A DNA stretch of 63,942 nucleotides, filler included, from a bacterium (lineage in GTDB: Bacteria > JBBIVP01): the NCBI GenBank assembly GCA_037439705.1. It is 3 parts of 3 records of this genome, joined end to end, with 100 filler letters (N's around TTAATTAATTAA, not from the genome) between each part and the next. Parts side by side here need not be neighbours in the genome. Positions count along the whole stretch, not along the records: positions 29,218 to 57,306 come from JBBIVP010000004.1; 2 more parts are not named here. One strand, written 5' to 3'. Both the position numbers and the translations under genes were made by a program. Every line of letters starts with the position of its first letter. Within the stretch, counting starts at the first letter, position 1. Shown here in pieces: positions 1 to 63,942 of this stretch. A model generated the notes under the pieces. It did not search any database. It worked only from the letters and a program-made list of their open reading frames with translations, and was not told the DNA's origin.

Positions 1-2
1 TA

Positions 3-1193
3 GACCTCCTCGTTCAATCAGGAATTCTTTCTGCCTCCCATACTGTCTCTCTGATAGATGCAATGGCAGAAAAACTTTCTCATAAAGAGGTTTTAGAGAG
101 AATTGAAGATATTCGCCCGGATGTAATTTTTTCTCTTGTTGGTAGCCTCTCTTATGAGAATGACATCAATTTTTTGAGGGAATGTAAAGGTATTGGAAAT
201 CCTCTAATAGTCAGTTCAGGCGATATCCTTCTTGAAGAAGAACCTCCTCAATGGGTGGATGCTGTTCTTACGAATTTTGTGAGCGATGAACTTCTTCTTT
301 TTATTGAAGGTAAAAAAGAGGGTTTTAAATTTTTAAAGGTGAGGGGAGAAAATGGATATGGAGAGAGAAATTTTAGATTTGATAAGAAGGAATTTTCCTA
401 TCCCGTTCCGCTTCATAAAATTTTCATGAAAATGGGGTATCGCCTTCCATTTATTCCTTTTCCTTTTGCTTCTGTCTTAACCTCATTTGGGTGTCCATTT
501 CAATGTTTTTACTGCAACAGCGGAAATATTGGATTTTCTCTGAGAGAAATTGAAAATATAAAGGAGGAGATAGAATTCATTGCATCTATGGGAATAAAGC
601 ACATTTTTATTAAAGATATGACATTTCTTTCTGTTAAAGAACATTCTCTTGAGGTAATGAGCTTCTTAAAAAGACATGGTATTACATATAATTGTTACAC
701 AAAAGCCGAACTTCTAAACGAAAATTTGCTTTATGAATTAAAAAGCACAGGATGCTCAATGATTCAGATAGGAGTTGAAAGCATAAATGAAGAGGCACTC
801 AAAAAACTTGGAAGGAAGGCAGACATTAGATGGACGAGTGAGGTATTCAAAATTGCTAAAAGTCTGGGAATACGAACTGGTGCCCATTTCATTTTTGGTC
901 TCCCGTATCACAATTATGAGGACATCGACAAGACGATAAAGTTTGCCTGTGAATTGAAACCCGATTATGCCTCTTTTAACATATTTATTCCAAGGCCTGC
1001 TTCCATTCTGTGGAAAGAAAACTTTGGAAATTTAATCTCTGAAGAAAAAAGATGGCTTAAAAAAGCCTATTTGTCATTTTTATTGAGAGGGTGGAGGATA
1101 GAGAACATCCCCAAAAATTTTAGATTGATGGCAGAATTTCTAAGAGAGGGGGGTATTCTTTACAAAAACCTTTTCAGAAGGAAAAATGGCTGA
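3..1193 (+). CDS. Cobalamin-binding radical SAM protein (5' truncated at window edge)
   Basis: Frame is open from position 3 (DLLVQSGILSASHTVSLIDAMAEK), upstream of the ATG at 63. CxxxCxxC motif TSFGCPFQCFYC; GVES and HFIFGLP motifs. Confidence 0.85.
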   Translation, partial: DLLVQSGILSASHTVSLIDAMAEKLSHKEVLERIEDIRPDVIFSLVGSLSYENDINFLRECKGIGNPLIVSSGDILLEEEPPQWVDAVLTNFVSDELLLFIEGKKEGFKFLKVRGENGYGERNFRFDKKEFSYPVPLHKIFMKMGYRLPFIPFPFASVLTSFGCPFQCFYCNSGNIGFSLREIENIKEEIEFIASMGIKHIFIKDMTFLSVKEHSLEVMSFLKRHGITYNCYTKAELLNENLLYELKSTGCSMIQIGVESINEEALKKLGRKADIRWTSEVFKIAKSLGIRTGAHFIFGLPYHNYEDIDKTIKFACELKPDYASFNIFIPRPASILWKENFGNLISEEKRWLKKAYLSFLLRGWRIENIPKNFRLMAEFLREGGILYKNLFRRKNG

Positions 1194-2718
1194 AGTTATA
1201 CTTTTAATGCCTGAAACAGGTCTTTGGGAAAGGGTGAGAAATCCTTTCCCACCTCTCGGGCTACTTTATGCCTCCTCTTTTGTAGCAAAGGAGTTTGAGA
1301 CTATCTTAATAGATATGAGGTTGAACGGAAAATGGAGGGATGAAATTTTGAAACACATTGATTCCTCTACTATATGTGTTGCTGCTCCTCTATGGACTGG
1401 TCATATGATAAAAAGTGTCCTTGACGCCTTCTTATTTGTTAAGAAGGAAAAATGTATCAAGACTGTGGTTGGTGGACCTCACGCTTCACTTATGCCATTT
1501 GAAACCGTTTCCCATCCCTATGTTGATTTTGTTGTTCAGGGGGAGGGGGAGATTGCATTCCTTGAACTATTGATGGCTTTAAAAGAAAGAAGGGATTTTA
1601 AATGGATAGAAGGATTGTGGTGGAAAGGAGGGGGAAATCCTTCAAAAAGATTTCTTGACCTTTCAACCCTTCCAGAGGTTCCTTATCATTTGATTGATGT
1701 TAAAAATTATATGGGATTTATGGGTAGAAGAAAAAGTTTTCCCCTTGAAGCCTCTCGTGGATGTCCTTTTTCATGCAGGTTCTGTTATCAGAAAACTTAT
1801 AGTAGGAGCATGTGGAGACCATATCCTATAGATATGGTTTTCAATAGGGCAAAGACTCTTGTGGAGAGATACGGAGTGGAAGACATATATTTTATAGATG
1901 ATGAATTTTTTGTTGACAGAGAAAGGGTTTTGAATCTTGGAAGGAGATTAAAGACTCTCAATATTACATGGCAGGTGCAGGGAGGAAGCATTTCTACATT
2001 AAAAAGGATGAGTGCAAAAAATTTTGAAGAGATGAGAGAGTGCGGATGTGTCAGAATCACTATAGGGATTGAAAGTGGCTCTGAAAGGACTCTCGGCATA
2101 TTGGGAAAAAAATTTTCTTCTGAAGAAGCTTATGAGTGTATAAAAAGGATTGTAGGTGCTGGAATTTCAGTTTACATTTCTATGATGGGAGGCGTGCCAG
2201 GAGAAGAAGTTAAAGACATTTATGAAACAATAGATTTTATTTTAAAAATTTTGAAAATCTCTAAAAGGGTTTATGTTTCACCCATTTACTCATATACCCC
2301 GTTTCCCGGAACTGAAATCTATGAGAAATTAAAAGAAGAATTTTCTTTTCCTAAAGATCTGAATGAATGGGGAAATTACTCGTATGAGGATAACCCTTAT
2401 ATAAAAAATAAAAAGTTCAACAGTTTGCTCAAAAGGCTATATTTCCTCACCCTCTTGTGTGATGAGAAAATGAATTTTTATTCCAATTCATCTATTTTAA
2501 AAATTCTAGCAAAAATTTATAAACCGATATCCCTTTTCAGATTGAGGCACAGATTTTTTTCTTTTATGATAGAATTTCTCATCTGGAAATGGCTTTTCTT
2601 AAGGAGATACAACCCTTGCAAGAACCAACAAATATTTTTCATCAGAAGGGAACTTTTTAAGAACCTCAATTTTCAATCCGATTTCATCTGCAACCTTTAC
2701 AGCATCTTCAAAGCTTAA
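1186..2718 (+). CDS. Cobalamin-binding radical SAM protein
   Basis: PPLGLLY, VGGPHAS and GEGE B12-domain motifs; SRGCPFSCRFC; GIESGS. The last ~39 codons overlap the convergent gene and may be a frameshift extension. Confidence 0.9.
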   Translation: MAEVILLMPETGLWERVRNPFPPLGLLYASSFVAKEFETILIDMRLNGKWRDEILKHIDSSTICVAAPLWTGHMIKSVLDAFLFVKKEKCIKTVVGGPHASLMPFETVSHPYVDFVVQGEGEIAFLELLMALKERRDFKWIEGLWWKGGGNPSKRFLDLSTLPEVPYHLIDVKNYMGFMGRRKSFPLEASRGCPFSCRFCYQKTYSRSMWRPYPIDMVFNRAKTLVERYGVEDIYFIDDEFFVDRERVLNLGRRLKTLNITWQVQGGSISTLKRMSAKNFEEMRECGCVRITIGIESGSERTLGILGKKFSSEEAYECIKRIVGAGISVYISMMGGVPGEEVKDIYETIDFILKILKISKRVYVSPIYSYTPFPGTEIYEKLKEEFSFPKDLNEWGNYSYEDNPYIKNKKFNSLLKRLYFLTLLCDEKMNFYSNSSILKILAKIYKPISLFRLRHRFFSFMIEFLIWKWLFLRRYNPCKNQQIFFIRRELFKNLNFQSDFICNLYSIFKA

Positions 2719-4212
2719 ACCTTTTTTATACCATCCTTTTTTGCTTCCGAAAAGAACTATTTGATTTCTTAAAGCAAGAAGAGCGGTATAAATTGCATTC
2801 CTATTTGGGTATTTTTCTATGAAATATGTCCAATCAACAGCTTCTACCATTCCATTGGAGATAAGTTTATAGCCATGAGGTCCCGCTAAGTCATTAATTC
2901 TTTTTATGTCATTTTCTATTAAATAATCCGCTACTTTTCTATGAAGGGATAGAGAATCGGATGATTCATTTACATATTTTCTCCATACTTCAAGCTGGAT
3001 ATAATTGTAAAAAATAGCAAAAATAAGAATGATTTTTACAGCCCTGTCAGATGAAAAAATTTTTATCCTTTTTAATGCATAAGGGATATAGGGAATAAAA
3101 AATAGAAGGATGTAATTTATGTGATGAGGGAAGGGAGAGTAAAATAAAAGGAACTGGATAAATAACAGAGATAAGAGAGATGTGATAAAAAGAAGTTTTT
3201 CAAATTTTCCCCTTTTTCTTTCAAAAAACAATCCCAGAAGACCGAATAACAAAATTATACCTGATGGGAGGGAAAATGGCAGAAACTGGATTCCGAGAGA
3301 TGGTCGCACATAAGAGAGTGGTGCGAATACCCCCATAATAATGCGAATAAAATTTAGGAATAAAAAAAGAGATGCCTTGGGATGGATGCTTTTGAAAAGA
3401 AAATTTATCATTCCTGTAAACGGGCTGATTATGTATGGAAAAATGAGAAGAAGAAATAGGAATCCGCTAAAAATAAGGGGAATTACCTTTATCTTGAGCG
3501 AAATTTTCCTTTCTGTAAGAAGAAATGCAATTATCACTGAAAAAAGAAATATCCCTCCTATTATAAGATGAAAGTGAAGAAAAAGTCCCGAAAATGCTAA
3601 AAGATAAAATGCATCAATTGAGTTTAATGTTCTTTCTTCCAAAATTTTTTTCAGCTTCATAAGAAAGATAATTTCCATTATGAATAATACAACCTGGTTG
3701 TAAAAAGGGGGGAGAGCAAATGGTGCCCCAAAAATGGGAAATGTAATGAGGTAGATGGTAAGGAGTTCTTTATTTTTTTCAATAAATTTTTCAATAAATT
3801 TCATATAGACTAACAAAAAGAGAAGAAATGTAAAAAGAAAATATGCTCTTTCTGAATATATGTTTTTTCCAAAGATAGAAAGCCATGTTCTGCCAAGATA
3901 TATATTGACAATAAGAGCTGAATATGGAACAGCAGAAATGATGTATTCTTTTTTGTCTATTTTCAGTATACCTGCAGGGTAGGGCATTTCATAAGATGTA
4001 TTGATTAAAAAGGAAAGGCGACCAATTCTGATCTCTTTAAACGAGGAGAACAAAGGGATGATCTCATTTCCATTCCTTTTTACATCAATAACTCTTAATG
4101 GATCATTGGATTCAGCAAATCTTTCTTCATGGAGAATAGTTATAACAAAAAGAAATCTCCATGTTAAAATTATACCGCTAATAAGCAAAAGAAGTAATTT
4201 CCTTTTCCCCAT
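2599..4212 (-). CDS. Polytopic membrane protein, possibly GT-C-fold glycosyltransferase-like
   Basis: 537 aa with about 10-12 hydrophobic segments, an N-terminal extracytoplasmic loop and a C-terminal soluble domain. Family assignment is by architecture only. Confidence 0.6.
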   Translation of the reverse strand: MGKRKLLLLLISGIILTWRFLFVITILHEERFAESNDPLRVIDVKRNGNEIIPLFSSFKEIRIGRLSFLINTSYEMPYPAGILKIDKKEYIISAVPYSALIVNIYLGRTWLSIFGKNIYSERAYFLFTFLLFLLVYMKFIEKFIEKNKELLTIYLITFPIFGAPFALPPFYNQVVLFIMEIIFLMKLKKILEERTLNSIDAFYLLAFSGLFLHFHLIIGGIFLFSVIIAFLLTERKISLKIKVIPLIFSGFLFLLLIFPYIISPFTGMINFLFKSIHPKASLFLFLNFIRIIMGVFAPLSYVRPSLGIQFLPFSLPSGIILLFGLLGLFFERKRGKFEKLLFITSLLSLLFIQFLLFYSPFPHHINYILLFFIPYIPYALKRIKIFSSDRAVKIILIFAIFYNYIQLEVWRKYVNESSDSLSLHRKVADYLIENDIKRINDLAGPHGYKLISNGMVEAVDWTYFIEKYPNRNAIYTALLALRNQIVLFGSKKGWYKKGLSFEDAVKVADEIGLKIEVLKKFPSDEKYLLVLARVVSP

Positions 4213-4262
4213 AATTTATCGCCTTAAAGTCTTTTATAATAAAAGTGGACTTTTTTCAATCC

Positions 4263-4292
4263 TTGCTTTTATGGACCTTATTATGATATAAT
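4263..4292 (+). promoter_or_regulatory. Sigma70-type promoter, probably leaderless transcript
   Basis: TTGCTT-N18-TATAAT with an extended TGn. The -10 ends 6 nt before the ATG at 4299; no SD. Confidence 0.65.
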
Positions 4293-4298
4293 TCAAAA

Positions 4299-5768
4299 AT
4301 GAAAGTCCTTTTTGTATTCAGAGGGGGTGAATGGTTAGGAATTGAGTATCTTTCATCATTTTTGAAATCAAAGGGGCATGAAGTAGACCTCCTCTATCAT
4401 CCTGGTTCAGGAGAGGTTGAAAGGAGGATAAACCTTATAGAGAAACTCCATAACCTCATAGGAATTGAAGAATTCATGCTGAAAAGGGCAGAAAAATTTG
4501 AACCAGACCTCATAGCCTTTTCATCTCCAACAAATCTATTTCCATGGGTAAAGAAGATGGCTAAAAAATTAAAGGAATCTTTAAAAGTCCCTGTAATAGT
4601 TGGAGGTCCGCACGCCATATCCGTTCCTGAATATGTTCTCATGCAGGACGGAATAGATATGGTTTGCACAGGAGAGGGTGAAGAGGCTCTCCTTGAGCTT
4701 CTGAATTCCATGGAAAAGGGAGAAAAAAGGACTGACATAAAAAATATATGGTTTAAGGTGGATGGAAAAATTATAAGAAATCCCGTTCGTCCATTGATGG
4801 AAGACCTTGATTCACTACCATTTCCCGATAAGGAGATTTTTGAGAAGTATGGAGCGATAAAAGAAAGATTATACATAATGACCGCAAGGGGATGCCCGTA
4901 TCTGTGCTCTTACTGTTATACAACAATATGGCGGAAGGTTTACAGAAACGGTGGTCCATTTTACAGAAGAAGGAGTGTTGAAAATGTCATTGAAGAGATT
5001 GAGTATCACCTGAAAAGGAGAAATTACAAGGAAATTGCTTTTTACGATGACATATTCACATTAAATAAGGCATGGCTTGAGAAGTTTGCCAAAATATATC
5101 CATCTGAGATAGGAATAAAATTTAAGGCACTCGTTCACCCTGAAATGGTTGATGATGAGGTAGTTTCTTTGCTGAAAAAGGCAGGATGCTATTATGTTGA
5201 TATAGGAATTGAGGCAGGAAGCGAAAGAATAAGAAAAGAGGTTCTAAATAGAAAAATTTCTGATGAGAGTATAATAAAATCCTGCGAAGCATTCAAAATG
5301 GCTGGAATAAGGGTCTGCACGCTCAACATATTTGGTATTCCCGGGGAAACCATTGAGGATATGAAAAAAACAGTTGAAATGAATTTCAGAATAAAGCCGG
5401 ATGGAGCGATAACAAGCATAATGTATCCATTTCCGGAGACTGAGATATACAGGGACTGTCTGAATAAGGGATTCATCGGAGAGGAAGAAAAAAGAATGGT
5501 TTTTGAGGGATATGGCTCGTATAAAGAACCATCCCTAATAAACTCAGGTATCCCCCCATCAATTGCTTACAAGTTTATGAGACTTCTTCCATTCGCTGTA
5601 AAACTTCCTTCTCCTTTGGGAAAGTTCGTTTTGAAACTTCCTCTTCCAAAATTTATAGATATATTCTTTCTGCCCTTTATCTCAATAAGAAGAAACTTCA
5701 TAATAAGGTTTAAGGAATTATTTTCATCTATCCTGACCTCGTGGAAGAGATACCTTCTGGAAAGGTAA
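4299..5768 (+). CDS. Cobalamin-binding radical SAM protein
   Basis: LGIEYLSSFLK, VGGPHA, GEGEE; ARGCPYLCSYC; GIEAGSE. Confidence 0.92.
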   Translation: MKVLFVFRGGEWLGIEYLSSFLKSKGHEVDLLYHPGSGEVERRINLIEKLHNLIGIEEFMLKRAEKFEPDLIAFSSPTNLFPWVKKMAKKLKESLKVPVIVGGPHAISVPEYVLMQDGIDMVCTGEGEEALLELLNSMEKGEKRTDIKNIWFKVDGKIIRNPVRPLMEDLDSLPFPDKEIFEKYGAIKERLYIMTARGCPYLCSYCYTTIWRKVYRNGGPFYRRRSVENVIEEIEYHLKRRNYKEIAFYDDIFTLNKAWLEKFAKIYPSEIGIKFKALVHPEMVDDEVVSLLKKAGCYYVDIGIEAGSERIRKEVLNRKISDESIIKSCEAFKMAGIRVCTLNIFGIPGETIEDMKKTVEMNFRIKPDGAITSIMYPFPETEIYRDCLNKGFIGEEEKRMVFEGYGSYKEPSLINSGIPPSIAYKFMRLLPFAVKLPSPLGKFVLKLPLPKFIDIFFLPFISIRRNFIIRFKELFSSILTSWKRYLLER

Positions 5769-5804
5769 ATTACTTAAGAACTATTTCTGAACCGAAGGAT
5801 TTTT

Positions 5805-6263
5805 CTATTTTCCAAGATGTGATAATATAGCCCATATAGCAGTTATGTTAAGGGTTGAGAATGCAAGCATTATTCCTATGAACCATAAGATGAGGCTCCT
5901 TTTGTCCCTTTCCATCCTTTCAATGAGTTCGGTTCTAAGAGAAACTATCTTCTCTATGAATTCAGTTCTAAGAGAAACTATCTTTTCTATCATTTCGCCT
6001 TTGTCCTTCACCATCCTTTCAATGAGTTCGCCTTTGTCCCTTTCCATCCTTTCAATAAGTTCTGTTTTGAAAAAGGCTATCTTTTCTATCAACTCCGTTT
6101 TGTCCCTTTCTGTTTTCTCGTAAAGGGCATCAATTCTTGATTCCAATCTGCTGAACCTATTTTCTAACTCATCCATCCTCGCTTCTAATCTATCAAGTCT
6201 CGCTTCTATCCTCGGAAGCCTTTCCTCTAAATCTTCAATGCCTATTCCCATTTCTTTTCCCAT
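5805..6263 (-). CDS. DUF1640/CCDC90-like coiled-coil protein with C-terminal membrane anchor
   Basis: Heptad then 11-residue coiled-coil repeats, then a hydrophobic tail LILWFIGIMLAFSTLNITAIWAIL. Has its own promoter. Confidence 0.75.
   Translation of the reverse strand: MGKEMGIGIEDLEERLPRIEARLDRLEARMDELENRFSRLESRIDALYEKTERDKTELIEKIAFFKTELIERMERDKGELIERMVKDKGEMIEKIVSLRTEFIEKIVSLRTELIERMERDKRSLILWFIGIMLAFSTLNITAIWAILSHLGK
5889..6119 (-). repeat. Seven in-frame 33-bp (11-aa) imperfect tandem repeats of two types
   Basis: Units EKTERDKTELI, EKIAFFKTELI, ERMERDKGELI, ERMVKDKGEMI, EKIVSLRTEFI, EKIVSLRTELI, ERMERDKRSLI. Recurring DNA such as tttgtccctttccatcctttcaat and gttctaagagaaactatctt. Confidence 0.9.
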
Positions 6264-6271
6264 TTGAAATC

Positions 6272-6299
6272 ATTATAACCCAAAATTTTCAGAAGTCAA
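6272..6299 (-). promoter_or_regulatory. Sigma70-type promoter, probably leaderless transcript
   Basis: Minus strand TTGACT-N16-TATAAT, ending 8 nt before the ATG at 6263. Confidence 0.65.
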
Positions 6300-6352
6300 G
6301 TGTTCGATTAAATTTCAACCTTGATAAAATTTAACGATAAAAATTTGGTTTA

Positions 6353-6994
6353 TTATTTTTCTATTTCCTTTTTTATCAGGGTTTTTACGGACTCGGGGAT
6401 TTCCGGGAGGGAGAGGAGTGTTTCAAAAATTCTTATAGCGAATTCTTTTTTGCCTGTTTTGAAGGCGGAGATTCCTAAAAGTAGGAGAATATCCGGGTCA
6501 TCGGTATTTTTGAATTTTATGAGGAGGTTATAAGCTTCTTTTGTCCGTTCTACTTTGATGTATAAGCTGGCAAGGAAGATGAGTGTATTTTTTTCCTGTT
6601 TTAGATTGAAGCAGTATTCTGCCCATCTGATAGCGTCGTTCAGATTTTCCATACCTTCTAAGGAGCGGGATATGGAAAGGCATATTTCTCTGTCGGATGG
6701 ATAGAATTGAAAGGCATGAAGCAAGAGTTTTATTGCTTCTTCATAAAGCCCCTTGTTCAGGTAATAGATTCCGATTTTTACATACGCTTCAGGATATACG
6801 ACCTTTGTTTTTATTGCCTCTTCAAGTTCTTTTAAAGCTAAATCTTCATTTTTTCTTGAGAAATATGTGGCTGCCATAAAGGTGTGCCATCTTGAGTTTG
6901 CCATTTCTTCAACCGATTTTGCGTATTCAAGCCATTTAATGGAGAGTAAAGAGGAGATAATAAGAACGGGTATAATTTTTGTTTTTTCTTTCAT
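6353..6994 (-). CDS. TPR-repeat protein with N-terminal membrane anchor
   Basis: Start placed at 6994 (ATGA overlap with the upstream stop). TPR-like helices such as PEAYVKIGIYYLNKGLYEEAIKLL and ILLLLGISAFKTGKKEFAIRIF. Confidence 0.8.
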   Translation of the reverse strand: MKEKTKIIPVLIISSLLSIKWLEYAKSVEEMANSRWHTFMAATYFSRKNEDLALKELEEAIKTKVVYPEAYVKIGIYYLNKGLYEEAIKLLLHAFQFYPSDREICLSISRSLEGMENLNDAIRWAEYCFNLKQEKNTLIFLASLYIKVERTKEAYNLLIKFKNTDDPDILLLLGISAFKTGKKEFAIRIFETLLSLPEIPESVKTLIKKEIEK

Positions 6995-9273
6995 GAGGTG
7001 GTTTTTATTAAGCCTGAGAGAATGAGTGTGAAACACAAAAAGATACCGGTTCCACTCAGGATTCCACCTGGGAAAATCCACCATGGTTTGAAGACAAATT
7101 TTACGATGTGATTTCCTTCTTCAATGGGGACTGCCCTTATGAGTCCATAGGCTCTCAGAATTTTTTTCTCTTTTCCATCAACATAAGCCTTCCATCCAGG
7201 ATAATATGTATCAGATAGGACGAGGAAGGCACACCATCTTTCAACATGGGCTTTCACAATTACTTCTTCATCTTTATATTCCAGAATTTTTGCATGGCCC
7301 TTTCCGCCCTTGCAGGTTGTTTCTTCTTCAACAAGAACCCCATCAATTGGATTATAGCCGTTTTTAATAAGTTTAGATGCTTCCTTCCAGTCAGAAACCC
7401 TTTTTGAACTTCCAACGAGAAATACTCTTTCAAGGACATTTTTTACCTCAAAAATGGTTATTACCCCTTTCTCTTCCACTTTCTCAAGCATTTCCTGTGG
7501 TATTCGCAGATTTTCGGGATTTGAGGAAACAATTCTTTTAACTCCGAGGAGGCGAGCGACTGGATAAGTAAGGTCTTCAAGGGTGAAGCTTCTTACTGGA
7601 AATCCTTTTATTTCGGGTTTTATTCCCATTATGTAGTAATCCGGTATAAGTCCTTCATAGCCATCTGGAGAGTGGATTTGGAAAATCATATAAAGATCAA
7701 GTATCAGGTCAGAAGATGTTCTGTAGAGGTTGGGCATTTTTTGGGGAAGATATTTCCATTTTAATTCAGGTATTGAAATGCTTTTGTTGAAAGAGAGGAA
7801 GAGAGGCAAGAGTTCTGTCATTGATATAAGGATTAAAGATAGTCCCTTTAAAGAGACGGGCATTTTTACAAGGAAGATGTATATGGTAATAAGGATGGTG
7901 AGGAGGGGTGTGAGGATTCTTATGCTGCTGAAACTTAGCCAGTGAGTGGGGAGGTGTTTTCCGTAAATGATTAAAGCAGATATGGCACTTCCTATTGATA
8001 AAAGGGATGCAATAAAAATTGAAAGCCATATTTTTTCTTTTGATTTAGCACTTAACAAAATTTGGGCTCCTGTGCCCGAAAGGACAGAACTCAAGAAGGC
8101 AATTGCTGGAGGAAGGGCAATTAGAATTGCTAACCTTTTAAAAACCGGGATAATGGAAAGAATATAGTTTACAGGGGTGTGGAGGTAGGAAAGAAGAAAA
8201 ACTGCGTAGAGAATGAGGTAGAACTGTATTTCTCTTTTTCTTATATTCATTGCAGAAAGTGCGAGAAGAAAAAGAGAGAGGATGCCGGTGAATCCCGAGA
8301 CAACATATGGGTCTAAGGGGGGTTCTATTTTTGCAACTATATCCAGAGAACTTCCAAGAAAAATCGGAGAGAAAAAGTTCATTACCATAAGGGCGATTCT
8401 GAAGGTTATTGGGAACCTTTTCCCAAGGACATCAAGGTTTTCTCCTCTTTGTTCAGATGATAAATATGAAAGTTCTATTGTGGGAAGAAGTTGAATTGAT
8501 GAAATGAGAAGTCCTGAAAGAAGTATAAGAAAAAATGTGATGATTATTTTTTTGTATGAATTTTTTGGATTTGTGAAGAGTTTAAAAAGGAAGAGTGAAG
8601 CGAAGATAAGCAAAGAAAAATATGAGGAGGGAGGATACCTTCCGAGAATTATGAGAGAGAGAATAATTCCTCCTGTTCCAATCCATATTTTATTTTTTTC
8701 ATCAACTGCTTTTTCATAGCATAAGAGTAGAAGTGGAAGATAAGCAAGGGTTGAAATATAAAAATCAGAAGAAATGCGGCTTGTCATTGGCAGGCTGAAG
8801 GAGTAAGTGAAGCCTCCGAGTAATGAGGGATAAAAGGAAAGGTTCAATTTTTTGAGATATAGGAACATAAAAAATCCTGCCATAATAAGGTGGATGAATA
8901 CGAGGATATCTCTTGCCCTCCAGGGAGAAAAAAGAAAGTGGAATATTATTCTGAACGGATTCAAAAATCCATTTTGACCATCGGAAAAAATGGGATATCC
9001 GGAGAGGATGTAAGGAGTCCATAGCGGGATGTGGAGATTTTTTATTTCTTTTTGAAGATAATAATCTGTAAGAAAAAAGTAATACATTCCATCCCACCTT
9101 ACAGCATTGGTAGAGAATATCTTTTTTTGTTCTGGAGGGTAAAGGAAGTTCTGGTCTATGATATCAAATGGCACAAATGTTCTGTTCTGAAAGAAGACAG
9201 GCATAAATAATATAAAATTTACACTTCCGTAAAAAAGGATTGCATAAATTGCTTCCCTTTTCATTTCCCTCAT
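6991..9273 (-). CDS. YfhO-family membrane protein (GT-C-like)
   Basis: IPLWTPYILSGYP near the N-terminus, many TM helices, and C-terminal LVLSDTYYPGWKAYVDGK typical of YfhO proteins. Confidence 0.85.
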   Translation of the reverse strand: MREMKREAIYAILFYGSVNFILFMPVFFQNRTFVPFDIIDQNFLYPPEQKKIFSTNAVRWDGMYYFFLTDYYLQKEIKNLHIPLWTPYILSGYPIFSDGQNGFLNPFRIIFHFLFSPWRARDILVFIHLIMAGFFMFLYLKKLNLSFYPSLLGGFTYSFSLPMTSRISSDFYISTLAYLPLLLLCYEKAVDEKNKIWIGTGGIILSLIILGRYPPSSYFSLLIFASLFLFKLFTNPKNSYKKIIITFFLILLSGLLISSIQLLPTIELSYLSSEQRGENLDVLGKRFPITFRIALMVMNFFSPIFLGSSLDIVAKIEPPLDPYVVSGFTGILSLFLLALSAMNIRKREIQFYLILYAVFLLSYLHTPVNYILSIIPVFKRLAILIALPPAIAFLSSVLSGTGAQILLSAKSKEKIWLSIFIASLLSIGSAISALIIYGKHLPTHWLSFSSIRILTPLLTILITIYIFLVKMPVSLKGLSLILISMTELLPLFLSFNKSISIPELKWKYLPQKMPNLYRTSSDLILDLYMIFQIHSPDGYEGLIPDYYIMGIKPEIKGFPVRSFTLEDLTYPVARLLGVKRIVSSNPENLRIPQEMLEKVEEKGVITIFEVKNVLERVFLVGSSKRVSDWKEASKLIKNGYNPIDGVLVEEETTCKGGKGHAKILEYKDEEVIVKAHVERWCAFLVLSDTYYPGWKAYVDGKEKKILRAYGLIRAVPIEEGNHIVKFVFKPWWIFPGGILSGTGIFLCFTLILSGLIKTTS

Positions 9274-9376
9274 TCTACCTCATCTTTTAAGATTCCTTCA
9301 AATGCATATAACTTCTTTTCCGTTTGTATTTTTGAGCGACGCCTGAAATTTGTTAAAATGAAAAAAAGAGGATAAG

Positions 9377-9706
9377 ATGCCTATCTTAAGGGAGAGACTC
9401 GGAGAGGATGGACTCGAGGAGCTTGAGGCAATGATTTTGGAAAGAATAAAATTGCACCGGGTAAGCAGGGATGGGTTCAGGGAAGTTCTTTTAAGGCTTG
9501 AGATAGTTGAGAGGAATGTGAATGATTTGAAGATGGATGTGAAGGAATTGAGGAAGGAAATGAATGATAGGTTTGACAGGATAAATGAAAGGATTGACAC
9601 AATGTATGAGAGAATGACATCTCTTATTAAGTGGACGGTTGGAACGCTTGCCTTATTCGGAACAATTATAAGCATCCTTCTTGCAGTAGGGCAATTCATT
9701 AAATAA
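9377..9706 (+). CDS. DUF1640-like coiled-coil protein with C-terminal membrane anchor
   Basis: LRERLGEDG head, coiled coil (ELRKEMNDRFDRINERID), C-terminal IKWTVGTLALFGTIISILLAV. SD GAGG upstream. Confidence 0.75.
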   Translation: MPILRERLGEDGLEELEAMILERIKLHRVSRDGFREVLLRLEIVERNVNDLKMDVKELRKEMNDRFDRINERIDTMYERMTSLIKWTVGTLALFGTIISILLAVGQFIK

Positions 9707-9743
9707 AACACCCGCTCAAGAAAGATTTATTATAAGTAATTTT

Positions 9744-9772
9744 TTGATTTTTTTTATATTTTGAGATATTAT
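9744..9772 (+). promoter_or_regulatory. Sigma70-type promoter of the gsp operon
   Basis: TTGATT-N17-TATTAT, ending 6 nt before the ATG at 9779. Confidence 0.6.
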
Positions 9773-9778
9773 TAAATA

Positions 9779-10689
9779 ATGGATTTGGGCATATTGTCAA
9801 AAATGGAAAGGTGGAAGTTCCATTTTCTGGTTCTCTTTACTTTTATTTTTTAGGAATTGCTGGTATAGAATTCGGCAAAATTATGGATTTGCTGGTGGTG
9901 AAAAGCATAAAAGTTCCTGAAAAAGTGGATAAAACTGAACTCCCTGAAAAAAAGAGAGAAAAGAGAAAGCCATCCCTTCAGGAATTTCTTACAGGTTCAA
10001 ACCCTTTTACAGAAAATCCGGTTCTTCCTCTTGAAATAACAGGTGAAGTTGAAATTACACCTCTCAATCTTACCCTTGTCGGGACTCTTGTGGGAGAGGA
10101 TTCAATAGCAATTATAAAGAACAACTCAACTGGAACGACAGACCTTTACAGGACTAATGACTACCTTTCACAGGACGGAGCGGAGATTTACAGGATAGAG
10201 CCTACGAGGGTTCTTATAAAAAGAGGGGATAGAATAGAAAGTCTGGAACTGTTTGAAAAGTTTGTCGTTGCTTCAGGAACTCCTTCCGAGTCCAGATTGG
10301 GAATTCCCAAAAGGGAGGAAAGAAGGGAAAGTGTCGGTGAAGTGGATGTGCAGGTGAGGCAGGTTGGAGAAGGGAGGTTTGAGGTAAGCAGGGATGACCT
10401 TGAGAAGGCAACCTCCAATCTTGGTCTTATGATGACACAGGCGAGAATCGTTCCGAACATCATTGCTGGTGAGATAAAGGGTTACAAGATATTTGCTATA
10501 AAGCCGGGAAGCATATATGATAAGATAGGAATTCAGAACGGAGATGTTATAGAGAGAATAAATGGAATGGAACTGACGACACCTGAAAGTGCACTTCAGT
10601 TTTTTCAGCAATTAAAGAATGAGACGAGATTTGTGATAGACCTTGAAAGGAACGGTCAAAAACTTACATTCACCTATAATATAAGGTGA
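9779..10689 (+). CDS. gspC: Type II secretion system protein C (PDZ-containing); apparent frameshift near 9846-9851
   Basis: LTLVGT HR domain and C-terminal PDZ (ARIVP...GYKIFAIKPGSIYDKIGIQNGDVI); first gene before gspD. The long ORF is 9811-10689; the likely true N-terminus from ATG 9779 is in another frame. Confidence 0.88.
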
Positions 10690-10702
10690 GACGGAGGAAA
10701 AT

Positions 10703-12838
10703 ATGAAAATACTTGCAATTATTCTCATCACCATTTTTTCTCAAACACCGCAGGTTTATAAAAAAAATAGAACCGTGAACATAAATATGAACAATGTTGA
10801 GATTCAACAGCTCATAAAACTTATGAGTGAACTTACGGGAGAAAGCTTTATGCTTGATGAGAAGGTGCGTGGAAGAATTACCATAATCTCTCCTAAAGAG
10901 GTGACAGTTGAGGAGGCATTTCGCATCTTCGAGTCAGTCCTTGAAGTGAATGAACTTACACTTGTAAAGGTTGGAAAGATATACAAAATTGTTCCTGCAA
11001 GGGAGGCAAAGGAACACAGAATAAAGACAATTATAGGAAAGGAGAAGGTTTTTCCGGAAGACATTTTTGTAACACAGGTCATTCCATTGAAGTATATAGA
11101 TGCCAATGAGATGGCGAATGTTTTGAGGGGGTTGATTTCAAAGTTTGCAAACCTTCAGGTATATGCTCCAACAAACACATTAATTCTAACGGAAAAGGCT
11201 TCAAATCTTGACAGGTTAATAATGATAATAAATGAGCTTGATAGAGAAGTATATACTCCAAAAATAGAGGTTATACCTTTGAAGTTCGCCTCTGCTGATG
11301 AGGTTTCAAAACTCCTTTCACAGCTCTATCAAACTGCAGGTGGAACGATTAAGAGAAGGGGAGCTCAAACAGGTCAGCAGGCAGTAGAGATATCAAAAAT
11401 CATTCCTGAGACGAGAACAAATTCACTCATTGTTGTAGGAACCGATGCAGACATAGAAGCATTGAAAGACCTTATAAAAAAGCTTGATGTTCCAATGGAA
11501 ATGGGAAAGGGGCAGATACATGTGGTTTATCTATCATACGCTGATGCGGCAAGTTTAGCATCTACCCTTTCCGCCATAGCGCAGGGAGGGGCCCAGAGAA
11601 CAGCACCTCAACCCGGTCAGCCTCCGTCTGTCCAACTTGAAGGAGGGGTTAGAATTACTGCTGACAAGTCAACCAACTCGCTGATAATAATTGCTACACC
11701 ATCGGATTTTGAGACACTTAAATCAGTTATTGCCAAGCTTGACATACCGAGAAAACAGGTTTTTGTTGAGGCTCTCATAATGGAGGTATCCCTTTCAAAG
11801 ATGAGGGAACTGGGTCTTTCGTTTCATGCGGGCTATCAGACAAAGGAGGGAACTGCAACCTTTATAGGAGGAGAATCTGTTGGAGGAATACCAACTTTAA
11901 TCCTTGACCCAACAGCCTTTGCCAATCTTACAGGGCTCTTTGCCGGCGTAATAGGTGAGACAATAACAATAACCACAGAAAAAGGGGTTTCCATAACCAT
12001 TCCGAGTTTTGCAGCATTTTTGAGGGCACTTCAGAGGGATACAGAGGTTAATGTTCTTTCAACACCCCAGCTTCTGACACTTGACAATGAAGAAGCGCAG
12101 ATTACCGTTGCCCAGAATGTTCCGTTTCCTACAGGTCAGGCAGTTGGAGCAGGCGGAGTGACAACCCAGACAATTCAGAGGCAGGATGTGGGTATTACAC
12201 TGAAAATTACTCCTCAGGTAAACCCGGGAAGCGATGAGGTAAAATTGAAAATCTATACAGAGGTTTCAGATGTAGCATCCGGTCCCGAAGGTTTGAATGT
12301 AAACATTCTTGGCATAACCACATTCAAGAGGTCCGCACAGACAGTTGTAACTGTTAGGGATAAGAACACAGTGGTGATAGGTGGTTTAATGAGGGACAGC
12401 GTAACCGATAGCGAGGTAAAGGTTCCGTTTCTCGGAGACATACCCGTGCTCGGATGGCTCTTTCGTTCCAAATCAAAGAGGGTTGAAAAGACAAACCTCC
12501 TTCTTTTTATAACCCCCTACATAATCTCTACTTCTGAAGACCTTTCAGCCATAAAGGAGAAAAAAATTGAAGAAGGGCTTGAGTTCAGAAAGAGATACAC
12601 AGGTGAGACAAAGGAGTATGAAAAGAAAACGAAGGAGATGAAAAAGCTTCCGGAAATCGGAGTTCCTCCTTCTTACCCATCAATTGAAACACAGCCTGTT
12701 ACACCTCCTCCAACGGAAACATATCCCGCAGAAGAGACCCCTCCTTCTTATCCTCAGCCTGAAACTCCTGAAATTATTCCCGAAACCTTTCCTTCCCCAG
12801 AAACCTTTCCTTCATTTCCACCCTCTATAACTGAATAA
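10703..12838 (+). CDS. gspD: Type II secretion system secretin
   Basis: N0-N3 domains (IPLKYIDA, TNSLIV); secretin core QVFVEALIMEV, NVLSTPQLLTLDNEEA, KVPFLGDIPVLGWLFRS. Confidence 0.96.
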   Translation: MKILAIILITIFSQTPQVYKKNRTVNINMNNVEIQQLIKLMSELTGESFMLDEKVRGRITIISPKEVTVEEAFRIFESVLEVNELTLVKVGKIYKIVPAREAKEHRIKTIIGKEKVFPEDIFVTQVIPLKYIDANEMANVLRGLISKFANLQVYAPTNTLILTEKASNLDRLIMIINELDREVYTPKIEVIPLKFASADEVSKLLSQLYQTAGGTIKRRGAQTGQQAVEISKIIPETRTNSLIVVGTDADIEALKDLIKKLDVPMEMGKGQIHVVYLSYADAASLASTLSAIAQGGAQRTAPQPGQPPSVQLEGGVRITADKSTNSLIIIATPSDFETLKSVIAKLDIPRKQVFVEALIMEVSLSKMRELGLSFHAGYQTKEGTATFIGGESVGGIPTLILDPTAFANLTGLFAGVIGETITITTEKGVSITIPSFAAFLRALQRDTEVNVLSTPQLLTLDNEEAQITVAQNVPFPTGQAVGAGGVTTQTIQRQDVGITLKITPQVNPGSDEVKLKIYTEVSDVASGPEGLNVNILGITTFKRSAQTVVTVRDKNTVVIGGLMRDSVTDSEVKVPFLGDIPVLGWLFRSKSKRVEKTNLLLFITPYIISTSEDLSAIKEKKIEEGLEFRKRYTGETKEYEKKTKEMKKLPEIGVPPSYPSIETQPVTPPPTETYPAEETPPSYPQPETPEIIPETFPSPETFPSFPPSITE
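12779..12814 (+). repeat. 18-bp tandem duplication in the Pro-rich GspD tail
   Basis: cccgaaacctttccttcc / ccagaaacctttccttca, encoding PETFPS twice. Confidence 0.8.
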
Positions 12839-12841
12839 AAA

Positions 12842-14524
12842 ATGAAGCTCGGAGAGATAATAAAAAAATTAAAAAACATTCCTGAAGAAAATATAGAAAA
12901 GGCAGCATCATCTGCTCTTGAAAGGGGAGAAAGGATAGGGGAGGCACTATTAAGGATGAAACTCATATCAAAAAAAGAACTGGCAAATGCACTCGCTATT
13001 CAGTTTGGTCTTCCTTTTGAAAATGAAATAAATCCCGACACTATTCCTGATGAGTTAATAGAGGGTTTACCAATACAGTTTGCAAAAAACTTCTCCCTCA
13101 TTCCAATTGAAAAGGCAGATAGCGGAATAAAGGTTGCTATCTCCGACACGCTTGACCTATATCCATTGAATGACCTTTCAATTTTTTATGGTGGAGTTCC
13201 AATAATTCCGGTGGTTGCCTCTTCTGATGATATAATTGATGCAATTAATAAGGTTTACGATAGAAAAACAAAAAGAGCGGATGTGATGGTAGAAGAGATA
13301 GAAGGAGGGGTTGAAGAGATTCAGGAATTTGATGAGCCGATAGACCTGCTTGATGAGGTTGATGAGGCACCAATAATAAAACTTGTCAACAACCTCCTCT
13401 TTCAGGCGGTTCGTTCAAGGGCAAGTGATGTTCATTTTGAGCCCTTTGAGAAGGAGGTTGTGGTTAGATTCAGGGTTGATGGCGTACTTCATGAAATAAT
13501 GAGGGTTCCAAAAAAAGCACATCCAAGCATGGTTTCAAGGGTGAAGGTTATGTCATCTCTCAACATAGCTGAGAAGAGGCTTCCTCAGGATGGAAGGGCG
13601 AGGATAAAGATAGCAGGAAAGGACATTGATTTGAGGGTATCTGTGGTTCCAACTTCATTTGGAGAAAGGGTTGTGATGAGGCTTCTTGACAGAAGTTCAA
13701 TGATGCTTCCGCTTGAAGAAATAGGCTTGAGAGGGCAAAAGCTTGAAAAACTCTTGAAGATAATAAACATGCCATACGGGATTTTTCTCGTTACAGGACC
13801 AACAGGTTCAGGAAAGACCACAACCTTATACGCATCCATTGCAAAGCTCAACAGGGAAGAAAAAAACATAATAACCATTGAAGACCCTGTTGAATATCAA
13901 TTAAAGGGTATAGGGCAGATACAGGTAAATCCGAAGATAAATCTGACTTTCGCTCAGGGATTGAGGTCAATCCTGAGGCAGGACCCGGACATAATAATGG
14001 TTGGAGAGATAAGGGACCTTGAAACAGCAGAGATAGCAATACATGCCTCTTTAACAGGGCATCTCGTTTTCTCCACCCTTCACACAAACGATTCAGCAGG
14101 AGCAATAACAAGGCTTATAGATATGGGTGTTGAACCTTTTCTCGTTGCATCATCTTTAATAGGTGTGCTTGCTCAGAGACTTGTGAGAACAATATGCCCT
14201 TTCTGCAAAAAGCCATATAAACCTTCTTCAGATGAGATAAAAGAATTGAAGGGAGTAAAGGTTCTTTACAGGGGAGAGGGATGTGACCAGTGCATGGGGA
14301 CTGGCTACAGGGGAAGGACAGGGATATTTGAGCTTCTCATCATTGATGATGACATAAGGGCACTAATAGCAAAGAATGTCCCTACCAATGTAATAAAGAA
14401 ATCAGCAGTTGAAAAGGGAATGGATACATTGAGAGAGGATGGAATAAAGAAGGTAATTGATGGAATAACAACCCTTGAAGAGGTGATAAGGGTTACACAG
14501 GAGAGGATTGAGGAGATAGAATAA
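12842..14524 (+). CDS. gspE: Type II secretion system ATPase
   Basis: ASDVHFEP, Walker A GPTGSGKT, TIEDPVE, LRQDPDIIMVGEIRD, LTGHLVFSTLHTN, CPFC/CDQC zinc motif. Confidence 0.96.
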   Translation: MKLGEIIKKLKNIPEENIEKAASSALERGERIGEALLRMKLISKKELANALAIQFGLPFENEINPDTIPDELIEGLPIQFAKNFSLIPIEKADSGIKVAISDTLDLYPLNDLSIFYGGVPIIPVVASSDDIIDAINKVYDRKTKRADVMVEEIEGGVEEIQEFDEPIDLLDEVDEAPIIKLVNNLLFQAVRSRASDVHFEPFEKEVVVRFRVDGVLHEIMRVPKKAHPSMVSRVKVMSSLNIAEKRLPQDGRARIKIAGKDIDLRVSVVPTSFGERVVMRLLDRSSMMLPLEEIGLRGQKLEKLLKIINMPYGIFLVTGPTGSGKTTTLYASIAKLNREEKNIITIEDPVEYQLKGIGQIQVNPKINLTFAQGLRSILRQDPDIIMVGEIRDLETAEIAIHASLTGHLVFSTLHTNDSAGAITRLIDMGVEPFLVASSLIGVLAQRLVRTICPFCKKPYKPSSDEIKELKGVKVLYRGEGCDQCMGTGYRGRTGIFELLIIDDDIRALIAKNVPTNVIKKSAVEKGMDTLREDGIKKVIDGITTLEEVIRVTQERIEEIE

Positions 14525-15745
14525 ATGTCCATATATGTATATAAAGGGGTTGATTCAGCGGGGAAAAAGAGAAAGGGTGTTATTGAGGCTGAAAATCCAA
14601 AACTGGCAAAGGAGAAATTAAGAACAGAGGGTATATTTCCGCTTGAAATAAAAACAGGAGAAAGAACATCAGAATTATTACAGAAAATAAAGCAGATAAA
14701 ATTGTTGAAGAGAATCACGGGTGAGGAAATAACCCTGTTCACAGCCCAGCTTTCTACCCTTTTGAATTCAGGAATGCCTCTTTACGAATCCCTCTCAGCA
14801 ATTCTTGAGCAGACAGAGGAGGTTCGTTTCAAATCGGTTGTTTCTAAATTGAAAGAGGCAATAAATGAGGGGCAATCCCTTGCTGATGCAATGGAAAAGT
14901 GTAATGGTGTCTTCAGCCCTCTCTACATAAATATGGTTAGGGCAGGGGAATCCAGTGGTTCCTTGGACATTGTTTTGATGAGGCTTTTTGATTACATGGA
15001 ATCCCAATCCGTTATCAGGAGAAAGGTTCTTACCGCAATGATATATCCAGCGATAATTCTTCTTGTTATGATAGTGGTTATATGGGTTCTGATGAGTTTT
15101 GTCATTCCGAGAATAACGAGGATTTTTGAGGACATAGGGCAGGCCCTTCCACTTTACACAAGGATTCTCATAGAAATATCAAACATCATTTCAAAATGGT
15201 GGCCCCTCATGCTCATTTTCATTGGATTGCTCTTTTATCTTTTCAGGAGATTCAAAAACTCTCCTGAAGGCAAAAAAAGAATTGACCTTTTTAAACTTCG
15301 TTTTCCGATTTTTGGAAAACTCTACAGGATGGTGATTATAGCGAGGTTTTCCAAAACCCTTGCCACCCTCCTCCAGAATGGTGTTCCAGTAGTTAAGGCT
15401 CTTGATATCGTAAAGGGAATAGTCAACAACTACTGGATTGAAGAGGTTATTGAAAGAGCAAAGGAGAGCGTTGAGGAAGGAGCACCCCTTTATCTCACCC
15501 TCAAAAAAAGCGAATTTTTCCCTCCCATAGTTACACACATGATCGCAATTGGTGAAAGAAGCGGCGAGCTTGAAAAGATGCTTTTCAGCATATCAAAAAA
15601 TTTTGAATCACAGATAGATGCTGCTACATCTGCACTGACAGCAATCATTGAACCCGTAATGATACTTCTTATGGCGGGGATTGTGTTTTTCCTCATAATA
15701 TCAATTGTCCTTCCCATATTTCAGTTGAATCAACTTGTCAGGTGA
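14525..15745 (+). CDS. gspF: Type II secretion system inner membrane platform protein
   Basis: Two T2SSF domains (AGESSGSL, IGERSGELEKML, EPVMIL). Confidence 0.95.
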   Translation: MSIYVYKGVDSAGKKRKGVIEAENPKLAKEKLRTEGIFPLEIKTGERTSELLQKIKQIKLLKRITGEEITLFTAQLSTLLNSGMPLYESLSAILEQTEEVRFKSVVSKLKEAINEGQSLADAMEKCNGVFSPLYINMVRAGESSGSLDIVLMRLFDYMESQSVIRRKVLTAMIYPAIILLVMIVVIWVLMSFVIPRITRIFEDIGQALPLYTRILIEISNIISKWWPLMLIFIGLLFYLFRRFKNSPEGKKRIDLFKLRFPIFGKLYRMVIIARFSKTLATLLQNGVPVVKALDIVKGIVNNYWIEEVIERAKESVEEGAPLYLTLKKSEFFPPIVTHMIAIGERSGELEKMLFSISKNFESQIDAATSALTAIIEPVMILLMAGIVFFLIISIVLPIFQLNQLVR

Positions 15746-16992
15746 GCCTTCTCATAAAAATTTCTGTCCCCGATAGAGAGGAAAAGGTTGAAATGGTGGA
15801 ACTACCTGCAAAATTTGGGAGGGCTCCTGATTGCGATATTTCTCTTTCAGATGAAGGAATTTCAAGATACCATTTCTTGATTGAAAAAGAGGGTGGAAAA
15901 ATAATTCTGAGAGACCTTGGCTCAAGAAACGGAACATTTCTTAATGGAAAAGAAGTTTCAACAGCTTACCTGAACGAGGGAGACATAATTACAGCAGGAA
16001 GCACTTCCTTTGAAATAATTGAAGCGAGAATTTTTCAACAAGAGGATTTTTCTGAAATTTTCAAAAATTTACTCAAAGCACCAGAAGACGAGATAATAAA
16101 AAGGCTTACAAAAGCAGAAGGTTACAGAATTTTTCTTGAAGGGAAGAGTGGAAAAAGGTTTATTAGGTCAACTGGAATATCAGAAAGGGATTTTGCGGAT
16201 ATAGACTCCACAATAAAGTCCCTTATCTCTTCTGAGCATTTATTTTTGAAAAAAGGTGATTTTTTTTATATAAAAATCCAAACGGATGAACTTAGAGGAG
16301 GTATCTCCCTTTTAAATCCCGCCTTTACGGATTATGACCTTCTCTCGCCTGCTTTTTCCATAATCGCTATGAAAATGGAAATGAATGTACTCAGGGAAAA
16401 ATTGAAAAACCTTGAGAGGTATCTTCCCTTAGATATTTTAATAACTTCAGACCTTTCCCTCAGAGAAATCACAGTTCTATTCTGTGACCTTGCAGGTTTT
16501 ACAGGAAGGTGTGAGAGGGCGTCTTTGAAGGAGATTGCTGAGTTTATAAAGTTTTATTATTCAATCCTTAACAGAATAGCAAGTGAGCAAGGCGGAATAG
16601 TAAACAAATTCCTTGGAGATGGTGCGATGATAATTTTTGGAGCATCTGTTTTCACAAAAGGTCATCAGGTTGACGCGGTAAAGGCTGCAATCATGATAAA
16701 AGAAGAAATGAGAAGGGTTCTATTTGGAGGAGAGGAAGTAAAGATAAGGACTGGTATAAATACAGGGATTTGCCTTGTGGGAGGAATAGAAGCGGGTGAG
16801 AGAATGGAATGGACGGTTATAGGTGATGTAGTAAATGTGGCTTCAAGATTGCAGGGAATGGCTTCTCCCGGTCAGATTCTCATAGGAGAAGAGACATGGA
16901 GGGTTGTAAGAGAAGATTTCAGTACAAAGTATGTGGGCACAATTTCACTAAAAGGGAGGAGGTCAAAAACAAGAATATATGAGGTGCTGTGA
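15742..16992 (+). CDS. FHA domain-class III adenylate cyclase
   Basis: FHA motifs GR, SRYH, DLGSRNGT; cyclase motifs VLFCDLAGFT, NKFLGDG, TVIGDVVNVASRL. GTG start overlaps the gspF stop (GTGA). Confidence 0.88.
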   Translation: MSLLIKISVPDREEKVEMVELPAKFGRAPDCDISLSDEGISRYHFLIEKEGGKIILRDLGSRNGTFLNGKEVSTAYLNEGDIITAGSTSFEIIEARIFQQEDFSEIFKNLLKAPEDEIIKRLTKAEGYRIFLEGKSGKRFIRSTGISERDFADIDSTIKSLISSEHLFLKKGDFFYIKIQTDELRGGISLLNPAFTDYDLLSPAFSIIAMKMEMNVLREKLKNLERYLPLDILITSDLSLREITVLFCDLAGFTGRCERASLKEIAEFIKFYYSILNRIASEQGGIVNKFLGDGAMIIFGASVFTKGHQVDAVKAAIMIKEEMRRVLFGGEEVKIRTGINTGICLVGGIEAGERMEWTVIGDVVNVASRLQGMASPGQILIGEETWRVVREDFSTKYVGTISLKGRRSKTRIYEVL

Positions 16993-17016
16993 AGATAATT
17001 GTTTAAAGTCAGAAAA

Positions 17017-17733
17017 TCAGGATAACAATTTCATAAGTTCTAAAGCATTTAAAACCGCGTACCCGTTCTGGTCGTTGTTGAAATAGATGTAGGCGTCTTT
17101 TCCCTTAAAGGACTTTATTAACTCTGCATCCTTTAAGAGGTCCTTTTTTTTATAAGAACCTCCATAAAGGGTTCCCTTTCCATGCCTTCTTATGTAGAGA
17201 AATGGTGCTTCATAAACCTCTTCAACCGTGCACTCAGGATGGTCGGAAATACATACGGTAAAACCGTATCGTGCAACCTCGTTCAAAATATCTTTTCTAA
17301 CCCACTCCCTGTTTCTGAGCTCAATCACATGTAGAGGATGTGATGTCTTTTTTAGAAGATTTAGAAACTCTTCCAGCCTTTTTTCATAGGGTTTCATCTG
17401 GGGTGGTAACTGCCATAACACAGGACCAAGAGTTTCTTTTAGAAGTTTTGCCCTTTCCATAAACAGATTTAAAGAATCTTCAACATCTTTTAGCCTTTTT
17501 ATATGTGTTATGAACCTGCTTCCTTTTATGGAAAAAATGAAGCCTTTTTTGGCTTTATTCTTCCATCCTTCAAAGGCAGATTCCTTCGGAAGTCGATAAA
17601 AGGTTACATTCAGCTCAACGGTATTAAAGGTTTTTTGATAAAATTCAAACCACTTAGATTTTGGAATATTTTGAGGATAGAAAACCCCTTTCCACCACTC
17701 ATACATATACCCGCTTGTTCCGATCCATATCAT
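17017..17733 (-). CDS. DUF72 (YecE-like) protein
   Basis: IGTSG, FNTVELNVTFYRLP, KGSRFITH, LWQLPP, YIYFNND. Confidence 0.92.
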   Translation of the reverse strand: MIWIGTSGYMYEWWKGVFYPQNIPKSKWFEFYQKTFNTVELNVTFYRLPKESAFEGWKNKAKKGFIFSIKGSRFITHIKRLKDVEDSLNLFMERAKLLKETLGPVLWQLPPQMKPYEKRLEEFLNLLKKTSHPLHVIELRNREWVRKDILNEVARYGFTVCISDHPECTVEEVYEAPFLYIRRHGKGTLYGGSYKKKDLLKDAELIKSFKGKDAYIYFNNDQNGYAVLNALELMKLLS

Positions 17734-18885
17734 TTACAGGCCGATGAGTTTTGCCACGATCTCCTTCATAATTTCTGATGTCCCCCCTGCTATTGTAGCC
17801 ATTCTTGCATCCGCATAAGCCTGCGAAATCGGGTATTCCTTCATATATCCATAGCCTCCGAAAAGCTGGAGGCAATTATACGCCACCCTGTTAAGCATTT
17901 CTGAAGTATAAAACTTCGCCATTGAAATCTCTTTTGTCGCATCATGACCTTTCATGAACAATTCCACGCAGTGATAAACAAAGCTTCTGCTCATCTCTAT
18001 CTCTGTAAGCATGTCCACAATTCTGTGCCTTATTACCTGAAATTTTGAAAGCGGTTTTCCAAAGGCGACCCTTTCTTTTATATATTCAACTGTCATATCC
18101 AGCATCTTCTGTGCTCCGACAACATTTCCTATCGCTGCAACGAGCCTTTCTCTCTGGAAGTTCATCATTATTGTATAAAATCCAGACCCTTCTTCTCCGA
18201 GGAGGTTTTCTGCCGTAACTTTGCAATCTTCAAACACAAGTTCTGCGGTATCTGATGCATGGTTTCCGAGTTTTTCCAGTTTTCTTGAAACCGAAAAGCC
18301 CGGAGTTCCTTTTTCAACAACTATGAGGCTTATCCCTGTATGAGGAGGAACTGCTTTTGGATTCGTTTTTACAGCGAGCGTCACCGCATCACAGGAAGCC
18401 CCATTTGTTATAAATGTTTTTGTGCCATTTATTATGTAATAATTTCCATCCTTTACGGCAGTTGTCCTGATACCTGCGACATCGCTTCCGGCGAAGGGTT
18501 CTGTTATTCCGAGAGCGAATATCATCTCTCCCTTTGCTGCTTTTGGAAGCCATCTCTTTTTCTGTTCCTCATTTCCTACATGAAGGATGGGAGGAGTTGC
18601 CATTTCGTTATGAACGAGAAATCCCACTTCAAATCCTGATACTTTACTTTTGCACAATTCCTCGGTAAATATAACAGAATAAAGGAAGTCTGCATTAAAC
18701 CCTCCGTATTCCTCAGGATACCAGAAGCCGAGAAATCCCAGTTCTCCCATTTTTCGCCAGACAGATTTTGGGATAATGCCTTCTTTTTCCCATTTTTCCT
18801 TATTTGGATTTACCTCCTTTTCAATGAATTCTCTTAGCGTCTCCCTGAATATCCTGTGTTCTTCTTTGAAAACTTCTTCCAGCAT
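17734..18885 (-). CDS. Acyl-CoA dehydrogenase (long-chain type)
   Basis: ITEPFAGSD, NGTKTFITNG, ERVAFGKPL, QLFGGYGYM, IAGGTSEIM. Confidence 0.95.
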   Translation of the reverse strand: MLEEVFKEEHRIFRETLREFIEKEVNPNKEKWEKEGIIPKSVWRKMGELGFLGFWYPEEYGGFNADFLYSVIFTEELCKSKVSGFEVGFLVHNEMATPPILHVGNEEQKKRWLPKAAKGEMIFALGITEPFAGSDVAGIRTTAVKDGNYYIINGTKTFITNGASCDAVTLAVKTNPKAVPPHTGISLIVVEKGTPGFSVSRKLEKLGNHASDTAELVFEDCKVTAENLLGEEGSGFYTIMMNFQRERLVAAIGNVVGAQKMLDMTVEYIKERVAFGKPLSKFQVIRHRIVDMLTEIEMSRSFVYHCVELFMKGHDATKEISMAKFYTSEMLNRVAYNCLQLFGGYGYMKEYPISQAYADARMATIAGGTSEIMKEIVAKLIGL

Positions 18886-18893
18886 TATATATC

Positions 18894-18922
18894 TATTTAC
18901 ATTGAATAAGAAAAAATGTCAA
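18894..18922 (-). promoter_or_regulatory. Possible sigma70 promoter for the acyl-CoA dehydrogenase
   Basis: Minus strand TTGACA-N17-TAAATA, ending 8 nt before the ATG at 18885; no SD. Confidence 0.5.
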
Positions 18923-18972
18923 GGAGATTTAAAAATAGAATTGAAGAAAAAAATTTAATAATATCTTTACCT

Positions 18973-19830
18973 ATGAAGGTTTATAGGTTCATTTCTTATA
19001 ACTTTAAAGTTTTTAAGAAAAATGCAAAATTGTGGAGGGTGGAACATAGGGGAATGAACTATGGAGATGGAGCTTATGAAACTATAAGGGTTTATGATGG
19101 ATGGATATTCGCCTTTAAAGACCATATAGAGAGATTGAAAAGAAGTCTTAAGGTTTTGAAGATAGATTTTCCTGTGAATGAAGAAAAGATAGAGAAAGAG
19201 ATAATGAAATTATTGAAACTTAACAGGGTAAAAAATTGTGCGGTAAGGATAGTGATTACAAGGGGAAACGGTCTCGGACTTCCTCCTCCGAAGGGAACTC
19301 CTGATATATCCATTATGCTTGTTGATATTGACAAAAAAATTGAGGATTATCAGAAGAAGGGCATAAAGGCTATTTTTGTTGAAAATACCAGATTATACGA
19401 TTTTTCAATAAGGGGAGCCAAAACAATAAATTTTCTCCCAAATATTCTTGCCTCCATAGAATTTGAGAAAATGGGGGCGCAGGAGGGTATATTCGTGACC
19501 CATGAAGGATTTGTTGCTGAAGGAACAACATCAAACATATTCTTCGTAAAAAATGGAGTTCTCAAAACACCCCATCTCGACATCGGTATACTTGCAGGAA
19601 TAACAAGAAAATTTATTATTGAGATAGCGAAGGAAGAAAGAATTCCAGTTGAGGAGGGCTTTTATAAAAAAGAAGAGGTTCTTTCCGCCGATGAAGTTTT
19701 TATATCTTCTACTACCCGCGAAATTGTTCCCCTTGTGGTAATAGATGAAAAAAAGATAGCGGATGGAAAAACGGGTCTTCTTACTACCGCTCTCCTATCC
19801 GCCTTTAAAAAGAAGGTTTTAATAAAATGA
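18973..19830 (+). CDS. Class IV PLP-dependent aminotransferase (branched-chain/D-amino acid/ADC lyase family)
   Basis: YGDGAYETIR, HIERL, AKTINF (PLP Lys), EGTTSNIF, LAGITR. The ORF extends to 18916; ATG 18973 preferred. Confidence 0.9.
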   Translation: MKVYRFISYNFKVFKKNAKLWRVEHRGMNYGDGAYETIRVYDGWIFAFKDHIERLKRSLKVLKIDFPVNEEKIEKEIMKLLKLNRVKNCAVRIVITRGNGLGLPPPKGTPDISIMLVDIDKKIEDYQKKGIKAIFVENTRLYDFSIRGAKTINFLPNILASIEFEKMGAQEGIFVTHEGFVAEGTTSNIFFVKNGVLKTPHLDIGILAGITRKFIIEIAKEERIPVEEGFYKKEEVLSADEVFISSTTREIVPLVVIDEKKIADGKTGLLTTALLSAFKKKVLIK

Positions 19831-19832
19831 AC

Positions 19833-20264
19833 TTATCCTCTTATGAGAGCTCCGAGTTTCATCAGGAGAGCCATATCTCCTGCGAACTTTATCTTTCCAC
19901 TCATAAATGCCATCTGTGGGTCAAGTTTCCCTTCCGCAGTTGCTTTTCTTACCTCCTCTGACATTGTGATTGTTACATTTGGAGAAGGATGTGCTCCCTC
20001 TTTCACTTCAAGTTCTCCGTTTTTAAAAATGAGGTGCCACTGACCAGACCCCTCGATGTTGAACTGATAAACTGCATTTAGACCTGCAAGCTTCTGCTTC
20101 ACTTCTGGAAGATTATTATACACTGTTGGAATTATAACCATATAGGCCTGAGCAGCAGTAGCATCCTTTCCAATCTCCCTCATCTTCTGTCTTAAAACCT
20201 GCTGGTTTCCTCCTGCCTCTTTTATTGCTGCCTCTATTTTTGTTTTGAGTTCCTCATCTCTCAT
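19833..20264 (-). CDS. SCP2 sterol/lipid-binding domain protein
   Basis: YQFNIEG, PNVTITM, GKLDPQMAFMSGKIKFAGDMALLMKL. Strong SD AAGGAGGT. Confidence 0.92.
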   Translation of the reverse strand: MRDEELKTKIEAAIKEAGGNQQVLRQKMREIGKDATAAQAYMVIIPTVYNNLPEVKQKLAGLNAVYQFNIEGSGQWHLIFKNGELEVKEGAHPSPNVTITMSEEVRKATAEGKLDPQMAFMSGKIKFAGDMALLMKLGALIRG

Positions 20265-20394
20265 AGTTGCACCTCCTTAAATTTATTATAGTCATAAATT
20301 TTTTTACCATAGTAAAAGTTATGTGTCAAGCATTTTTGAAATTCTTTTTACAAAAATTCTTGAAGGAAAACAAATATAATATATATTTCTCTTT

Positions 20395-21339
20395 ATGAGA
20401 AAAATTATCTCAAGAATTGGATTTGCATCCCTTTTTTCTTTTTTTGTATTGCTCATTTCCTTACCGATTTTTTTATTTCTTGACCCATCTGCACCAATAA
20501 TATATCTTGACAGCACAATAACATTTCCAGTCGGCGGAATGTTCTTTTTCATCTTCCTTATTTTTATAAGGGGTGGAAGGGAAATTTTCAAAAAAGAAAA
20601 ATTGAAACTTGCTTTTGAAAATGCAGTGAGGATATTTTTTGACTGGATTCCCCTCCCAACCCTTCTTTTCATATATGAGAATTTTAAGACGAGGTTCCAC
20701 CTTTTCAACCACGGGGATTTTACCCCGTATCTCATAGAATTTGACAGAATTCTATTTGGAACGGATTTGCCCATCTACCTTGAGAAATTCGCAACCCCTT
20801 TTCTTACTGATATAATGGCTTTCTTTTATGCTATATACTTTGCCATTCCCTTCGTATGTCTCTGGACATTCTACATAAAAGGGATGGAGAGGGAGTTCAG
20901 GCTTTCATCAGCAATGCTCGTTTTGTGTTTCTATGTAGGGTTTATTGGATATGTTCTGGTTCCGATGAAACCACCATGGTCATATCTTGATGGAGCATTT
21001 AAGGAAAAATTGTATGGTATCTTTCTTCACAATACTTTTGATTCCTTTTACAAAAGACACAATCCCGCTGCAGAATGGGGAGCCTTTCCGAGCCTTCATG
21101 TGGGAGTTTCAACGCTTGGGCTTTTGATAAGTTATAGATTCAAGGGTATGCTGGGAAGGGGAAGAGTGCTTTTTTACATCCTTCTTCCCTTTGTTATAGG
21201 TTTATGGCTCTCAACGATATATCTTCGGCATCACTGGTTTGTTGATGTAGTGGCGGGTTGGGCAGTGGCACTCATTGCGTATAAGATTGGATATTTTTTT
21301 GAGAAAGCGTGGCAGGGAATTATGAGGAAATTAGTTTGA
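20395..21339 (+). CDS. PAP2 superfamily membrane enzyme (PAP2_3, inositol-phosphorylceramide-synthase-like)
   Basis: GYVLVPMKPPW, AFPSLHVG, STIYLRHHWFVDVVAG; multiple TM helices. Confidence 0.85.
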   Translation: MRKIISRIGFASLFSFFVLLISLPIFLFLDPSAPIIYLDSTITFPVGGMFFFIFLIFIRGGREIFKKEKLKLAFENAVRIFFDWIPLPTLLFIYENFKTRFHLFNHGDFTPYLIEFDRILFGTDLPIYLEKFATPFLTDIMAFFYAIYFAIPFVCLWTFYIKGMEREFRLSSAMLVLCFYVGFIGYVLVPMKPPWSYLDGAFKEKLYGIFLHNTFDSFYKRHNPAAEWGAFPSLHVGVSTLGLLISYRFKGMLGRGRVLFYILLPFVIGLWLSTIYLRHHWFVDVVAGWAVALIAYKIGYFFEKAWQGIMRKLV

Positions 21340-22380
21340 GCAAAAGGGATGCAGTTTTTTCCCACGAAAATTCTCCTACCCTTTCTAAACCTTTCTCCCT
21401 CAATTCGTTTCTTTTTTGATGGTCTACGAGAAGAAGGGATATAGCCTCTGCAATTTCAGATGGATTATGGGGATTTATCATAAGTCCTGCTGAGCCCACC
21501 ACCTCTGGAAGGGACGACCTATTTGATGTTATTACCGGACAACCGCATGCCATTGCTTCAAGCACAGGAAGGCAGAATCCCTCGTAAAAAGATGGCATAA
21601 CTGCAAGTTCAGCATTCCTCAAAAGGACTGAAATTTTTTCATCTCCGATGTATCCGGTGCAGATGATTTTATCAATTTTTTTCCCCACAATTCTTATTGC
21701 TTCTTCTTCTGTAATTCCAGCAGAAACTAATTTCAGGTGAGGGAATTTATTGGTTAAAATCTCAAAAGCCCTTGCAGTATTGAGAAAATTTTTGTGCGGT
21801 CTTTCATTTCCTAAAAATATTATGTATGGTTTTGATATGGAGAGTTCATTGAGAGTTTTCTCATCTTTTTCACATTTTACAGGAGAAAATCCTTCTGATA
21901 CTCCATTATAAATTATCTCTACCTTTTCCATTTCTCCAAAAATTCTTTCTATATCGGTTGCAGTTGATTTTGAAACCGTTATTATTCTTTCAGCCCTTTT
22001 TATACACAGCTTTAAAATTCTTTTGTAATAAATGGATTTCAAAAATCCATATCCTTCGGGATAAGTTATAGGAATGAGGTCATGGATTGTCATAAAAACC
22101 CGTCCCTTTACAAAAATGGGAAATATATATCATAGGTTTTTTTTCTCAAGAAATATGGAATGAGAACATGTTCAAGTGGATTATACGGAGGCAGGTTTAC
22201 GAACAAAATTTCAAAATTTTCAGGCAGTGATGGCAGGTTTTCCTTTCCTTCCTCAAGTGCAATGACCGTCCATTCATTTTTTGAGTCTAATTTTGAAATA
22301 GCTTTCAAAGTTTCAACCGCGAACCTCGCAATCCCGTGCATCCTTCTCTTCACAGGTCTCGCATCAAAAATTATTTTCAT
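21320..22380 (-). pseudogene. GT4 (family 1 type) glycosyltransferase split by a frameshift near 22110-22125
   Basis: N-terminal part (MKIIFDAR...HGIARF) is in 22108-22380. C-terminal part (TIHD, PHKN, PSFYEGFCLPVLEAMACG) is in 21320-22093, in a different frame. Confidence 0.8.
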
Positions 22381-23195
22381 ATTTCTTTCAGAACCATTTT
22401 GACTATTTTCTTGAAAACGGGTTCCCTTTTCATTAAAAAGAGAAATCCGAATTTCAAAACCAGATAGGCTTTTAAAAGAATAAGGGAAATTTTGGAATTA
22501 TGTTTTTTGTAGTAAAGAATCTGGCTCTTTCTGTATTCGTATAGAACCCTTTCAAAATTTCCACTCCCTCCTCTTATGTGAATTGCTGACGCTGATGGAA
22601 TATATTTTACAATCCATCCCCTTTTTCTCATTCTCCTTGACAGGTCTGCATCTTCAAAATAAAGAAAGAAATTTTCATCAAAAAGCCCTGCATCTAATAA
22701 TGCTCTTTTTCTTGCTATAAAACATGCTCCTGAGACCCAATCTACATTTTTTTCTTTATTTCCCGAAACCCTTAATCTTGATTTAATTTTCTGAATGAAT
22801 TCGTTGAGAAGTGAAGGGTCGTTTCCATAGGAGAGCTCAATTTTCCCATTATCAGAAAGTAGTTTTGGGGCTACCATTCCAATGGATGGTTCGTGAAGAA
22901 GACATTTTAAAAGTTGATGGATGGAGGTTTTATTTATGAATACATCGGGGTTCATTATAAGGATGAAATCATTTCTTGCCTCAAGAATTCCTCTGTTTGC
23001 ACCCTTTGAAAATCCTTCATTTCTTTCGTTTTTTATTATTTTCAGGAGTGGATAGAGTTCTGAAACCTTTTCCACACTTTTATCAGAAGATGCATTATCA
23101 ACTATTATTATTTCATTTACTCCATCAAGAATTTCTTCTACACATTTAAGAAGGTTTTCTCCAGAGTTGTAATTAACTATTACAGCAGAGAGCAT
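22377..23195 (-). CDS. GT2 family glycosyltransferase (WbbL-like)
   Basis: IVNYNS, VDNASSD, MNPD, WVSGAC, FDENFFLYFEDADL. Confidence 0.93.
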   Translation of the reverse strand: MLSAVIVNYNSGENLLKCVEEILDGVNEIIIVDNASSDKSVEKVSELYPLLKIIKNERNEGFSKGANRGILEARNDFILIMNPDVFINKTSIHQLLKCLLHEPSIGMVAPKLLSDNGKIELSYGNDPSLLNEFIQKIKSRLRVSGNKEKNVDWVSGACFIARKRALLDAGLFDENFFLYFEDADLSRRMRKRGWIVKYIPSASAIHIRGGSGNFERVLYEYRKSQILYYKKHNSKISLILLKAYLVLKFGFLFLMKREPVFKKIVKMVLKEI

Positions 23196-23203
23196 TGGAA
23201 AAT

Positions 23204-23244
23204 ATGCTATTATCCTTGAAATAATTTATCAAGCAATGTAAAAA
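23204..23244. promoter_or_regulatory. Overlapping divergent sigma70-type promoters
   Basis: Minus: TTGATA(23232-23227)-N17-TAGCAT, 8 nt before ATG 23195. Plus: TTGAAA(23216)-N17-TAAAAA, 6 nt before ATG 23251. Confidence 0.5.
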
Positions 23245-23250
23245 AAGACA

Positions 23251-25278
23251 ATGAGGATTTCAAGGCATATTCCATTTTATCTTTTATTTTTTATTTTTAC
23301 CCTAATTTTATACTCCCGGTTGATAAAGAATCTCAACAATTCCCTTCCTTCAGAAGGTATCCGATATCTCTTATTATTTAATGCGCAGAGAGGGGCTGAA
23401 AATATTCTTAATTTGAAAAGTCCATTTTATTTTGAAGAAGTTTATTATCCAAAGGGTAGTGGTGCATATGAAGCAATGTTTCCCCACTTATTGCTGAGCC
23501 TTCTCGGGATTATTTTCAATCCATTTCTTGCTCAAAACATCCTTATCATTTTTAGTTTTATTCTATCAGCAATTAGCATGTATCATCTTATTCTTTATCT
23601 TACCGGAGAAAGAATAGGTGCTTTTATAGCCGGGATGTATTTCTCCTTTTCTCCTATTCATATTATGCATGTAGATATTCCTTCCGCGTTTTCTATAGAA
23701 TGGATTCCTTTCTTTTTACTATTTTTCTTCAAATCCATTGAGTTCTCATCTTCTTGGTTATATCCGTTTTTATCAGCGGTATTTTTTACATTAACTTCCC
23801 TTTCATCCTGGTATTATTGTCTCCCCCTTATTGTTTTTGTGGGTATATATTTAATGTTCAGGATAAAATTTATTACCGCTTTTATAAAACCCATTCTTAA
23901 AATTTTTCTTTTTTCTTTTTTCTTTCTCATTTTTCCTGTTCTTAGTCTTCTACACCTCTATTCCGCAGGTGGGGGCTGGGATATGGATGTGGTTATAAGG
24001 AGTTCTCCTGATTTCCTTTCCTTTTTTATTCCATCCGCAAATCATCTATTTTTTGCAAAGTACTTTCTTGAAATTTATAAGAGTTTTAAAGCTTTTCTTT
24101 CTTTGAACTCTAACTATATAACCTATTCTGCCCTGTTTATGGCTATATTTGGGTTTCTGAAAAAGAAAAATACATTGACGCTTTTTTTCCTCATAAATGC
24201 GCTTATATTTTTTCTTCTTTCCCTTGGTCCTGTTCTTCAGATAAAAGGGGGGGTAATATCCATAGGAAAATACATAATAAAGCTTCCTTCATATCCTCTG
24301 GCAAAACACCTAAAACTTGCAAGGGCATTCTCAAGAAATTTTGTAATGTGTATAATAAGCTTTGCAATCCTTTTCTCATTTGGTATAAAGTGGATAAGGG
24401 AAAGATATAAAAAGGGAGGGGTTTTCATTTCTTTGTTTTCAATAACTTTAATTTTTGAGATTCTTCCCTCTCCTTTTAGAAGGTTTTCACCGCCGCCTGT
24501 GCCTGAATTCTACAAAACCCTTGACAGAGAAGAAGGAGATTTTTCCATTCTTGAGCTTCCATTTGACCCGTATAATCGGTTAGTTCTGTATTATGGCATG
24601 TACCACCACAAAAAAATTATCGGTGGCTCAGGAGACCATTCTTTTATCCCATTCTGGTATGAAATTACAAAATATCCGTTCCTTCATCAACTCATAACCC
24701 TTCATTATAAATATGAAGAAAAAACCCGTTTTATTTACGAAGACATAATTGAATACGACTTTAAGGGAACCTCCGCAGGCATTGCTTCATTTTTTGATAT
24801 TAAATACGCGATTATTCATAAAACAGGGAATATTGGGGATTTAAAAAAATTTCTTGAGGAAGCAGGTTGGATGCCTTACCACGAAGATGAATACATATAT
24901 GTTTACACTCCTCCAAAGGTAGAACCAGTTCCTTTTATTGTAATTGGAAAAGAATGGAGCAACATACAGCTTTATGAAGGTGAGCCTATTAGATGGATAA
25001 AGAAATCAGGAACTCTTGAAATAATATCTCCTGATGAAAGGATTGTATCACTGTGTTTTTTGATGAAATCACTTCGTCTTTCTTCCATAAAATTTTTTAT
25101 TAATGATAAAGAATTGGGTAAAGAAAAGGTTCCCATCGTTCCAAAGGAGTTTATTTTTTCTCTTCCACTCAAAAAGGGAAAGAACACCTTTCGGTTTGAG
25201 GGGGAAGAGGATTCCTATGGCATCATGAAATTAAAATTTTTAAATGAGGGAAAACTAACTGGTTCATCTTTTCCATAA
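23251..25278 (+). CDS. Polytopic membrane protein, GT-C/YfhO-like
   Basis: YYPKG loop, GAFIAGMYFSFSP, LLSLGP, ILELP, HHKKIIGG; about 11 TM segments plus a C-terminal soluble domain. Confidence 0.7.
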   Translation: MRISRHIPFYLLFFIFTLILYSRLIKNLNNSLPSEGIRYLLLFNAQRGAENILNLKSPFYFEEVYYPKGSGAYEAMFPHLLLSLLGIIFNPFLAQNILIIFSFILSAISMYHLILYLTGERIGAFIAGMYFSFSPIHIMHVDIPSAFSIEWIPFFLLFFFKSIEFSSSWLYPFLSAVFFTLTSLSSWYYCLPLIVFVGIYLMFRIKFITAFIKPILKIFLFSFFFLIFPVLSLLHLYSAGGGWDMDVVIRSSPDFLSFFIPSANHLFFAKYFLEIYKSFKAFLSLNSNYITYSALFMAIFGFLKKKNTLTLFFLINALIFFLLSLGPVLQIKGGVISIGKYIIKLPSYPLAKHLKLARAFSRNFVMCIISFAILFSFGIKWIRERYKKGGVFISLFSITLIFEILPSPFRRFSPPPVPEFYKTLDREEGDFSILELPFDPYNRLVLYYGMYHHKKIIGGSGDHSFIPFWYEITKYPFLHQLITLHYKYEEKTRFIYEDIIEYDFKGTSAGIASFFDIKYAIIHKTGNIGDLKKFLEEAGWMPYHEDEYIYVYTPPKVEPVPFIVIGKEWSNIQLYEGEPIRWIKKSGTLEIISPDERIVSLCFLMKSLRLSSIKFFINDKELGKEKVPIVPKEFIFSLPLKKGKNTFRFEGEEDSYGIMKLKFLNEGKLTGSSFP

Positions 25279-26398
25279 TATCACCAATCCTTTTTATATA
25301 TCTTATTCCTGTTGCTCTGTAACCGAAGTAAGTCCTTATATGCCTTTGAGCCTTTTCACCGATTGACCATCCGAATTCAACTTCATCAATGAGTTTTGTC
25401 ATATATTTAACTGCTTCCTCTATGTCCGGATCCGCCCAGACCTGTCCTTTTGCAAAAGGGTATTCTCCTTCTTCCACATTTATGAGTTTATATCCCACAA
25501 GGAGAGAATTCTCATTATTCATGAAGTCAAGGTTTCCTGAATAACCCGTTCCTATAACAGGTTTAGAAAGATACATCGCTTCCGCTAAACCCCTTCCATA
25601 TCCCTCTGATCTATGAAGGGAAACAAAGGAGTCACAGCACCTTATCAGGTTTTTTGTTTCATTGTTACTCATTTCTTTATCTATAATTATCATTCTGTCC
25701 TTCCATTTTGACCTTTCAACGAATGAGATGAATTGTTGAAAATCTCTTTTTCTTTTTTCATCTGGTTCCCCCTTGCTTACCTTGATAACAAGCCTTATGT
25801 CTTTATTTTGTCTTCTTGAGCAAACCTCTTCAAAAACTTTAATTACTCCGAAGGGATTCTTCCTTTGAATATATGACCTCAAGTCAAAGAAGAACAAAAA
25901 TATATAAGAAGATTCTGGTAGTCTAAAGAACCTTCTCGAAATGAAGAAAGAAAGCTTGGCCTCAGTGGGTAAAGGCATATGAAATACTGGTTTTGATACA
26001 ACTTTACCTATTGCATCAAATACAAAGCGAGATGGTGCCCATATTTCATCAAAAAGGTCCAATTGTTCTGCCCATTCTTTGGGGTAGATGCTCAATTCCC
26101 ACTGGGGATAGATAATATTGTGAGATGTTTTGTGAATTTTTTTCTTCAGGTGTTCCATTACTGGCTTTATTTCGTCGCCATTAATTATGAAAATGTTGAG
26201 GTGTGGACTTAATTCATTGACGAGGTACTTACTGAATTCCCTTCCCATTTCTTCATCTGGTTTATAATAGGAATATATGTCATAAATGGATGGGACGAGG
26301 TTTACTTTCTTGAATGAGCGAAAGATACAGCGAAGGTCTTCTCCCCTTCCAATTGGTGCGAAAGGATGTCCAACAAGAGTGAGTTTATTCTCCATCAT
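25223..26398 (-). CDS. GT4 family glycosyltransferase
   Basis: RKNPFGVI, SLHRSEGYGRGLAEAM, TGYSGNLDF. Confidence 0.9.
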   Translation of the reverse strand: MMENKLTLVGHPFAPIGRGEDLRCIFRSFKKVNLVPSIYDIYSYYKPDEEMGREFSKYLVNELSPHLNIFIINGDEIKPVMEHLKKKIHKTSHNIIYPQWELSIYPKEWAEQLDLFDEIWAPSRFVFDAIGKVVSKPVFHMPLPTEAKLSFFISRRFFRLPESSYIFLFFFDLRSYIQRKNPFGVIKVFEEVCSRRQNKDIRLVIKVSKGEPDEKRKRDFQQFISFVERSKWKDRMIIIDKEMSNNETKNLIRCCDSFVSLHRSEGYGRGLAEAMYLSKPVIGTGYSGNLDFMNNENSLLVGYKLINVEEGEYPFAKGQVWADPDIEEAVKYMTKLIDEVEFGWSIGEKAQRHIRTYFGYRATGIRYIKRIGDIMEKMNQLVFPHLKILIS

Positions 26399-29117
26399 TC
26401 AATAAGATTCGTTTTTCTAAAGCATTCTTCGTTGTTTCAAGAAATCCGTGTCCGAAGCGTTTGTCCGGTTCAAGATGGCAGCCTTCTCCCCATTCATTCC
26501 AAGCATTAATAAATATAATCCTTTCATCTGGCCCATTCTGTTCCCTCGTTATTTCAATTATCTTCTCTAACCATGCTTGATATGCTCCCGGTGATGAAAA
26601 GTGAAAAATATATCCGTCATTTGGACGCCTCGGAGTATTGTCCCAGCCCGGAAGAACCGAACGAAAATGAGTGCCTTTCGGTATTTCTTTTTTTATGTAT
26701 TTTAAAACTGTTTCCCTGTAGTCACTCACCACACCTGAAAATTCAGGATTTAAGAGCTGTCCAGGTGGAGGAATAGGAACAGAAAATCCATGCGGTGGAA
26801 ATTCCACTGATGCATCAAAACCATATTTTTTTGGGTCAGGATTTATTGTTGCAAAATCAAAGGAATTTACCATTGCAAGATATATTTCACCTATTCCCTC
26901 TTTTTTGCAAACATCCCTCCAGGTATCCACTGTCTTTTTAATGTCTGGGAAGAGGTCTATTCTGTAAACAAGTAGGAGTGGTTTTCCCTTTATGTGTATG
27001 TAATTCGGATGTTTCATATAACGAATAATGTCTTTTATTACAGCAATATCATCCTCAGGAGAATAGGTCTGTGCTATGAGGATTTCATTATCCATACCAT
27101 CCCACCTTCTCGTCCAGTTCTCATTTGCCCAGCAAAGGCAAAAGGGTATGTTGGGTTTTTTAGTGGATAGCATCCTTTCAAGAGGCATTTCTAACAGTCT
27201 CTTTCCACTGAACCAGTAATAGTAAAAACAGAAGCCATAAATTCCATATTTTTTTGCAAGCTTTGCCTGCTCTTCCATTACTTCCTCTACTCTCAAATCA
27301 TAAAAACCAAGGTCTTGAGGAATATGTGGTTGATAATGCCCTTCAAAATTGGGTTTGGCGCTTGCAACTTTATGCCAGTCTGTAAATCCCTTTCCCCACC
27401 AGAGGTCATTTTCTGAAATTGGGTGATATTGTGGAAGATAAAATGCTATAATCTTTATTCTGTTAAGTTCATCAATTTCTTTCTGCCATTTCTCACACAA
27501 TTTTTGTTGATGGAAAGTCACAAGTGAAAGTTTATATGAGGGCTCAATTTTGTTGTATGTTGCACTCAGATGGTGAATAATAAGAGAATGTGGATTGTAT
27601 AAAATACGGAAACCCTTTGAACGTACTTTTAAACAAAGGTTAACATCCTCGCAATAGCCTGGAGAAAAATCTTCGTCAAAACCTCCTGTTTCTTCAAAAA
27701 GACTCTTTTTTATCAACATGCATACTGCTGAAGAGTAATCTACTTCTTTAATGTAATTATATCTTGGAAGATTAGGGTCATCATTAAGTCCAATCAGTTT
27801 TGTAGAGCCATCTGGATTTATGAGGCATCCTGCTTCCTGAAGTTTTCCATTGGGATATATAATTTTTGGAGATACTATCCCTACATTTTCGTAAGAAGAG
27901 AATGTTTCAATAAGAGGAGAAAGCCATTTTTTAGTAACCTGTGTGTCGTTGTTTAAGATGAGTATAAATTCTCCCTCTGCCTTTTTCGCACCCGTATTAC
28001 AGGAGTGAACAAATCCTGTTCTTCTTCCAGAGTTTCTTATATACTTTATATTTTTTACCCTTGAAATTATTTCCTCCGTTTCATCTTCTGAGGCATCATC
28101 TACAACAATTATTTCATAAGGAATATCCTCTGTGTACTTTGCTATTGAAAGAAGGCATTCTACAGTAAGTTTTATGTTATTATGAACAGGAATTATAATA
28201 GAAACAAGTGGATTATCAGTATGTGGAAAGGAGAGCTTTTCGGTGTAGATTTTTAATCTATTTTTTTCTATATTTATAATTTTTGGTGGAATGGTGTTAA
28301 TTGTTTTTATTTTTTCTTTTTCCAATTCCTCAATCTTTTTTGAAAGGATGAAATAATCCGCCCATGCTGAATCTTCTTTATCTTTGCGGGAGGGTTCAAA
28401 TCCTTTGAAGACAGGAGTGGTTTCAATTTCCCATTGATAAGAAGCTTTGGAGACAATTTTCTCTTTCAGTGTATTTAATCCTCCACTTCTTAAGATGTTG
28501 AAAACCTTTATTGCCTTCTGGATCAAAATTTTCGGATGCAAAAGAAATGGTTTCATAATTTCCCATAAAAGGAAGATGGAAACTTGGAATTTTCCGAGTT
28601 CAACAATTTTCAATTTTTTGATTATAAATTTTCCAGGAGAATTGCATGGATCAAGGCGAATTGCTCTTGTCCAATCAGGGAATCTGGCGATTCTTTTTAT
28701 TTTTCCCTTTTTGATGTAAGGGAGATATATGGACAATTCTTCCTTAAATCCAGCTCCATTGTCTGGTATGAGTTTTGGTGAAGGTGAGACTTCGTTTATA
28801 TCAATGAATTCTATGTAAAACGATATATAACACCATCCAGCTGGAAGGTATTTTTTTGATGAGGAAATGACAAATTGTGGAGAATTTCCAGTACTCTGAA
28901 AAATTTCATTTTCCTGAGGTACCAGCTCTCTAAGGGTATGGAGTGTCATTTTATGCCTTGACCATCTGAACCACCTTTTTAAAAACTGGATGATGCGAAT
29001 TAAGGCTATTTTACCAGCGCGTAAAGGTGCTGTAATCCGCCAGGAGGTGGAGGAATAAAATCCTTCTATTTCTTTTGACAATTTTTCAATTGTTCTATCT
29101 TTCTCATTCATTTTATT
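26385..29117 (-). CDS. Multidomain polysaccharide biosynthesis protein: coiled coil + GT2 + WbsX/GH99-like domain (5' truncated at gap)
   Basis: STSWRITAPLR after a coiled coil; GT2 (VSIIIPVHN, VVDDASED, LNNDT); WbsX-type IAFYLPQYHP, WWGKGFTDW, WANENWTRRWDG, NAWNEWGEG. Frame is open into the gap. Confidence 0.9.
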   Translation of the reverse strand, partial: NKMNEKDRTIEKLSKEIEGFYSSTSWRITAPLRAGKIALIRIIQFLKRWFRWSRHKMTLHTLRELVPQENEIFQSTGNSPQFVISSSKKYLPAGWCYISFYIEFIDINEVSPSPKLIPDNGAGFKEELSIYLPYIKKGKIKRIARFPDWTRAIRLDPCNSPGKFIIKKLKIVELGKFQVSIFLLWEIMKPFLLHPKILIQKAIKVFNILRSGGLNTLKEKIVSKASYQWEIETTPVFKGFEPSRKDKEDSAWADYFILSKKIEELEKEKIKTINTIPPKIINIEKNRLKIYTEKLSFPHTDNPLVSIIIPVHNNIKLTVECLLSIAKYTEDIPYEIIVVDDASEDETEEIISRVKNIKYIRNSGRRTGFVHSCNTGAKKAEGEFILILNNDTQVTKKWLSPLIETFSSYENVGIVSPKIIYPNGKLQEAGCLINPDGSTKLIGLNDDPNLPRYNYIKEVDYSSAVCMLIKKSLFEETGGFDEDFSPGYCEDVNLCLKVRSKGFRILYNPHSLIIHHLSATYNKIEPSYKLSLVTFHQQKLCEKWQKEIDELNRIKIIAFYLPQYHPISENDLWWGKGFTDWHKVASAKPNFEGHYQPHIPQDLGFYDLRVEEVMEEQAKLAKKYGIYGFCFYYYWFSGKRLLEMPLERMLSTKKPNIPFCLCWANENWTRRWDGMDNEILIAQTYSPEDDIAVIKDIIRYMKHPNYIHIKGKPLLLVYRIDLFPDIKKTVDTWRDVCKKEGIGEIYLAMVNSFDFATINPDPKKYGFDASVEFPPHGFSVPIPPPGQLLNPEFSGVVSDYRETVLKYIKKEIPKGTHFRSVLPGWDNTPRRPNDGYIFHFSSPGAYQAWLEKIIEITREQNGPDERIIFINAWNEWGEGCHLEPDKRFGHGFLETTKNALEKRILLNDGE

Positions 29118-29217
29118 NNNNNNNNNNNNNNNNNNNNNNNNNNNNNNNNNNNNNNNNNNNNTTAATTAATTAANNNNNNNNNNNNNNNNNNNNNNNNNNN
29201 NNNNNNNNNNNNNNNNN
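29118..29217. other. Artificial contig spacer
   Basis: N44-TTAATTAATTAA-N44; the linker has stops in all six frames. Confidence 0.98.
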
Positions 29218-29253
29218 TACACAACTCCTTTTTATTTTTCCATCTCAGCCATA

Positions 29254-29895
29254 CTAAAACTTTATTTCAGCTGTCAAAAAAATATCTCCCCTTTTTGTAA
29301 TAAAAGGCTGGATGAAGAATGATGATCTGGAATCTTCCCTTTCCTTCTCAATCTTTTCATTATACTTAACCGCAAGCCGATAGGTATCTATCACCTCATA
29401 GATGTAGATTCCACCTGTAATGAGTGCACCAATTGGTATCATTACGAATGCCACTCTCTCTGCTCTTTCACACTCCTTTTCCTCTCCATCTACACACGCT
29501 CCAAATGCCTGGAAATATGCTGTAATCATTATTCCTATTCCCCATACTTTTCCTAAAATAAGCAAAAATACCTTTCCTGCATCATTTTTCACATATATAT
29601 GGGCGGGGATGGTTGTAAAAGTAAAAACTGGAAGAGATATAACCCCAGCCATACCTAAATAATCTTCCGCTTCGGTGGAATCATAATCCAAAAGAAAAAG
29701 TGGAGATAAAAATGTTATTCCAAAGGGTAAAGCAACATTTGTAAGAAGGGTGATATATGGCTTCTTCTTTTTATAATGCTTTTCTTTTATCTCCACCTCC
29801 CCCTTTTCAATACCTTGTGAAAGAATGGAATAATCCTCATAAAATCCATTGTTGTAGAAGGATAAAAAAATGAGGAATAAATACATATTCACCAT
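29254..29895 (-). CDS. Hypothetical membrane/exported protein
   Basis: 213 aa, SD GGAGTG, hydrophobic N-terminus, about 4 hydrophobic segments, C-terminal beta-like tail ending in F. Confidence 0.65.
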   Translation of the reverse strand: MVNMYLFLIFLSFYNNGFYEDYSILSQGIEKGEVEIKEKHYKKKKPYITLLTNVALPFGITFLSPLFLLDYDSTEAEDYLGMAGVISLPVFTFTTIPAHIYVKNDAGKVFLLILGKVWGIGIMITAYFQAFGACVDGEEKECERAERVAFVMIPIGALITGGIYIYEVIDTYRLAVKYNEKIEKEREDSRSSFFIQPFITKRGDIFLTAEIKF

Positions 29896-30293
29896 TTTGT
29901 ATCACTCCAATCCTTAAACCTCGGACCAGGTGGGGAGTCATTGGACCTCCCCCATCTTCCACCGATTTGAACCCATTCTTCTTCATAAAGGCATTTTACT
30001 TATGACTGAAACAAAAGAATTGAATAATATTCCCGACCCATTTTCCTTCATAAAAGCATTTCACCTCTGTCCGTATATTATCAGACCCTACTCCCTCCCT
30101 ATATGCAATACAAAGATGCCCTTCTCCATCAATTGCCATAGATTCAAATACTCCTGTGAAAGATGGAAAAGAAATGTCCTCCCATTCCAGCGCTCTTGCA
30201 TATCCATTAATAAAAAGTAAAATAAAAATGTAAAACAAAACCCACCACTCACCTCTCTCTTTCCATCCCTTTTATTTTTATTCTTACCTTCAT
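29889..30293 (-). pseudogene. Degraded gene for a secreted, possibly beta-propeller-like protein
   Basis: Pieces in several frames: MKVRIKIK / GWKERGEWWVLFYIFILLFINGYARA-LEWED...SMAIDGEGHLCIAY...VKCFYEGKWV* / VKCLYEEEWVQIGG...*. Confidence 0.5.
29970..30064. repeat. Two imperfect 30-bp direct repeats, 65-bp period
   Basis: aacccattcttcttcataaaggcattttac (29970-29999) vs gacccattttccttcataaaagcatttcac (30035-30064), 25/30 identical. Confidence 0.8.
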
Positions 30294-30319
30294 ACTTCAC
30301 TCCCTCTTTTCATACTTCC

Positions 30320-30348
30320 ATTATAACTTCCCGGAAAACAAATGTCAG
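30320..30348 (-). promoter_or_regulatory. Sigma70-type promoter
   Basis: Minus strand CTGACA-N17-TATAAT, 6 nt before an ATG at 30313. Confidence 0.55.
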
Positions 30349-30509
30349 GCAAAATTTTTGTATGGTTTCTGAAAAAGGTAAAACGCTGTGTCATAATTCA
30401 AAAACTAATTGTTTCTTTCCCGTCTTAATCCTAAAAATGGCAAAATTTTATTCCTTTTATACTATTTTATCCCATCAAATTAAAAAGAGAGGAATTATGC
30501 CAGATCTTC

Positions 30510-31418
30510 TTATAGTATCAATTTTATCGCCCGCGGTACAATCCATGCTTTTAACGGAAGTGTTCCCACATCTTCTCCGTCCATATCAATTGGACATTTT
30601 CCTTCCAGAACCTCTGCATATATGTTTTTTCCTCTTGTATGATAAATTCCTTCTACTCCGAGATGGGTTCCCCTATATATTCTGGGGCCAAACCTCAGAA
30701 AGTCTTTGAGTCCTCCCCTTTTGAGTATTACTATATCAAATAGTCCATCTGAAGGGTCTGATAAAGGAGCGATATGCATCCCTCCTCCGAAGAATTGCCC
30801 TATGGCGATGACAAATCCAACAATTTTTTCCCTTTTTTCCTCGCCGTCTATTCTGTATTTCACAGTTGCTCCTTTATAGGAGGTAAGAGCTGAGATTGTT
30901 CCTGTTAAGAATGATACAAAACCCCCGAAAACTTTTGTGGTTCTGTTTACCCTCCACACAACCTCTCCGCCAATCCCAAAATCCGTGATGTTTATAAAAG
31001 CCCTTTTCTTCTCGTTTCCGTCCCATCCGATGAATTCGCATATTCCAGCATCAATAAAAACCTGTTTTCCAGATGGAATTCTGAAGCCCTTTTTTATTCC
31101 GAAAGCCTTCAAAAAATCCGCACCTGTTCCTGTTGATATAACTGAAAGTCCAACATCTTTTACAAACGAAGAATTTTCCAGAAGGAATCCGTTGACGACC
31201 TCATTGAGTGTTCCATCGCCACCAACGCATATTATATGTTTCGCTCCTTCCTCTATCGCCCTTTTTGTCAGTTCGGTAGCATGTAATTTTCTTTCTGTAA
31301 GTAAATATCTGAAATCCTCATAATGTTTTGAGAGTTCTTCAACTATAAATTTTAGATTCTTTCCCGTCTTTCCCCCTCCTGCCTTCGGATTTATAATAGC
31401 ATAAACCTTAGCCTTCAC
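30510..31418 (-). CDS. Diacylglycerol kinase family lipid kinase (YegS/DagK/BmrU)
   Basis: INPKAGGG, VGGDGTLNEVVNG, TGTGADF, FFGGGM, MDGE. Confidence 0.92.
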   Translation of the reverse strand: MKAKVYAIINPKAGGGKTGKNLKFIVEELSKHYEDFRYLLTERKLHATELTKRAIEEGAKHIICVGGDGTLNEVVNGFLLENSSFVKDVGLSVISTGTGADFLKAFGIKKGFRIPSGKQVFIDAGICEFIGWDGNEKKRAFINITDFGIGGEVVWRVNRTTKVFGGFVSFLTGTISALTSYKGATVKYRIDGEEKREKIVGFVIAIGQFFGGGMHIAPLSDPSDGLFDIVILKRGGLKDFLRFGPRIYRGTHLGVEGIYHTRGKNIYAEVLEGKCPIDMDGEDVGTLPLKAWIVPRAIKLIL

Positions 31419-32436
31419 CTTTTATCGCTTCATAAAAAAGGTCTATTATGTCATAAACCTCGGCTCCTGCTATTTCAAAATTCTTTCTGCATCCTGGACA
31501 GGATGTAATTATTGAATTTCCATCCTCAGCCTCCTTCAGTCTCATCCTCGTGATTTTTCTTACCATAATCGGGTCAACGAATTCCATGATTCCACCGCCA
31601 CAGCAGAAGGTGTTTTCTTTTGAGAAAAGGAATTCATGCGGCGGGTTTTCAAGGATGTATGAAAGGGCGACTCTAATATCGTCAATTTTTTCAAGAAACC
31701 TTGTCCTGTAGCAGGGGTCGTGATAATAAAAACTTTTATTAAACCTTTTCTTAATGACCGGAGAACTTTTTATAATTACTGAAATCAGGTCACGGGCGTT
31801 TGTAAATCCAAGAAATTCCCTGATGAACCACTCACATGTTGGACAGGCTGTTATTATTTCCTTTATTCCCTTCAATTTCTTTTTAAAATTTTTTGTATAT
31901 TCCTCAAACTCCTCCATATATCCCATTGAATAAAGGGGAAAACCACAGCATTTTTCCATCCTTGAAAATTCTACTCCTGCATATCTTAAAAGTTCTTCTC
32001 CCCTTTCCATGGTTTGTCTGTAAAATCCGAGATATTTACATCCCGGGAAAAATACCCTCTCCATAAAGGATGATTTTCTGAATTCTATCTCATAAGGATT
32101 TCCGTCCTTCAAAAATCTTTCAAGAATCCTTCTGCTTCCATCATCCGCTAACCCATCCCTGTTTAACTGTTCCCTTCCAAAAGGAGTATAGGAGGAAATA
32201 TCTATTCCGTGAGCACATACGGTTTTACATGCCCTGCACAGCACGCAGGAGTAGATGGTTTTTCTGATTTCGGGATTCATTTCCGTTTTTTTGTTTAAAA
32301 TTTGGTAGAGGACAAAAGCCCTGAAGGTAGGAGTTCTGGCTTCATCCGCTGTTGCTTCTGAGGCAGGACAGACAAACCTGCACATCTTCGGGCAAAATGT
32401 GCAGTATTCTATCTCTCTGCTGAATTTCTTTATCAC
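31408..32436 (-). CDS. Fe-S oxidoreductase, 2x[4Fe-4S] plus CCG domains (GlpC/GlcF-like)
   Basis: CTFCPKMCRFVCP, CVLCRACKTVC, FPGC, CCGFP, HDPC, CCGGG, SCPGC. Confidence 0.9.
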   Translation of the reverse strand: MIKKFSREIEYCTFCPKMCRFVCPASEATADEARTPTFRAFVLYQILNKKTEMNPEIRKTIYSCVLCRACKTVCAHGIDISSYTPFGREQLNRDGLADDGSRRILERFLKDGNPYEIEFRKSSFMERVFFPGCKYLGFYRQTMERGEELLRYAGVEFSRMEKCCGFPLYSMGYMEEFEEYTKNFKKKLKGIKEIITACPTCEWFIREFLGFTNARDLISVIIKSSPVIKKRFNKSFYYHDPCYRTRFLEKIDDIRVALSYILENPPHEFLFSKENTFCCGGGIMEFVDPIMVRKITRMRLKEAEDGNSIITSCPGCRKNFEIAGAEVYDIIDLFYEAIKGEG

Positions 32437-33920
32437 AGCAGTTTCCCCGGATTCATTATGTTTTTCGGGTCAATGATGCTTTTTAAAGATTTTATTATTT
32501 CGTATCCCCTTCCGTGTTCGTCCCTGAGCCATTTCCTTTTAAGAACTCCGATGCCATGATGATGACTGATTGCTCCTCCGACTCTTATACATGCTTCCAT
32601 TGCATCGTTCCATATCTTTATGTATCTTTCCTTTCTTTCCTCCGGTTTTTTTCCTCCACCTATAAATGTGAAATAAATGTTGCATCCATCCTCGTATGCA
32701 TGGGAGAAGTGAGCCATTACAAGTGCATATTTTGAGATGGCTTTCTTTATTTCAAGATAGAGGTTATAAAGCTTATCCCATGGTGATGCCACTTCCATTG
32801 TATCAGCGAAGAGCCCCATGCTGAAAATCCTTGATAGACCGAATGAAATCGAATATCTGTGTTCAAACCATTTTCTTGCATGTGTTTCTCCTTCGTCTAT
32901 TCCCTTTTCTTCTCTGCATATTTCCCGGGCAATGTCCTGAGCGGTATAGACATTTCTTCTTGTTCCCTCAAAGACCATTATTAAAAGGCACTTTCTGCTA
33001 AATCTTTCAATGAATCTGTTTGCCATTGATGGGCTTCCAATTATCCACTTCAAAACCTTTTCTCCAAATCCTCCTCCTTTTTCTCCTCCTCCCATTGATG
33101 AGACAAGGGTATCCACAGGGTCATAAAGCCTTAAAACTGCAGGTTTTGCGCCAGCCCTCATTATCTTGCGAATTGCTGAAATTCCTGAACTCAAATCTTC
33201 AAAGAAAAATGAAGAAAATCCTCTGTGCTCTGGATATGGATGTATTTTCAAAACCGCAGAAGTTATTATTCCGAGAGTCCCCTCTGAGCCTATGAAAACC
33301 TGTTTGATATCAGGACCTGTTGCACCTCGGGGAGTTTCCTTTGTTCTTAAAACACTTCCATCTGGAAGAACAACCTCTAAAGCAGTGACCATATCTTCTA
33401 TTTTGCCGTAAAGGGTGGATGCTTGTCCTGCAGACCTGGTTGAGAGCCATCCTCCAACACAGGAACAGTAGATGGATGACGGAAAATGTCCGAGGGTGTA
33501 GCCCAGTCTGTTGAGCGTTCTTTCAAACCTTTCTCCGTTTTCACCTGCTTCAACCTCTACGAGGAGGGAATATTCGTTGAGATTCCTTATTCTATCCATG
33601 AGTTTTAGGTCAACTACTATTCCGCCGTTTACAGGGATGGTTCCTCCACATACTCCTGAGCCTCCTCCGTACGGTATAACAGGAATCTCATTTTCTGAAC
33701 AGAGTTTAAGGAGATTCACCACCTCCTTAACATCTTTTACCCATACCACAGCATCTGGAAGGTTGAGTGATTCTTCCTTCATTTCCTGAATCTCTATTAA
33801 TTTTAAAGGCCAGAGGTCTCTTGAATATGCAAGAAGATGGTTGGGAGAGGTTGAAATTCTTCCCTCCACTATTCTGGAGATAGCCTCAAATAAACTCTTT
33901 TCAAGTCTTTTTTTCTCCAT
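32433..33920 (-). CDS. FAD-linked oxidoreductase, alkyl-dihydroxyacetone-phosphate synthase (AGPS)-like
   Basis: PYGGGSGVCGG, TLGHFPSS, VGGWLSTRSAGQASTLYGKIEDMV, GSEGTLGIIT, HFSHAY, ISHHHGIG, NPGKL. Confidence 0.85.
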   Translation of the reverse strand: MEKKRLEKSLFEAISRIVEGRISTSPNHLLAYSRDLWPLKLIEIQEMKEESLNLPDAVVWVKDVKEVVNLLKLCSENEIPVIPYGGGSGVCGGTIPVNGGIVVDLKLMDRIRNLNEYSLLVEVEAGENGERFERTLNRLGYTLGHFPSSIYCSCVGGWLSTRSAGQASTLYGKIEDMVTALEVVLPDGSVLRTKETPRGATGPDIKQVFIGSEGTLGIITSAVLKIHPYPEHRGFSSFFFEDLSSGISAIRKIMRAGAKPAVLRLYDPVDTLVSSMGGGEKGGGFGEKVLKWIIGSPSMANRFIERFSRKCLLIMVFEGTRRNVYTAQDIAREICREEKGIDEGETHARKWFEHRYSISFGLSRIFSMGLFADTMEVASPWDKLYNLYLEIKKAISKYALVMAHFSHAYEDGCNIYFTFIGGGKKPEERKERYIKIWNDAMEACIRVGGAISHHHGIGVLKRKWLRDEHGRGYEIIKSLKSIIDPKNIMNPGKLL

Positions 33921-33921
33921 T

Positions 33922-34281
33922 TTAAGAATTTGTTTCTTTAAATTTCGTCAAAACTTTAGCATTTGAAAGGTTGACTCCGAAAGGACATACCTCTTCTCCA
34001 GAAAGAAACTCATCAACTGGAAAGGTTTCATATTGAGCGATGTCCCTTATTATGTGAGGAAGAAGGGAAATTCCCTTTTTCCCTTTTATCTCGCAGTACC
34101 CGCAGGAGATACATTTCTCCATGGACAATATTACTTCCTGAATTTCTGGTGAGAGCGGATAGATACCATCCTCCGCATAGTTTTTGATGAAACTTTTTTC
34201 TCCTTTCCTCATTCCTAAAATTTTTTTGACCTGTGCGAGAATGAAGTTGAAGGCGAGAAAAAGCCATGATTTCAGCATCAC
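33922..34281 (-). CDS. Small Cys-containing ferredoxin-like protein
   Basis: CISCGYC and a later CPFGV. ATGA-coupled to the upstream gene; 1 nt from the downstream gene. Confidence 0.65.
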   Translation of the reverse strand: MMLKSWLFLAFNFILAQVKKILGMRKGEKSFIKNYAEDGIYPLSPEIQEVILSMEKCISCGYCEIKGKKGISLLPHIIRDIAQYETFPVDEFLSGEEVCPFGVNLSNAKVLTKFKETNS

Positions 34282-34721
34282 TCCATCCCTTTTTCTTTTA
34301 TCACTCCAAAAATCTCTTTTTTATCCTTCGCTTTCAGAATGGAATTGTAGTTCTTCTTTTCCCTGAAGAAATTTGATACGAGAGAGAGTGCTTTTACAAA
34401 CCTTGCTGCGGATTCGTTATCACCGATGAGCATAAAGATGATATGGATTCCATTAATTCCGTTTTTTGCCCTTCCCATCGCACCTTTTACTCCAATGGAA
34501 ACATTGTCAAATCTTAAATGCGGTATGAGAACACCTCCTATAGCCTCTTCCTTTAACTCTTTTTCCTTTTTTAAAATTCCCGATGAAATCTCTTCTGGAC
34601 TCACAATATTTTCTATTCCTTTTGAGATGACCAGTGCGAGTTCTTCTATTGCGGATTTAATGTCCTTTCCCTTCAACTCCTCAATAATGGACTCTTCCGA
34701 GAGAAAATCTGTTATATTCAT
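34278..34721 (-). CDS. ptsN: PTS IIA(Ntr)-like protein, divergent
   Basis: MNITDFLSEESIIEEL start, GVLIPH phospho-His motif, HIIFML; directly follows hpf. Confidence 0.75.
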   Translation of the reverse strand: MNITDFLSEESIIEELKGKDIKSAIEELALVISKGIENIVSPEEISSGILKKEKELKEEAIGGVLIPHLRFDNVSIGVKGAMGRAKNGINGIHIIFMLIGDNESAARFVKALSLVSNFFREKKNYNSILKAKDKKEIFGVIKEKGME

Positions 34722-35224
34722 TTTTTCTTTTGAACTATTATTCCGTAAGACATTTTCCCCTTTCTATATACCACCGCCATCTCTCCGCTTTCTTCATCAA
34801 GGAAGGCGAGGAAGGGAAGATTGAATTCTTTCAGTTGAAGGACTGCCTCTTCCTTTGACATTGGTTTTGAGTCAAGTTCTTCTATTTCAAGCGTTTCTTC
34901 TTCAACTCTTTCAGCAGGCAACTCGGGTGTTTTTCTTTTTCTTTCTACAATTTTTTCCTTCTTTTTTCTTAGCTGAACCTTGATGGTATCCTTGATGAGG
35001 TCAATAGAGGATAGGGCATCCTTTGCTTTTTCCTTACAATATATGTTGAAGATTTTTGAACGGATGGTGCATTCCAGATTAACTCCATCTGAATCCCTGG
35101 AAAATATAAAGGACACATTGGCAGGGTCTTTGAGGCTTTTTTTAAGAAAAGCAACCCTTTTTTCCAGATAGGCTTTTGCCATTTCATCTTCTTCCATATC
35201 CCGGAATTTCACAGTGAATTCCAT
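34718..35224 (-). CDS. hpf: Ribosome hibernation promoting factor (long form)
   Basis: S30AE-like N-domain and C-terminal KPMSKEEAVLQL...VVYRK...YGII. SD GGAGG before ATG 35224. Confidence 0.85.
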   Translation of the reverse strand: MEFTVKFRDMEEDEMAKAYLEKRVAFLKKSLKDPANVSFIFSRDSDGVNLECTIRSKIFNIYCKEKAKDALSSIDLIKDTIKVQLRKKKEKIVERKRKTPELPAERVEEETLEIEELDSKPMSKEEAVLQLKEFNLPFLAFLDEESGEMAVVYRKGKMSYGIIVQKKK

Positions 35225-35472
35225 TCTTTCCTCCTTTTTTCTTTGCTCATAGTTAAAGATTACACCATTCTTATTTTTTTTCAAATTAAAAATTTATTAC
35301 CCATCCTGTGTGCTTCTATATTTTTTATCTTTTTGGCGAGCCAAATCTCCAAGCCCTTCCTTAAGGAGAACCATAAAATTATAAATCCCTTGGTTTAAAA
35401 AGCGCCGAGCCCCTGAATTATCTCATTCAAAATTGTAAAATGTAGCATAAGTATATAACTTGTATATTCCAC

Positions 35473-35501
35473 TTGACAATATATCAAAAAGAGTGTATCT
35501 A
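35473..35501 (+). promoter_or_regulatory. Possible promoter of the PadR operon
   Basis: Perfect TTGACA at 35473-35478, N17, weak -10 TATCTA; SD GAGGT before ATG 35512. Confidence 0.5.
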
Positions 35502-35511
35502 TTAGAGGTAT

Positions 35512-36192
35512 ATGGGTTTAGCAGAGGCAATACTCGGGCTTTTATACGAGAAGCCCAAAACGGGTTATGAGATAAAGAAGTTCTATAGAGACACCATAAG
35601 GCATTTCTGGAATGTGAGTGACGGTCAGCTCTACCCAACCCTTAAAAAAATGACAGAGGAAGGTTTGATTGTAAAGAAGGAAACCAGAGAAGATGAGGGA
35701 TTGAAAAAGCACATCTACTCAATTACACAGAAGGGAAAAGACAGGTTTATGGCATGGCTTAAAAAACCGGTGGACAAATTTGAGGAGATGAAGGAGCCGT
35801 TTCTCATCAAACTCTTCTTTTTTGACAGGCTCTCAGACGAGGACAAACTTTATCACCTTAAGGTTCAGCTTGATGTTCATCAGGAGGTTTTGAATGAGTT
35901 TCTTGATGTTAAAAAGTTTTATGATGAGACCCTTTCGGAATATCAGAAAATCATCATTGACCTGGGAATCCTTTATGTTCAGGTAAGAATTTTTCTCCTT
36001 TTGAGGCTTACGGATATTATAAAAAACAAAAAGCAAGAACCCTTCCTTCCCGAAAGAATGCCCGAGCTTTTGTGGAAACTCTATCACATAATTTTTTCCG
36101 GTGAAAAACTTGAAAAGTATTTTAAAAACGAATTTTTCAACCTTAAGGTAGAGGAAATAGAAAAAACATTTGGGAGGAGAGATGAAAAATAA
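35512..36192 (+). CDS. PadR family transcriptional regulator (AphA/PadR-s1 type)
   Basis: AILGLL...TGYEIKK...FW...GQLYPTL...YSITQKG...FLIKLFF. Confidence 0.93.
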   Translation: MGLAEAILGLLYEKPKTGYEIKKFYRDTIRHFWNVSDGQLYPTLKKMTEEGLIVKKETREDEGLKKHIYSITQKGKDRFMAWLKKPVDKFEEMKEPFLIKLFFFDRLSDEDKLYHLKVQLDVHQEVLNEFLDVKKFYDETLSEYQKIIIDLGILYVQVRIFLLLRLTDIIKNKKQEPFLPERMPELLWKLYHIIFSGEKLEKYFKNEFFNLKVEEIEKTFGRRDEK

Positions 36193-37279
36193 AAAGGTGG
36201 TGATTGTAGGGGCAGGATTGAGCGGACTTACCGCAGGGATTTTTCTTGCAAAAAGGGATTATGATGTTCTCATTGTTGAAAGGGGAAAGGGAATAGGAGA
36301 GGGAGACCCATTTCACCCATCCCTTCATGTGACACCCTGTGACCTCCTTTATCTAAAAAGGGAAGTGGAGATAGAATTTGAGAAGGTTTTTAAGACCATA
36401 AAATGGACGAAGTTGTGGACGCTTGATAAACCCTGGATATCGGATGACCCGCTTGTTATGGGAATAGAAAGGGGAAAAAGGGAAAGTTCTGTGGATTACT
36501 TTCTTTACAATGAGGCAAAGAAACTCGGTGTTAAATTTAATTTCTCAACTGAAATAAAAAAGATTGACGACGTGCCTCCCGGTTCTATAATTGCAACGGG
36601 ATTTAACAAGAAAGTATATTCTTTATTCGGAAGGAAATGCTCTGACCTTGATGGATTTTATTACAGAAAACCTTCAAAAGAAGAGGAGGAAGGAACCGCT
36701 CACCTCTTTGCGGGATATTATACAACGGACTATTTTTACAGGACAAGTCTCAACGGAATCACATTTGGTCTTCTCTTTTCAAGGAAGCCTATAACAAAGA
36801 AAGGAGAGGAAGAGTGGCTAAAGGATATGGAAGAGAAGATAGGTGAGGTTCCTGAAAAATACATCCGCTTCAGGGCTTCAATGGATTTGAGCAAACCAAT
36901 TCTTTTTTTCAACGACAGAATATGTGCTGGAACATTTTCCGCAACGATTGACCCATCACTCGGATTTGGTATCTTCGGCGCAATTCTTTCAGGAAAAATT
37001 GCAGGGATAGCAGTTTACGATAAGGAAAAGGCTTTAAAGGAATTTAAGAGGGTAAACAGATTTTTCCACATAGTCAAATTTCTATGGTATGATAATCAGT
37101 GGACTCCTTACAGGTTACATCTTGCAAAAATTCAGATGCGGTTCTGGCGGCTTTTTTATCCCATGCTTTTGATTACAGGAAGGTCAATACCTGGATTTCC
37201 GCAAAACTACATGATTCATGGGTTTAAGAGAACAAGACCATATAAAGAGGAGGTAGAGCAATGCCGAGAATATACATAA
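36182..37279 (+). CDS. NAD(P)/FAD-dependent oxidoreductase (geranylgeranyl-reductase/FixC-like)
   Basis: VVIVGAGLSGLTA Rossmann fold, IIATG, IDPSLGFGIFGAILSG. SD GGAGG before ATG 36182. Confidence 0.8.
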   Translation: MKNKKVVIVGAGLSGLTAGIFLAKRDYDVLIVERGKGIGEGDPFHPSLHVTPCDLLYLKREVEIEFEKVFKTIKWTKLWTLDKPWISDDPLVMGIERGKRESSVDYFLYNEAKKLGVKFNFSTEIKKIDDVPPGSIIATGFNKKVYSLFGRKCSDLDGFYYRKPSKEEEEGTAHLFAGYYTTDYFYRTSLNGITFGLLFSRKPITKKGEEEWLKDMEEKIGEVPEKYIRFRASMDLSKPILFFNDRICAGTFSATIDPSLGFGIFGAILSGKIAGIAVYDKEKALKEFKRVNRFFHIVKFLWYDNQWTPYRLHLAKIQMRFWRLFYPMLLITGRSIPGFPQNYMIHGFKRTRPYKEEVEQCREYT

Positions 37280-38055
37280 ACGACTGGCCCCCATTTTCGC
37301 CGCCTGACCAGTCAAGGAGAAACAATGTGATAGAGGCGGCAAAACTCATTGTGAATGCAGCGATGACAGCTCCAAATGCTGGCGGGGTTTCTCAGGTTGA
37401 GGCCGAGATAGTTTACGGAATGGAGGAACAGGAGCAGATAGCAAGGAAGATGGAGGATCTCGCTCATGAGGAATCACAGGAACACATCTCCCATTTGTAC
37501 AAATATGAGGCTGTTATGGTGAGGGAAGCAGACTGCATAGTTTTTCTTGGAGATTTCAGGACGATAGAAACGCCAATGGATGCGGGATGCGGGTTCTGCT
37601 ATGGGGTTGATGATTGCAGGTGGCTTTACACAAAACATCCATCATACATGGGGCTCATTGATGCAACGGACAGGAGGTCAAAAACCGTTGTGAAGGGGCC
37701 ACTTTGCGGGGTGAGGGTTCAGGATTTTGGATATGCCATAGGCTCTGCAATGTGGATGGCTTACCACCTTATGATTGATGCAAGACCATATTACACAGTT
37801 GGAGTGGCAGGACAGAAGCTCGGTTATTGCCCCAATTCTCCAATTGTCGTTGGAATCCTTCTTGCAGCCCTCTCAAAGAATCCTTTCGTTGATGTGAATA
37901 CTGCTTACCACCTTGTGAACATGAGCAAATTGATTGATGCGGTTAGAAAAACCTACATCCTTTTCAGACAGTCTGGCGGAGATTACAGAATTTCTGACCC
38001 GTGGGCTGAGATTTTCAGGGAAAGGAAAAAGAAGGAAAAGAAAGAAGAAAAGTAG
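37261..38055 (+). CDS. DUF2148 ferredoxin-domain protein (paralog 1)
   Basis: AAMTAP, CGFCYGVDDC, GPLC, DFGYAIGSA, IDARPYYTVGVA, SKNPF. Confidence 0.8.
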   Translation: MPRIYINDWPPFSPPDQSRRNNVIEAAKLIVNAAMTAPNAGGVSQVEAEIVYGMEEQEQIARKMEDLAHEESQEHISHLYKYEAVMVREADCIVFLGDFRTIETPMDAGCGFCYGVDDCRWLYTKHPSYMGLIDATDRRSKTVVKGPLCGVRVQDFGYAIGSAMWMAYHLMIDARPYYTVGVAGQKLGYCPNSPIVVGILLAALSKNPFVDVNTAYHLVNMSKLIDAVRKTYILFRQSGGDYRISDPWAEIFRERKKKEKKEEK

Positions 38056-38064
38056 GAGGAGAAG

Positions 38065-38889
38065 ATGGCGATAAAATTTGAAAAACTTCAGGAGGAAACA
38101 TTAATAGATGTGGCAAAACTGTGTGCTACTTCTGTCCTCAAAGCCCCACAGATAACAGGAAGGGTAAAGTTTGAGATGGAGATTCTTAAAATGGATGAAC
38201 TGCCAAATCTGATAGAGGCACTGATGATTCTTGGAAGGCTTCATATGTTCTGCATGCTTTCAGCTGCTGCCTATTCAACGGTTCTTCAGGAAGGAAAGCC
38301 CGTGGTAATTCTTTTAATAGGGGCATCCGGATTGAGAACCTCTGAATTGAACTGGAACTGCGGAGCCTGCGGTTTCAAAACCTGTGGTGAATTTAATGCC
38401 TATTCAAAGACGATAAAAGAACCTCCTCCGGGAGCGCTCATTCACGGTCCTGTATGTAACTGGAAGATGATCGATTACGCACAGGGATGCACATGGGCGT
38501 GTGCTACTGCATGGGCAAATAACATAACGAACAGGATTGAAATAGCCTCTGGAATGGCTGCAAAGGCAATAGGTTATCTTGAGAACTGCGATGTGGTTCA
38601 CGGACTCCCGCTTGGTCCAATGGAAGAACTTTACTGGTATTCAAGGAGGTTTATAAATCAGTTTATGACTTACGATATGTGGAAGGAGAGGCTTCAGGAT
38701 ATGTTCGGAGTTCTGTTCCAGACATTTGTTGGCGATGGAAGGGCGGACATTAAAATAACAGATGACTGGTGGATGAGGAGACATACGAACAAGGTTCAGC
38801 CAATTAATATGGAGGAATTTGAGGAAATGAATAAAGGAATTGCAAGGGATATTGAGGAATTGAAGAAGAGGGTTAAAGGTGGAAAATAA
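38065..38889 (+). CDS. DUF2148 ferredoxin-domain protein (paralog 2)
   Basis: KAPQITG, NCGACGFKTC, GPVC, ITNRIEIASGMAA, GLPL. Confidence 0.8.
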   Translation: MAIKFEKLQEETLIDVAKLCATSVLKAPQITGRVKFEMEILKMDELPNLIEALMILGRLHMFCMLSAAAYSTVLQEGKPVVILLIGASGLRTSELNWNCGACGFKTCGEFNAYSKTIKEPPPGALIHGPVCNWKMIDYAQGCTWACATAWANNITNRIEIASGMAAKAIGYLENCDVVHGLPLGPMEELYWYSRRFINQFMTYDMWKERLQDMFGVLFQTFVGDGRADIKITDDWWMRRHTNKVQPINMEEFEEMNKGIARDIEELKKRVKGGK

Positions 38890-38904
38890 AGAAGGAGGTT
38901 AGCC

Positions 38905-39315
38905 ATGCCGAAGTTTCCATCCATGGAATGGGGTGAGGCGTTGAAGGAGGTTATAAACAGCGACCCGGAAATAAGGGAGGCAGGGAAGGATTTTGAGGCT
39001 GATGCTGTCCTTGTGATAGAGCCAGCAGGCGGATTGAGGGAGAGATTCATTGTATATGTGAAGGGTTCAGGTGGTGTTATTCAGGAAGTCAGACAGCTCA
39101 ATAGCCCCGATGAGGTTCCCGCAAAGTTTGTAACCAGCGCAGACTATCTTACATGGAAATCAATAATAAAGGGGGAACTGGACGGAGTGAAAGCACTTCT
39201 CATGGGAAAGGTGAAGTTGAAGGGAGATATGAAAGAGGTTATGAAAAGGGCAAAGGACCAGCAGTTGATGATGAAGGCTCTTTCAAAAATAAAAACAGAA
39301 TTTATAGATGAATAA
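38905..39315 (+). CDS. SCP2 domain protein
   Basis: FPSMEW...IN, ADYLTWKSIIKGELDGVKALLMGKVKLKGDM. Confidence 0.88.
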   Translation: MPKFPSMEWGEALKEVINSDPEIREAGKDFEADAVLVIEPAGGLRERFIVYVKGSGGVIQEVRQLNSPDEVPAKFVTSADYLTWKSIIKGELDGVKALLMGKVKLKGDMKEVMKRAKDQQLMMKALSKIKTEFIDE

Positions 39316-39317
39316 AA

Positions 39318-40622
39318 ATGGAAAAAGAACTTAAAAAAGAACTGGAAAGAATTGTAGGAAAGGAGGGAGTTGTTTATGAAAGGAGAAGGCAGAAGGAACT
39401 TCTTGGTGGCATGCCACCAAAAGATTCCATTGTTCTTCTTCCATCAGGCCATGAGGAGATTGCAGAAATTTTAAAAATGGCAAATTCAAGAAAAATTCCT
39501 GTCAGGACCACATATTACGGAAGTTTTGATCCAAAATCCCTTTCAGAGGGTGGCATCTTTCTTCTTTTCACACGGATGAAGAAAATTGAAAATCTTGATG
39601 TAAAAAATCTTGTTGCACACATTCAGAGAGGAGTAACCTTTGAGGAATTAAAAGAAGCATTAAAAGAACACAATCAAAAAATTCTGCCACCTGCAAATGT
39701 CTATAGCGATTCTGTAGTTGAAACCTACCTGATGAGGTCGGTTCAGTATGCTATGAACAGATATCCTGACACTCAGTTCACAAACCTTTATGCTGTGCTT
39801 CCGTCAGGAGATATATACAGAACTGGAAGCCATATCCTTTCCGAAAAAATTGCGGACTGGAAGGATGAACCCGGTCCGCACATCTGTAAGATGTATCACG
39901 CCTCCGAGGACATATTCGGAATTGTATCCCGTGCGAGCATTCAAGCATTTCCATTGATGGAAATGAGAAAGGCAAAGGTATTTCACTTTCTTGATATGGA
40001 AAAAGCACTTGAATTCTTGAAATGGGTTTCCAGAAAGGAACTCGTTCAGGAAGGGGTTCTTCTGAATTCAAAAGAATGGACAAATTTTTCAAAAGTCTCA
40101 TACTTTGAGGGATGGGTTTCAATATGCGGATTTGAATCTTTTGCAAAGCATGTGGAGTTTCAGATAAGAAAGGTTTCGGAGAAGGCAAAAGAGATGGGAG
40201 GAGTTCAGGTTGATGATGGAGATGAACTGGGCCTAAAATTCATTGAAACCCCTGGAAAAGCATCTCTTGAAGATACTATTGAGTTCTTTTCCCTTTTCAA
40301 AGACCTGAAATTTTTTGATGAATTGCTTAAAGAGGATTTAGGGAAAAAAGGAATTGAACCAAAGGATGTAAGAACCTGTTATATAAGTTGCTCAACTGGA
40401 AGATGTGTATATGCAAAATGCACAATCCCGATAAAAGACAGACAGCTTGTGGTTGATTCTTACAGATTCCTGCTCAGAAACGGTGCTTTCGTGGACAGAC
40501 TTGTGGATGGTGTTGCTGAAGAATATTATTCAAAGAATAACCTCCGGGTTCTTATAGAAAAGTTGAAATCCACGATTGACCCATTTTTCATTCTTAATCC
40601 CCAAAAATTTTTAGAGGTGTAA
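39318..40622 (+). CDS. FAD-binding (PCMH/VAO fold) protein, degenerate
   Basis: VLLPS..EEIAEILKMAN, GVTFEEL, VLPSGDIYRTGS, GPHI...SEDIFGIV, IDPFFILNP; several Gly-rich FAD motifs are eroded. Confidence 0.75.
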   Translation: MEKELKKELERIVGKEGVVYERRRQKELLGGMPPKDSIVLLPSGHEEIAEILKMANSRKIPVRTTYYGSFDPKSLSEGGIFLLFTRMKKIENLDVKNLVAHIQRGVTFEELKEALKEHNQKILPPANVYSDSVVETYLMRSVQYAMNRYPDTQFTNLYAVLPSGDIYRTGSHILSEKIADWKDEPGPHICKMYHASEDIFGIVSRASIQAFPLMEMRKAKVFHFLDMEKALEFLKWVSRKELVQEGVLLNSKEWTNFSKVSYFEGWVSICGFESFAKHVEFQIRKVSEKAKEMGGVQVDDGDELGLKFIETPGKASLEDTIEFFSLFKDLKFFDELLKEDLGKKGIEPKDVRTCYISCSTGRCVYAKCTIPIKDRQLVVDSYRFLLRNGAFVDRLVDGVAEEYYSKNNLRVLIEKLKSTIDPFFILNPQKFLEV

Positions 40623-40624
40623 AA

Positions 40625-42169
40625 ATGAGCTGGAATAAATTTTTTGGAGAGAGAAAGGAAAATTTGAATAAAGCAAAGGATGAGCTTAAAAAACTTCTCG
40701 GTGAAGAAAGGGTTTCGGATAACCCTGCGGTTCTTGTCTGTTATTCCCACGATTTTACTCCAGAAGCGGGAAGAATGCCCAATATTGTTGTTCTTCCAGA
40801 AACAACAGAGGAGGTTTCAGAGATAGTTAAAATAGCGAATAAATATGAAATTCCTGTTTATGTGATAACCACAGGATACAACCACGGAGGAATGTGGATA
40901 CCGAAGAGGGGAGGAATAATGGTGGACCTCAAAAAAATGAATTCCGTCTGCGAAATAGACGAGGAAAGCATGACAGCAACCATTTCCCCTCATGTCAGAA
41001 TTGCCTCCCTTTATGAAGAAAGCAACCAGAGAACTTCGGTTGACGATATAAAACTCAGACCAGCCAATCCGATAACAATGGGAAGCGTTTCAATGCTCTC
41101 AAACTATGTGTCAGGTGGTGCCTCACATATTGCCTATAAAACAGGGAATCATCATGAAAACATAGTCGGAATGACATGGGTTATGCCGGATGGTTCAATT
41201 GTAAAAACCGGCGTTGATTCTTATCCCTTTAAAGGAAAAATTCCCTATCTCGGTCCTGGTCCAGATGTGGGAGGAATATTTCTTGCCTCTCAGGGGAGTT
41301 ATGGGATATGCACGGAAATTACTGTGAAACTTTTCAATGAGATGCCAAGGGAGAAACTCTGCGCTATTTCTCAGGAGGATATCTATTCATTTGACCTTGA
41401 AAAAATAAGTGAGTTCTTTTATAAGGCAGGGAGAGAGAATTTCATTCATGACTTCTACAAAAGCGGTTCAAGGCATGGAGCATCCGTTTCCTTCGCGCCG
41501 GTGGTTGAGGAGGTTCTTGATATGCAACCGGTTCATGTTGTTGTTGTAACCTTAACAGGTATTGACGATGAGGAACTTCAGATAAAATATGAAAGGCTCA
41601 AGGAGATAGTTGATAGCATTCCCGGTCTTATGCTACTTCCGGACGAATCCTTTCAACTGATGGTTCAGGCATTCAACTGGGATATAGAGGAGGCAAAAAG
41701 ATGCCTGTTTAAGAGGTTGTGGAGGGGAAACAGGGTGATGAGGTGGAGGGGGTCTTTTCAGTGGGTAGCCTTTCCAAGCAAGTTTGAACACATTCCATAT
41801 CTTGAAAAGAAAATAAGGGATTTGATCGCAAGATACTGGATACCAACGGACTTATCCCTTGAACCATCAAGGGTGCCATTTCAGGTTTCCCTTCAGGGAC
41901 CATTTCCAATGTCAAGAATGATAGCGCTTGAGTTTGATTTCTGGGTTGACCACACAAATCCCGAAGAGGTGAAAAGAACATCAATGCTTTTCAGAAAAAT
42001 TGTGGAAGAAATGATAAAGGAGGGGGCTGTTGTTGGAAGAACTGTCGCTTTAAGCCAGGAGATTCAGTTGCCAAAACTTGGAATTTATTATACCATTGTC
42101 AAGGATATAAAGAAAAAATTGGACCCAAAAAATATACTTTCTCCTGACACACTGCCTTTGGGAGATTAA
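40625..42169 (+). CDS. FAD-binding oxidoreductase, VAO/PCMH family
   Basis: VVLPETTEEV, TGYNHGG, VDLKKMN, MPDGSIVKTG, GPGPDVGGIFLASQGSYGICT, LDPKNILSP. Confidence 0.88.
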   Translation: MSWNKFFGERKENLNKAKDELKKLLGEERVSDNPAVLVCYSHDFTPEAGRMPNIVVLPETTEEVSEIVKIANKYEIPVYVITTGYNHGGMWIPKRGGIMVDLKKMNSVCEIDEESMTATISPHVRIASLYEESNQRTSVDDIKLRPANPITMGSVSMLSNYVSGGASHIAYKTGNHHENIVGMTWVMPDGSIVKTGVDSYPFKGKIPYLGPGPDVGGIFLASQGSYGICTEITVKLFNEMPREKLCAISQEDIYSFDLEKISEFFYKAGRENFIHDFYKSGSRHGASVSFAPVVEEVLDMQPVHVVVVTLTGIDDEELQIKYERLKEIVDSIPGLMLLPDESFQLMVQAFNWDIEEAKRCLFKRLWRGNRVMRWRGSFQWVAFPSKFEHIPYLEKKIRDLIARYWIPTDLSLEPSRVPFQVSLQGPFPMSRMIALEFDFWVDHTNPEEVKRTSMLFRKIVEEMIKEGAVVGRTVALSQEIQLPKLGIYYTIVKDIKKKLDPKNILSPDTLPLGD

Positions 42170-42187
42170 AGATGAAAGGAGGGAAAA

Positions 42188-43555
42188 ATGAAGGATAGAC
42201 CTTACTGGAACATGGAAATAGAGCCCCTTCTGGGGACAAAAGGAATGAAAGAGATTCAGTGGAGAAACCTGAAGTCTCATCTTGAGATGCTTTATGCAAA
42301 ATCAAGATTGTGGAGGGAATACATGGACGAGAAATCCGCTCCTCCCGAGAAGATAAAAAGCCTTGAAGACTTTTCAAAAGCCTTTCCTGTTCTTGAGAAG
42401 GATGATATGAGGGCTATTGTGATGAAGTTTCTCCCCGAAGGACCAAGGGGAATGCTTGATGCCATGCTTTGTGTTTCATCAAGGGAGATAGTTCTTGTTT
42501 CTGCTACATCAGGAACCACAGGAGAGCCCACACCCTATCTGTTCAGCAAGGAGGATTTAAAAATCAATTTTGAAAGCTTTGCGAGAGCTATATGGAGGAC
42601 AGGAATAAGACCGGGAGATATAATTGTCCATGCAATGGCTTTGAGTATGTTTGGAGCTGGAATTCCTCTTGTTTATGCAGTGATTGAATTCGGAGCAACA
42701 CTTATTCCTGTTGGAGCGGAAGGTGGAACGGAAAGACTTTTGAATTACATAAAGGTTTTGGGACCTATGGAAGGAATAGACGGTATGTTCATTACTCCAT
42801 CTTTTGCAGAGTACTTGATTGAAAAGTGTAAAGAGCTTACGGGTATGGAAGTAAAGGATTTGAGGATAAAAAGGCTTATGTGTGGAGGTGAACCCGGAGC
42901 AGGAATTCCAGAGGTGAGAGAGAGGCTTATGAAGAATTACAATGCCCTTGTGTTTGATATGATGGGACTTGGTCCAATTGCCTTCACATCCTGTCCAACA
43001 GAAGAGTACATAGGAATGCATTTTATAACAGAAGATATGGCTCTTCTTGAAATAGTTGATGTGGAAACGAAAGAGCCAATTCCTTTGGAAGATGGTGCGA
43101 GAGGAGTTCTCGTCTTCACACCTCTTAAAGGATATTGCCTCAATGTTTTAAGGCATACACCCGGAGATGTGGTTGAGATATACACAGATAAATGTCCGTG
43201 CGGTCAATCTGGAATAAGAATGAAGGTTATTGGAAGAACAGATGATATGCTGAAGGTAAAGGGCGTAATGGTTTATCCTGCTGCGATAGAGGGTGTTTTA
43301 AACTCATTCGTTCCAAGGATAACTGGAGAATTTCGTATAGTTCTTACATCCCCGCCTCCAAGGGTTGAGCCACCATTGAAATTAAAAATTGAATATGGAA
43401 AGGATACAAAAACCGAGGAACTTGCTAAATTAGCAAAAGAGATAGCAGAGAGGATGCACGATAAAATAAGGGTGAGACCTGAAATAGAATGGGTTCCACC
43501 TCAGAGCCTTGAGAGGACGGTTCATAAGAAAAAATACTTTGAAAGGAGGTATTAA
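42188..43555 (+). CDS. Phenylacetate-CoA ligase (PaaK-like) family aryl-CoA ligase
   Basis: ATSGTTGEP, TPSFAEYL, GGEPG, CPCG, GRTDDMLKVKGVMVYP. Confidence 0.9.
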   Translation: MKDRPYWNMEIEPLLGTKGMKEIQWRNLKSHLEMLYAKSRLWREYMDEKSAPPEKIKSLEDFSKAFPVLEKDDMRAIVMKFLPEGPRGMLDAMLCVSSREIVLVSATSGTTGEPTPYLFSKEDLKINFESFARAIWRTGIRPGDIIVHAMALSMFGAGIPLVYAVIEFGATLIPVGAEGGTERLLNYIKVLGPMEGIDGMFITPSFAEYLIEKCKELTGMEVKDLRIKRLMCGGEPGAGIPEVRERLMKNYNALVFDMMGLGPIAFTSCPTEEYIGMHFITEDMALLEIVDVETKEPIPLEDGARGVLVFTPLKGYCLNVLRHTPGDVVEIYTDKCPCGQSGIRMKVIGRTDDMLKVKGVMVYPAAIEGVLNSFVPRITGEFRIVLTSPPPRVEPPLKLKIEYGKDTKTEELAKLAKEIAERMHDKIRVRPEIEWVPPQSLERTVHKKKYFERRY

Positions 43556-43972
43556 ATGCCACCATCTTTTCTTGTAAACAAAGAATTCTTTGAACAGATT
43601 GATGGAGAGATCAAACTCGCGGGTTCAAAATGCGAGAGCTGTGGAAAGGTTTATTTTCCCAGAAAAAATTTCTGCTTGAACTGTATGAGCGATAAATTGA
43701 AGGTAGTGCCATTGAGCAAAAGGGGAAAAATAGCCAGCTGGACAGTTGCGAGACAGATCTATACATACGGAATACCACTCCCTTATGCCTTCGGATATGT
43801 TGACCTCCCTGAGGGAGTGAGGCTCTTCACAATTTTTACAGATTGTGAGCCATTTGAAGAAAAACTGAAAACAGGTAAAGAGGTTGAATGGGTGATAAAA
43901 AAATTCAAGGAGGATGAAATGGGAAATGACATAATAGGTTATATGTTTCGTCCTCTGGAGGGAAAAAAATGA
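43556..43972 (+). CDS. DUF35 Zn-ribbon/OB-fold protein
   Basis: CESCGKVYFP...CLNC, GKIASWT, PYAFGYVDLPEG. Confidence 0.92.
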   Translation: MPPSFLVNKEFFEQIDGEIKLAGSKCESCGKVYFPRKNFCLNCMSDKLKVVPLSKRGKIASWTVARQIYTYGIPLPYAFGYVDLPEGVRLFTIFTDCEPFEEKLKTGKEVEWVIKKFKEDEMGNDIIGYMFRPLEGKK

Positions 43973-45135
43973 GAAAAGTATATGTAGTGGGCGGTGGTAT
44001 TATAAAGTTTGGAAAATTTCCCGACAGGGGGATAAGGAAAATGGCTGAAGAGGTTCTTTTTAACCTCTTTAAGGATACGGGTGCAAAGCCATCTGATGTT
44101 GAATCTGCTTATGTAGGTTCTCAGAATACTGCCTGTGATGATACCCTTATGATGGTCGGTCAGATAGCGCTTGAGCAGGCAGGAATAGTTGGAATTCCTG
44201 TGACAAACTGCACAAATGCCTGCGGAAGCGGTTCAAATGCTGTTCATCAGGCGTGGCTTGCAATTCAATCGGGTTTATATGATGTAACGCTCGCTCTTGG
44301 AATTGAAAAGATGTCCAATCCCCTTTTACCGCAGGCAATGATGGCTGGAAGGTTGGGAGGAGGAGATTCAGAAATAGAAGGAGTGTTCGGACTTTTTGCA
44401 CCGGGAATATTCGGGATGATAGCAAAAAGGCACATGGAAGAATACGGAACCACAAGAGAGCAGATGGCAAAAGTTGCTGTGAAGAACAGGTTCAATGCGA
44501 GTTTGAATCCCACAGCTCAGTATCAGACCCCAACCACAATTGAGGAGGTTTTATCTTCAAAAGTTGTTGCAGACCCACTAACCGTTCTTGAGTGCTCTCC
44601 AATTTCAGATGGTGCTGCTGCTGTCCTTCTCGCCTCAGAGGATGCGGTGAAAAGGTTCTCTGGAAAGCCTGTCGAGATAATCGCTTCCGTTCAGGTCTCA
44701 GGAACATATTCAATCACTGACCTTTTGAATGTTGACACCACAAGAAGAGCAGCAAAGAAGGCTTATGAGATGGCTGGAGTTGGTCCTGAAGACATAGACC
44801 TTGCAGAGGTTCATGATTGTTTCAGCATAGCGGAGATAGTTCACTATGAGGAACTCGGTTTTTGCAAAAAGGGTGAAGGGGGAAGATTTATAGACAGCGG
44901 TGCTCCATTTCTTGGTGGAAAAAAGCCCGTGAATACAAGCGGAGGGCTCATTGCAAAAGGGCATCCCCTTGCAGCAACAGGAGTTGCCCAGATTGTGGAG
45001 ATTCTATACCAGTTGAGGGGACAGGCTGGAAAAAGACAGGTTGAGAATGCAAGGATTGGACTAACTCATAACGGAGGAGGATTCCGGAAGGGAGATACAG
45101 GAATCGTCTGCATCCATATATTGAAAAAGGTTTAA
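43969..45135 (+). CDS. SCP-x-type thiolase family protein
   Basis: NACGSG (catalytic Cys), CSPISDGAAA, EVHDCF, KGHPLAATG, HNGGG. Confidence 0.92.
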   Translation: MRKVYVVGGGIIKFGKFPDRGIRKMAEEVLFNLFKDTGAKPSDVESAYVGSQNTACDDTLMMVGQIALEQAGIVGIPVTNCTNACGSGSNAVHQAWLAIQSGLYDVTLALGIEKMSNPLLPQAMMAGRLGGGDSEIEGVFGLFAPGIFGMIAKRHMEEYGTTREQMAKVAVKNRFNASLNPTAQYQTPTTIEEVLSSKVVADPLTVLECSPISDGAAAVLLASEDAVKRFSGKPVEIIASVQVSGTYSITDLLNVDTTRRAAKKAYEMAGVGPEDIDLAEVHDCFSIAEIVHYEELGFCKKGEGGRFIDSGAPFLGGKKPVNTSGGLIAKGHPLAATGVAQIVEILYQLRGQAGKRQVENARIGLTHNGGGFRKGDTGIVCIHILKKV

Positions 45136-45375
45136 AATCGAAAGAACGATGATGTTAGTGGAGAGCACTTTGAAAGAAGTAGGGCTTACCAACGAATCCC
45201 ATTCGCAAAAAATAAAAATTGGGGAGAAGAACCTCAAAAATACCCACGAGGCCATAACAATGTGTGTCCACTACATAAGTATTCAAATAACAAGAAAGGT
45301 GGTCTTGAGCGTTTCTCTTGAATTTTCATAAAAATTTAAATAAATTTTAGACATGGTGTTAAAATATGAAAGGGG

Positions 45376-45927
45376 GTGATTGAAACAATACCGCTTGACC
45401 ACATATTGAGCTGGATGGTTGGACTTCTTTTTGCCCTCGCGTCAAAAAATGCGCAAAAGAACTCTTCCTCTCCTTTTAACAGATACTTCAAAAGAGGACT
45501 CCTCTATCAAATTTTTGTCTTCTTACTCATAGGTTTTTATCTTGCAACGGTATGGCCCGCGTGGAGCTGGATGTATTTCATAAATCCTGAGGAAAAAACC
45601 GCTCTTACCTATCTTCTTGTTCTATGTTATGTCCTGAGTTATTTGGTTTCATTCGTAGTCGGTTGGGTTCTCATAAAGAAAAATCTGGAAAAAGCTGTAT
45701 ATACGATTTTTGGTTTCCTCATTTTTATGTTCCTTTTGCTAACTTTCGGATTTCTGAACAGAATTATGCATGTGGGAGGATATGAAGAATTTGTGGATGG
45801 ATTTGCAAGAGATGCCTTCAATTATCCAGAGTTCATGTGGAGCATGACTGTTATAGGAATTTATTTCTTTGTTCCCCTGATATTCCTTCTCAGAAAAACC
45901 TATAAAGAGACTACTCCTTGGGCTTAA
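45376..45927 (+). CDS. Hypothetical membrane protein
   Basis: 183 aa, about 5 TM segments, WPAWSWMYF motif; GTG start after AGGGG. Confidence 0.7.
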   Translation: MIETIPLDHILSWMVGLLFALASKNAQKNSSSPFNRYFKRGLLYQIFVFLLIGFYLATVWPAWSWMYFINPEEKTALTYLLVLCYVLSYLVSFVVGWVLIKKNLEKAVYTIFGFLIFMFLLLTFGFLNRIMHVGGYEEFVDGFARDAFNYPEFMWSMTVIGIYFFVPLIFLLRKTYKETTPWA

Positions 45928-46796
45928 TCCGAACTTCTCAATAGCTCAAGAAGGGCAACAAGTTCTGAGGGAAGAGGAACGGAAAAACTGTGAGTTTTAA
46001 GACTTTGAGGGTGGGCAAAGGAAAGACTGAACGTATGAAGGGCAAGGCGAGGAAAAATCACACATTTCTTTTTTGAATTTATTAGATATTTTTTCTCTCC
46101 CACTAATGGATATCCCATTTCGGAAAACTGAATTCTTATCTGATTTGTCCTTCCTGTCTTTGGATGAATCTCTACAAAGGTTGTCCATTTATGTCTTTCT
46201 TTTACGAAAAATTCCGATTCTCCATACTCACCTGTTGCTTTCATTATCCCCTTTATTATGCCTTTTTCCTTATTGAGAACTCCGTTTAAAATTGCAAGAT
46301 AGCTTTTCTTCACCCTTCTTTCCTTAAACTCCTTTTTGAGAAATTCCGCCGATTTCTTATTTTTTGCAAAAACCATAACACCCGATGTCTCTCTGTCTAA
46401 GCGATGAACTGGAAATACTTCTTCTGTGTGGGCTGTCAAAAAGTCTTTAAGTGGACCTCCACTATCCTTTTCTTCAGGAGAAAGAAAACCCGACGGTTTA
46501 TTTATGACAATTATGTTCTCATCCTCACAAATAATTTCTGGAGCATTATCCTTTTTATCAAAAAATGCAAAAAGAATATTCCTTATAAAAATTTTATCAC
46601 CTTCCTGTATCTTTTTTGATGGGAAATTTACAATTCTGTCATTTACAAGAATTCCTCCTGCTTCTATCAGCATTTTTGTGAACTTCATTGATGGAATGAG
46701 ATTTCTCCTGAAAATAACCCTGTCAAGCCTCAAGAGTTCATCCGAAGGCCCTGCAGTAAATAACTTCTCTTTGATTCTAAAAACCTTTAATTCCAT
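45924..46796 (-). CDS. RluA/RluD family pseudouridine synthase with S4 domain
   Basis: RLD-type S4 start, INKPSG, VHRLDRETSG, TGRTNQIR, LALH. Confidence 0.93.
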   Translation of the reverse strand: MELKVFRIKEKLFTAGPSDELLRLDRVIFRRNLIPSMKFTKMLIEAGGILVNDRIVNFPSKKIQEGDKIFIRNILFAFFDKKDNAPEIICEDENIIVINKPSGFLSPEEKDSGGPLKDFLTAHTEEVFPVHRLDRETSGVMVFAKNKKSAEFLKKEFKERRVKKSYLAILNGVLNKEKGIIKGIMKATGEYGESEFFVKERHKWTTFVEIHPKTGRTNQIRIQFSEMGYPLVGEKKYLINSKKKCVIFPRLALHTFSLSFAHPQSLKTHSFSVPLPSELVALLELLRSSD

Positions 46797-46888
46797 CCCT
46801 GATATTTTATGAAAAATAAAGGTAAAATGGAATTGTGAAAGAAAGTTAGCCTTCCTTTTATCATAAATTTTAATTTAAACCATTCTTT

Positions 46889-46897
46889 TGCTAAATT
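46889..46897 (+). promoter_or_regulatory. Extended -10 promoter, probably leaderless
   Basis: TGcTAAATT, 7 nt before ATG 46905. On the other strand, TAAAAT (46809-46804) lies 7 nt before ATG 46796. Confidence 0.5.
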
Positions 46898-46904
46898 TTG
46901 TCTT

Positions 46905-47807
46905 ATGATGTGCAGGAAATGCAAGAAAAGAAAACCTGTAATAAATATAAGAGCGTATCGGCTTCCCCTATGTGATGAATGCTATCCATTATGGTTTATG
47001 GAAAGAGCTAAGAAAACCATCAAGGAGTTTTCCCTCCTGAAAAAAGAAGATAGAGTTCTTGTAGCTGTATCAGGAGGAAAGGATAGTCTCTCACTCTGGC
47101 ATACCCTTTGTAAAATTGGATACAATGCTGATGGGTTGAACATCCACCTTGGAATAGATGGTTATTCAGAGCGTTCACTCCAAAAATGTAAAATTGCTTC
47201 AGAAAAACTAAAAAGAAAACTGATAGTTTACGATATGAGGAAAGAAACAGGGAAGGCCATTCCTGAGATGAAGGACTTGAGAAGCAAATGCTCAACCTGC
47301 GGGCTTGCCAAGAGGTACATTATGAACAGAATTGCTTTAGAAGAAGGGTATACGGTGGTAGCTACAGGGCACAACCTTGACGACGAGTGTGCCTCCCTTC
47401 TATCAACAGTTCTTCGCTGGGACCTCGGATACCTCGGGAGACAGGACATAAGCCTTCCAGAGATGAAGGGATTTGTTAGAAAGGTAAAGCCCTTCGCATT
47501 CTTTTCCGAAAAGGAGGTTCTCACTTTCGCCCTCCTTCAGAAGATAGACTATCTTGATGAGGAATGCCCCTATGCAGAGGGAGCTACATCTATATTATAC
47601 AAGGAGGTTTTAAATATAATAGAACACAGGTCTCCGGGGACAAAACTCAGATTCTACAAAGAGTTCCTTTTGAAAAAGAAGGAGTTTGAAAGATTCAGGG
47701 AGTTAGAAGAACTCAGAGAGTGTGCGGTCTGCGGTCAGCTTACAACAAGAGAGATATGTGCATTTTGCAAAACCTTTGGAGAATATAAGGGTATCACCCA
47801 TGGTTGA
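46905..47807 (+). CDS. ttuA: tRNA 2-thiolation enzyme, TtuA/Ncs6 type
   Basis: N-terminal CRKC/CDEC, PP-loop SGGKDS, CSTC, TGHNLDD, CPY, and C-terminal CAVC/CAFC zinc finger. Confidence 0.8.
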   Translation: MMCRKCKKRKPVINIRAYRLPLCDECYPLWFMERAKKTIKEFSLLKKEDRVLVAVSGGKDSLSLWHTLCKIGYNADGLNIHLGIDGYSERSLQKCKIASEKLKRKLIVYDMRKETGKAIPEMKDLRSKCSTCGLAKRYIMNRIALEEGYTVVATGHNLDDECASLLSTVLRWDLGYLGRQDISLPEMKGFVRKVKPFAFFSEKEVLTFALLQKIDYLDEECPYAEGATSILYKEVLNIIEHRSPGTKLRFYKEFLLKKKEFERFRELEELRECAVCGQLTTREICAFCKTFGEYKGITHG

Positions 47808-48765
47808 GATACTTATTATCCCATTTTTAATAATCGGGATAGTGGTTACGCTCCTATTATTTATTAAAAAAAGGCGGAAAAAGAAAGTTTCTCTGATTAT
47901 CTATTCTGGAACAAAGAAGATGATGGATGAGGTTTTGAAAGGGGTAAAAGGTGAGGAGGAAATTCTTGAAAGAATGGAAAGGGCTCTGATTTCAGCGGAT
48001 ACAGGGATTGAAGAAACCAGAAGGATAATTGAAAGAGCATTGAAAATAAAAAAGGAAAAAGCTCTCCCACTTGTTCAGTCAATAAGGGAAAGCATGAGGG
48101 AGGCTCTGAAAATATGTGAGGGTAGCGAAAAATTTTTGAAAAAAGATGGAATAAAATATGTGCTTGTAATAGGGATAAACGGGGTTGGAAAGACTCTTTT
48201 CTGTGTAAAACTTGCAAAATATTCAAAAAATTTTGGTTTCAATCCCTGTCTCGTGGCAGGAGATAGATTCAGGGCAGGGGCTGTTTCTCAATTGAAAATT
48301 CTGGGAGAAAGGTTCAAAGTCCCGGTATTTTCTCCACCTGAAAACATTCCTGCTGATGGCGTTCTATACGACTCCTTTGCCTTTGCGATGAAAAACAGGT
48401 TTGACCTTCTCATTGTTGATACTGCGGGAAGAAACCATGTAAACGAAGCGCTTATAAGGGAATTGAAGAAATTGCACCGTGTGGTTGAAAAGGTGAAGGG
48501 AAGTCCACCCGATGAAGTTCTGGTAGTAATAGATGCAAATACAGGACAGAATGCAGTAAATCAGGTTTCAGCCTTTTCTAATGTAGGCAAAATTACCGGA
48601 GTTGTGCTTTCAAAGGCTGACAGTTCTGCAAAGGGCGGGGTGATATTCCGGATATGTGAAATGGGTTTTACTGTTTTATTTCTTTCAGCAGGAGAAGATA
48701 TAGATTCAATATATCCTTTTAATTCCGAAGATTTTATAAATGAAATAACGGAGGGAATAAAATGA
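47800..48765 (+). CDS. ftsY: SRP receptor FtsY-like GTPase with N-terminal TM anchor, divergent
   Basis: LISADTG, GINGVGKT, DRFRAGAVSQL, DTAGR, DANTGQN, SKADSSAKGG. Start placed at ATG 47800. Confidence 0.78.
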   Translation: MVEILIIPFLIIGIVVTLLLFIKKRRKKKVSLIIYSGTKKMMDEVLKGVKGEEEILERMERALISADTGIEETRRIIERALKIKKEKALPLVQSIRESMREALKICEGSEKFLKKDGIKYVLVIGINGVGKTLFCVKLAKYSKNFGFNPCLVAGDRFRAGAVSQLKILGERFKVPVFSPPENIPADGVLYDSFAFAMKNRFDLLIVDTAGRNHVNEALIRELKKLHRVVEKVKGSPPDEVLVVIDANTGQNAVNQVSAFSNVGKITGVVLSKADSSAKGGVIFRICEMGFTVLFLSAGEDIDSIYPFNSEDFINEITEGIK

Positions 48766-49163
48766 TAAAAGAAATAACTGTTAAAACAAAGCAAAGGGTT
48801 GAGTTTGTTGAGATTACAAAGGAAATAGAAAACATTATGTCAAAAAGCGGAAAGAAGAGCGGAATAGTGTCCGTATATGTCCCGCACACAACTGCCGGTA
48901 TCACAATAAACGAGAATGCTGACCCGGATGTTGTAAGCGATATAATTTCAATCCTTGAAAAACTTGTTCCGAGAAGCGGAAGTTACCGACATACTGAGGG
49001 AAACGCCGACTCACATGTGAAGGCTTCAATTGTTGGCTCATCAGTATCAATTCCATTCCTTGAAAATCGCCTTCTTCTTGGAACCTGGCAGGGAATATTC
49101 TTCTGCGAATTCGACGGACCAAGGACGAGAAGGGTTATAGTGTCAATAGTTGCTAACGATTAA
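48762..49163 (+). CDS. yjbQ: YjbQ/UPF0047 family protein
   Basis: PHTTAGITINENADPDV, HTEGNADSHVK, LGTWQGIFFCEFDGPR. Confidence 0.95.
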   Translation: MIKEITVKTKQRVEFVEITKEIENIMSKSGKKSGIVSVYVPHTTAGITINENADPDVVSDIISILEKLVPRSGSYRHTEGNADSHVKASIVGSSVSIPFLENRLLLGTWQGIFFCEFDGPRTRRVIVSIVAND

Positions 49164-49224
49164 GTGGAACTGAAAAACATATTCCACAAAATTTAAAAAA
49201 TCCTACACTCCCGATCGGGAAAAG
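49164..49224. terminator. Possible hairpins between convergent yjbQ and prs
   Basis: GTGGAA...TTCCAC (49164-49187) and the perfect palindrome TCCCGATCGGGA (49209-49220); no strong U tract. Confidence 0.3.
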
Positions 49225-49238
49225 AATTCTCTGTTTTC

Positions 49239-50165
49239 TTAAACCCCTTTAAAAAGAATGCTTACGGATTTTTCTTCGTGAATTCTCTTGATGGCTTCTG
49301 CAAGAAGTTCAGCAACGCTTATAACTTTTATTTTTTCAGATGTTTTTAAAAGAGGAATTGTATCAGTTACCATAAGATTTTTCAGGTTTGAAGATTCTAT
49401 GTTTTGATAGGCATTTCCTGACAAAACAGGATGAGTACAGAAGGCATAAACCTCCGTCGCTCTGTTTTCAAGAAGGGCTTGAACCGCATGTTTTATCGTC
49501 CCTGCGGTATCAACTATGTCATCAATTATTATTGCTTTTTTACCATTAACATCTCCCACCACATACATCGCTTCAGCCACATTCGGAGCAGGTCTTCTTT
49601 TCACCACAATTGCTATCTGTCTGTTAAGCCTTTCAGCATACTCGTTCACCCTCTTTACACCCCCAACATCTGGTGATACAAGTACTAAATCATCTTTGAT
49701 GTTCTCCCTTATGTATTTCACGAATACAAGAAGAGCAGAAAGATTGTCCACGGGAATGTTGAAAAATCCCTGTATCTGGTCTGAATGAAGGTCAATGGTG
49801 AGAATACGATTCGCTCCCGCAGTGGTCAGAAGGTCAGCAACCAGTTTCGCTGAAATAGGGGTTCTCGGTTTTGACTTCCTGTCCTGTCTTGCATATCCGT
49901 AATAGGGGATTACTGCTGTAATTCTTCTCGGAGATGCCCTTTTTAATGCATCTAACATTATGAGGAGCTCCATGAGATTTTCGTTGGCAGGAAAGCATAT
50001 TGATTGGAGAAGGAAAACATCCTTTCCTCTTACATTATCATTTATTTCAACCCATATCTCTCCGTCACTGAATCTTTTTACCTCCGCGCTTCCGGGCTCA
50101 ATCCCGAGAATCTCACAGATTCTCTTTGCCAGGGCTGGATTAGAATTTCCATAAAATATCTTCAT
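49239..50165 (-). CDS. prs: Ribose-phosphate pyrophosphokinase
   Basis: RFSDGE, PYYGYARQDRK, DLHSDQIQGFF, SPDVGG, DDIVDTAGT. Start at 50165 (MKIFYGNSN) is supported by the upstream promoter. Confidence 0.96.
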   Translation of the reverse strand: MKIFYGNSNPALAKRICEILGIEPGSAEVKRFSDGEIWVEINDNVRGKDVFLLQSICFPANENLMELLIMLDALKRASPRRITAVIPYYGYARQDRKSKPRTPISAKLVADLLTTAGANRILTIDLHSDQIQGFFNIPVDNLSALLVFVKYIRENIKDDLVLVSPDVGGVKRVNEYAERLNRQIAIVVKRRPAPNVAEAMYVVGDVNGKKAIIIDDIVDTAGTIKHAVQALLENRATEVYAFCTHPVLSGNAYQNIESSNLKNLMVTDTIPLLKTSEKIKVISVAELLAEAIKRIHEEKSVSILFKGV

Positions 50166-50174
50166 TTCTACTTT

Positions 50175-50245
50175 TTTATAAACAAAACGCATTTTACTTT
50201 CAAGAAAATCCAAAAATTTTATATGAGAAAAGATTATGATAAAAT
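50175..50245. promoter_or_regulatory. Divergent promoters for prs and the yitJ-like gene
   Basis: Minus: TTGAAA(50203-50198)-N17-TATAAA, 9 nt before ATG 50165. Plus: TGaTAAAAT(50237-50245), 6 nt before ATG 50252. Confidence 0.55.
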
Positions 50246-50251
50246 ATTTTC

Positions 50252-52090
50252 ATGAAAATGGATTTCAGGAAAAGGCTGGAAGGCGAAGTTATTCTTGCAG
50301 ATGGAGCGATGGGAACTGAACTTTACAGGAGGGGAATATTCATAAATCAGTGCTACGACCACCTCAACATCACCAAAAAAGAACTGGTAAAAAAGATTCA
50401 CAGAGAATATGTTGAAGCCGGAGCGGAAATAATAGAAACGAATACCTTTGGAGCAAATCGGATAAAACTTCTTCCATTCGGTCTTGAAGAAGAGGTGAGG
50501 GAAATAAACATTCAGGGTGTTAAAATAGCAAGGGAAGTTGCAGGAGAGCATGTCTATGTTGCAGGAGCAATCGGTCCTCTTGGAAAGGAGATTGAACCTG
50601 TAGGATTGCTTTCAGAAAGTGAGGCATTTCAAGCATTCCTGGAGCAGGCACAGGCACTTGTTGAAGGAGGAGTTGACCTTATAATCCTTGAAACCTTCAC
50701 ATCAATAAAGGAACTTGAAATAGCATATAGGGCGGTAAGAAGTTTTTCTGATATTCCGTTAGTCGTTCAGGTTTCCTTCAGATATTACGGAGAAGGAAAG
50801 TTCTCAGGTATTACTCCGGAAGAATTCGGCGAAATCGCTTCAAAATGGGATGTGGATGTGATTGGAACAAACTGTGGAAATGGACCGAGGGGAGTACTGG
50901 AATGCGTTGAGAGACTTATTCCATCTGTCAAAAATAAACCTGTATCTGCTATGCCGAACGCTGGACTTCCAGAGATAGTTAAAGGAAGGACAATATACCT
51001 CACAACCCCTGAATACTTTGCAGAATATGCAAGGAGAATGGTTCAGAAGGGCGTAAAAATTATAGGAGGATGTTGCGGAACAACCCCTGCCCACATAAAG
51101 GAATTGAAAAAATATATAAGGTCCATTCAGCCAAGAATCTGGAAAATTGAGGTTCAGGAACTTCCAGAAAAAAAGGAAATTCCGGCGAAGCCATTAGAAA
51201 AGAGAAGCTGGTTTGGAGAGCTTCTTAAGAAAAAAGAACATTTTATCATTTCCGTTGAGATAGACCCTCCCTTCGGCATTTCCCATGAAAAAGAGCTAAG
51301 AGCAGTAAAAGAACTTTTCAAGGGAAAAATAGACGCAGTAAATATAGCGGATGGTCCGAGGGCTATGGCAAGAATGAGTCCCATTGCTCTTGGAAAACTC
51401 ATAATGGAAAATTGTGATGTGGAGGTAATAATTCACTATACCTGCAGGGATAGAAATCTTCTCGGAATACAGATGGACCTCATAGGTGCAAATGCTCTTG
51501 GTTTGAGGAATATACTGGCTGTAACAGGAGACCCTCCAAAAATGGGAGATTATCCGGATGCTACAGCAGTTTTTGACATAGATTCTATAGGACTTATACA
51601 TCTAATACAGAACCTCAACAGAGGGCTTGATTTCACGGGAAAGTTCATAGGTGAAGCCACAAGTTTCGTCGTTGGAGCGGGTTGTAATCCTGGAGCGGTA
51701 AATTTTGATTATGAGATTGAACGCTTAAAGAAAAAAATACAGGCTGGAGCTGAATTCATATTCACTCAACCAGTGTATGAACCTTCCCTTCTGGAAAGGT
51801 TTCTTGATGCAACAAAGGAATTTTCGGAGGTTCCTATAATTGTGGGCATCCTTCCACTTGCCAGTTACAGAAATGCTGAATTCCTGCACAACGAAGTTCC
51901 TGGAATGCAGATTCCTCCATCAATAATGGAAAGAATGGCAAAAGCTCCTTCAAAGGAAGCCCAGAGGGAAGAGGGAATAAAGATAGCGCGGGAGATGTTA
52001 GCTTATCTGAGAAAAAATAAGAGAGTTAAAGGGGCTTACATATTTCCTCCATTTGGAAGATATGAGAGCGTTTTGAGGGTTCTTGAATGA
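50252..52090 (+). CDS. yitJ: Bifunctional homocysteine S-methyltransferase / methylenetetrahydrofolate reductase
   Basis: DGAMGT, TNTFGAN, GTNC, GGCCGTTP; MTHFR part VEIDPP, HYTCRDRN, TGDP, FTQPVY. Confidence 0.92.
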   Translation: MKMDFRKRLEGEVILADGAMGTELYRRGIFINQCYDHLNITKKELVKKIHREYVEAGAEIIETNTFGANRIKLLPFGLEEEVREINIQGVKIAREVAGEHVYVAGAIGPLGKEIEPVGLLSESEAFQAFLEQAQALVEGGVDLIILETFTSIKELEIAYRAVRSFSDIPLVVQVSFRYYGEGKFSGITPEEFGEIASKWDVDVIGTNCGNGPRGVLECVERLIPSVKNKPVSAMPNAGLPEIVKGRTIYLTTPEYFAEYARRMVQKGVKIIGGCCGTTPAHIKELKKYIRSIQPRIWKIEVQELPEKKEIPAKPLEKRSWFGELLKKKEHFIISVEIDPPFGISHEKELRAVKELFKGKIDAVNIADGPRAMARMSPIALGKLIMENCDVEVIIHYTCRDRNLLGIQMDLIGANALGLRNILAVTGDPPKMGDYPDATAVFDIDSIGLIHLIQNLNRGLDFTGKFIGEATSFVVGAGCNPGAVNFDYEIERLKKKIQAGAEFIFTQPVYEPSLLERFLDATKEFSEVPIIVGILPLASYRNAEFLHNEVPGMQIPPSIMERMAKAPSKEAQREEGIKIAREMLAYLRKNKRVKGAYIFPPFGRYESVLRVLE

Positions 52091-52704
52091 AAGATTCCTT
52101 CAAACCATGGTTCATTCACTCAAACCTCCTTTTGAAGGAAGTTATGAGTTTCAAAAATTCCCTTGTAAGAATAAAAGTTGAAGCGGGAAGAAATTTATAT
52201 CCTGATATAGAAAAGGAAAAATGCTACATCCTCCTTTCAGGCGAAATTTCTTTTTCCTCTTCCATTTCCTCCGATAATAACTTTCCAATATGCACGCTAA
52301 TCCATCAGGGGCTTTTTGGGTTATCAGATACCATAATGAACAAAACCTATCACATTACTACACTTTATCCCTCATCCATAGGAATATGCGATATTGAAGA
52401 GATAAAATTTCACCTTTCAAAAAATAGACACACAATCCCGTTCAGAAGGGGAATACTGGGAAAGACAATACACATACCTTCTGCTCCACTTATTGGGACT
52501 GACCCTGTTGAATCTGTTTTTTACATAATCTCTTTTATTGCTAATGAAGAATGCAAGGAAAAGATAAAGGCAGTAAGAATTTCTCCGAAGGAAATAGCAA
52601 AAATCCTTGGCATGAAAAGGGAAATAGTAACTCTTGCCATAGCAAAATTAGAAAAGAAAGGATGGATTAACATTATAAGAGGAAATATAATAGTTAAAAG
52701 ATGA
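52087..52704 (+). CDS. Crp/Fnr-like regulator, divergent
   Basis: cNMP-like N-terminal beta region (CYILLSGEI, GLFG) and C-terminal HTH SPKEIAKILGMKREIVTLAIAKLEKKGWI. Confidence 0.65.
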   Translation: MKDSFKPWFIHSNLLLKEVMSFKNSLVRIKVEAGRNLYPDIEKEKCYILLSGEISFSSSISSDNNFPICTLIHQGLFGLSDTIMNKTYHITTLYPSSIGICDIEEIKFHLSKNRHTIPFRRGILGKTIHIPSAPLIGTDPVESVFYIISFIANEECKEKIKAVRISPKEIAKILGMKREIVTLAIAKLEKKGWINIIRGNIIVKR

Positions 52705-54242
52705 AGGCTCTCCTTCTCCTTATTCTGATTCTCGGTGGGAAAAACGATTGCAGGTTTTCTTACGAGGATATAAGACGCACATATTACAGGTGGCTTCACC
52801 TTCTTCCTGAAAAAAGGGCTTTTAAAAAGCTTCTTGAATGTGCGGAGAAATTTGTGAAATTATCAAAAACATTTCCAGATTGTGAATTTTCTGATGAAGC
52901 GCTTTTTAATGCTGGAAAGACATACCTCCAGCTCTATGCTTCTTCATCTGAAAAAAGATATGCAGAAAACGCCCTCATCGCATTTGAGAATTTGAACTCC
53001 CTATACCCTCAAAGTCCTCTTGCTGATGATGCCCTGCTCAAGGCAGGGGATATAACGAGAGTAATATTCATGGAGCCAGAAAAATCCATAAAATTCTACA
53101 GGAAAGCAGTTGAAAAAAATGATGATATGAAGGGTCTCGCCCAAAGAATTCTCTCATCACTTGAAGGGAAAGAAAAGTTTGAAAAAGCAGCTCTTCAGGA
53201 CATTATGTGGTGGATTTCAGAAAAATATGCAAGGATAAACATTCTTTTTTCCGGTAAGGTTTCATACCGCTATGAACTGATAAGGGAAAAAGATGTGATA
53301 AAGGGAATAAAAATTTTTGTCTCCAATTCCTTCTATGAAAACGAACTTCGGAAGGAGTTTACTGTTGGACTTTTAAACTCTATAAAAGTGGGAAGAGATG
53401 AGAACGAATTGTGGATTGAGGTTCTGTTCGGGGAAATAGGAGGTTATCAGATTTTTCATATCCCGTTTCCCTTCACAATTATTATTGACCTATTTGAAAA
53501 GTACTACACCCAGAAGGACATAATAGGGTCGGTTATTGAAAAATATGAAGAAGGAGTAAAAAAGCAAAAAAGGCGTTTCACAGTCCTCATTGACCCCGGA
53601 CATGGCGGTAGAGATGAAGGAGCAAAAGGGAAATTTCTAAAGGAAAAGGAGGTCACCTTAAAAATAGCAAAAAAACTCAAAAAAAGGCTGGAAGAGGAAG
53701 GATACAATGTTCAATTGACAAGAGAAGATGATAGATTCGTTTCTCTTTCCGAGAGGACCGCACTGGCAAATTCAATTTCTGCTGGTTTGTTCATATCCAT
53801 ACACATAAATTCGTCAAGAAACAAAAGGGCAAGGGGGATAGAGGTTTATTATTTTGACAAAACCTTTGACAGGTCAATGGCTGAGGTTCTTTCAAAAGAA
53901 AACGAAATTCCTGAGTTCAAATTTGTTGAATCAGAACTTGAATTTATCCTGCACGACCTGATGCTGAGCTCAAAGACTGCTGAATCTGCCACTATGGCCA
54001 GGGACATAAAAAACGGCATAATTAATGTCCTCAATTATAAAAACTATAGGACGAAGGAAGTAAAGGGAGGACCATTTTATGTCCTGATGAATGCAAAAAT
54101 GCCATCGGTTCTGGTGGAGGCACTTTTCATAAGCAATAGTGAAGATGAAAGACTTTTGATGAAAGATGGAGTTATTGAAAAAATTGCGGAAGGAATATAC
54201 TCGGGAATAAAGACATATATCCTTAGAACAGGAGAAATATAA
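52701..54242 (+). CDS. N-acetylmuramoyl-L-alanine amidase with N-terminal TPR and AMIN-like domains
   Basis: YPQSPLADDAL TPR; IDPGHGGRD, EKEVTL, FISIHIN, FYVL, PSVLVE. Confidence 0.92.
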   Translation: MKALLLLILILGGKNDCRFSYEDIRRTYYRWLHLLPEKRAFKKLLECAEKFVKLSKTFPDCEFSDEALFNAGKTYLQLYASSSEKRYAENALIAFENLNSLYPQSPLADDALLKAGDITRVIFMEPEKSIKFYRKAVEKNDDMKGLAQRILSSLEGKEKFEKAALQDIMWWISEKYARINILFSGKVSYRYELIREKDVIKGIKIFVSNSFYENELRKEFTVGLLNSIKVGRDENELWIEVLFGEIGGYQIFHIPFPFTIIIDLFEKYYTQKDIIGSVIEKYEEGVKKQKRRFTVLIDPGHGGRDEGAKGKFLKEKEVTLKIAKKLKKRLEEEGYNVQLTREDDRFVSLSERTALANSISAGLFISIHINSSRNKRARGIEVYYFDKTFDRSMAEVLSKENEIPEFKFVESELEFILHDLMLSSKTAESATMARDIKNGIINVLNYKNYRTKEVKGGPFYVLMNAKMPSVLVEALFISNSEDERLLMKDGVIEKIAEGIYSGIKTYILRTGEI

Positions 54243-54243
54243 A

Positions 54244-56769
54244 TTGTCCCTTAAGGATGAGATAAAAACTTTTTATAATAGCATCTCATCACCGCTTCTA
54301 CCTCCATCCCTTCTTTCTAAAAAAATAGTTAGGTTTTGGGATAAGCTCCTTAAAAATCTTTTTGAAAAACACCTTTCTCAAAAAGAGATATGCCTTCTCG
54401 CAAATGGCGGTTATGGAAGAAGAGAGATGAACCTCTACTCTGACACGGATATAACATTTTTAATCAAAGATGAAAAGGAAAAAGTTGAAGAATTTCTATA
54501 TTCCCTTTGGGATTCGGGAGTTGAATTGAGTTACAGCGTAAGAACCCCTGAAGAATGTATAGAACTTGCAAGGGTTGATACAAAGGTAAAAATTTCACTT
54601 TTTGACAGCAGGTATCTCTGTGGGTCAAAGCCACTTTATCATCATTTTTTAAGGATGTTTAACGACCAGATATATTCAGGTGTAGAGAAATTTGTGCAGG
54701 AGATTATTGAACTGAAAAATGAAAGGCACAGAAAATCAAGAGAAACTCCTTATCTCATTGAACCAAACATAAGAGATGCTCCTGGGGGATTAAGAGATCT
54801 GCACACAGTTTTTTGGTGCGTTAAAGCCCTTTATAAAGAAGGGGATTTTCATTCTTTGATCAAATACGGGATTCTCTCTAAGGGGGATGTGAAAATTTTA
54901 AAAAATAATGCTGATTTTTTGAAAAAATTGAGAAACCTTCTTCATTTCCTCCATTCAAGGAAGTATGACATTCTTGATTTTGAATCACAGGACAGAATAG
55001 CAGGCTTAATGGGATATAAGGATTCGGCTCGTGAAAGTGCAGCGGAAGGTCTTATGAGAGAATACTTTTTGAGAATAAAGGTTATACACAGTCTTCTTCT
55101 GTTTGTAGAAAGGGAGATACTTCCTGAAACCTTTAAAATGAGCGGATGGCTGGACATCGGACCATTTTACCGAATAGGCGGTGGAAGATTGACCTTAAAA
55201 AATCCTCATATTTTAAAAAGTGAACCCACAAGAATTTTTGAGATGATAAAAATTTCTCAGGAATACGAAACTCCAATAGGTGAGAGGGCAAAAAGGATAA
55301 TGATGGATGTCCTTAAGGAAAATAAAAATTTGTTAAAGAAAGAGGAAGCGAAGAGACTTTTAAAAGAAATCCTAAATTCAAGAAATGTATGGTTTGCAAT
55401 AAATGAAATGAACGAATCCGGGATAATAAGGATTCTCTTCCCACCTTTCAAAAGGATTTACAGGAAGGTTCAGAGGGACCTCCATCACATCTATACAGTT
55501 GACCTTCACACAATTTTTGCAATAAGGGAGTTTGAAATCATCAAAAGCGGAGTTCTTGAAGAGAAGCTTCCAATTGCTACAAAGATAGCCCGCTCAATTG
55601 ATAAACCATACATTGTTGTATTCTCCATTCTGTTTCACGACATAGGGAAGGGGATAGGGTCTCCACACGCTGAAATTAGTGCAAAACTGGCAAAGAAGTT
55701 TGCAAAAATCATAGGGCTTGAAGAGGTAGATGTCATTGAAAAAATAATAGAGAACCACACGATATTTCCGGAGTTTTCTTTTAAAAGAGACATATATGAT
55801 ATGGAGTTCGTAAAGAAAGTTGCCGAAAAAATTTCGTCTCCGTTCATCCTTGACCTCCTTTACATCCATTCAATATGCGACCTTAGAGCTGTCAATCCCG
55901 ATGCATGGACAGAATGGAAACACAGCATTATAAACGAGTTCTATCAGCGGTTAAAAGAAGCCCTGACCATAGGCGACTTTTATCTTCATCTTCAATCTTC
56001 AAAGGTGAAGGAGAAAAAGGAAAAGGTGGTTAAACTTCTCAAAGAAAGAAATGAATTAGAACTTCTGGGATTTATTGAAGGATTTGAAGAGGAATACTTT
56101 TTAACCTTTTCTGAAGAGGAGATAATAAACCATTTGAAAAATCTTCGTTTAGCAGAAAGAAAAAAAATTTTTTATGAAAAAAGGGATGTTCCTGAAAAGG
56201 GATATTCTGAAATAATAATAACAGGACCGGATGAGCACGGGATATTTGCAAAGTTAGCAGGTGCTATATCGGTTTCTGGACTGAACATACTCAATGCCCT
56301 CATATTCTCAAGAAAGGATGGGAGAATTCTTGATGTATTCAGGGTCACCGAAAGGGGGACCTATGAGCTTCCCCGTTTTTTTGAATGGGATAAATTCGGA
56401 AAAATTCTTGAAATGGTAATCAACTCTGAAATTGACATTAAGGAACACATGAAAATCACGGGAAAACTCCCTGCAGGTCTTCATCCTTCTCAAGAAGGAA
56501 TAATAATAAACAACGAACTCTCCAAGAGGTGGACTGTAGTAGAAGTCAATACCCTTGATAGACCTGGGCTCCTTTATACAATCGCTTCCACTATTTCAGA
56601 CCTTGGTTACAACATTCATACAGCGAGGGTATTAACGCTTGGAAATCTGGCATCCGATGTATTCTACATCACAACAAAAAACGGAGAAAAGGTAGAAAAG
56701 GAGGAAGAACTACTCCTTCTCTACGAGAGTTTGAAAAAGGCTGTTCTTTTAAAGCCCAATCTTCTTTGA
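54244..56769 (+). CDS. glnD: [Protein-PII] uridylyltransferase/uridylyl-removing enzyme
   Basis: GGYGRREM...SDTD, EPNIRDAPGGLRD, HIYTVDLH, LFHDIGKG, two ACT domains (DEHGIF, DRPGLL). TTG start. Confidence 0.93.
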   Translation: MSLKDEIKTFYNSISSPLLPPSLLSKKIVRFWDKLLKNLFEKHLSQKEICLLANGGYGRREMNLYSDTDITFLIKDEKEKVEEFLYSLWDSGVELSYSVRTPEECIELARVDTKVKISLFDSRYLCGSKPLYHHFLRMFNDQIYSGVEKFVQEIIELKNERHRKSRETPYLIEPNIRDAPGGLRDLHTVFWCVKALYKEGDFHSLIKYGILSKGDVKILKNNADFLKKLRNLLHFLHSRKYDILDFESQDRIAGLMGYKDSARESAAEGLMREYFLRIKVIHSLLLFVEREILPETFKMSGWLDIGPFYRIGGGRLTLKNPHILKSEPTRIFEMIKISQEYETPIGERAKRIMMDVLKENKNLLKKEEAKRLLKEILNSRNVWFAINEMNESGIIRILFPPFKRIYRKVQRDLHHIYTVDLHTIFAIREFEIIKSGVLEEKLPIATKIARSIDKPYIVVFSILFHDIGKGIGSPHAEISAKLAKKFAKIIGLEEVDVIEKIIENHTIFPEFSFKRDIYDMEFVKKVAEKISSPFILDLLYIHSICDLRAVNPDAWTEWKHSIINEFYQRLKEALTIGDFYLHLQSSKVKEKKEKVVKLLKERNELELLGFIEGFEEEYFLTFSEEEIINHLKNLRLAERKKIFYEKRDVPEKGYSEIIITGPDEHGIFAKLAGAISVSGLNILNALIFSRKDGRILDVFRVTERGTYELPRFFEWDKFGKILEMVINSEIDIKEHMKITGKLPAGLHPSQEGIIINNELSKRWTVVEVNTLDRPGLLYTIASTISDLGYNIHTARVLTLGNLASDVFYITTKNGEKVEKEEELLLLYESLKKAVLLKPNLL

Positions 56770-57306
56770 AAGCCTTGATAACTCTTTTGGATAATTTTCC
56801 TCTATTATCTTTCTCTTTACCTCTTCATCAGAAAGTTTGAAGGTATTTTCAACCCTTTTTCTATATGTTGGACCTCCATTGTAGGCGCAGAATGGATAGA
56901 GCCTTCCTTTCGGGTCAACATAGTGAATCACACACCTCATAACCCTTTCCACGCTGAAGTTATATGCATCCATAAAATGCATCCCTGCTGCAAAGAAATG
57001 TGGATAGCCATGTTCCTTTCCTTTTTCAGTTGTCCTTCTCATCTCGGTATCTTCATATCCGTCAAGTGTTTTCAATAGGTCCAAAAATGTCATATCAGAA
57101 GGGGCGTTCTCCTGTTTGAAACATTCCTGAAGTTCATTCCAGTCATCAATGTGTGAGACTAAATCAAATGTTTTTGGATTTACTCTTTTGTACAGTTCAG
57201 CAACCTTCTTGAGAAATCTATCCATATCAAGAAACTCACCAACTGATTTTACCTCTTTCGTCTTCTTGTCAACAAAAAAGAAAGTCCCCTGCGAACAGTG
57301 AGGATG
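56749..57306 (-). CDS. C-terminal part of a Tes/GDGT-MAS (MJ0619)-family radical SAM protein, 5' truncated at gap
   Basis: Frame is open into the gap: HPHCSQGTFFFVD... then GMHFMDAYNFSVERVMRCVIHY...YPFCAYN, matching the C-terminal domain of this family. Confidence 0.8.
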   Translation of the reverse strand, partial: HPHCSQGTFFFVDKKTKEVKSVGEFLDMDRFLKKVAELYKRVNPKTFDLVSHIDDWNELQECFKQENAPSDMTFLDLLKTLDGYEDTEMRRTTEKGKEHGYPHFFAAGMHFMDAYNFSVERVMRCVIHYVDPKGRLYPFCAYNGGPTYRKRVENTFKLSDEEVKRKIIEENYPKELSRLSKKIGL

Positions 57307-57406
57307 NNNNNNNNNNNNNNNNNNNNNNNNNNNNNNNNNNNNNNNNNNNNTTAATTAATTAANNNNNNNNNNNNNNNNNNNNNNNNNNNNNNNNNNNNNN
57401 NNNNNN
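57307..57406. other. Artificial contig spacer
   Basis: N44-TTAATTAATTAA-N44. Confidence 0.98.
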
Positions 57407-57612
57407 AATTATTTTGAGGAAACAAACCCTTTTCATAGAGATTATTTTTGAGGAACGCCGATTTCTTTATAAATATCTCCGTGTATGATAATATGTTTCA
57501 TCCGCACAGAAAGATGTATAAAAGTCTGACCGATTTGATTTACAAATTATACCGGCCTGACAGATGAAGAAGGTGAAAATTCGTTTAATCCCTTCCTATT
57601 ATCCTTATTAAC

Positions 57613-57658
57613 TTGAATTTCCGTTCATTTGTGTTAAATTTTCAAAAAATTAAGGAGG
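57613..57658 (+). promoter_or_regulatory. Promoter and SD for the thiolase operon
   Basis: TTGAAT-N16-TAAATT with extended TGn; AAGGAGG before ATG 57665. Confidence 0.55.
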
Positions 57659-57664
57659 TATAGG

Positions 57665-58846
57665 ATGAAGAGGAATGTGTATGTGGTGGGAGGAGTGAGA
57701 ACTCCAATAGGTTCGTTTCTTGGTTTCCTGAAGGATGTTTCTGCATGGAAACTTGGCGGAATAGCAATTTCAGGCGCTTTGAAGAAATCAGGTATAGAAC
57801 CATCCGATGTTGGAAGCGTTTATATGGGGAATGTCCTTCAGGCGGGTGTGGGGCAGGCGCCCGCAAGACAGGCAAGCAAATTCGCCGGAATTCCTGACAG
57901 CGTTCCCTGTGTTACGGTGAACAAAGTTTGTGGTTCCGGAATGTGGACGGTTATAATGGGAGCACAGGCTATTTTGAACGGAGACCTGGATGTTGTAGTT
58001 GCAGGTGGTATGGAGAGCATGAGTAGAGCACCTTATATAATTCCTTCCCTTAGAGAGGGTGGAAGGATGGGGAACCTTCAGGCAATAGATTCTATGATTT
58101 ATGATGGTCTGTGGGATCCATACGGTGATATGCATATGGGTATGTGTGCTGAGATATGCGCTGAGAAATTCAAAATCTCAAGGGAGGAGCAGGATGAGTT
58201 CGCTGTTCAGAGCTACAAAATGGCACTTTCAGCAATGGAAAATGGGATTTTCGCTGATGAGATTTGTGAGGTAGAAGTTGTGGACAGTAAAGGAAATAAA
58301 ACCCTTGTTTCAAAGGATGAAGAACCCCTTCGTGTAAAGTTTGATAAAATTCCAACGCTCAAACCAGCATTTAAGAAGGATGGAACAGTTACAGCGGCAA
58401 ATGCATCTTCCATAAACGACGGTGCTGCAGCACTGGTTCTTGCTTCTGAGGAGTATGTGAACAAAAAGAATTTAAAACCCATTGCCCGCTTGGTTTCTTA
58501 TTCATGGCACGCTCAGGAGCCCCAGTGGTTCACCACAGCGCCTATATTTGCCATAAGGAAAATCCTTGATAAAACAGGGAAAAAAGTAGAGGATGTAGAC
58601 CTGTTTGAGGTGAATGAGGCATTTGCAGTGGTTGCCATTGTAACCCATAAGGAAGTGGGAATACCATACGAAAAAATGAACATATTTGGAGGAGCAGTTG
58701 CTCTCGGGCATCCGATAGGATGTAGTGGAACAAGAATCATAGTAACCCTTCTCAATGCAATGAGAAGAAAGAATGCGAAAATCGGGGTTTCTGCGATATG
58801 CATTGGTGGTGGGGAGGCACTCGCTACAATGTGGGAAAAAATATAA
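57665..58846 (+). CDS. Acetyl-CoA C-acetyltransferase (thiolase)
   Basis: NKVCGSG, GGMESMS, NEAF, GHPIG, CIGGG. Confidence 0.96.
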   Translation: MKRNVYVVGGVRTPIGSFLGFLKDVSAWKLGGIAISGALKKSGIEPSDVGSVYMGNVLQAGVGQAPARQASKFAGIPDSVPCVTVNKVCGSGMWTVIMGAQAILNGDLDVVVAGGMESMSRAPYIIPSLREGGRMGNLQAIDSMIYDGLWDPYGDMHMGMCAEICAEKFKISREEQDEFAVQSYKMALSAMENGIFADEICEVEVVDSKGNKTLVSKDEEPLRVKFDKIPTLKPAFKKDGTVTAANASSINDGAAALVLASEEYVNKKNLKPIARLVSYSWHAQEPQWFTTAPIFAIRKILDKTGKKVEDVDLFEVNEAFAVVAIVTHKEVGIPYEKMNIFGGAVALGHPIGCSGTRIIVTLLNAMRRKNAKIGVSAICIGGGEALATMWEKI

Positions 58847-58856
58847 GGAGGAAGAG

Positions 58857-59705
58857 ATGTTTAAAAAGGTTGGAGTAATTGGAGCAGGGCAGATGGGTTC
58901 GGGTATAGCTCAGGTGTGTATTGCAAGCGGATTTGAGGTTCTCCTCTGTGATGTGGAGGAGAAAATTATTAAATCCGCTGTTGAGAAGATAGAGAAGGGC
59001 GTGAACAAGATGGCGGAGAAAAAGCTGATAGAAGAAAGTCATTCTGATGTTATGAAAAGGCTTAAAACGGCCACCTCACTTTCAGACTATAAGGATGCTG
59101 AGTTTATAATTGAGGCGGTTGTTGAGAATTACGAAGTTAAAGCAGAGATTTTTAAAAAACTTGATTCAATCGTTCCAAAGGAAGTAATTCTTGCAACAAA
59201 TACATCATCCATTTCAATTTCAAAACTTGCTTCAAATACCGGTCGCCCGGAAAAGGTTCTTGGAGTGCATTTTATGAATCCTGTTCCCCTGATGAAACTC
59301 GTGGAGATAGTTAAGGGGATTAAGACATCAGAAGAAACCTTAAAAACCTCCCTTGAATTTGTTCATAAACTGGGAAAGGAGCCCATAATTTCTAAGGATT
59401 CACCGGGTTTTGTGGTAAACAGGGTTCTGTTTGGAATGCTTTCAGAGGCTGTAAAACTTCTTGAAGAAGGAGTTGCGAGCATTGAGGATATTGATAAGGG
59501 AATGAAGTTAGGAACAAATCATCCGATGGGTCCATTTGAACTCATGGATTTGATTGGTCTTGATACATGTCTTTTCATTCTGAATGTTTTATATGATGAA
59601 TTCGGAGACCCGAAGTATAAGGCTCCTGTACTTCTAAAAAGGATGGTTGAGGCAGGATATCTCGGCAGGAAGTCTGGAAGAGGATTTTATAAATATGGAG
59701 GTTGA
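58857..59705 (+). CDS. hbd: 3-hydroxybutyryl-CoA dehydrogenase
   Basis: GAGQMGSGIA, TNTSS, HFMNPVP, PGFVVNR, HPMGP, GRKSGRGFY. SD GGAGG before ATG 58857. Confidence 0.93.
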   Translation: MFKKVGVIGAGQMGSGIAQVCIASGFEVLLCDVEEKIIKSAVEKIEKGVNKMAEKKLIEESHSDVMKRLKTATSLSDYKDAEFIIEAVVENYEVKAEIFKKLDSIVPKEVILATNTSSISISKLASNTGRPEKVLGVHFMNPVPLMKLVEIVKGIKTSEETLKTSLEFVHKLGKEPIISKDSPGFVVNRVLFGMLSEAVKLLEEGVASIEDIDKGMKLGTNHPMGPFELMDLIGLDTCLFILNVLYDEFGDPKYKAPVLLKRMVEAGYLGRKSGRGFYKYGG

Positions 59706-59706
59706 G

Positions 59707-60489
59707 ATGGAATACAGGTTCTTGAAGGTTGAGAAGAGAAACAGTATAGGAATTGCGAAAATATCCCGCCCCCAGGTTCTGAACGCATTGAATACAGAGG
59801 TTCTCAAGGAACTTGACAGGTTTATTGATGAAATTGAAAAAGATGGTTCAATAAGAGTTCTCATATTTAGTGGTGAGGGTGAGAAGGCATTTGTGGCAGG
59901 TGCTGATATTTCAGAGATGAAAAATTTTTCACCAAAAGATGGAGAGGGGTTTTCAGAACTTGGGCAGAGGGTTTTCAACAGGATTGAAAGGATGAACAAG
60001 ATTACAATTGCTGCTGTGAACGGATATGCGTTTGGAGGTGGAATGGAGTTTATGATGGCATGCGATTTTGCCCTTATTGATGAGGGTGCCCAGCTCGGAC
60101 AACTGGAGATAAATCTTGGACTAATTCCCGGTTTTGGTGGTTCACAGAGACTTGCAAGGATAGTGGGAGAGAAGAGGGCACTTGAAATAATACTCACCGG
60201 GAGAAGGATAACCGCTGATGAGGCGGTTTCCCTGGGACTCGCTTTGAGAAAAACTGAAAAAGGAAAGGTTCTTGAAGAAGCAATAAGGTTTGCAGAAGAA
60301 ATTGCGAAAAAGCCGTTTGTTGCTGTTCTTAAGGCTAAAAGGGCAATTAAAGATGGGCTTGAGTGTGACCTGATGAGAGGGCTTGAAATTGAAAAAGGGG
60401 AGTTTTCTCTCCTTTTTGATACTGAAGACGCAAAGGAAGGACTTTCTGCTTTTCTTGAAAAGCGTCAGCCGAATTTCAAGGGAAGATGA
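59707..60489 (+). CDS. crt: Enoyl-CoA hydratase (crotonase)
   Basis: AFVAGADI, GGGMEF, LEINLGLIPGFGGSQRL. SD GGAGG before ATG 59707. Confidence 0.92.
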   Translation: MEYRFLKVEKRNSIGIAKISRPQVLNALNTEVLKELDRFIDEIEKDGSIRVLIFSGEGEKAFVAGADISEMKNFSPKDGEGFSELGQRVFNRIERMNKITIAAVNGYAFGGGMEFMMACDFALIDEGAQLGQLEINLGLIPGFGGSQRLARIVGEKRALEIILTGRRITADEAVSLGLALRKTEKGKVLEEAIRFAEEIAKKPFVAVLKAKRAIKDGLECDLMRGLEIEKGEFSLLFDTEDAKEGLSAFLEKRQPNFKGR

Positions 60490-60528
60490 GCGGTGCCAAG
60501 TGTTCGTTGAAGGGTGATTTTATTTTTT

Positions 60529-61617
60529 CTACTTTGAAAAGAGGTCTTTTATTTTTTCCATAAATTTTTTCCTTTTTTCAGGTGGTTTCCCTTTCATGAT
60601 TTCATAGAGTTCCTCAATAAGTTTTCTTTCTTCCTTGCTTACAGATTTTGGAACATCTACAAAAAATCTAACATATAAATTTCCTCTCTTTCTTCCGTTC
60701 ATCTCAGGAAGTCCTTTATTTTTAAATGTGAAAATTTCTCCGTTCTGGGTCCCGGGAGAGAGTTTTATCTTTTCAATTCCTTCAAGGGTGGGAATTTCTA
60801 TTTCCCCTCCGAGAACCGCTTCCGGAAATGTTATCGGAAAATCGCAGTAGAGGTCAATTCCATCTCTCTTAAAAACAGGATGTTCTTCAACCCTTATTTC
60901 AACATACAGATCCCCGGGTATTCCTCTTGCTACAGGTTCTCCTTTACCTTTGATTCTCAATCTCATCCCATCTTCAACACCCGGAGGGATATCCACTTTT
61001 ATCTTTTTCTTTCTCTTTTTCATTCCTGAACCATGACATGACCTGCAGGGGTGCGGATTTACTTTTCCAGTCCCTCCGCAGGTAGAACAGGTCGTCCAGA
61101 TTGTCAGAAATCCGCGAACGGTTGAGATTTTTCCCCTTCCTCTACAATCAGAGCATTTTTCAAGAGAATATCCTTTTTCAATTCCAGTTCCTGAACAATC
61201 AGGACATATATCCGGAGCGTCAAATTCAATTTCTATATCTTTTCCCTTAAGCACATCTTCAAGTTCAATTTCAAGCACATATTTGAGGTCTGCTCCTTTT
61301 CTTTTTCTTTCCCTTCTTTGGGTTCCGAAGAAATCCGAAAAAACCTCTTCAAAAAAAGAACCAAAACTTGATTCAAAGAATTCATCAAGTAATCCTCCCC
61401 CTTCTCGTATCCTGTCGTATCTCATTCTCTTTTCCGGGTCGCTTAAGACTTCATAAGCCTCTGCAATTTCTTTGAATTTTTCTTCCGCTTCAGGATTTCC
61501 AGGATTTCTATCCGGATGGTATTGAAAGGCAAGTTTTCTGTAAGCCTGTTTTATTTCTTCTTCTGTTGCATCAGGGCTTACACCGAGAATTTCATAATAG
61601 TCCTTATCCCCGTGCAT
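60529..61617 (-). CDS. dnaJ: Chaperone DnaJ
   Basis: J-domain with HPD, four CxxCxGxG repeats, C-terminal domain. Confidence 0.96.
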
Positions 61618-61623
61618 CCTTTC

Positions 61624-63441
61624 TCATTCAATTCCTTTCACGCCCTTATATATCTTTTGTGAAATGGCATGAGCCTCACTTTCAATGTTTTTGAAATTCG
61701 TTTTTAAAAATTCGTAGTCTTTTGATTCAACTGCCTTCTCAAGGCTTTCTGTGAGCGAATTGATGGATTTTTTTGTTTCCTCATCAAGAGAATCTCCAAA
61801 TTCCTCTTCCGCTCTTTTGAGGGAGAAGAGCAGTCCCTTCGCCCTGTTTCTCAATTCAATAAATTCCTTTCTCTTTCTGTCCTCCTCTTCCCACTTTTCT
61901 GCTTCTTCTATCATCCTTTCAATCTCTTCCTTTGTAAGGCCGCTGGAAGGTTCAATCACCATCTGCTGCTCCTTTCCTGTTCCAAGGTCTCGTGCGGTTA
62001 CATGGAGTATGGAATTGGCATCAAGATAAAAGGTTACTTCTATCTGAGGAATGCCACGAGGTGCTGGTGGAATTCCAACTAATTGAAATTTTCCGAGTGA
62101 GCGATTTTCAGAAGCAATTTCCCTTTCTCCCTGAAGAACATGGATGGTTACAAAATCCTGATTGTCTTCAACAGTTGAAAATGTCCTCGTCCTTTTGCAC
62201 GGAATTGTTGTATTCTTTTCAATTATTTTTGTAAAAAGTCCTCCCTCTGTTTCAACTCCGAGGGATAGTGGAGCTACATCAAGAAGGAGGACGCTTTTCA
62301 TTTCTCCACCCATTATGGCACCCTGAATTGCTGCTCCCATTGCGACAACCTCATCGGGATTTACCTCTTTTGAAGGAGGTTTTCCAAATATCTCCTCAAC
62401 CTTTTTCTGAACTGCTGGAACCCTCGTCATTCCTCCTACGAGAATTACTTTGTCAATTTCTTCCTTTTTTATCCCTGCCTCCTCAAGGGCAAGAATTGCA
62501 GGTTCCTCAAGTGCGTCTATAAGGTGTTTTGTGAGCGCTTCAAATTCTACCCTTGTTATGCTCATTTGCAGATGTTTTGGCCCCTTTTCATCGGCATATA
62601 TAAATGGAAGACTTATTTCCGTTTCCTTCATGGTGGAAAGTTCCATCTTTGCCCTTTCTGATGCTTCCCTTATCCTCTGAAGAGCCATCTTGTCCTCTGA
62701 AAGGTCTATTCCAGTTTGCTTTTTGAATTCATTTATTATGTGTTCCATAAGAACCCTGTCAAAATCATCTCCGCCGAGAAATGTATTTCCGTGTGTGGAG
62801 AGGACATGGAAAACCCCTTCTTTCAATTCAAGAACAGTGACATCAAGGGTTCCACCTCCGAGGTCAAACACAACAATTTTTCCTTCCTGCGATTTGTGAA
62901 ATCCGTATGCGAGTGATGCTGCGGTTGGTTCATTTATTATTCTGAACACATTTAAACCGGCTATTCTTCCAGCATCCTTTGTTGCCTGCCTCTGGTAGTC
63001 ATCAAAGTAGGCAGGAACTGTTATTATTGCATCTCTCACTTCTTCACCCAGAAATTCACTGGCGTATTTTTTGAGTTCCATAAGAATCATTGCTGATATT
63101 TGAGGGGGACTGAATTGTTCACCATCAATTTCAATCCAGGCATCCCCGTTTTTTGCAGGAAGTATTTTGTAGGGATAAAATTCAATACAATTTTTAATCT
63201 CCGGAGAATCATATTTTCTTCCCATAAGCCTCTTTACTGCAAACACAGTTCTTTTTGGATTCATTACCGCCTGTCTTTTGGCGAGATTTCCAACGAGCCT
63301 TTCTCCTTCTTCAGTGAAAGCCACAACTGAAGGAGTTATTCTTCCTCCATCAGCATTCGGAATTATTATTGGTTCTCCCTTTTCAACCACTGCAACGCAG
63401 GAATTCGTTGTTCCGAGGTCAATCCCTATTATCTTGCTCAT
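61624..63441 (-). CDS. dnaK: Chaperone DnaK (Hsp70)
   Basis: GIDLGTTNS, TVPAYF, INEPTAA, DLGGGT, PPAPRGIPQIEV. Confidence 0.96.
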   Translation of the reverse strand: MSKIIGIDLGTTNSCVAVVEKGEPIIIPNADGGRITPSVVAFTEEGERLVGNLAKRQAVMNPKRTVFAVKRLMGRKYDSPEIKNCIEFYPYKILPAKNGDAWIEIDGEQFSPPQISAMILMELKKYASEFLGEEVRDAIITVPAYFDDYQRQATKDAGRIAGLNVFRIINEPTAASLAYGFHKSQEGKIVVFDLGGGTLDVTVLELKEGVFHVLSTHGNTFLGGDDFDRVLMEHIINEFKKQTGIDLSEDKMALQRIREASERAKMELSTMKETEISLPFIYADEKGPKHLQMSITRVEFEALTKHLIDALEEPAILALEEAGIKKEEIDKVILVGGMTRVPAVQKKVEEIFGKPPSKEVNPDEVVAMGAAIQGAIMGGEMKSVLLLDVAPLSLGVETEGGLFTKIIEKNTTIPCKRTRTFSTVEDNQDFVTIHVLQGEREIASENRSLGKFQLVGIPPAPRGIPQIEVTFYLDANSILHVTARDLGTGKEQQMVIEPSSGLTKEEIERMIEEAEKWEEEDRKRKEFIELRNRAKGLLFSLKRAEEEFGDSLDEETKKSINSLTESLEKAVESKDYEFLKTNFKNIESEAHAISQKIYKGVKGIE

Positions 63442-63940
63442 CTTTCTTTTCTACCTTTTTAGAAACAACTACAAGAGATGGTCTCAGAACCCTTGTTTTA
63501 TACATATAACCTTTCTGATATTCCTGAATTACAATTCCCTCTTCTCCATCAGTTATTCTTTCTTCAACAACTTCATGATAATACGGGTCAAATTTTTTGC
63601 CAAGAGCTTCTATTGGTTTCACTCCATATTTATCAAGGAGGCTCAAAATTTGTTTATAAATTAGTTCTACGCCATCAATTATTGATGAAATGTTTTGGTT
63701 TTCTTTCATAAAGTTTAATGCCCTTTCAAAGTTGTCAACAATTGGAAGGATATCTTTAAGTATGGCTTCATTTCCATATTCTATAAATTCCTCCTTTTCC
63801 CTTTGAACCCTTTTCTTATAGTTCTCAAAATCCGCAGTCGTTCTTACCCAGTTGTCATAGTATTCCTCACATTTCTTTTTTAATTCCTCAATTTCAATCG
63901 TTAAGTTTTTAATCTCTTCTTCGGGCAGAGTTTTAGCCTC
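63419..63940 (-). CDS. grpE: Nucleotide exchange factor GrpE (5' truncated at window edge)
   Basis: Frame is open to the window end: ADFENYKKR, ILPIVDNFERAL, FDPYYHE, QKGY...VLRPSLVVV. Confidence 0.95.
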   Translation of the reverse strand, partial: EAKTLPEEEIKNLTIEIEELKKKCEEYYDNWVRTTADFENYKKRVQREKEEFIEYGNEAILKDILPIVDNFERALNFMKENQNISSIIDGVELIYKQILSLLDKYGVKPIEALGKKFDPYYHEVVEERITDGEEGIVIQEYQKGYMYKTRVLRPSLVVVSKKVEKKDEQDNRD

Positions 63941-63942
63941 TT

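Follow-up and report, generated by a model that had tools for sequence, protein, structure and literature searches.

Described systems to which the gene set considered here can be compared are the catabolic routes for p-ethylphenol and toluene (Bbs), comparable in PCMH/VAO-type side-chain hydroxylation, CoA ligation and thiolysis; the archaeal acetoacetyl-CoA thiolase complex and PhlABC, comparable in the condensation of acyl-CoAs; and the GlcDEF-type dehydrogenases, in which flavin subunits go with a CCG iron-sulfur partner. PadR regulators often respond to phenolic acids, and the GGR fold has a biosynthetic role in archaea. The literature searched, by title and the beginning of the abstract, yielded no described pathway with this gene set, in agreement with the preliminary description of the locus. 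Nor did we find in that literature any description of DUF2148, which had been said to lack an established function.

The window, i.e., the whole stretch of DNA analyzed here, is 63,942 nucleotides long and consists of contigs C3, C4, and C122 joined by N spacers. Ten tightly packed ORFs, all on the + strand and located where the preliminary description had placed them, span positions 35512–45135, entirely within C4. The gene families named earlier are borne out. The features, with the Pfam matches of the ten ORFs, are:

35463–35483, + strand: candidate operator, an inverted repeat (TATATT-N9-AATATA) read from the sequence that overlaps the -35 hexamer
35473–35501, + strand: candidate promoter upstream of padR (TTGACA, 17 nt, TATCTA), a consensus match only
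35512–36192, + strand: PadR-family regulator, 226 aa (PF03551, 65.2 bits against a cut-off of 27, E 5e-18)
36170–37279, + strand: GGR-like FAD protein with a GGR/PHBH-type fold, 369 aa, TTG start, FAD Rossmann match
37261–38055, + strand: DUF2148a, 264 aa (PF09918, 61 bits against a cut-off of 25)
38065–38889, + strand: DUF2148b, 274 aa (PF09918, 43.3 bits against a cut-off of 25)
38905–39315, + strand: SCP2 lipid- or acyl-CoA-binding protein, 136 aa (PF02036, 34.9 bits against 21.3, E 2e-8)
39318–40622, + strand: VAOa, a divergent FAD_binding_4 subunit, 434 aa (PF01565, E 2e-14)
40625–42169, + strand: VAOb, FAD_binding_4 subunit, 514 aa (PF01565, E 1.5e-23)
42188–43555, + strand: PaaK-like acyl/aryl-CoA ligase, 455 aa (PF14535, AMP-binding_C_2; PF00501, AMP-binding)
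43556–43972, + strand: DUF35 protein with zinc ribbon and OB fold, 138 aa (PF12172, zf-ChsH2; PF01796, OB_ChsH2_C)
43969–45135, + strand: SCP2-type thiolase, 388 aa (PF22691, PF00108)

The junctions measure, in gene order, -23, -19, +9, +15, +2, +2, +18, 0, and -4 nt, with a largest intergenic gap of 18 nt; the overlaps or gaps under 20 nt reported previously hold for eight junctions and fail for one, the 23-nt overlap, which is the longest in the region. The scan for promoter-like sites returned 24, compared with 22.1 ± 4.9 in shuffled sequences, and no terminator-like site was found on the + strand between 35000 and 46200. The C-terminal domain of PadR is of the Vir_act_alpha_C type (PF10400, E 1e-5), and padR homologues head related loci (L015 and L018 at 49–50% identity, L092 at 90%). 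Two pairs of paralogs had been proposed, and both stand: DUF2148a and DUF2148b are 22% identical across roughly 247 aligned positions (E 8e-9), VAOa and VAOb 26% identical (E 3e-16). Neither an enoyl-CoA hydratase nor a 3-hydroxyacyl-CoA dehydrogenase is present among the ten genes of this predicted operon, so that a full turn of beta-oxidation cannot be written from them; the genome of the window holds many homologues of acyl-CoA dehydrogenase, thiolase, ETF, and OYE-type proteins.

The cluster is conserved in other genomes, as a gene-neighborhood search makes plain. A metagenome contig (L092) whose VAOb is 93% identical has all ten genes in unchanged order, and the closest genome relative, G023 (locus L012), keeps seven of the ten with their order intact (GGR-like, DUF2148a, DUF2148b, SCP2, PaaK-like, DUF35, thiolase). 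Other lineages are reshuffled. L018 reads padR, VAOb, VAOa, CCG, GGR-like, SCP2, DUF35, thiolase, DUF2148a, DUF2148b; L094, L095, L100, L063, and L067 read thiolase, PaaK-like, VAOa, CCG, VAOb, DUF35, with a GGR-like gene in addition in the first three and a DUF2148 pair on the opposite strand in L095, L100, L063, and L067. To quantify neighborhoods, we counted same-strand genes within 7 kb at the 36 DUF2148 loci flanked on both sides by 7 kb or more, grouping neighbors into our own clusters, each labeled from one Pfam-scanned representative. A CoA ligase occurs in 30/36 loci and a thiolase in 29/36, both together in 27; acyl-CoA dehydrogenase is found in 20, SCP2 or a divergent SCP2-like protein in 18, and enoyl-CoA hydratase in only 4. 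The conserved core is the long DUF2148a/b pair, the CoA ligase, and the SCP2-type thiolase; a flavin dehydrogenase and an SCP2-like protein are frequent companions. PadR and the VAO pair, which one might have placed in the core, are accessory; G023 has the remaining set without either. The surroundings of the relatives are catabolic in character, with sigma-54 activators, TetR, TRAP and ABC transporters, MMPL plus DUF1302, and aldehyde:ferredoxin oxidoreductase. Carriers in culture include Desulfotruncus arcticus, D. alcoholivorax, and Desulfallas sp. Bu1-1 (loci L042, L072, and L065). Some DUF2148 loci also adjoin OYE/naphthoyl-CoA-reductase-like enzymes, Amidohydro_2 proteins, and TRAP transporters.

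DUF2148b follows DUF2148a in 76/80 genome loci, and each subunit has four invariant cysteines (Cys110, Cys113, Cys119, and Cys149 of DUF2148a in alignments A1/A2; Cys99, Cys102, Cys107, and Cys131 of DUF2148b in alignment A5). In the structure model of DUF2148a (pLDDT 91.6), a 4-Cys motif is inserted into a nitroreductase fold, a placement reached by both Foldseek and VIA; members of the nitroreductase superfamily fill all of the first 46 VIA rows (Z of 8.3 or more), among them IYD 5ko7 (Z 13.7, rmsd 4.3 Å, 145 residues) and two C=C-acting enzymes, CLA-ER 4qlx (Z 10.7, rmsd 4.7 Å, 152 residues) and AlbAB 8uc3 (Z 9.9, rmsd 4.3 Å, 140 residues). At the sequence level, the DUF2148a profile gave no match among solved structures, and a profile–profile comparison of DUF2148 with the nitroreductases of the same loci returned a probability of 0.9%; FMN binding is putative. 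The two subunits are predicted to pair as a heterodimer, with an ipSAE of 0.79 versus 0.00 for the best control, a mark reached in 116/157 solved complexes and 2/215 mismatched pairs; likeness to solved nitroreductase homodimers may lie behind this score. At least 96% of contacts agree between runs, and the partner pLDDT is at least 84.

The GGR-like family is rare (28 clusters), and sequence matches of the window's member are confined to its Rossmann N-terminus. The best folds for its model (pLDDT 92.8) are the GGR Ta0516 (3oz2; E 6e-17, TMq 0.66), Sulfolobus GGR, and also FixC (7koe_C), but it scores 32.8 bits on the GGR family model, far under the cut-off of 158.8, and its sequence lacks the YxWxFP motif. 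In a search with VAOb, no more than 52 of 1.84 billion representatives attain E 1e-30; VAOa–VAOb fusions occur in L017 (987 aa) and P0122–P0124. The ligase scores 161–201 bits on PaaK models with cut-offs of 646–700, and among solved structures it is closest to 4r1l and 2-hydroxyisobutyryl-CoA synthetase (6hdw). The DUF35 protein, presumed to be the thiolase partner, has four cysteines invariant in alignment A4. The thiolase retains NACGSG (residue 83), HDCF (282), and GHP (331), of which HDCF is given as the SCP2-thiolase motif in PMC12329534. The solved structures nearest to the thiolase are SCP2-thiolase 6hsj (3e-77), archaeal thiolase 6esq (2e-72), and BbsB 7pxp (6e-66). For membership in BbsAB, the DUF35/thiolase pair falls short of both curated cut-offs (BbsA, 80.9 versus 250; BbsB, 250.6 versus 750).

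We give about half of our confidence to the reading that the ten genes form a single substrate-inducible, oxygen-independent, CoA-dependent catabolic operon for a hydrophobic acid, possibly branched or isoprenoid-like. PadR would repress the operon until a hydrophobic ligand is present. The ligase, judged by its family, would convert the free carboxylic acid into a CoA thioester, whose acyl chain three flavin/iron-sulfur enzymes would tailor by redox chemistry without oxygen: the GGR-fold flavoprotein may reduce or introduce a C=C bond; the DUF2148a/b heterodimer, for which fold and dimer are modeled and the 4-Cys motifs seen in sequences, may carry out C=C reduction or alpha,beta-dehydrogenation, or supply electrons to such a step; and VAOa/VAOb, as a GlcD/GlcE-like dehydrogenase, may oxidize a hydroxyl or alkyl carbon. 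The DUF35/thiolase pair would cleave the resulting 3-oxoacyl-CoA, and SCP2 could carry a poorly soluble intermediate. The overall logic proposed at the outset (CoA ligation, flavin/iron-sulfur redox, thiolysis, an SCP2 carrier, and no oxygenases) is plausible.

Within the same pathway frame, DUF2148a/b could instead be a non-catalytic, ETF/ferredoxin-like module linking acyl-CoA dehydrogenase, VAOa/b, and the GGR-like protein to NAD(P)H or ferredoxin, a role we consider somewhat unlikely. The 4-Cys motifs of both subunits, whose loops lie at the dimer interface in the model, would suit it, as would the fusion of DUF2148b to a GltD-like NAD(P)H/iron-sulfur module (Pyr_redox_2 + Fer4_20) in 8 loci, the absence by Pfam of ETF genes from the window's operon, and the position of the pair, which directly adjoins an acyl-CoA dehydrogenase in many loci and, in the window and G023, the GGR-like gene, with stop and start overlapping. 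However, the known nitroreductase-fold proteins in the structure match lists are catalysts, most GltD-fused loci (L076, L079, L084–L086, L089, and L091) have no adjoining acyl-CoA or other flavin dehydrogenase, and in L026, L044, L047, and L062 ETF genes lie beside the pair, which would be redundant there.

Catabolism of an alkylphenol or phenylalkanoate, along the lines of p-ethylphenol or Bbs, is unlikely. The VAO pair had been read as alkylphenol-oxidizing, and the top solved relatives of VAOb are indeed p-cresol methylhydroxylase flavoprotein subunits (PchF, E 8e-31); yet the match covers mainly the FAD domain (residues 12–244), with a weak second stretch at 437–508 (23 bits), and of Tyr95, Tyr473, and Arg474 of PchF, the PCMH phenolate-binding residues, the first falls in a gap of the alignment, the second lies opposite a Gly, and only the third is retained. 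The pair has no cytochrome subunit, and in relatives it goes with a CCG protein in the GlcDEF manner, which speaks against that reading. The window's operon lacks this CCG partner, as does L092, a point against the favored reading. A PaaK-like ligase, BbsA as the sole NCBIfam match of the DUF35 protein, the ligand preference of PadR regulators, and the OYE-like, Amidohydro_2, and TRAP neighbors of some loci would fit an aromatic substrate, but PaaK scores fall far below their cut-offs, Bbs scores fall short of theirs, and the GGR fold, SCP2, and the relatives' MMPL and DUF1302 suggest lipid-like ones. A biosynthetic cluster, in which thiolase/DUF35 would condense acyl-CoAs and the GGR-like, DUF2148, and VAO enzymes tailor an SCP2-carried lipid or isoprenoid, is quite improbable: in models and structures, the thiolase resembles the biosynthetic archaeal acetoacetyl-CoA thiolase roughly as much as it does catabolic ones, with a score there that nearly equals its best, the GGR fold serves biosynthesis in archaea, and L018 has a polyprenyl synthetase downstream, but HMG-CoA synthase was found neither in the cluster nor in the genome (88% complete), a ligase for free acids is nearly always there, the relatives' regulators and transporters are of the catabolic, substrate-inducible kind, and acyl-CoA dehydrogenase, ETF, and aldehyde:ferredoxin oxidoreductase adjoin in relatives. 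That unrelated two- or three-gene modules merely stand head to tail, with no common pathway, is disfavored and scarcely credible; the varying gene order and the reduced set of G023 would allow it, but the families co-occur in at least four different orders across lineages, ligase and thiolase accompany most DUF2148 loci, and a reciprocal search from VAOb again has GGR-like, PaaK-like, thiolase, DUF35, SCP2, and the DUF2148 pair among its closest matches.

The probable function of this predicted operon is the degradation of a greasy carboxylic acid, through an as yet undescribed route centered on the uncharacterized DUF2148 iron-sulfur pair. A bulky hydrophobic acid, perhaps a methyl-branched or isoprenoid-like one, is the likeliest substrate. 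Many bacteria that avoid oxygen, strict anaerobes among them, share the gene set, and the order seen in the window is a lineage-specific arrangement of it.

The ten genes named in the preliminary description as a PadR-headed operon were recovered as ten plus-strand open reading frames at 35512-45135, each belonging to the family it had been assigned (ORF calls and Pfam).

Genes of the operon (window coordinates, strand, Pfam family)
35512-36192, + strand, padR, PadR family
36170-37279, + strand, GGR-like, FAD Rossmann protein
37261-38055, + strand, DUF2148a, DUF2148
38065-38889, + strand, DUF2148b, DUF2148
38905-39315, + strand, SCP2, SCP2
39318-40622, + strand, VAOa, FAD_binding_4
40625-42169, + strand, VAOb, FAD_binding_4
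42188-43555, + strand, ligase, PaaK-like AMP ligase
43556-43972, + strand, DUF35, DUF35
43969-45135, + strand, thiolase, thiolase

The spacing described earlier, overlaps or gaps under 20 nt throughout, holds for the gaps (at most 18 nt) but fails for one overlap of 23 nt. The paralogue pairs are genuine, with 22% identity between DUF2148a and DUF2148b (E 8e-9) and 26% between the two FAD_binding_4 proteins (E 3e-16). The operon lies entirely within contig C4; the window joins C3 (1-29117), C4 (29218-57306) and C122 (57407-63942) through N spacers (29118-29217 and 57307-57406), and adjacency across these joints is meaningless.

A sequence scan found no plus-strand terminator-like site within the operon region, and a promoter scan was no different from shuffled sequence (24 sites vs. 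22.1 +/- 4.9). A search of sequencing runs listed no RNA run containing the sequence and one DNA run with 0.11 of the sampled words. Directly 5' of padR, the sequence reads as a TTGACA-17-TATCTA match accompanied by an inverted repeat, TATATT-N9-AATATA, which is a candidate PadR site. The regulator is a member of the PadR family (PF03551, 65.2 bits against a gathering score of 27) and has the C-terminal PF10400 domain (26.5 bits vs. 22.4). PadR heads or accompanies the cluster in the window, in the metagenome locus L092 and in the genome loci L015 and L018, while other relatives carry sigma-54 activators, which are recurrent, or TetR (in L093 and L100); PadR is one among several alternative regulators of this gene set. 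At the 3' end, the sequence following the thiolase differs in L092, a 93%-identical relative, with no conservation there; because this region is not kept, position 45135 is probably the end of the unit. The next ORF (45376-45927, + strand; 183 aa), 240 nt past the operon, has hydrophobic segments but matches no family, and it is probably outside the operon because it is missing after the thiolase in L092. On the other side, three minus-strand genes at 33922-35284, between a GlcD-like pair and padR, encode an hpf-like protein (S30AE/sigma-54 modulation protein), a PTS EIIA-2 (ptsN-like) protein and a 119-aa ORF, and resemble the end of an rpoN-type cluster.

Gene-neighbourhood searches, suggested as a check when the operon was first noticed, were seeded with DUF2148 and, reciprocally, with VAOb, and both bore out that the cluster is conserved elsewhere. 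Among the 40 other genomes searched, the window's genome has no kin nearer than 'same domain'. One of those 40, G023, keeps, in the same order, the GGR-like gene, DUF2148a (66% identity), DUF2148b, SCP2, the PaaK-like ligase, DUF35 and the thiolase, followed by an SDR gene, with neither PadR nor the VAO pair in the locus. Homologues of DUF2148a fall into 283 protein clusters (90% identity) at E 0.001 or better, and each of the 120 that were listed carries PF09918, measures ~250-280 aa and lacks a functional name. When 185,579 species genomes were scanned in a pattern-limited search, DUF2148a relatives turned up at 122 sites, mainly in Desulfobacterota, Desulfotomaculia-type Bacillota, and Dehalococcoidia; 80 loci were retained. 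By record label, these 80 divide into 49 from Desulfobacterota or 'delta' lineages, 14 from Bacillota (among them Desulfotruncus arcticus, D. alcoholivorax, and Desulfallas sp. Bu1-1), three from Dehalococcoidia, and one each from Nitrospinota and Geothermincolia; five carry the label 'Proteobacteria/Pseudomonadota bacterium' and seven are unclassified.

The DUF2148a gene precedes the DUF2148b gene in 76 of the 80 loci, the other four being cut by contig ends. Neighbours on the same strand and within 7 kb were counted over those 36 loci whose flanks extend for 7 kb or more in both directions. For this count, the locus ORFs were clustered, every cluster took its label from a single representative scanned with Pfam, and the clusters were re-mapped by tblastn. 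A CoA ligase (PaaK-like or AMP-binding) accompanies the pair in 30/36 loci, an SCP2-type thiolase in 29/36, and the two together in 27/36. Next come acyl-CoA dehydrogenase (20/36) and SCP2 or a divergent SCP2-like protein (18/36), followed by DUF35 and SDR (9/36 each) and enoyl-CoA hydratase (4/36). The divergent SCP2-like neighbour is a ~132-aa family, 15 of whose 21 members match PF02036 at E 1 or better (best 8.8e-5), and its profile-profile comparison with the window's SCP2 gave a probability of 0.8%. Also recurrent are TRAP transporters, ETF, OYE-type reductases, and Amidohydro_2 proteins; NCBIfam gave no specific name to a CrtI-like flavoprotein, a 365-aa Fer4 protein or several recurrent neighbours of 320-460 aa.

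The VAO pair marks a small subgroup, present in only four of the 80 DUF2148 loci (L017, L018, L063, and L067). L018 runs padR, VAOb, VAOa, CCG (an iron-sulfur partner protein), GGR-like, SCP2, DUF35, thiolase, DUF2148a, DUF2148b, Fer4, AFOR_N, SDR. In L017, the two VAO proteins are fused into a 987-aa VAOa::VAOb polypeptide followed by a CCG protein, and L067 has the order thiolase, PaaK-like ligase, VAOa, CCG, VAOb, DUF35, with DUF2148a, DUF2148b, a CrtI-like protein, Fer4 and an acyl-CoA dehydrogenase encoded divergently. VAOb itself is rare, matching 52 of 1.84 billion representatives at E 1e-30 or better, some of which are fusions of ~950-980 aa. With VAOb as the seed, the reciprocal search of metagenome contigs turned up 534 relatives, from which 79 loci were retained. 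L092 has a ten-gene set and order identical to those of the window. L094, L095, and L100 share the order thiolase, PaaK-like ligase, VAOa, CCG, VAOb, DUF35, GGR-like, and in L095 and L100 the DUF2148 pair lies upstream and divergent, with TetR, MMPL, and DUF1302 genes also close by in L100. L093 reads TetR, SCP2, VAOa, CCG, VAOb, aldehyde:ferredoxin oxidoreductase, Fer4, CCG, ABC transporter, radical-SAM/GNAT, GGR-like, PaaK-like ligase. Among the ten best VAOb loci (L092-L101), four of which are contigs shorter than 6 kb, the DUF2148 pair occurs in 3/10, and the PaaK-like ligase and the GGR-like protein in 5/10 each. None of the remaining 69 loci has DUF2148; in most of them, VAO and CCG genes lie side by side, and a second VAO gene is often present. 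Since the gene set recurs in at least four orders, its distribution argues for the ten-gene families forming one functional unit.

A radical-SAM/GNAT fusion adjoins the cluster in both L018 (16493-19418) and L093 (18290-19807), directly preceding the GGR-like gene in the latter; the L018 copy matches the MSMEG_0568 and MSMEG_0567 (Sll0786) 'nitrogen starvation' families of NCBIfam, and the L093 copy was recognized from Pfam domains only. L018 additionally has an AIR-synthase-like gene.

At the centre of the operon are the DUF2148 proteins, both members of PF09918 (61.0 and 43.3 bits against a gathering score of 25). The model of DUF2148a (pLDDT 91.6) has a nitroreductase fold. Foldseek returned 66 matches at E 0.001 or better, with nitroreductases (NfsA, FRP, and IYD) on top, and in a separate VIA search the first 46 rows (Z 8.3-13.7) were all nitroreductase-superfamily entries, led by IYD 5ko7 (Z 13.7, rmsd 4.3 A, 145 residues aligned) and including the enone reductase CLA-ER and the heteromeric cyclodipeptide oxidase AlbAB. 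At the level of sequence, no likeness to this nitroreductase/FMN-reductase superfamily (IYD, NfsA/B, CLA-ER, AlbAB) was detected. The DUF2148a profile had no match at E 1 or better in a PDB sequence search, and hhalign against nitroreductases from neighbouring genes gave a probability of 0.9% over a stretch corresponding to the A-P-x-x-G/N helix region; in the ESM Atlas, the matches listed were all unnamed DUF2148 clusters. Each subunit further differs by an inserted four-cysteine motif, invariant in the alignments (C110, C113, C119, and C149 in DUF2148a; C99, C102, C107, and C131 in DUF2148b).

The two proteins are predicted to bind each other, with an ipSAE of 0.79 against 0.00 for the best control. 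Solved complexes attained that mark in 116 of 157 cases, mismatched pairs in 2 of 215. Contact agreement between runs was at least 96% and partner pLDDT at least 84. As in nitroreductase dimers, the predicted assembly runs through the central helices, and the modelled interface takes in the Cys loops as well, but here the partners would be paralogues forming an obligate heterodimer. Because nitroreductase homodimers are solved, the score may reflect likeness to them. Eight loci encode DUF2148b as a fusion with a GltD-like NAD(P)H/iron-sulfur module, an arrangement compatible with DUF2148a/b acting either as a catalyst or as an electron carrier. This subfamily of ~770-aa proteins (L074, L076, L079, L084-L086, L089, and L091) mostly has an HTH-cupin regulator, DUF169 and an AMP-binding ligase on its flanks, and it seems to put the DUF2148 pair to a distinct use that is just as uncharacterised. 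The window's genome has a further DUF2148 match on contig C219 (1344-2576, 42% identity).

The VAO pair had been linked to the oxidation of alkylphenol side chains. VAOb does find its best solved relatives in PCMH and the VAO 4-alkylphenol oxidoreductases (E 8e-31), with the match lying mainly in the FAD domain. However, in the HMMER alignment to PchF (1dii_A), Tyr95 falls in a gap and Tyr473 is replaced by Gly, with only Arg474 retained as Arg, which speaks against that role; we take these three residues to be the phenolate-binding triad of the 4-phenol-oxidising PCMH/VAO subgroup. Unlike PCMH, moreover, the operon has no cytochrome c subunit, and its VAO pair is a heteromer with a degenerate paralogue. 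The GlcDEF/LctD/D-lactate-dehydrogenase type likewise has two paralogous FAD_binding_4 subunits (LctD 7qh2_C, 4e-17), and the relatives L017, L018, L067, L093-L095, L100, and L101 resemble it further in having a CCG gene between or beside the VAO subunits. The window's operon and L092 differ in lacking the CCG gene, Pfam detected no FAD-oxidase_C cap domain in VAOa or VAOb, and the GlcD model scored 59-89 bits against a cut-off of 568.

The nearest CCG gene (31408-32436, minus strand) adjoins a canonical GlcD-like gene. Together they form a minus-strand pair at 31408-33920, 1.6 kb upstream of the operon, encoding a 495-aa GlcD-like protein (FAD_binding_4 + FAD-oxidase_C) and a 342-aa CCG protein. 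L092 has this pair upstream too, a similar one precedes the VAO cluster of L093, and in L018 a CCG gene lies directly before padR. The pair near the operon could supply the CCG partner that its VAO proteins lack. The window's own genome (G000) also has a VAOa-like, VAOb-like (39% identity), CCG set at C158:1151-4867 and a VAO, CCG, VAO set at C27:7878-11622.

For the 369-aa GGR-like flavoprotein (model pLDDT 92.8), the best folds are geranylgeranyl reductases (3oz2, E 6e-17; 4opu; 3atq) and FixC (7koe_C), which are PHBH-fold flavoproteins, and a GxGxxG motif is present. In contrast to geranylgeranyl reductases, it lacks the YxWxFP string, which we take to be a motif expected of them, its fold is matched nearly as well by group-A monooxygenases, and TIGR02032 gave 32.8 bits against a cut-off of 158.8, over residues 10-132 only. 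Its likeness to geranylgeranyl reductase is confined to the fold. Similarly, the ligase belongs to the wider PaaK-like group (AMP-binding_C_2, 50.2 bits vs. 25) but falls far below the PaaK equivalog cut-offs (TIGR02155, 160.9 bits vs. 646.3; NF041878, 200.7 vs. 700), being equally close to 2-hydroxyisobutyryl-CoA synthetase and to a PaaK-like structure.

The thiolase carries NACGSG at residue 83, HDCF at residue 282, and GHP at residue 331. Because all three are present, and following the meaning given to them for SCP2-type thiolases in PMC12329534, the protein is assigned as an SCP2-type true thiolase rather than an Ltp2/Sal aldolase, with the N-terminal-half Cys as the putative nucleophile.

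Three known systems offer comparisons for the thiolase. BbsAB, of the anaerobic toluene pathway, likewise consists of an adjoining DUF35 protein (zinc ribbon + OB fold) and SCP2-type thiolase; BbsB (7pxp) matches the thiolase at E 6e-66, and BbsA is the sole NCBIfam match of the DUF35 protein. The scores nevertheless fall far short of the BbsAB equivalog cut-offs (80.9 bits vs. 250 for BbsA and 250.6 vs. 750 for BbsB), and the CoA-transferase, acyl-CoA dehydrogenase, hydratase and SDR pair of the bbs functions are absent from the operon. The archaeal acetoacetyl-CoA thiolase/HMG-CoA synthase/DUF35 complex also combines thiolase with DUF35 (6esq, E 2e-72), and the window's thiolase scores 376 bits with AcCoTHIOL_METTL, under the cut-off of 600. 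HMG-CoA synthase (PF08540) was found neither in the operon nor in the 88.4%-complete genome, whereas a control search detected it in 4 of 14 genomes; since it was not found in a genome ~88% complete, the thiolase/DUF35 pair is unlikely to serve a mevalonate pathway. Peroxisomal SCPx and SCP2, which serve branched-chain beta-oxidation, offer an SCP2 carrier with an SCP2-type (HDCF) thiolase, and SCP2-thiolase type-1 (6hsj) is the best solved relative (3e-77). The operon, by contrast, encodes SCP2 as a separate protein and has no oxidase, no bifunctional enzyme and no oxygen-dependent step; the analogy is one of logic only.

The best-supported reading of the operon is an inducible, oxygen-independent catabolic route, in which the ligase would convert a free acid to its CoA ester, the flavin and iron-sulfur proteins would tailor the ester by redox chemistry, and thiolysis would be the final step, with SCP2 as a putative carrier. 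Neither a hydratase nor a 3-hydroxyacyl-CoA dehydrogenase is among the ten genes; both activities would be supplied in trans or replaced by one uncharacterised enzyme of the operon. As to the substrate, we only infer that it is hydrophobic, perhaps branched or isoprenoid-like, rather than an alkylphenol, because of the GGR fold, because of the SCP2/SCP2-type thiolase pairing, and because relatives carry MMPL and DUF1302, TetR or PadR, CrtI-like flavoproteins, and aldehyde:ferredoxin oxidoreductase. A bolder proposal, which we consider improbable as a whole, is that DUF2148a/b represents a new heterodimeric iron-sulfur class of the nitroreductase fold, performing O2-independent redox chemistry on bulky acyl-CoA esters (C=C reduction or desaturation, or a radical-type hydration replacing the missing hydratase), and that together with the GGR-fold flavoprotein, GlcDE-like VAO pair, SCP2, and SCP2-type thiolase it would constitute an undescribed anaerobic pathway for methyl-branched or isoprenoid-derived lipids (e.g., phytol- or archaeal-lipid-derived acids) in sulfate reducers, syntrophs, and Dehalococcoidia.

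A literature search, judged by titles and the starts of abstracts, found no described pathway with this gene set, and one by family names found no paper on DUF2148, in keeping with the preliminary description on both the pathway and the family's lack of an established function. An anaerobic acyl-CoA catabolic cluster is of a known kind; the central enzyme pair and the gene combination are not. Cultured carriers, namely Desulfotruncus arcticus DSM 17038, D. alcoholivorax DSM 16058, and Desulfallas sp. Bu1-1, make the question testable. The long DUF2148 pair is widespread. Its carriers live in sediments, aquifers, and hydrothermal systems, where they mineralise recalcitrant organic matter. A redox enzyme that is conserved, uncharacterised and linked to both a ligase and a thiolase probably points to a class of substrates whose anaerobic degradation is not understood.
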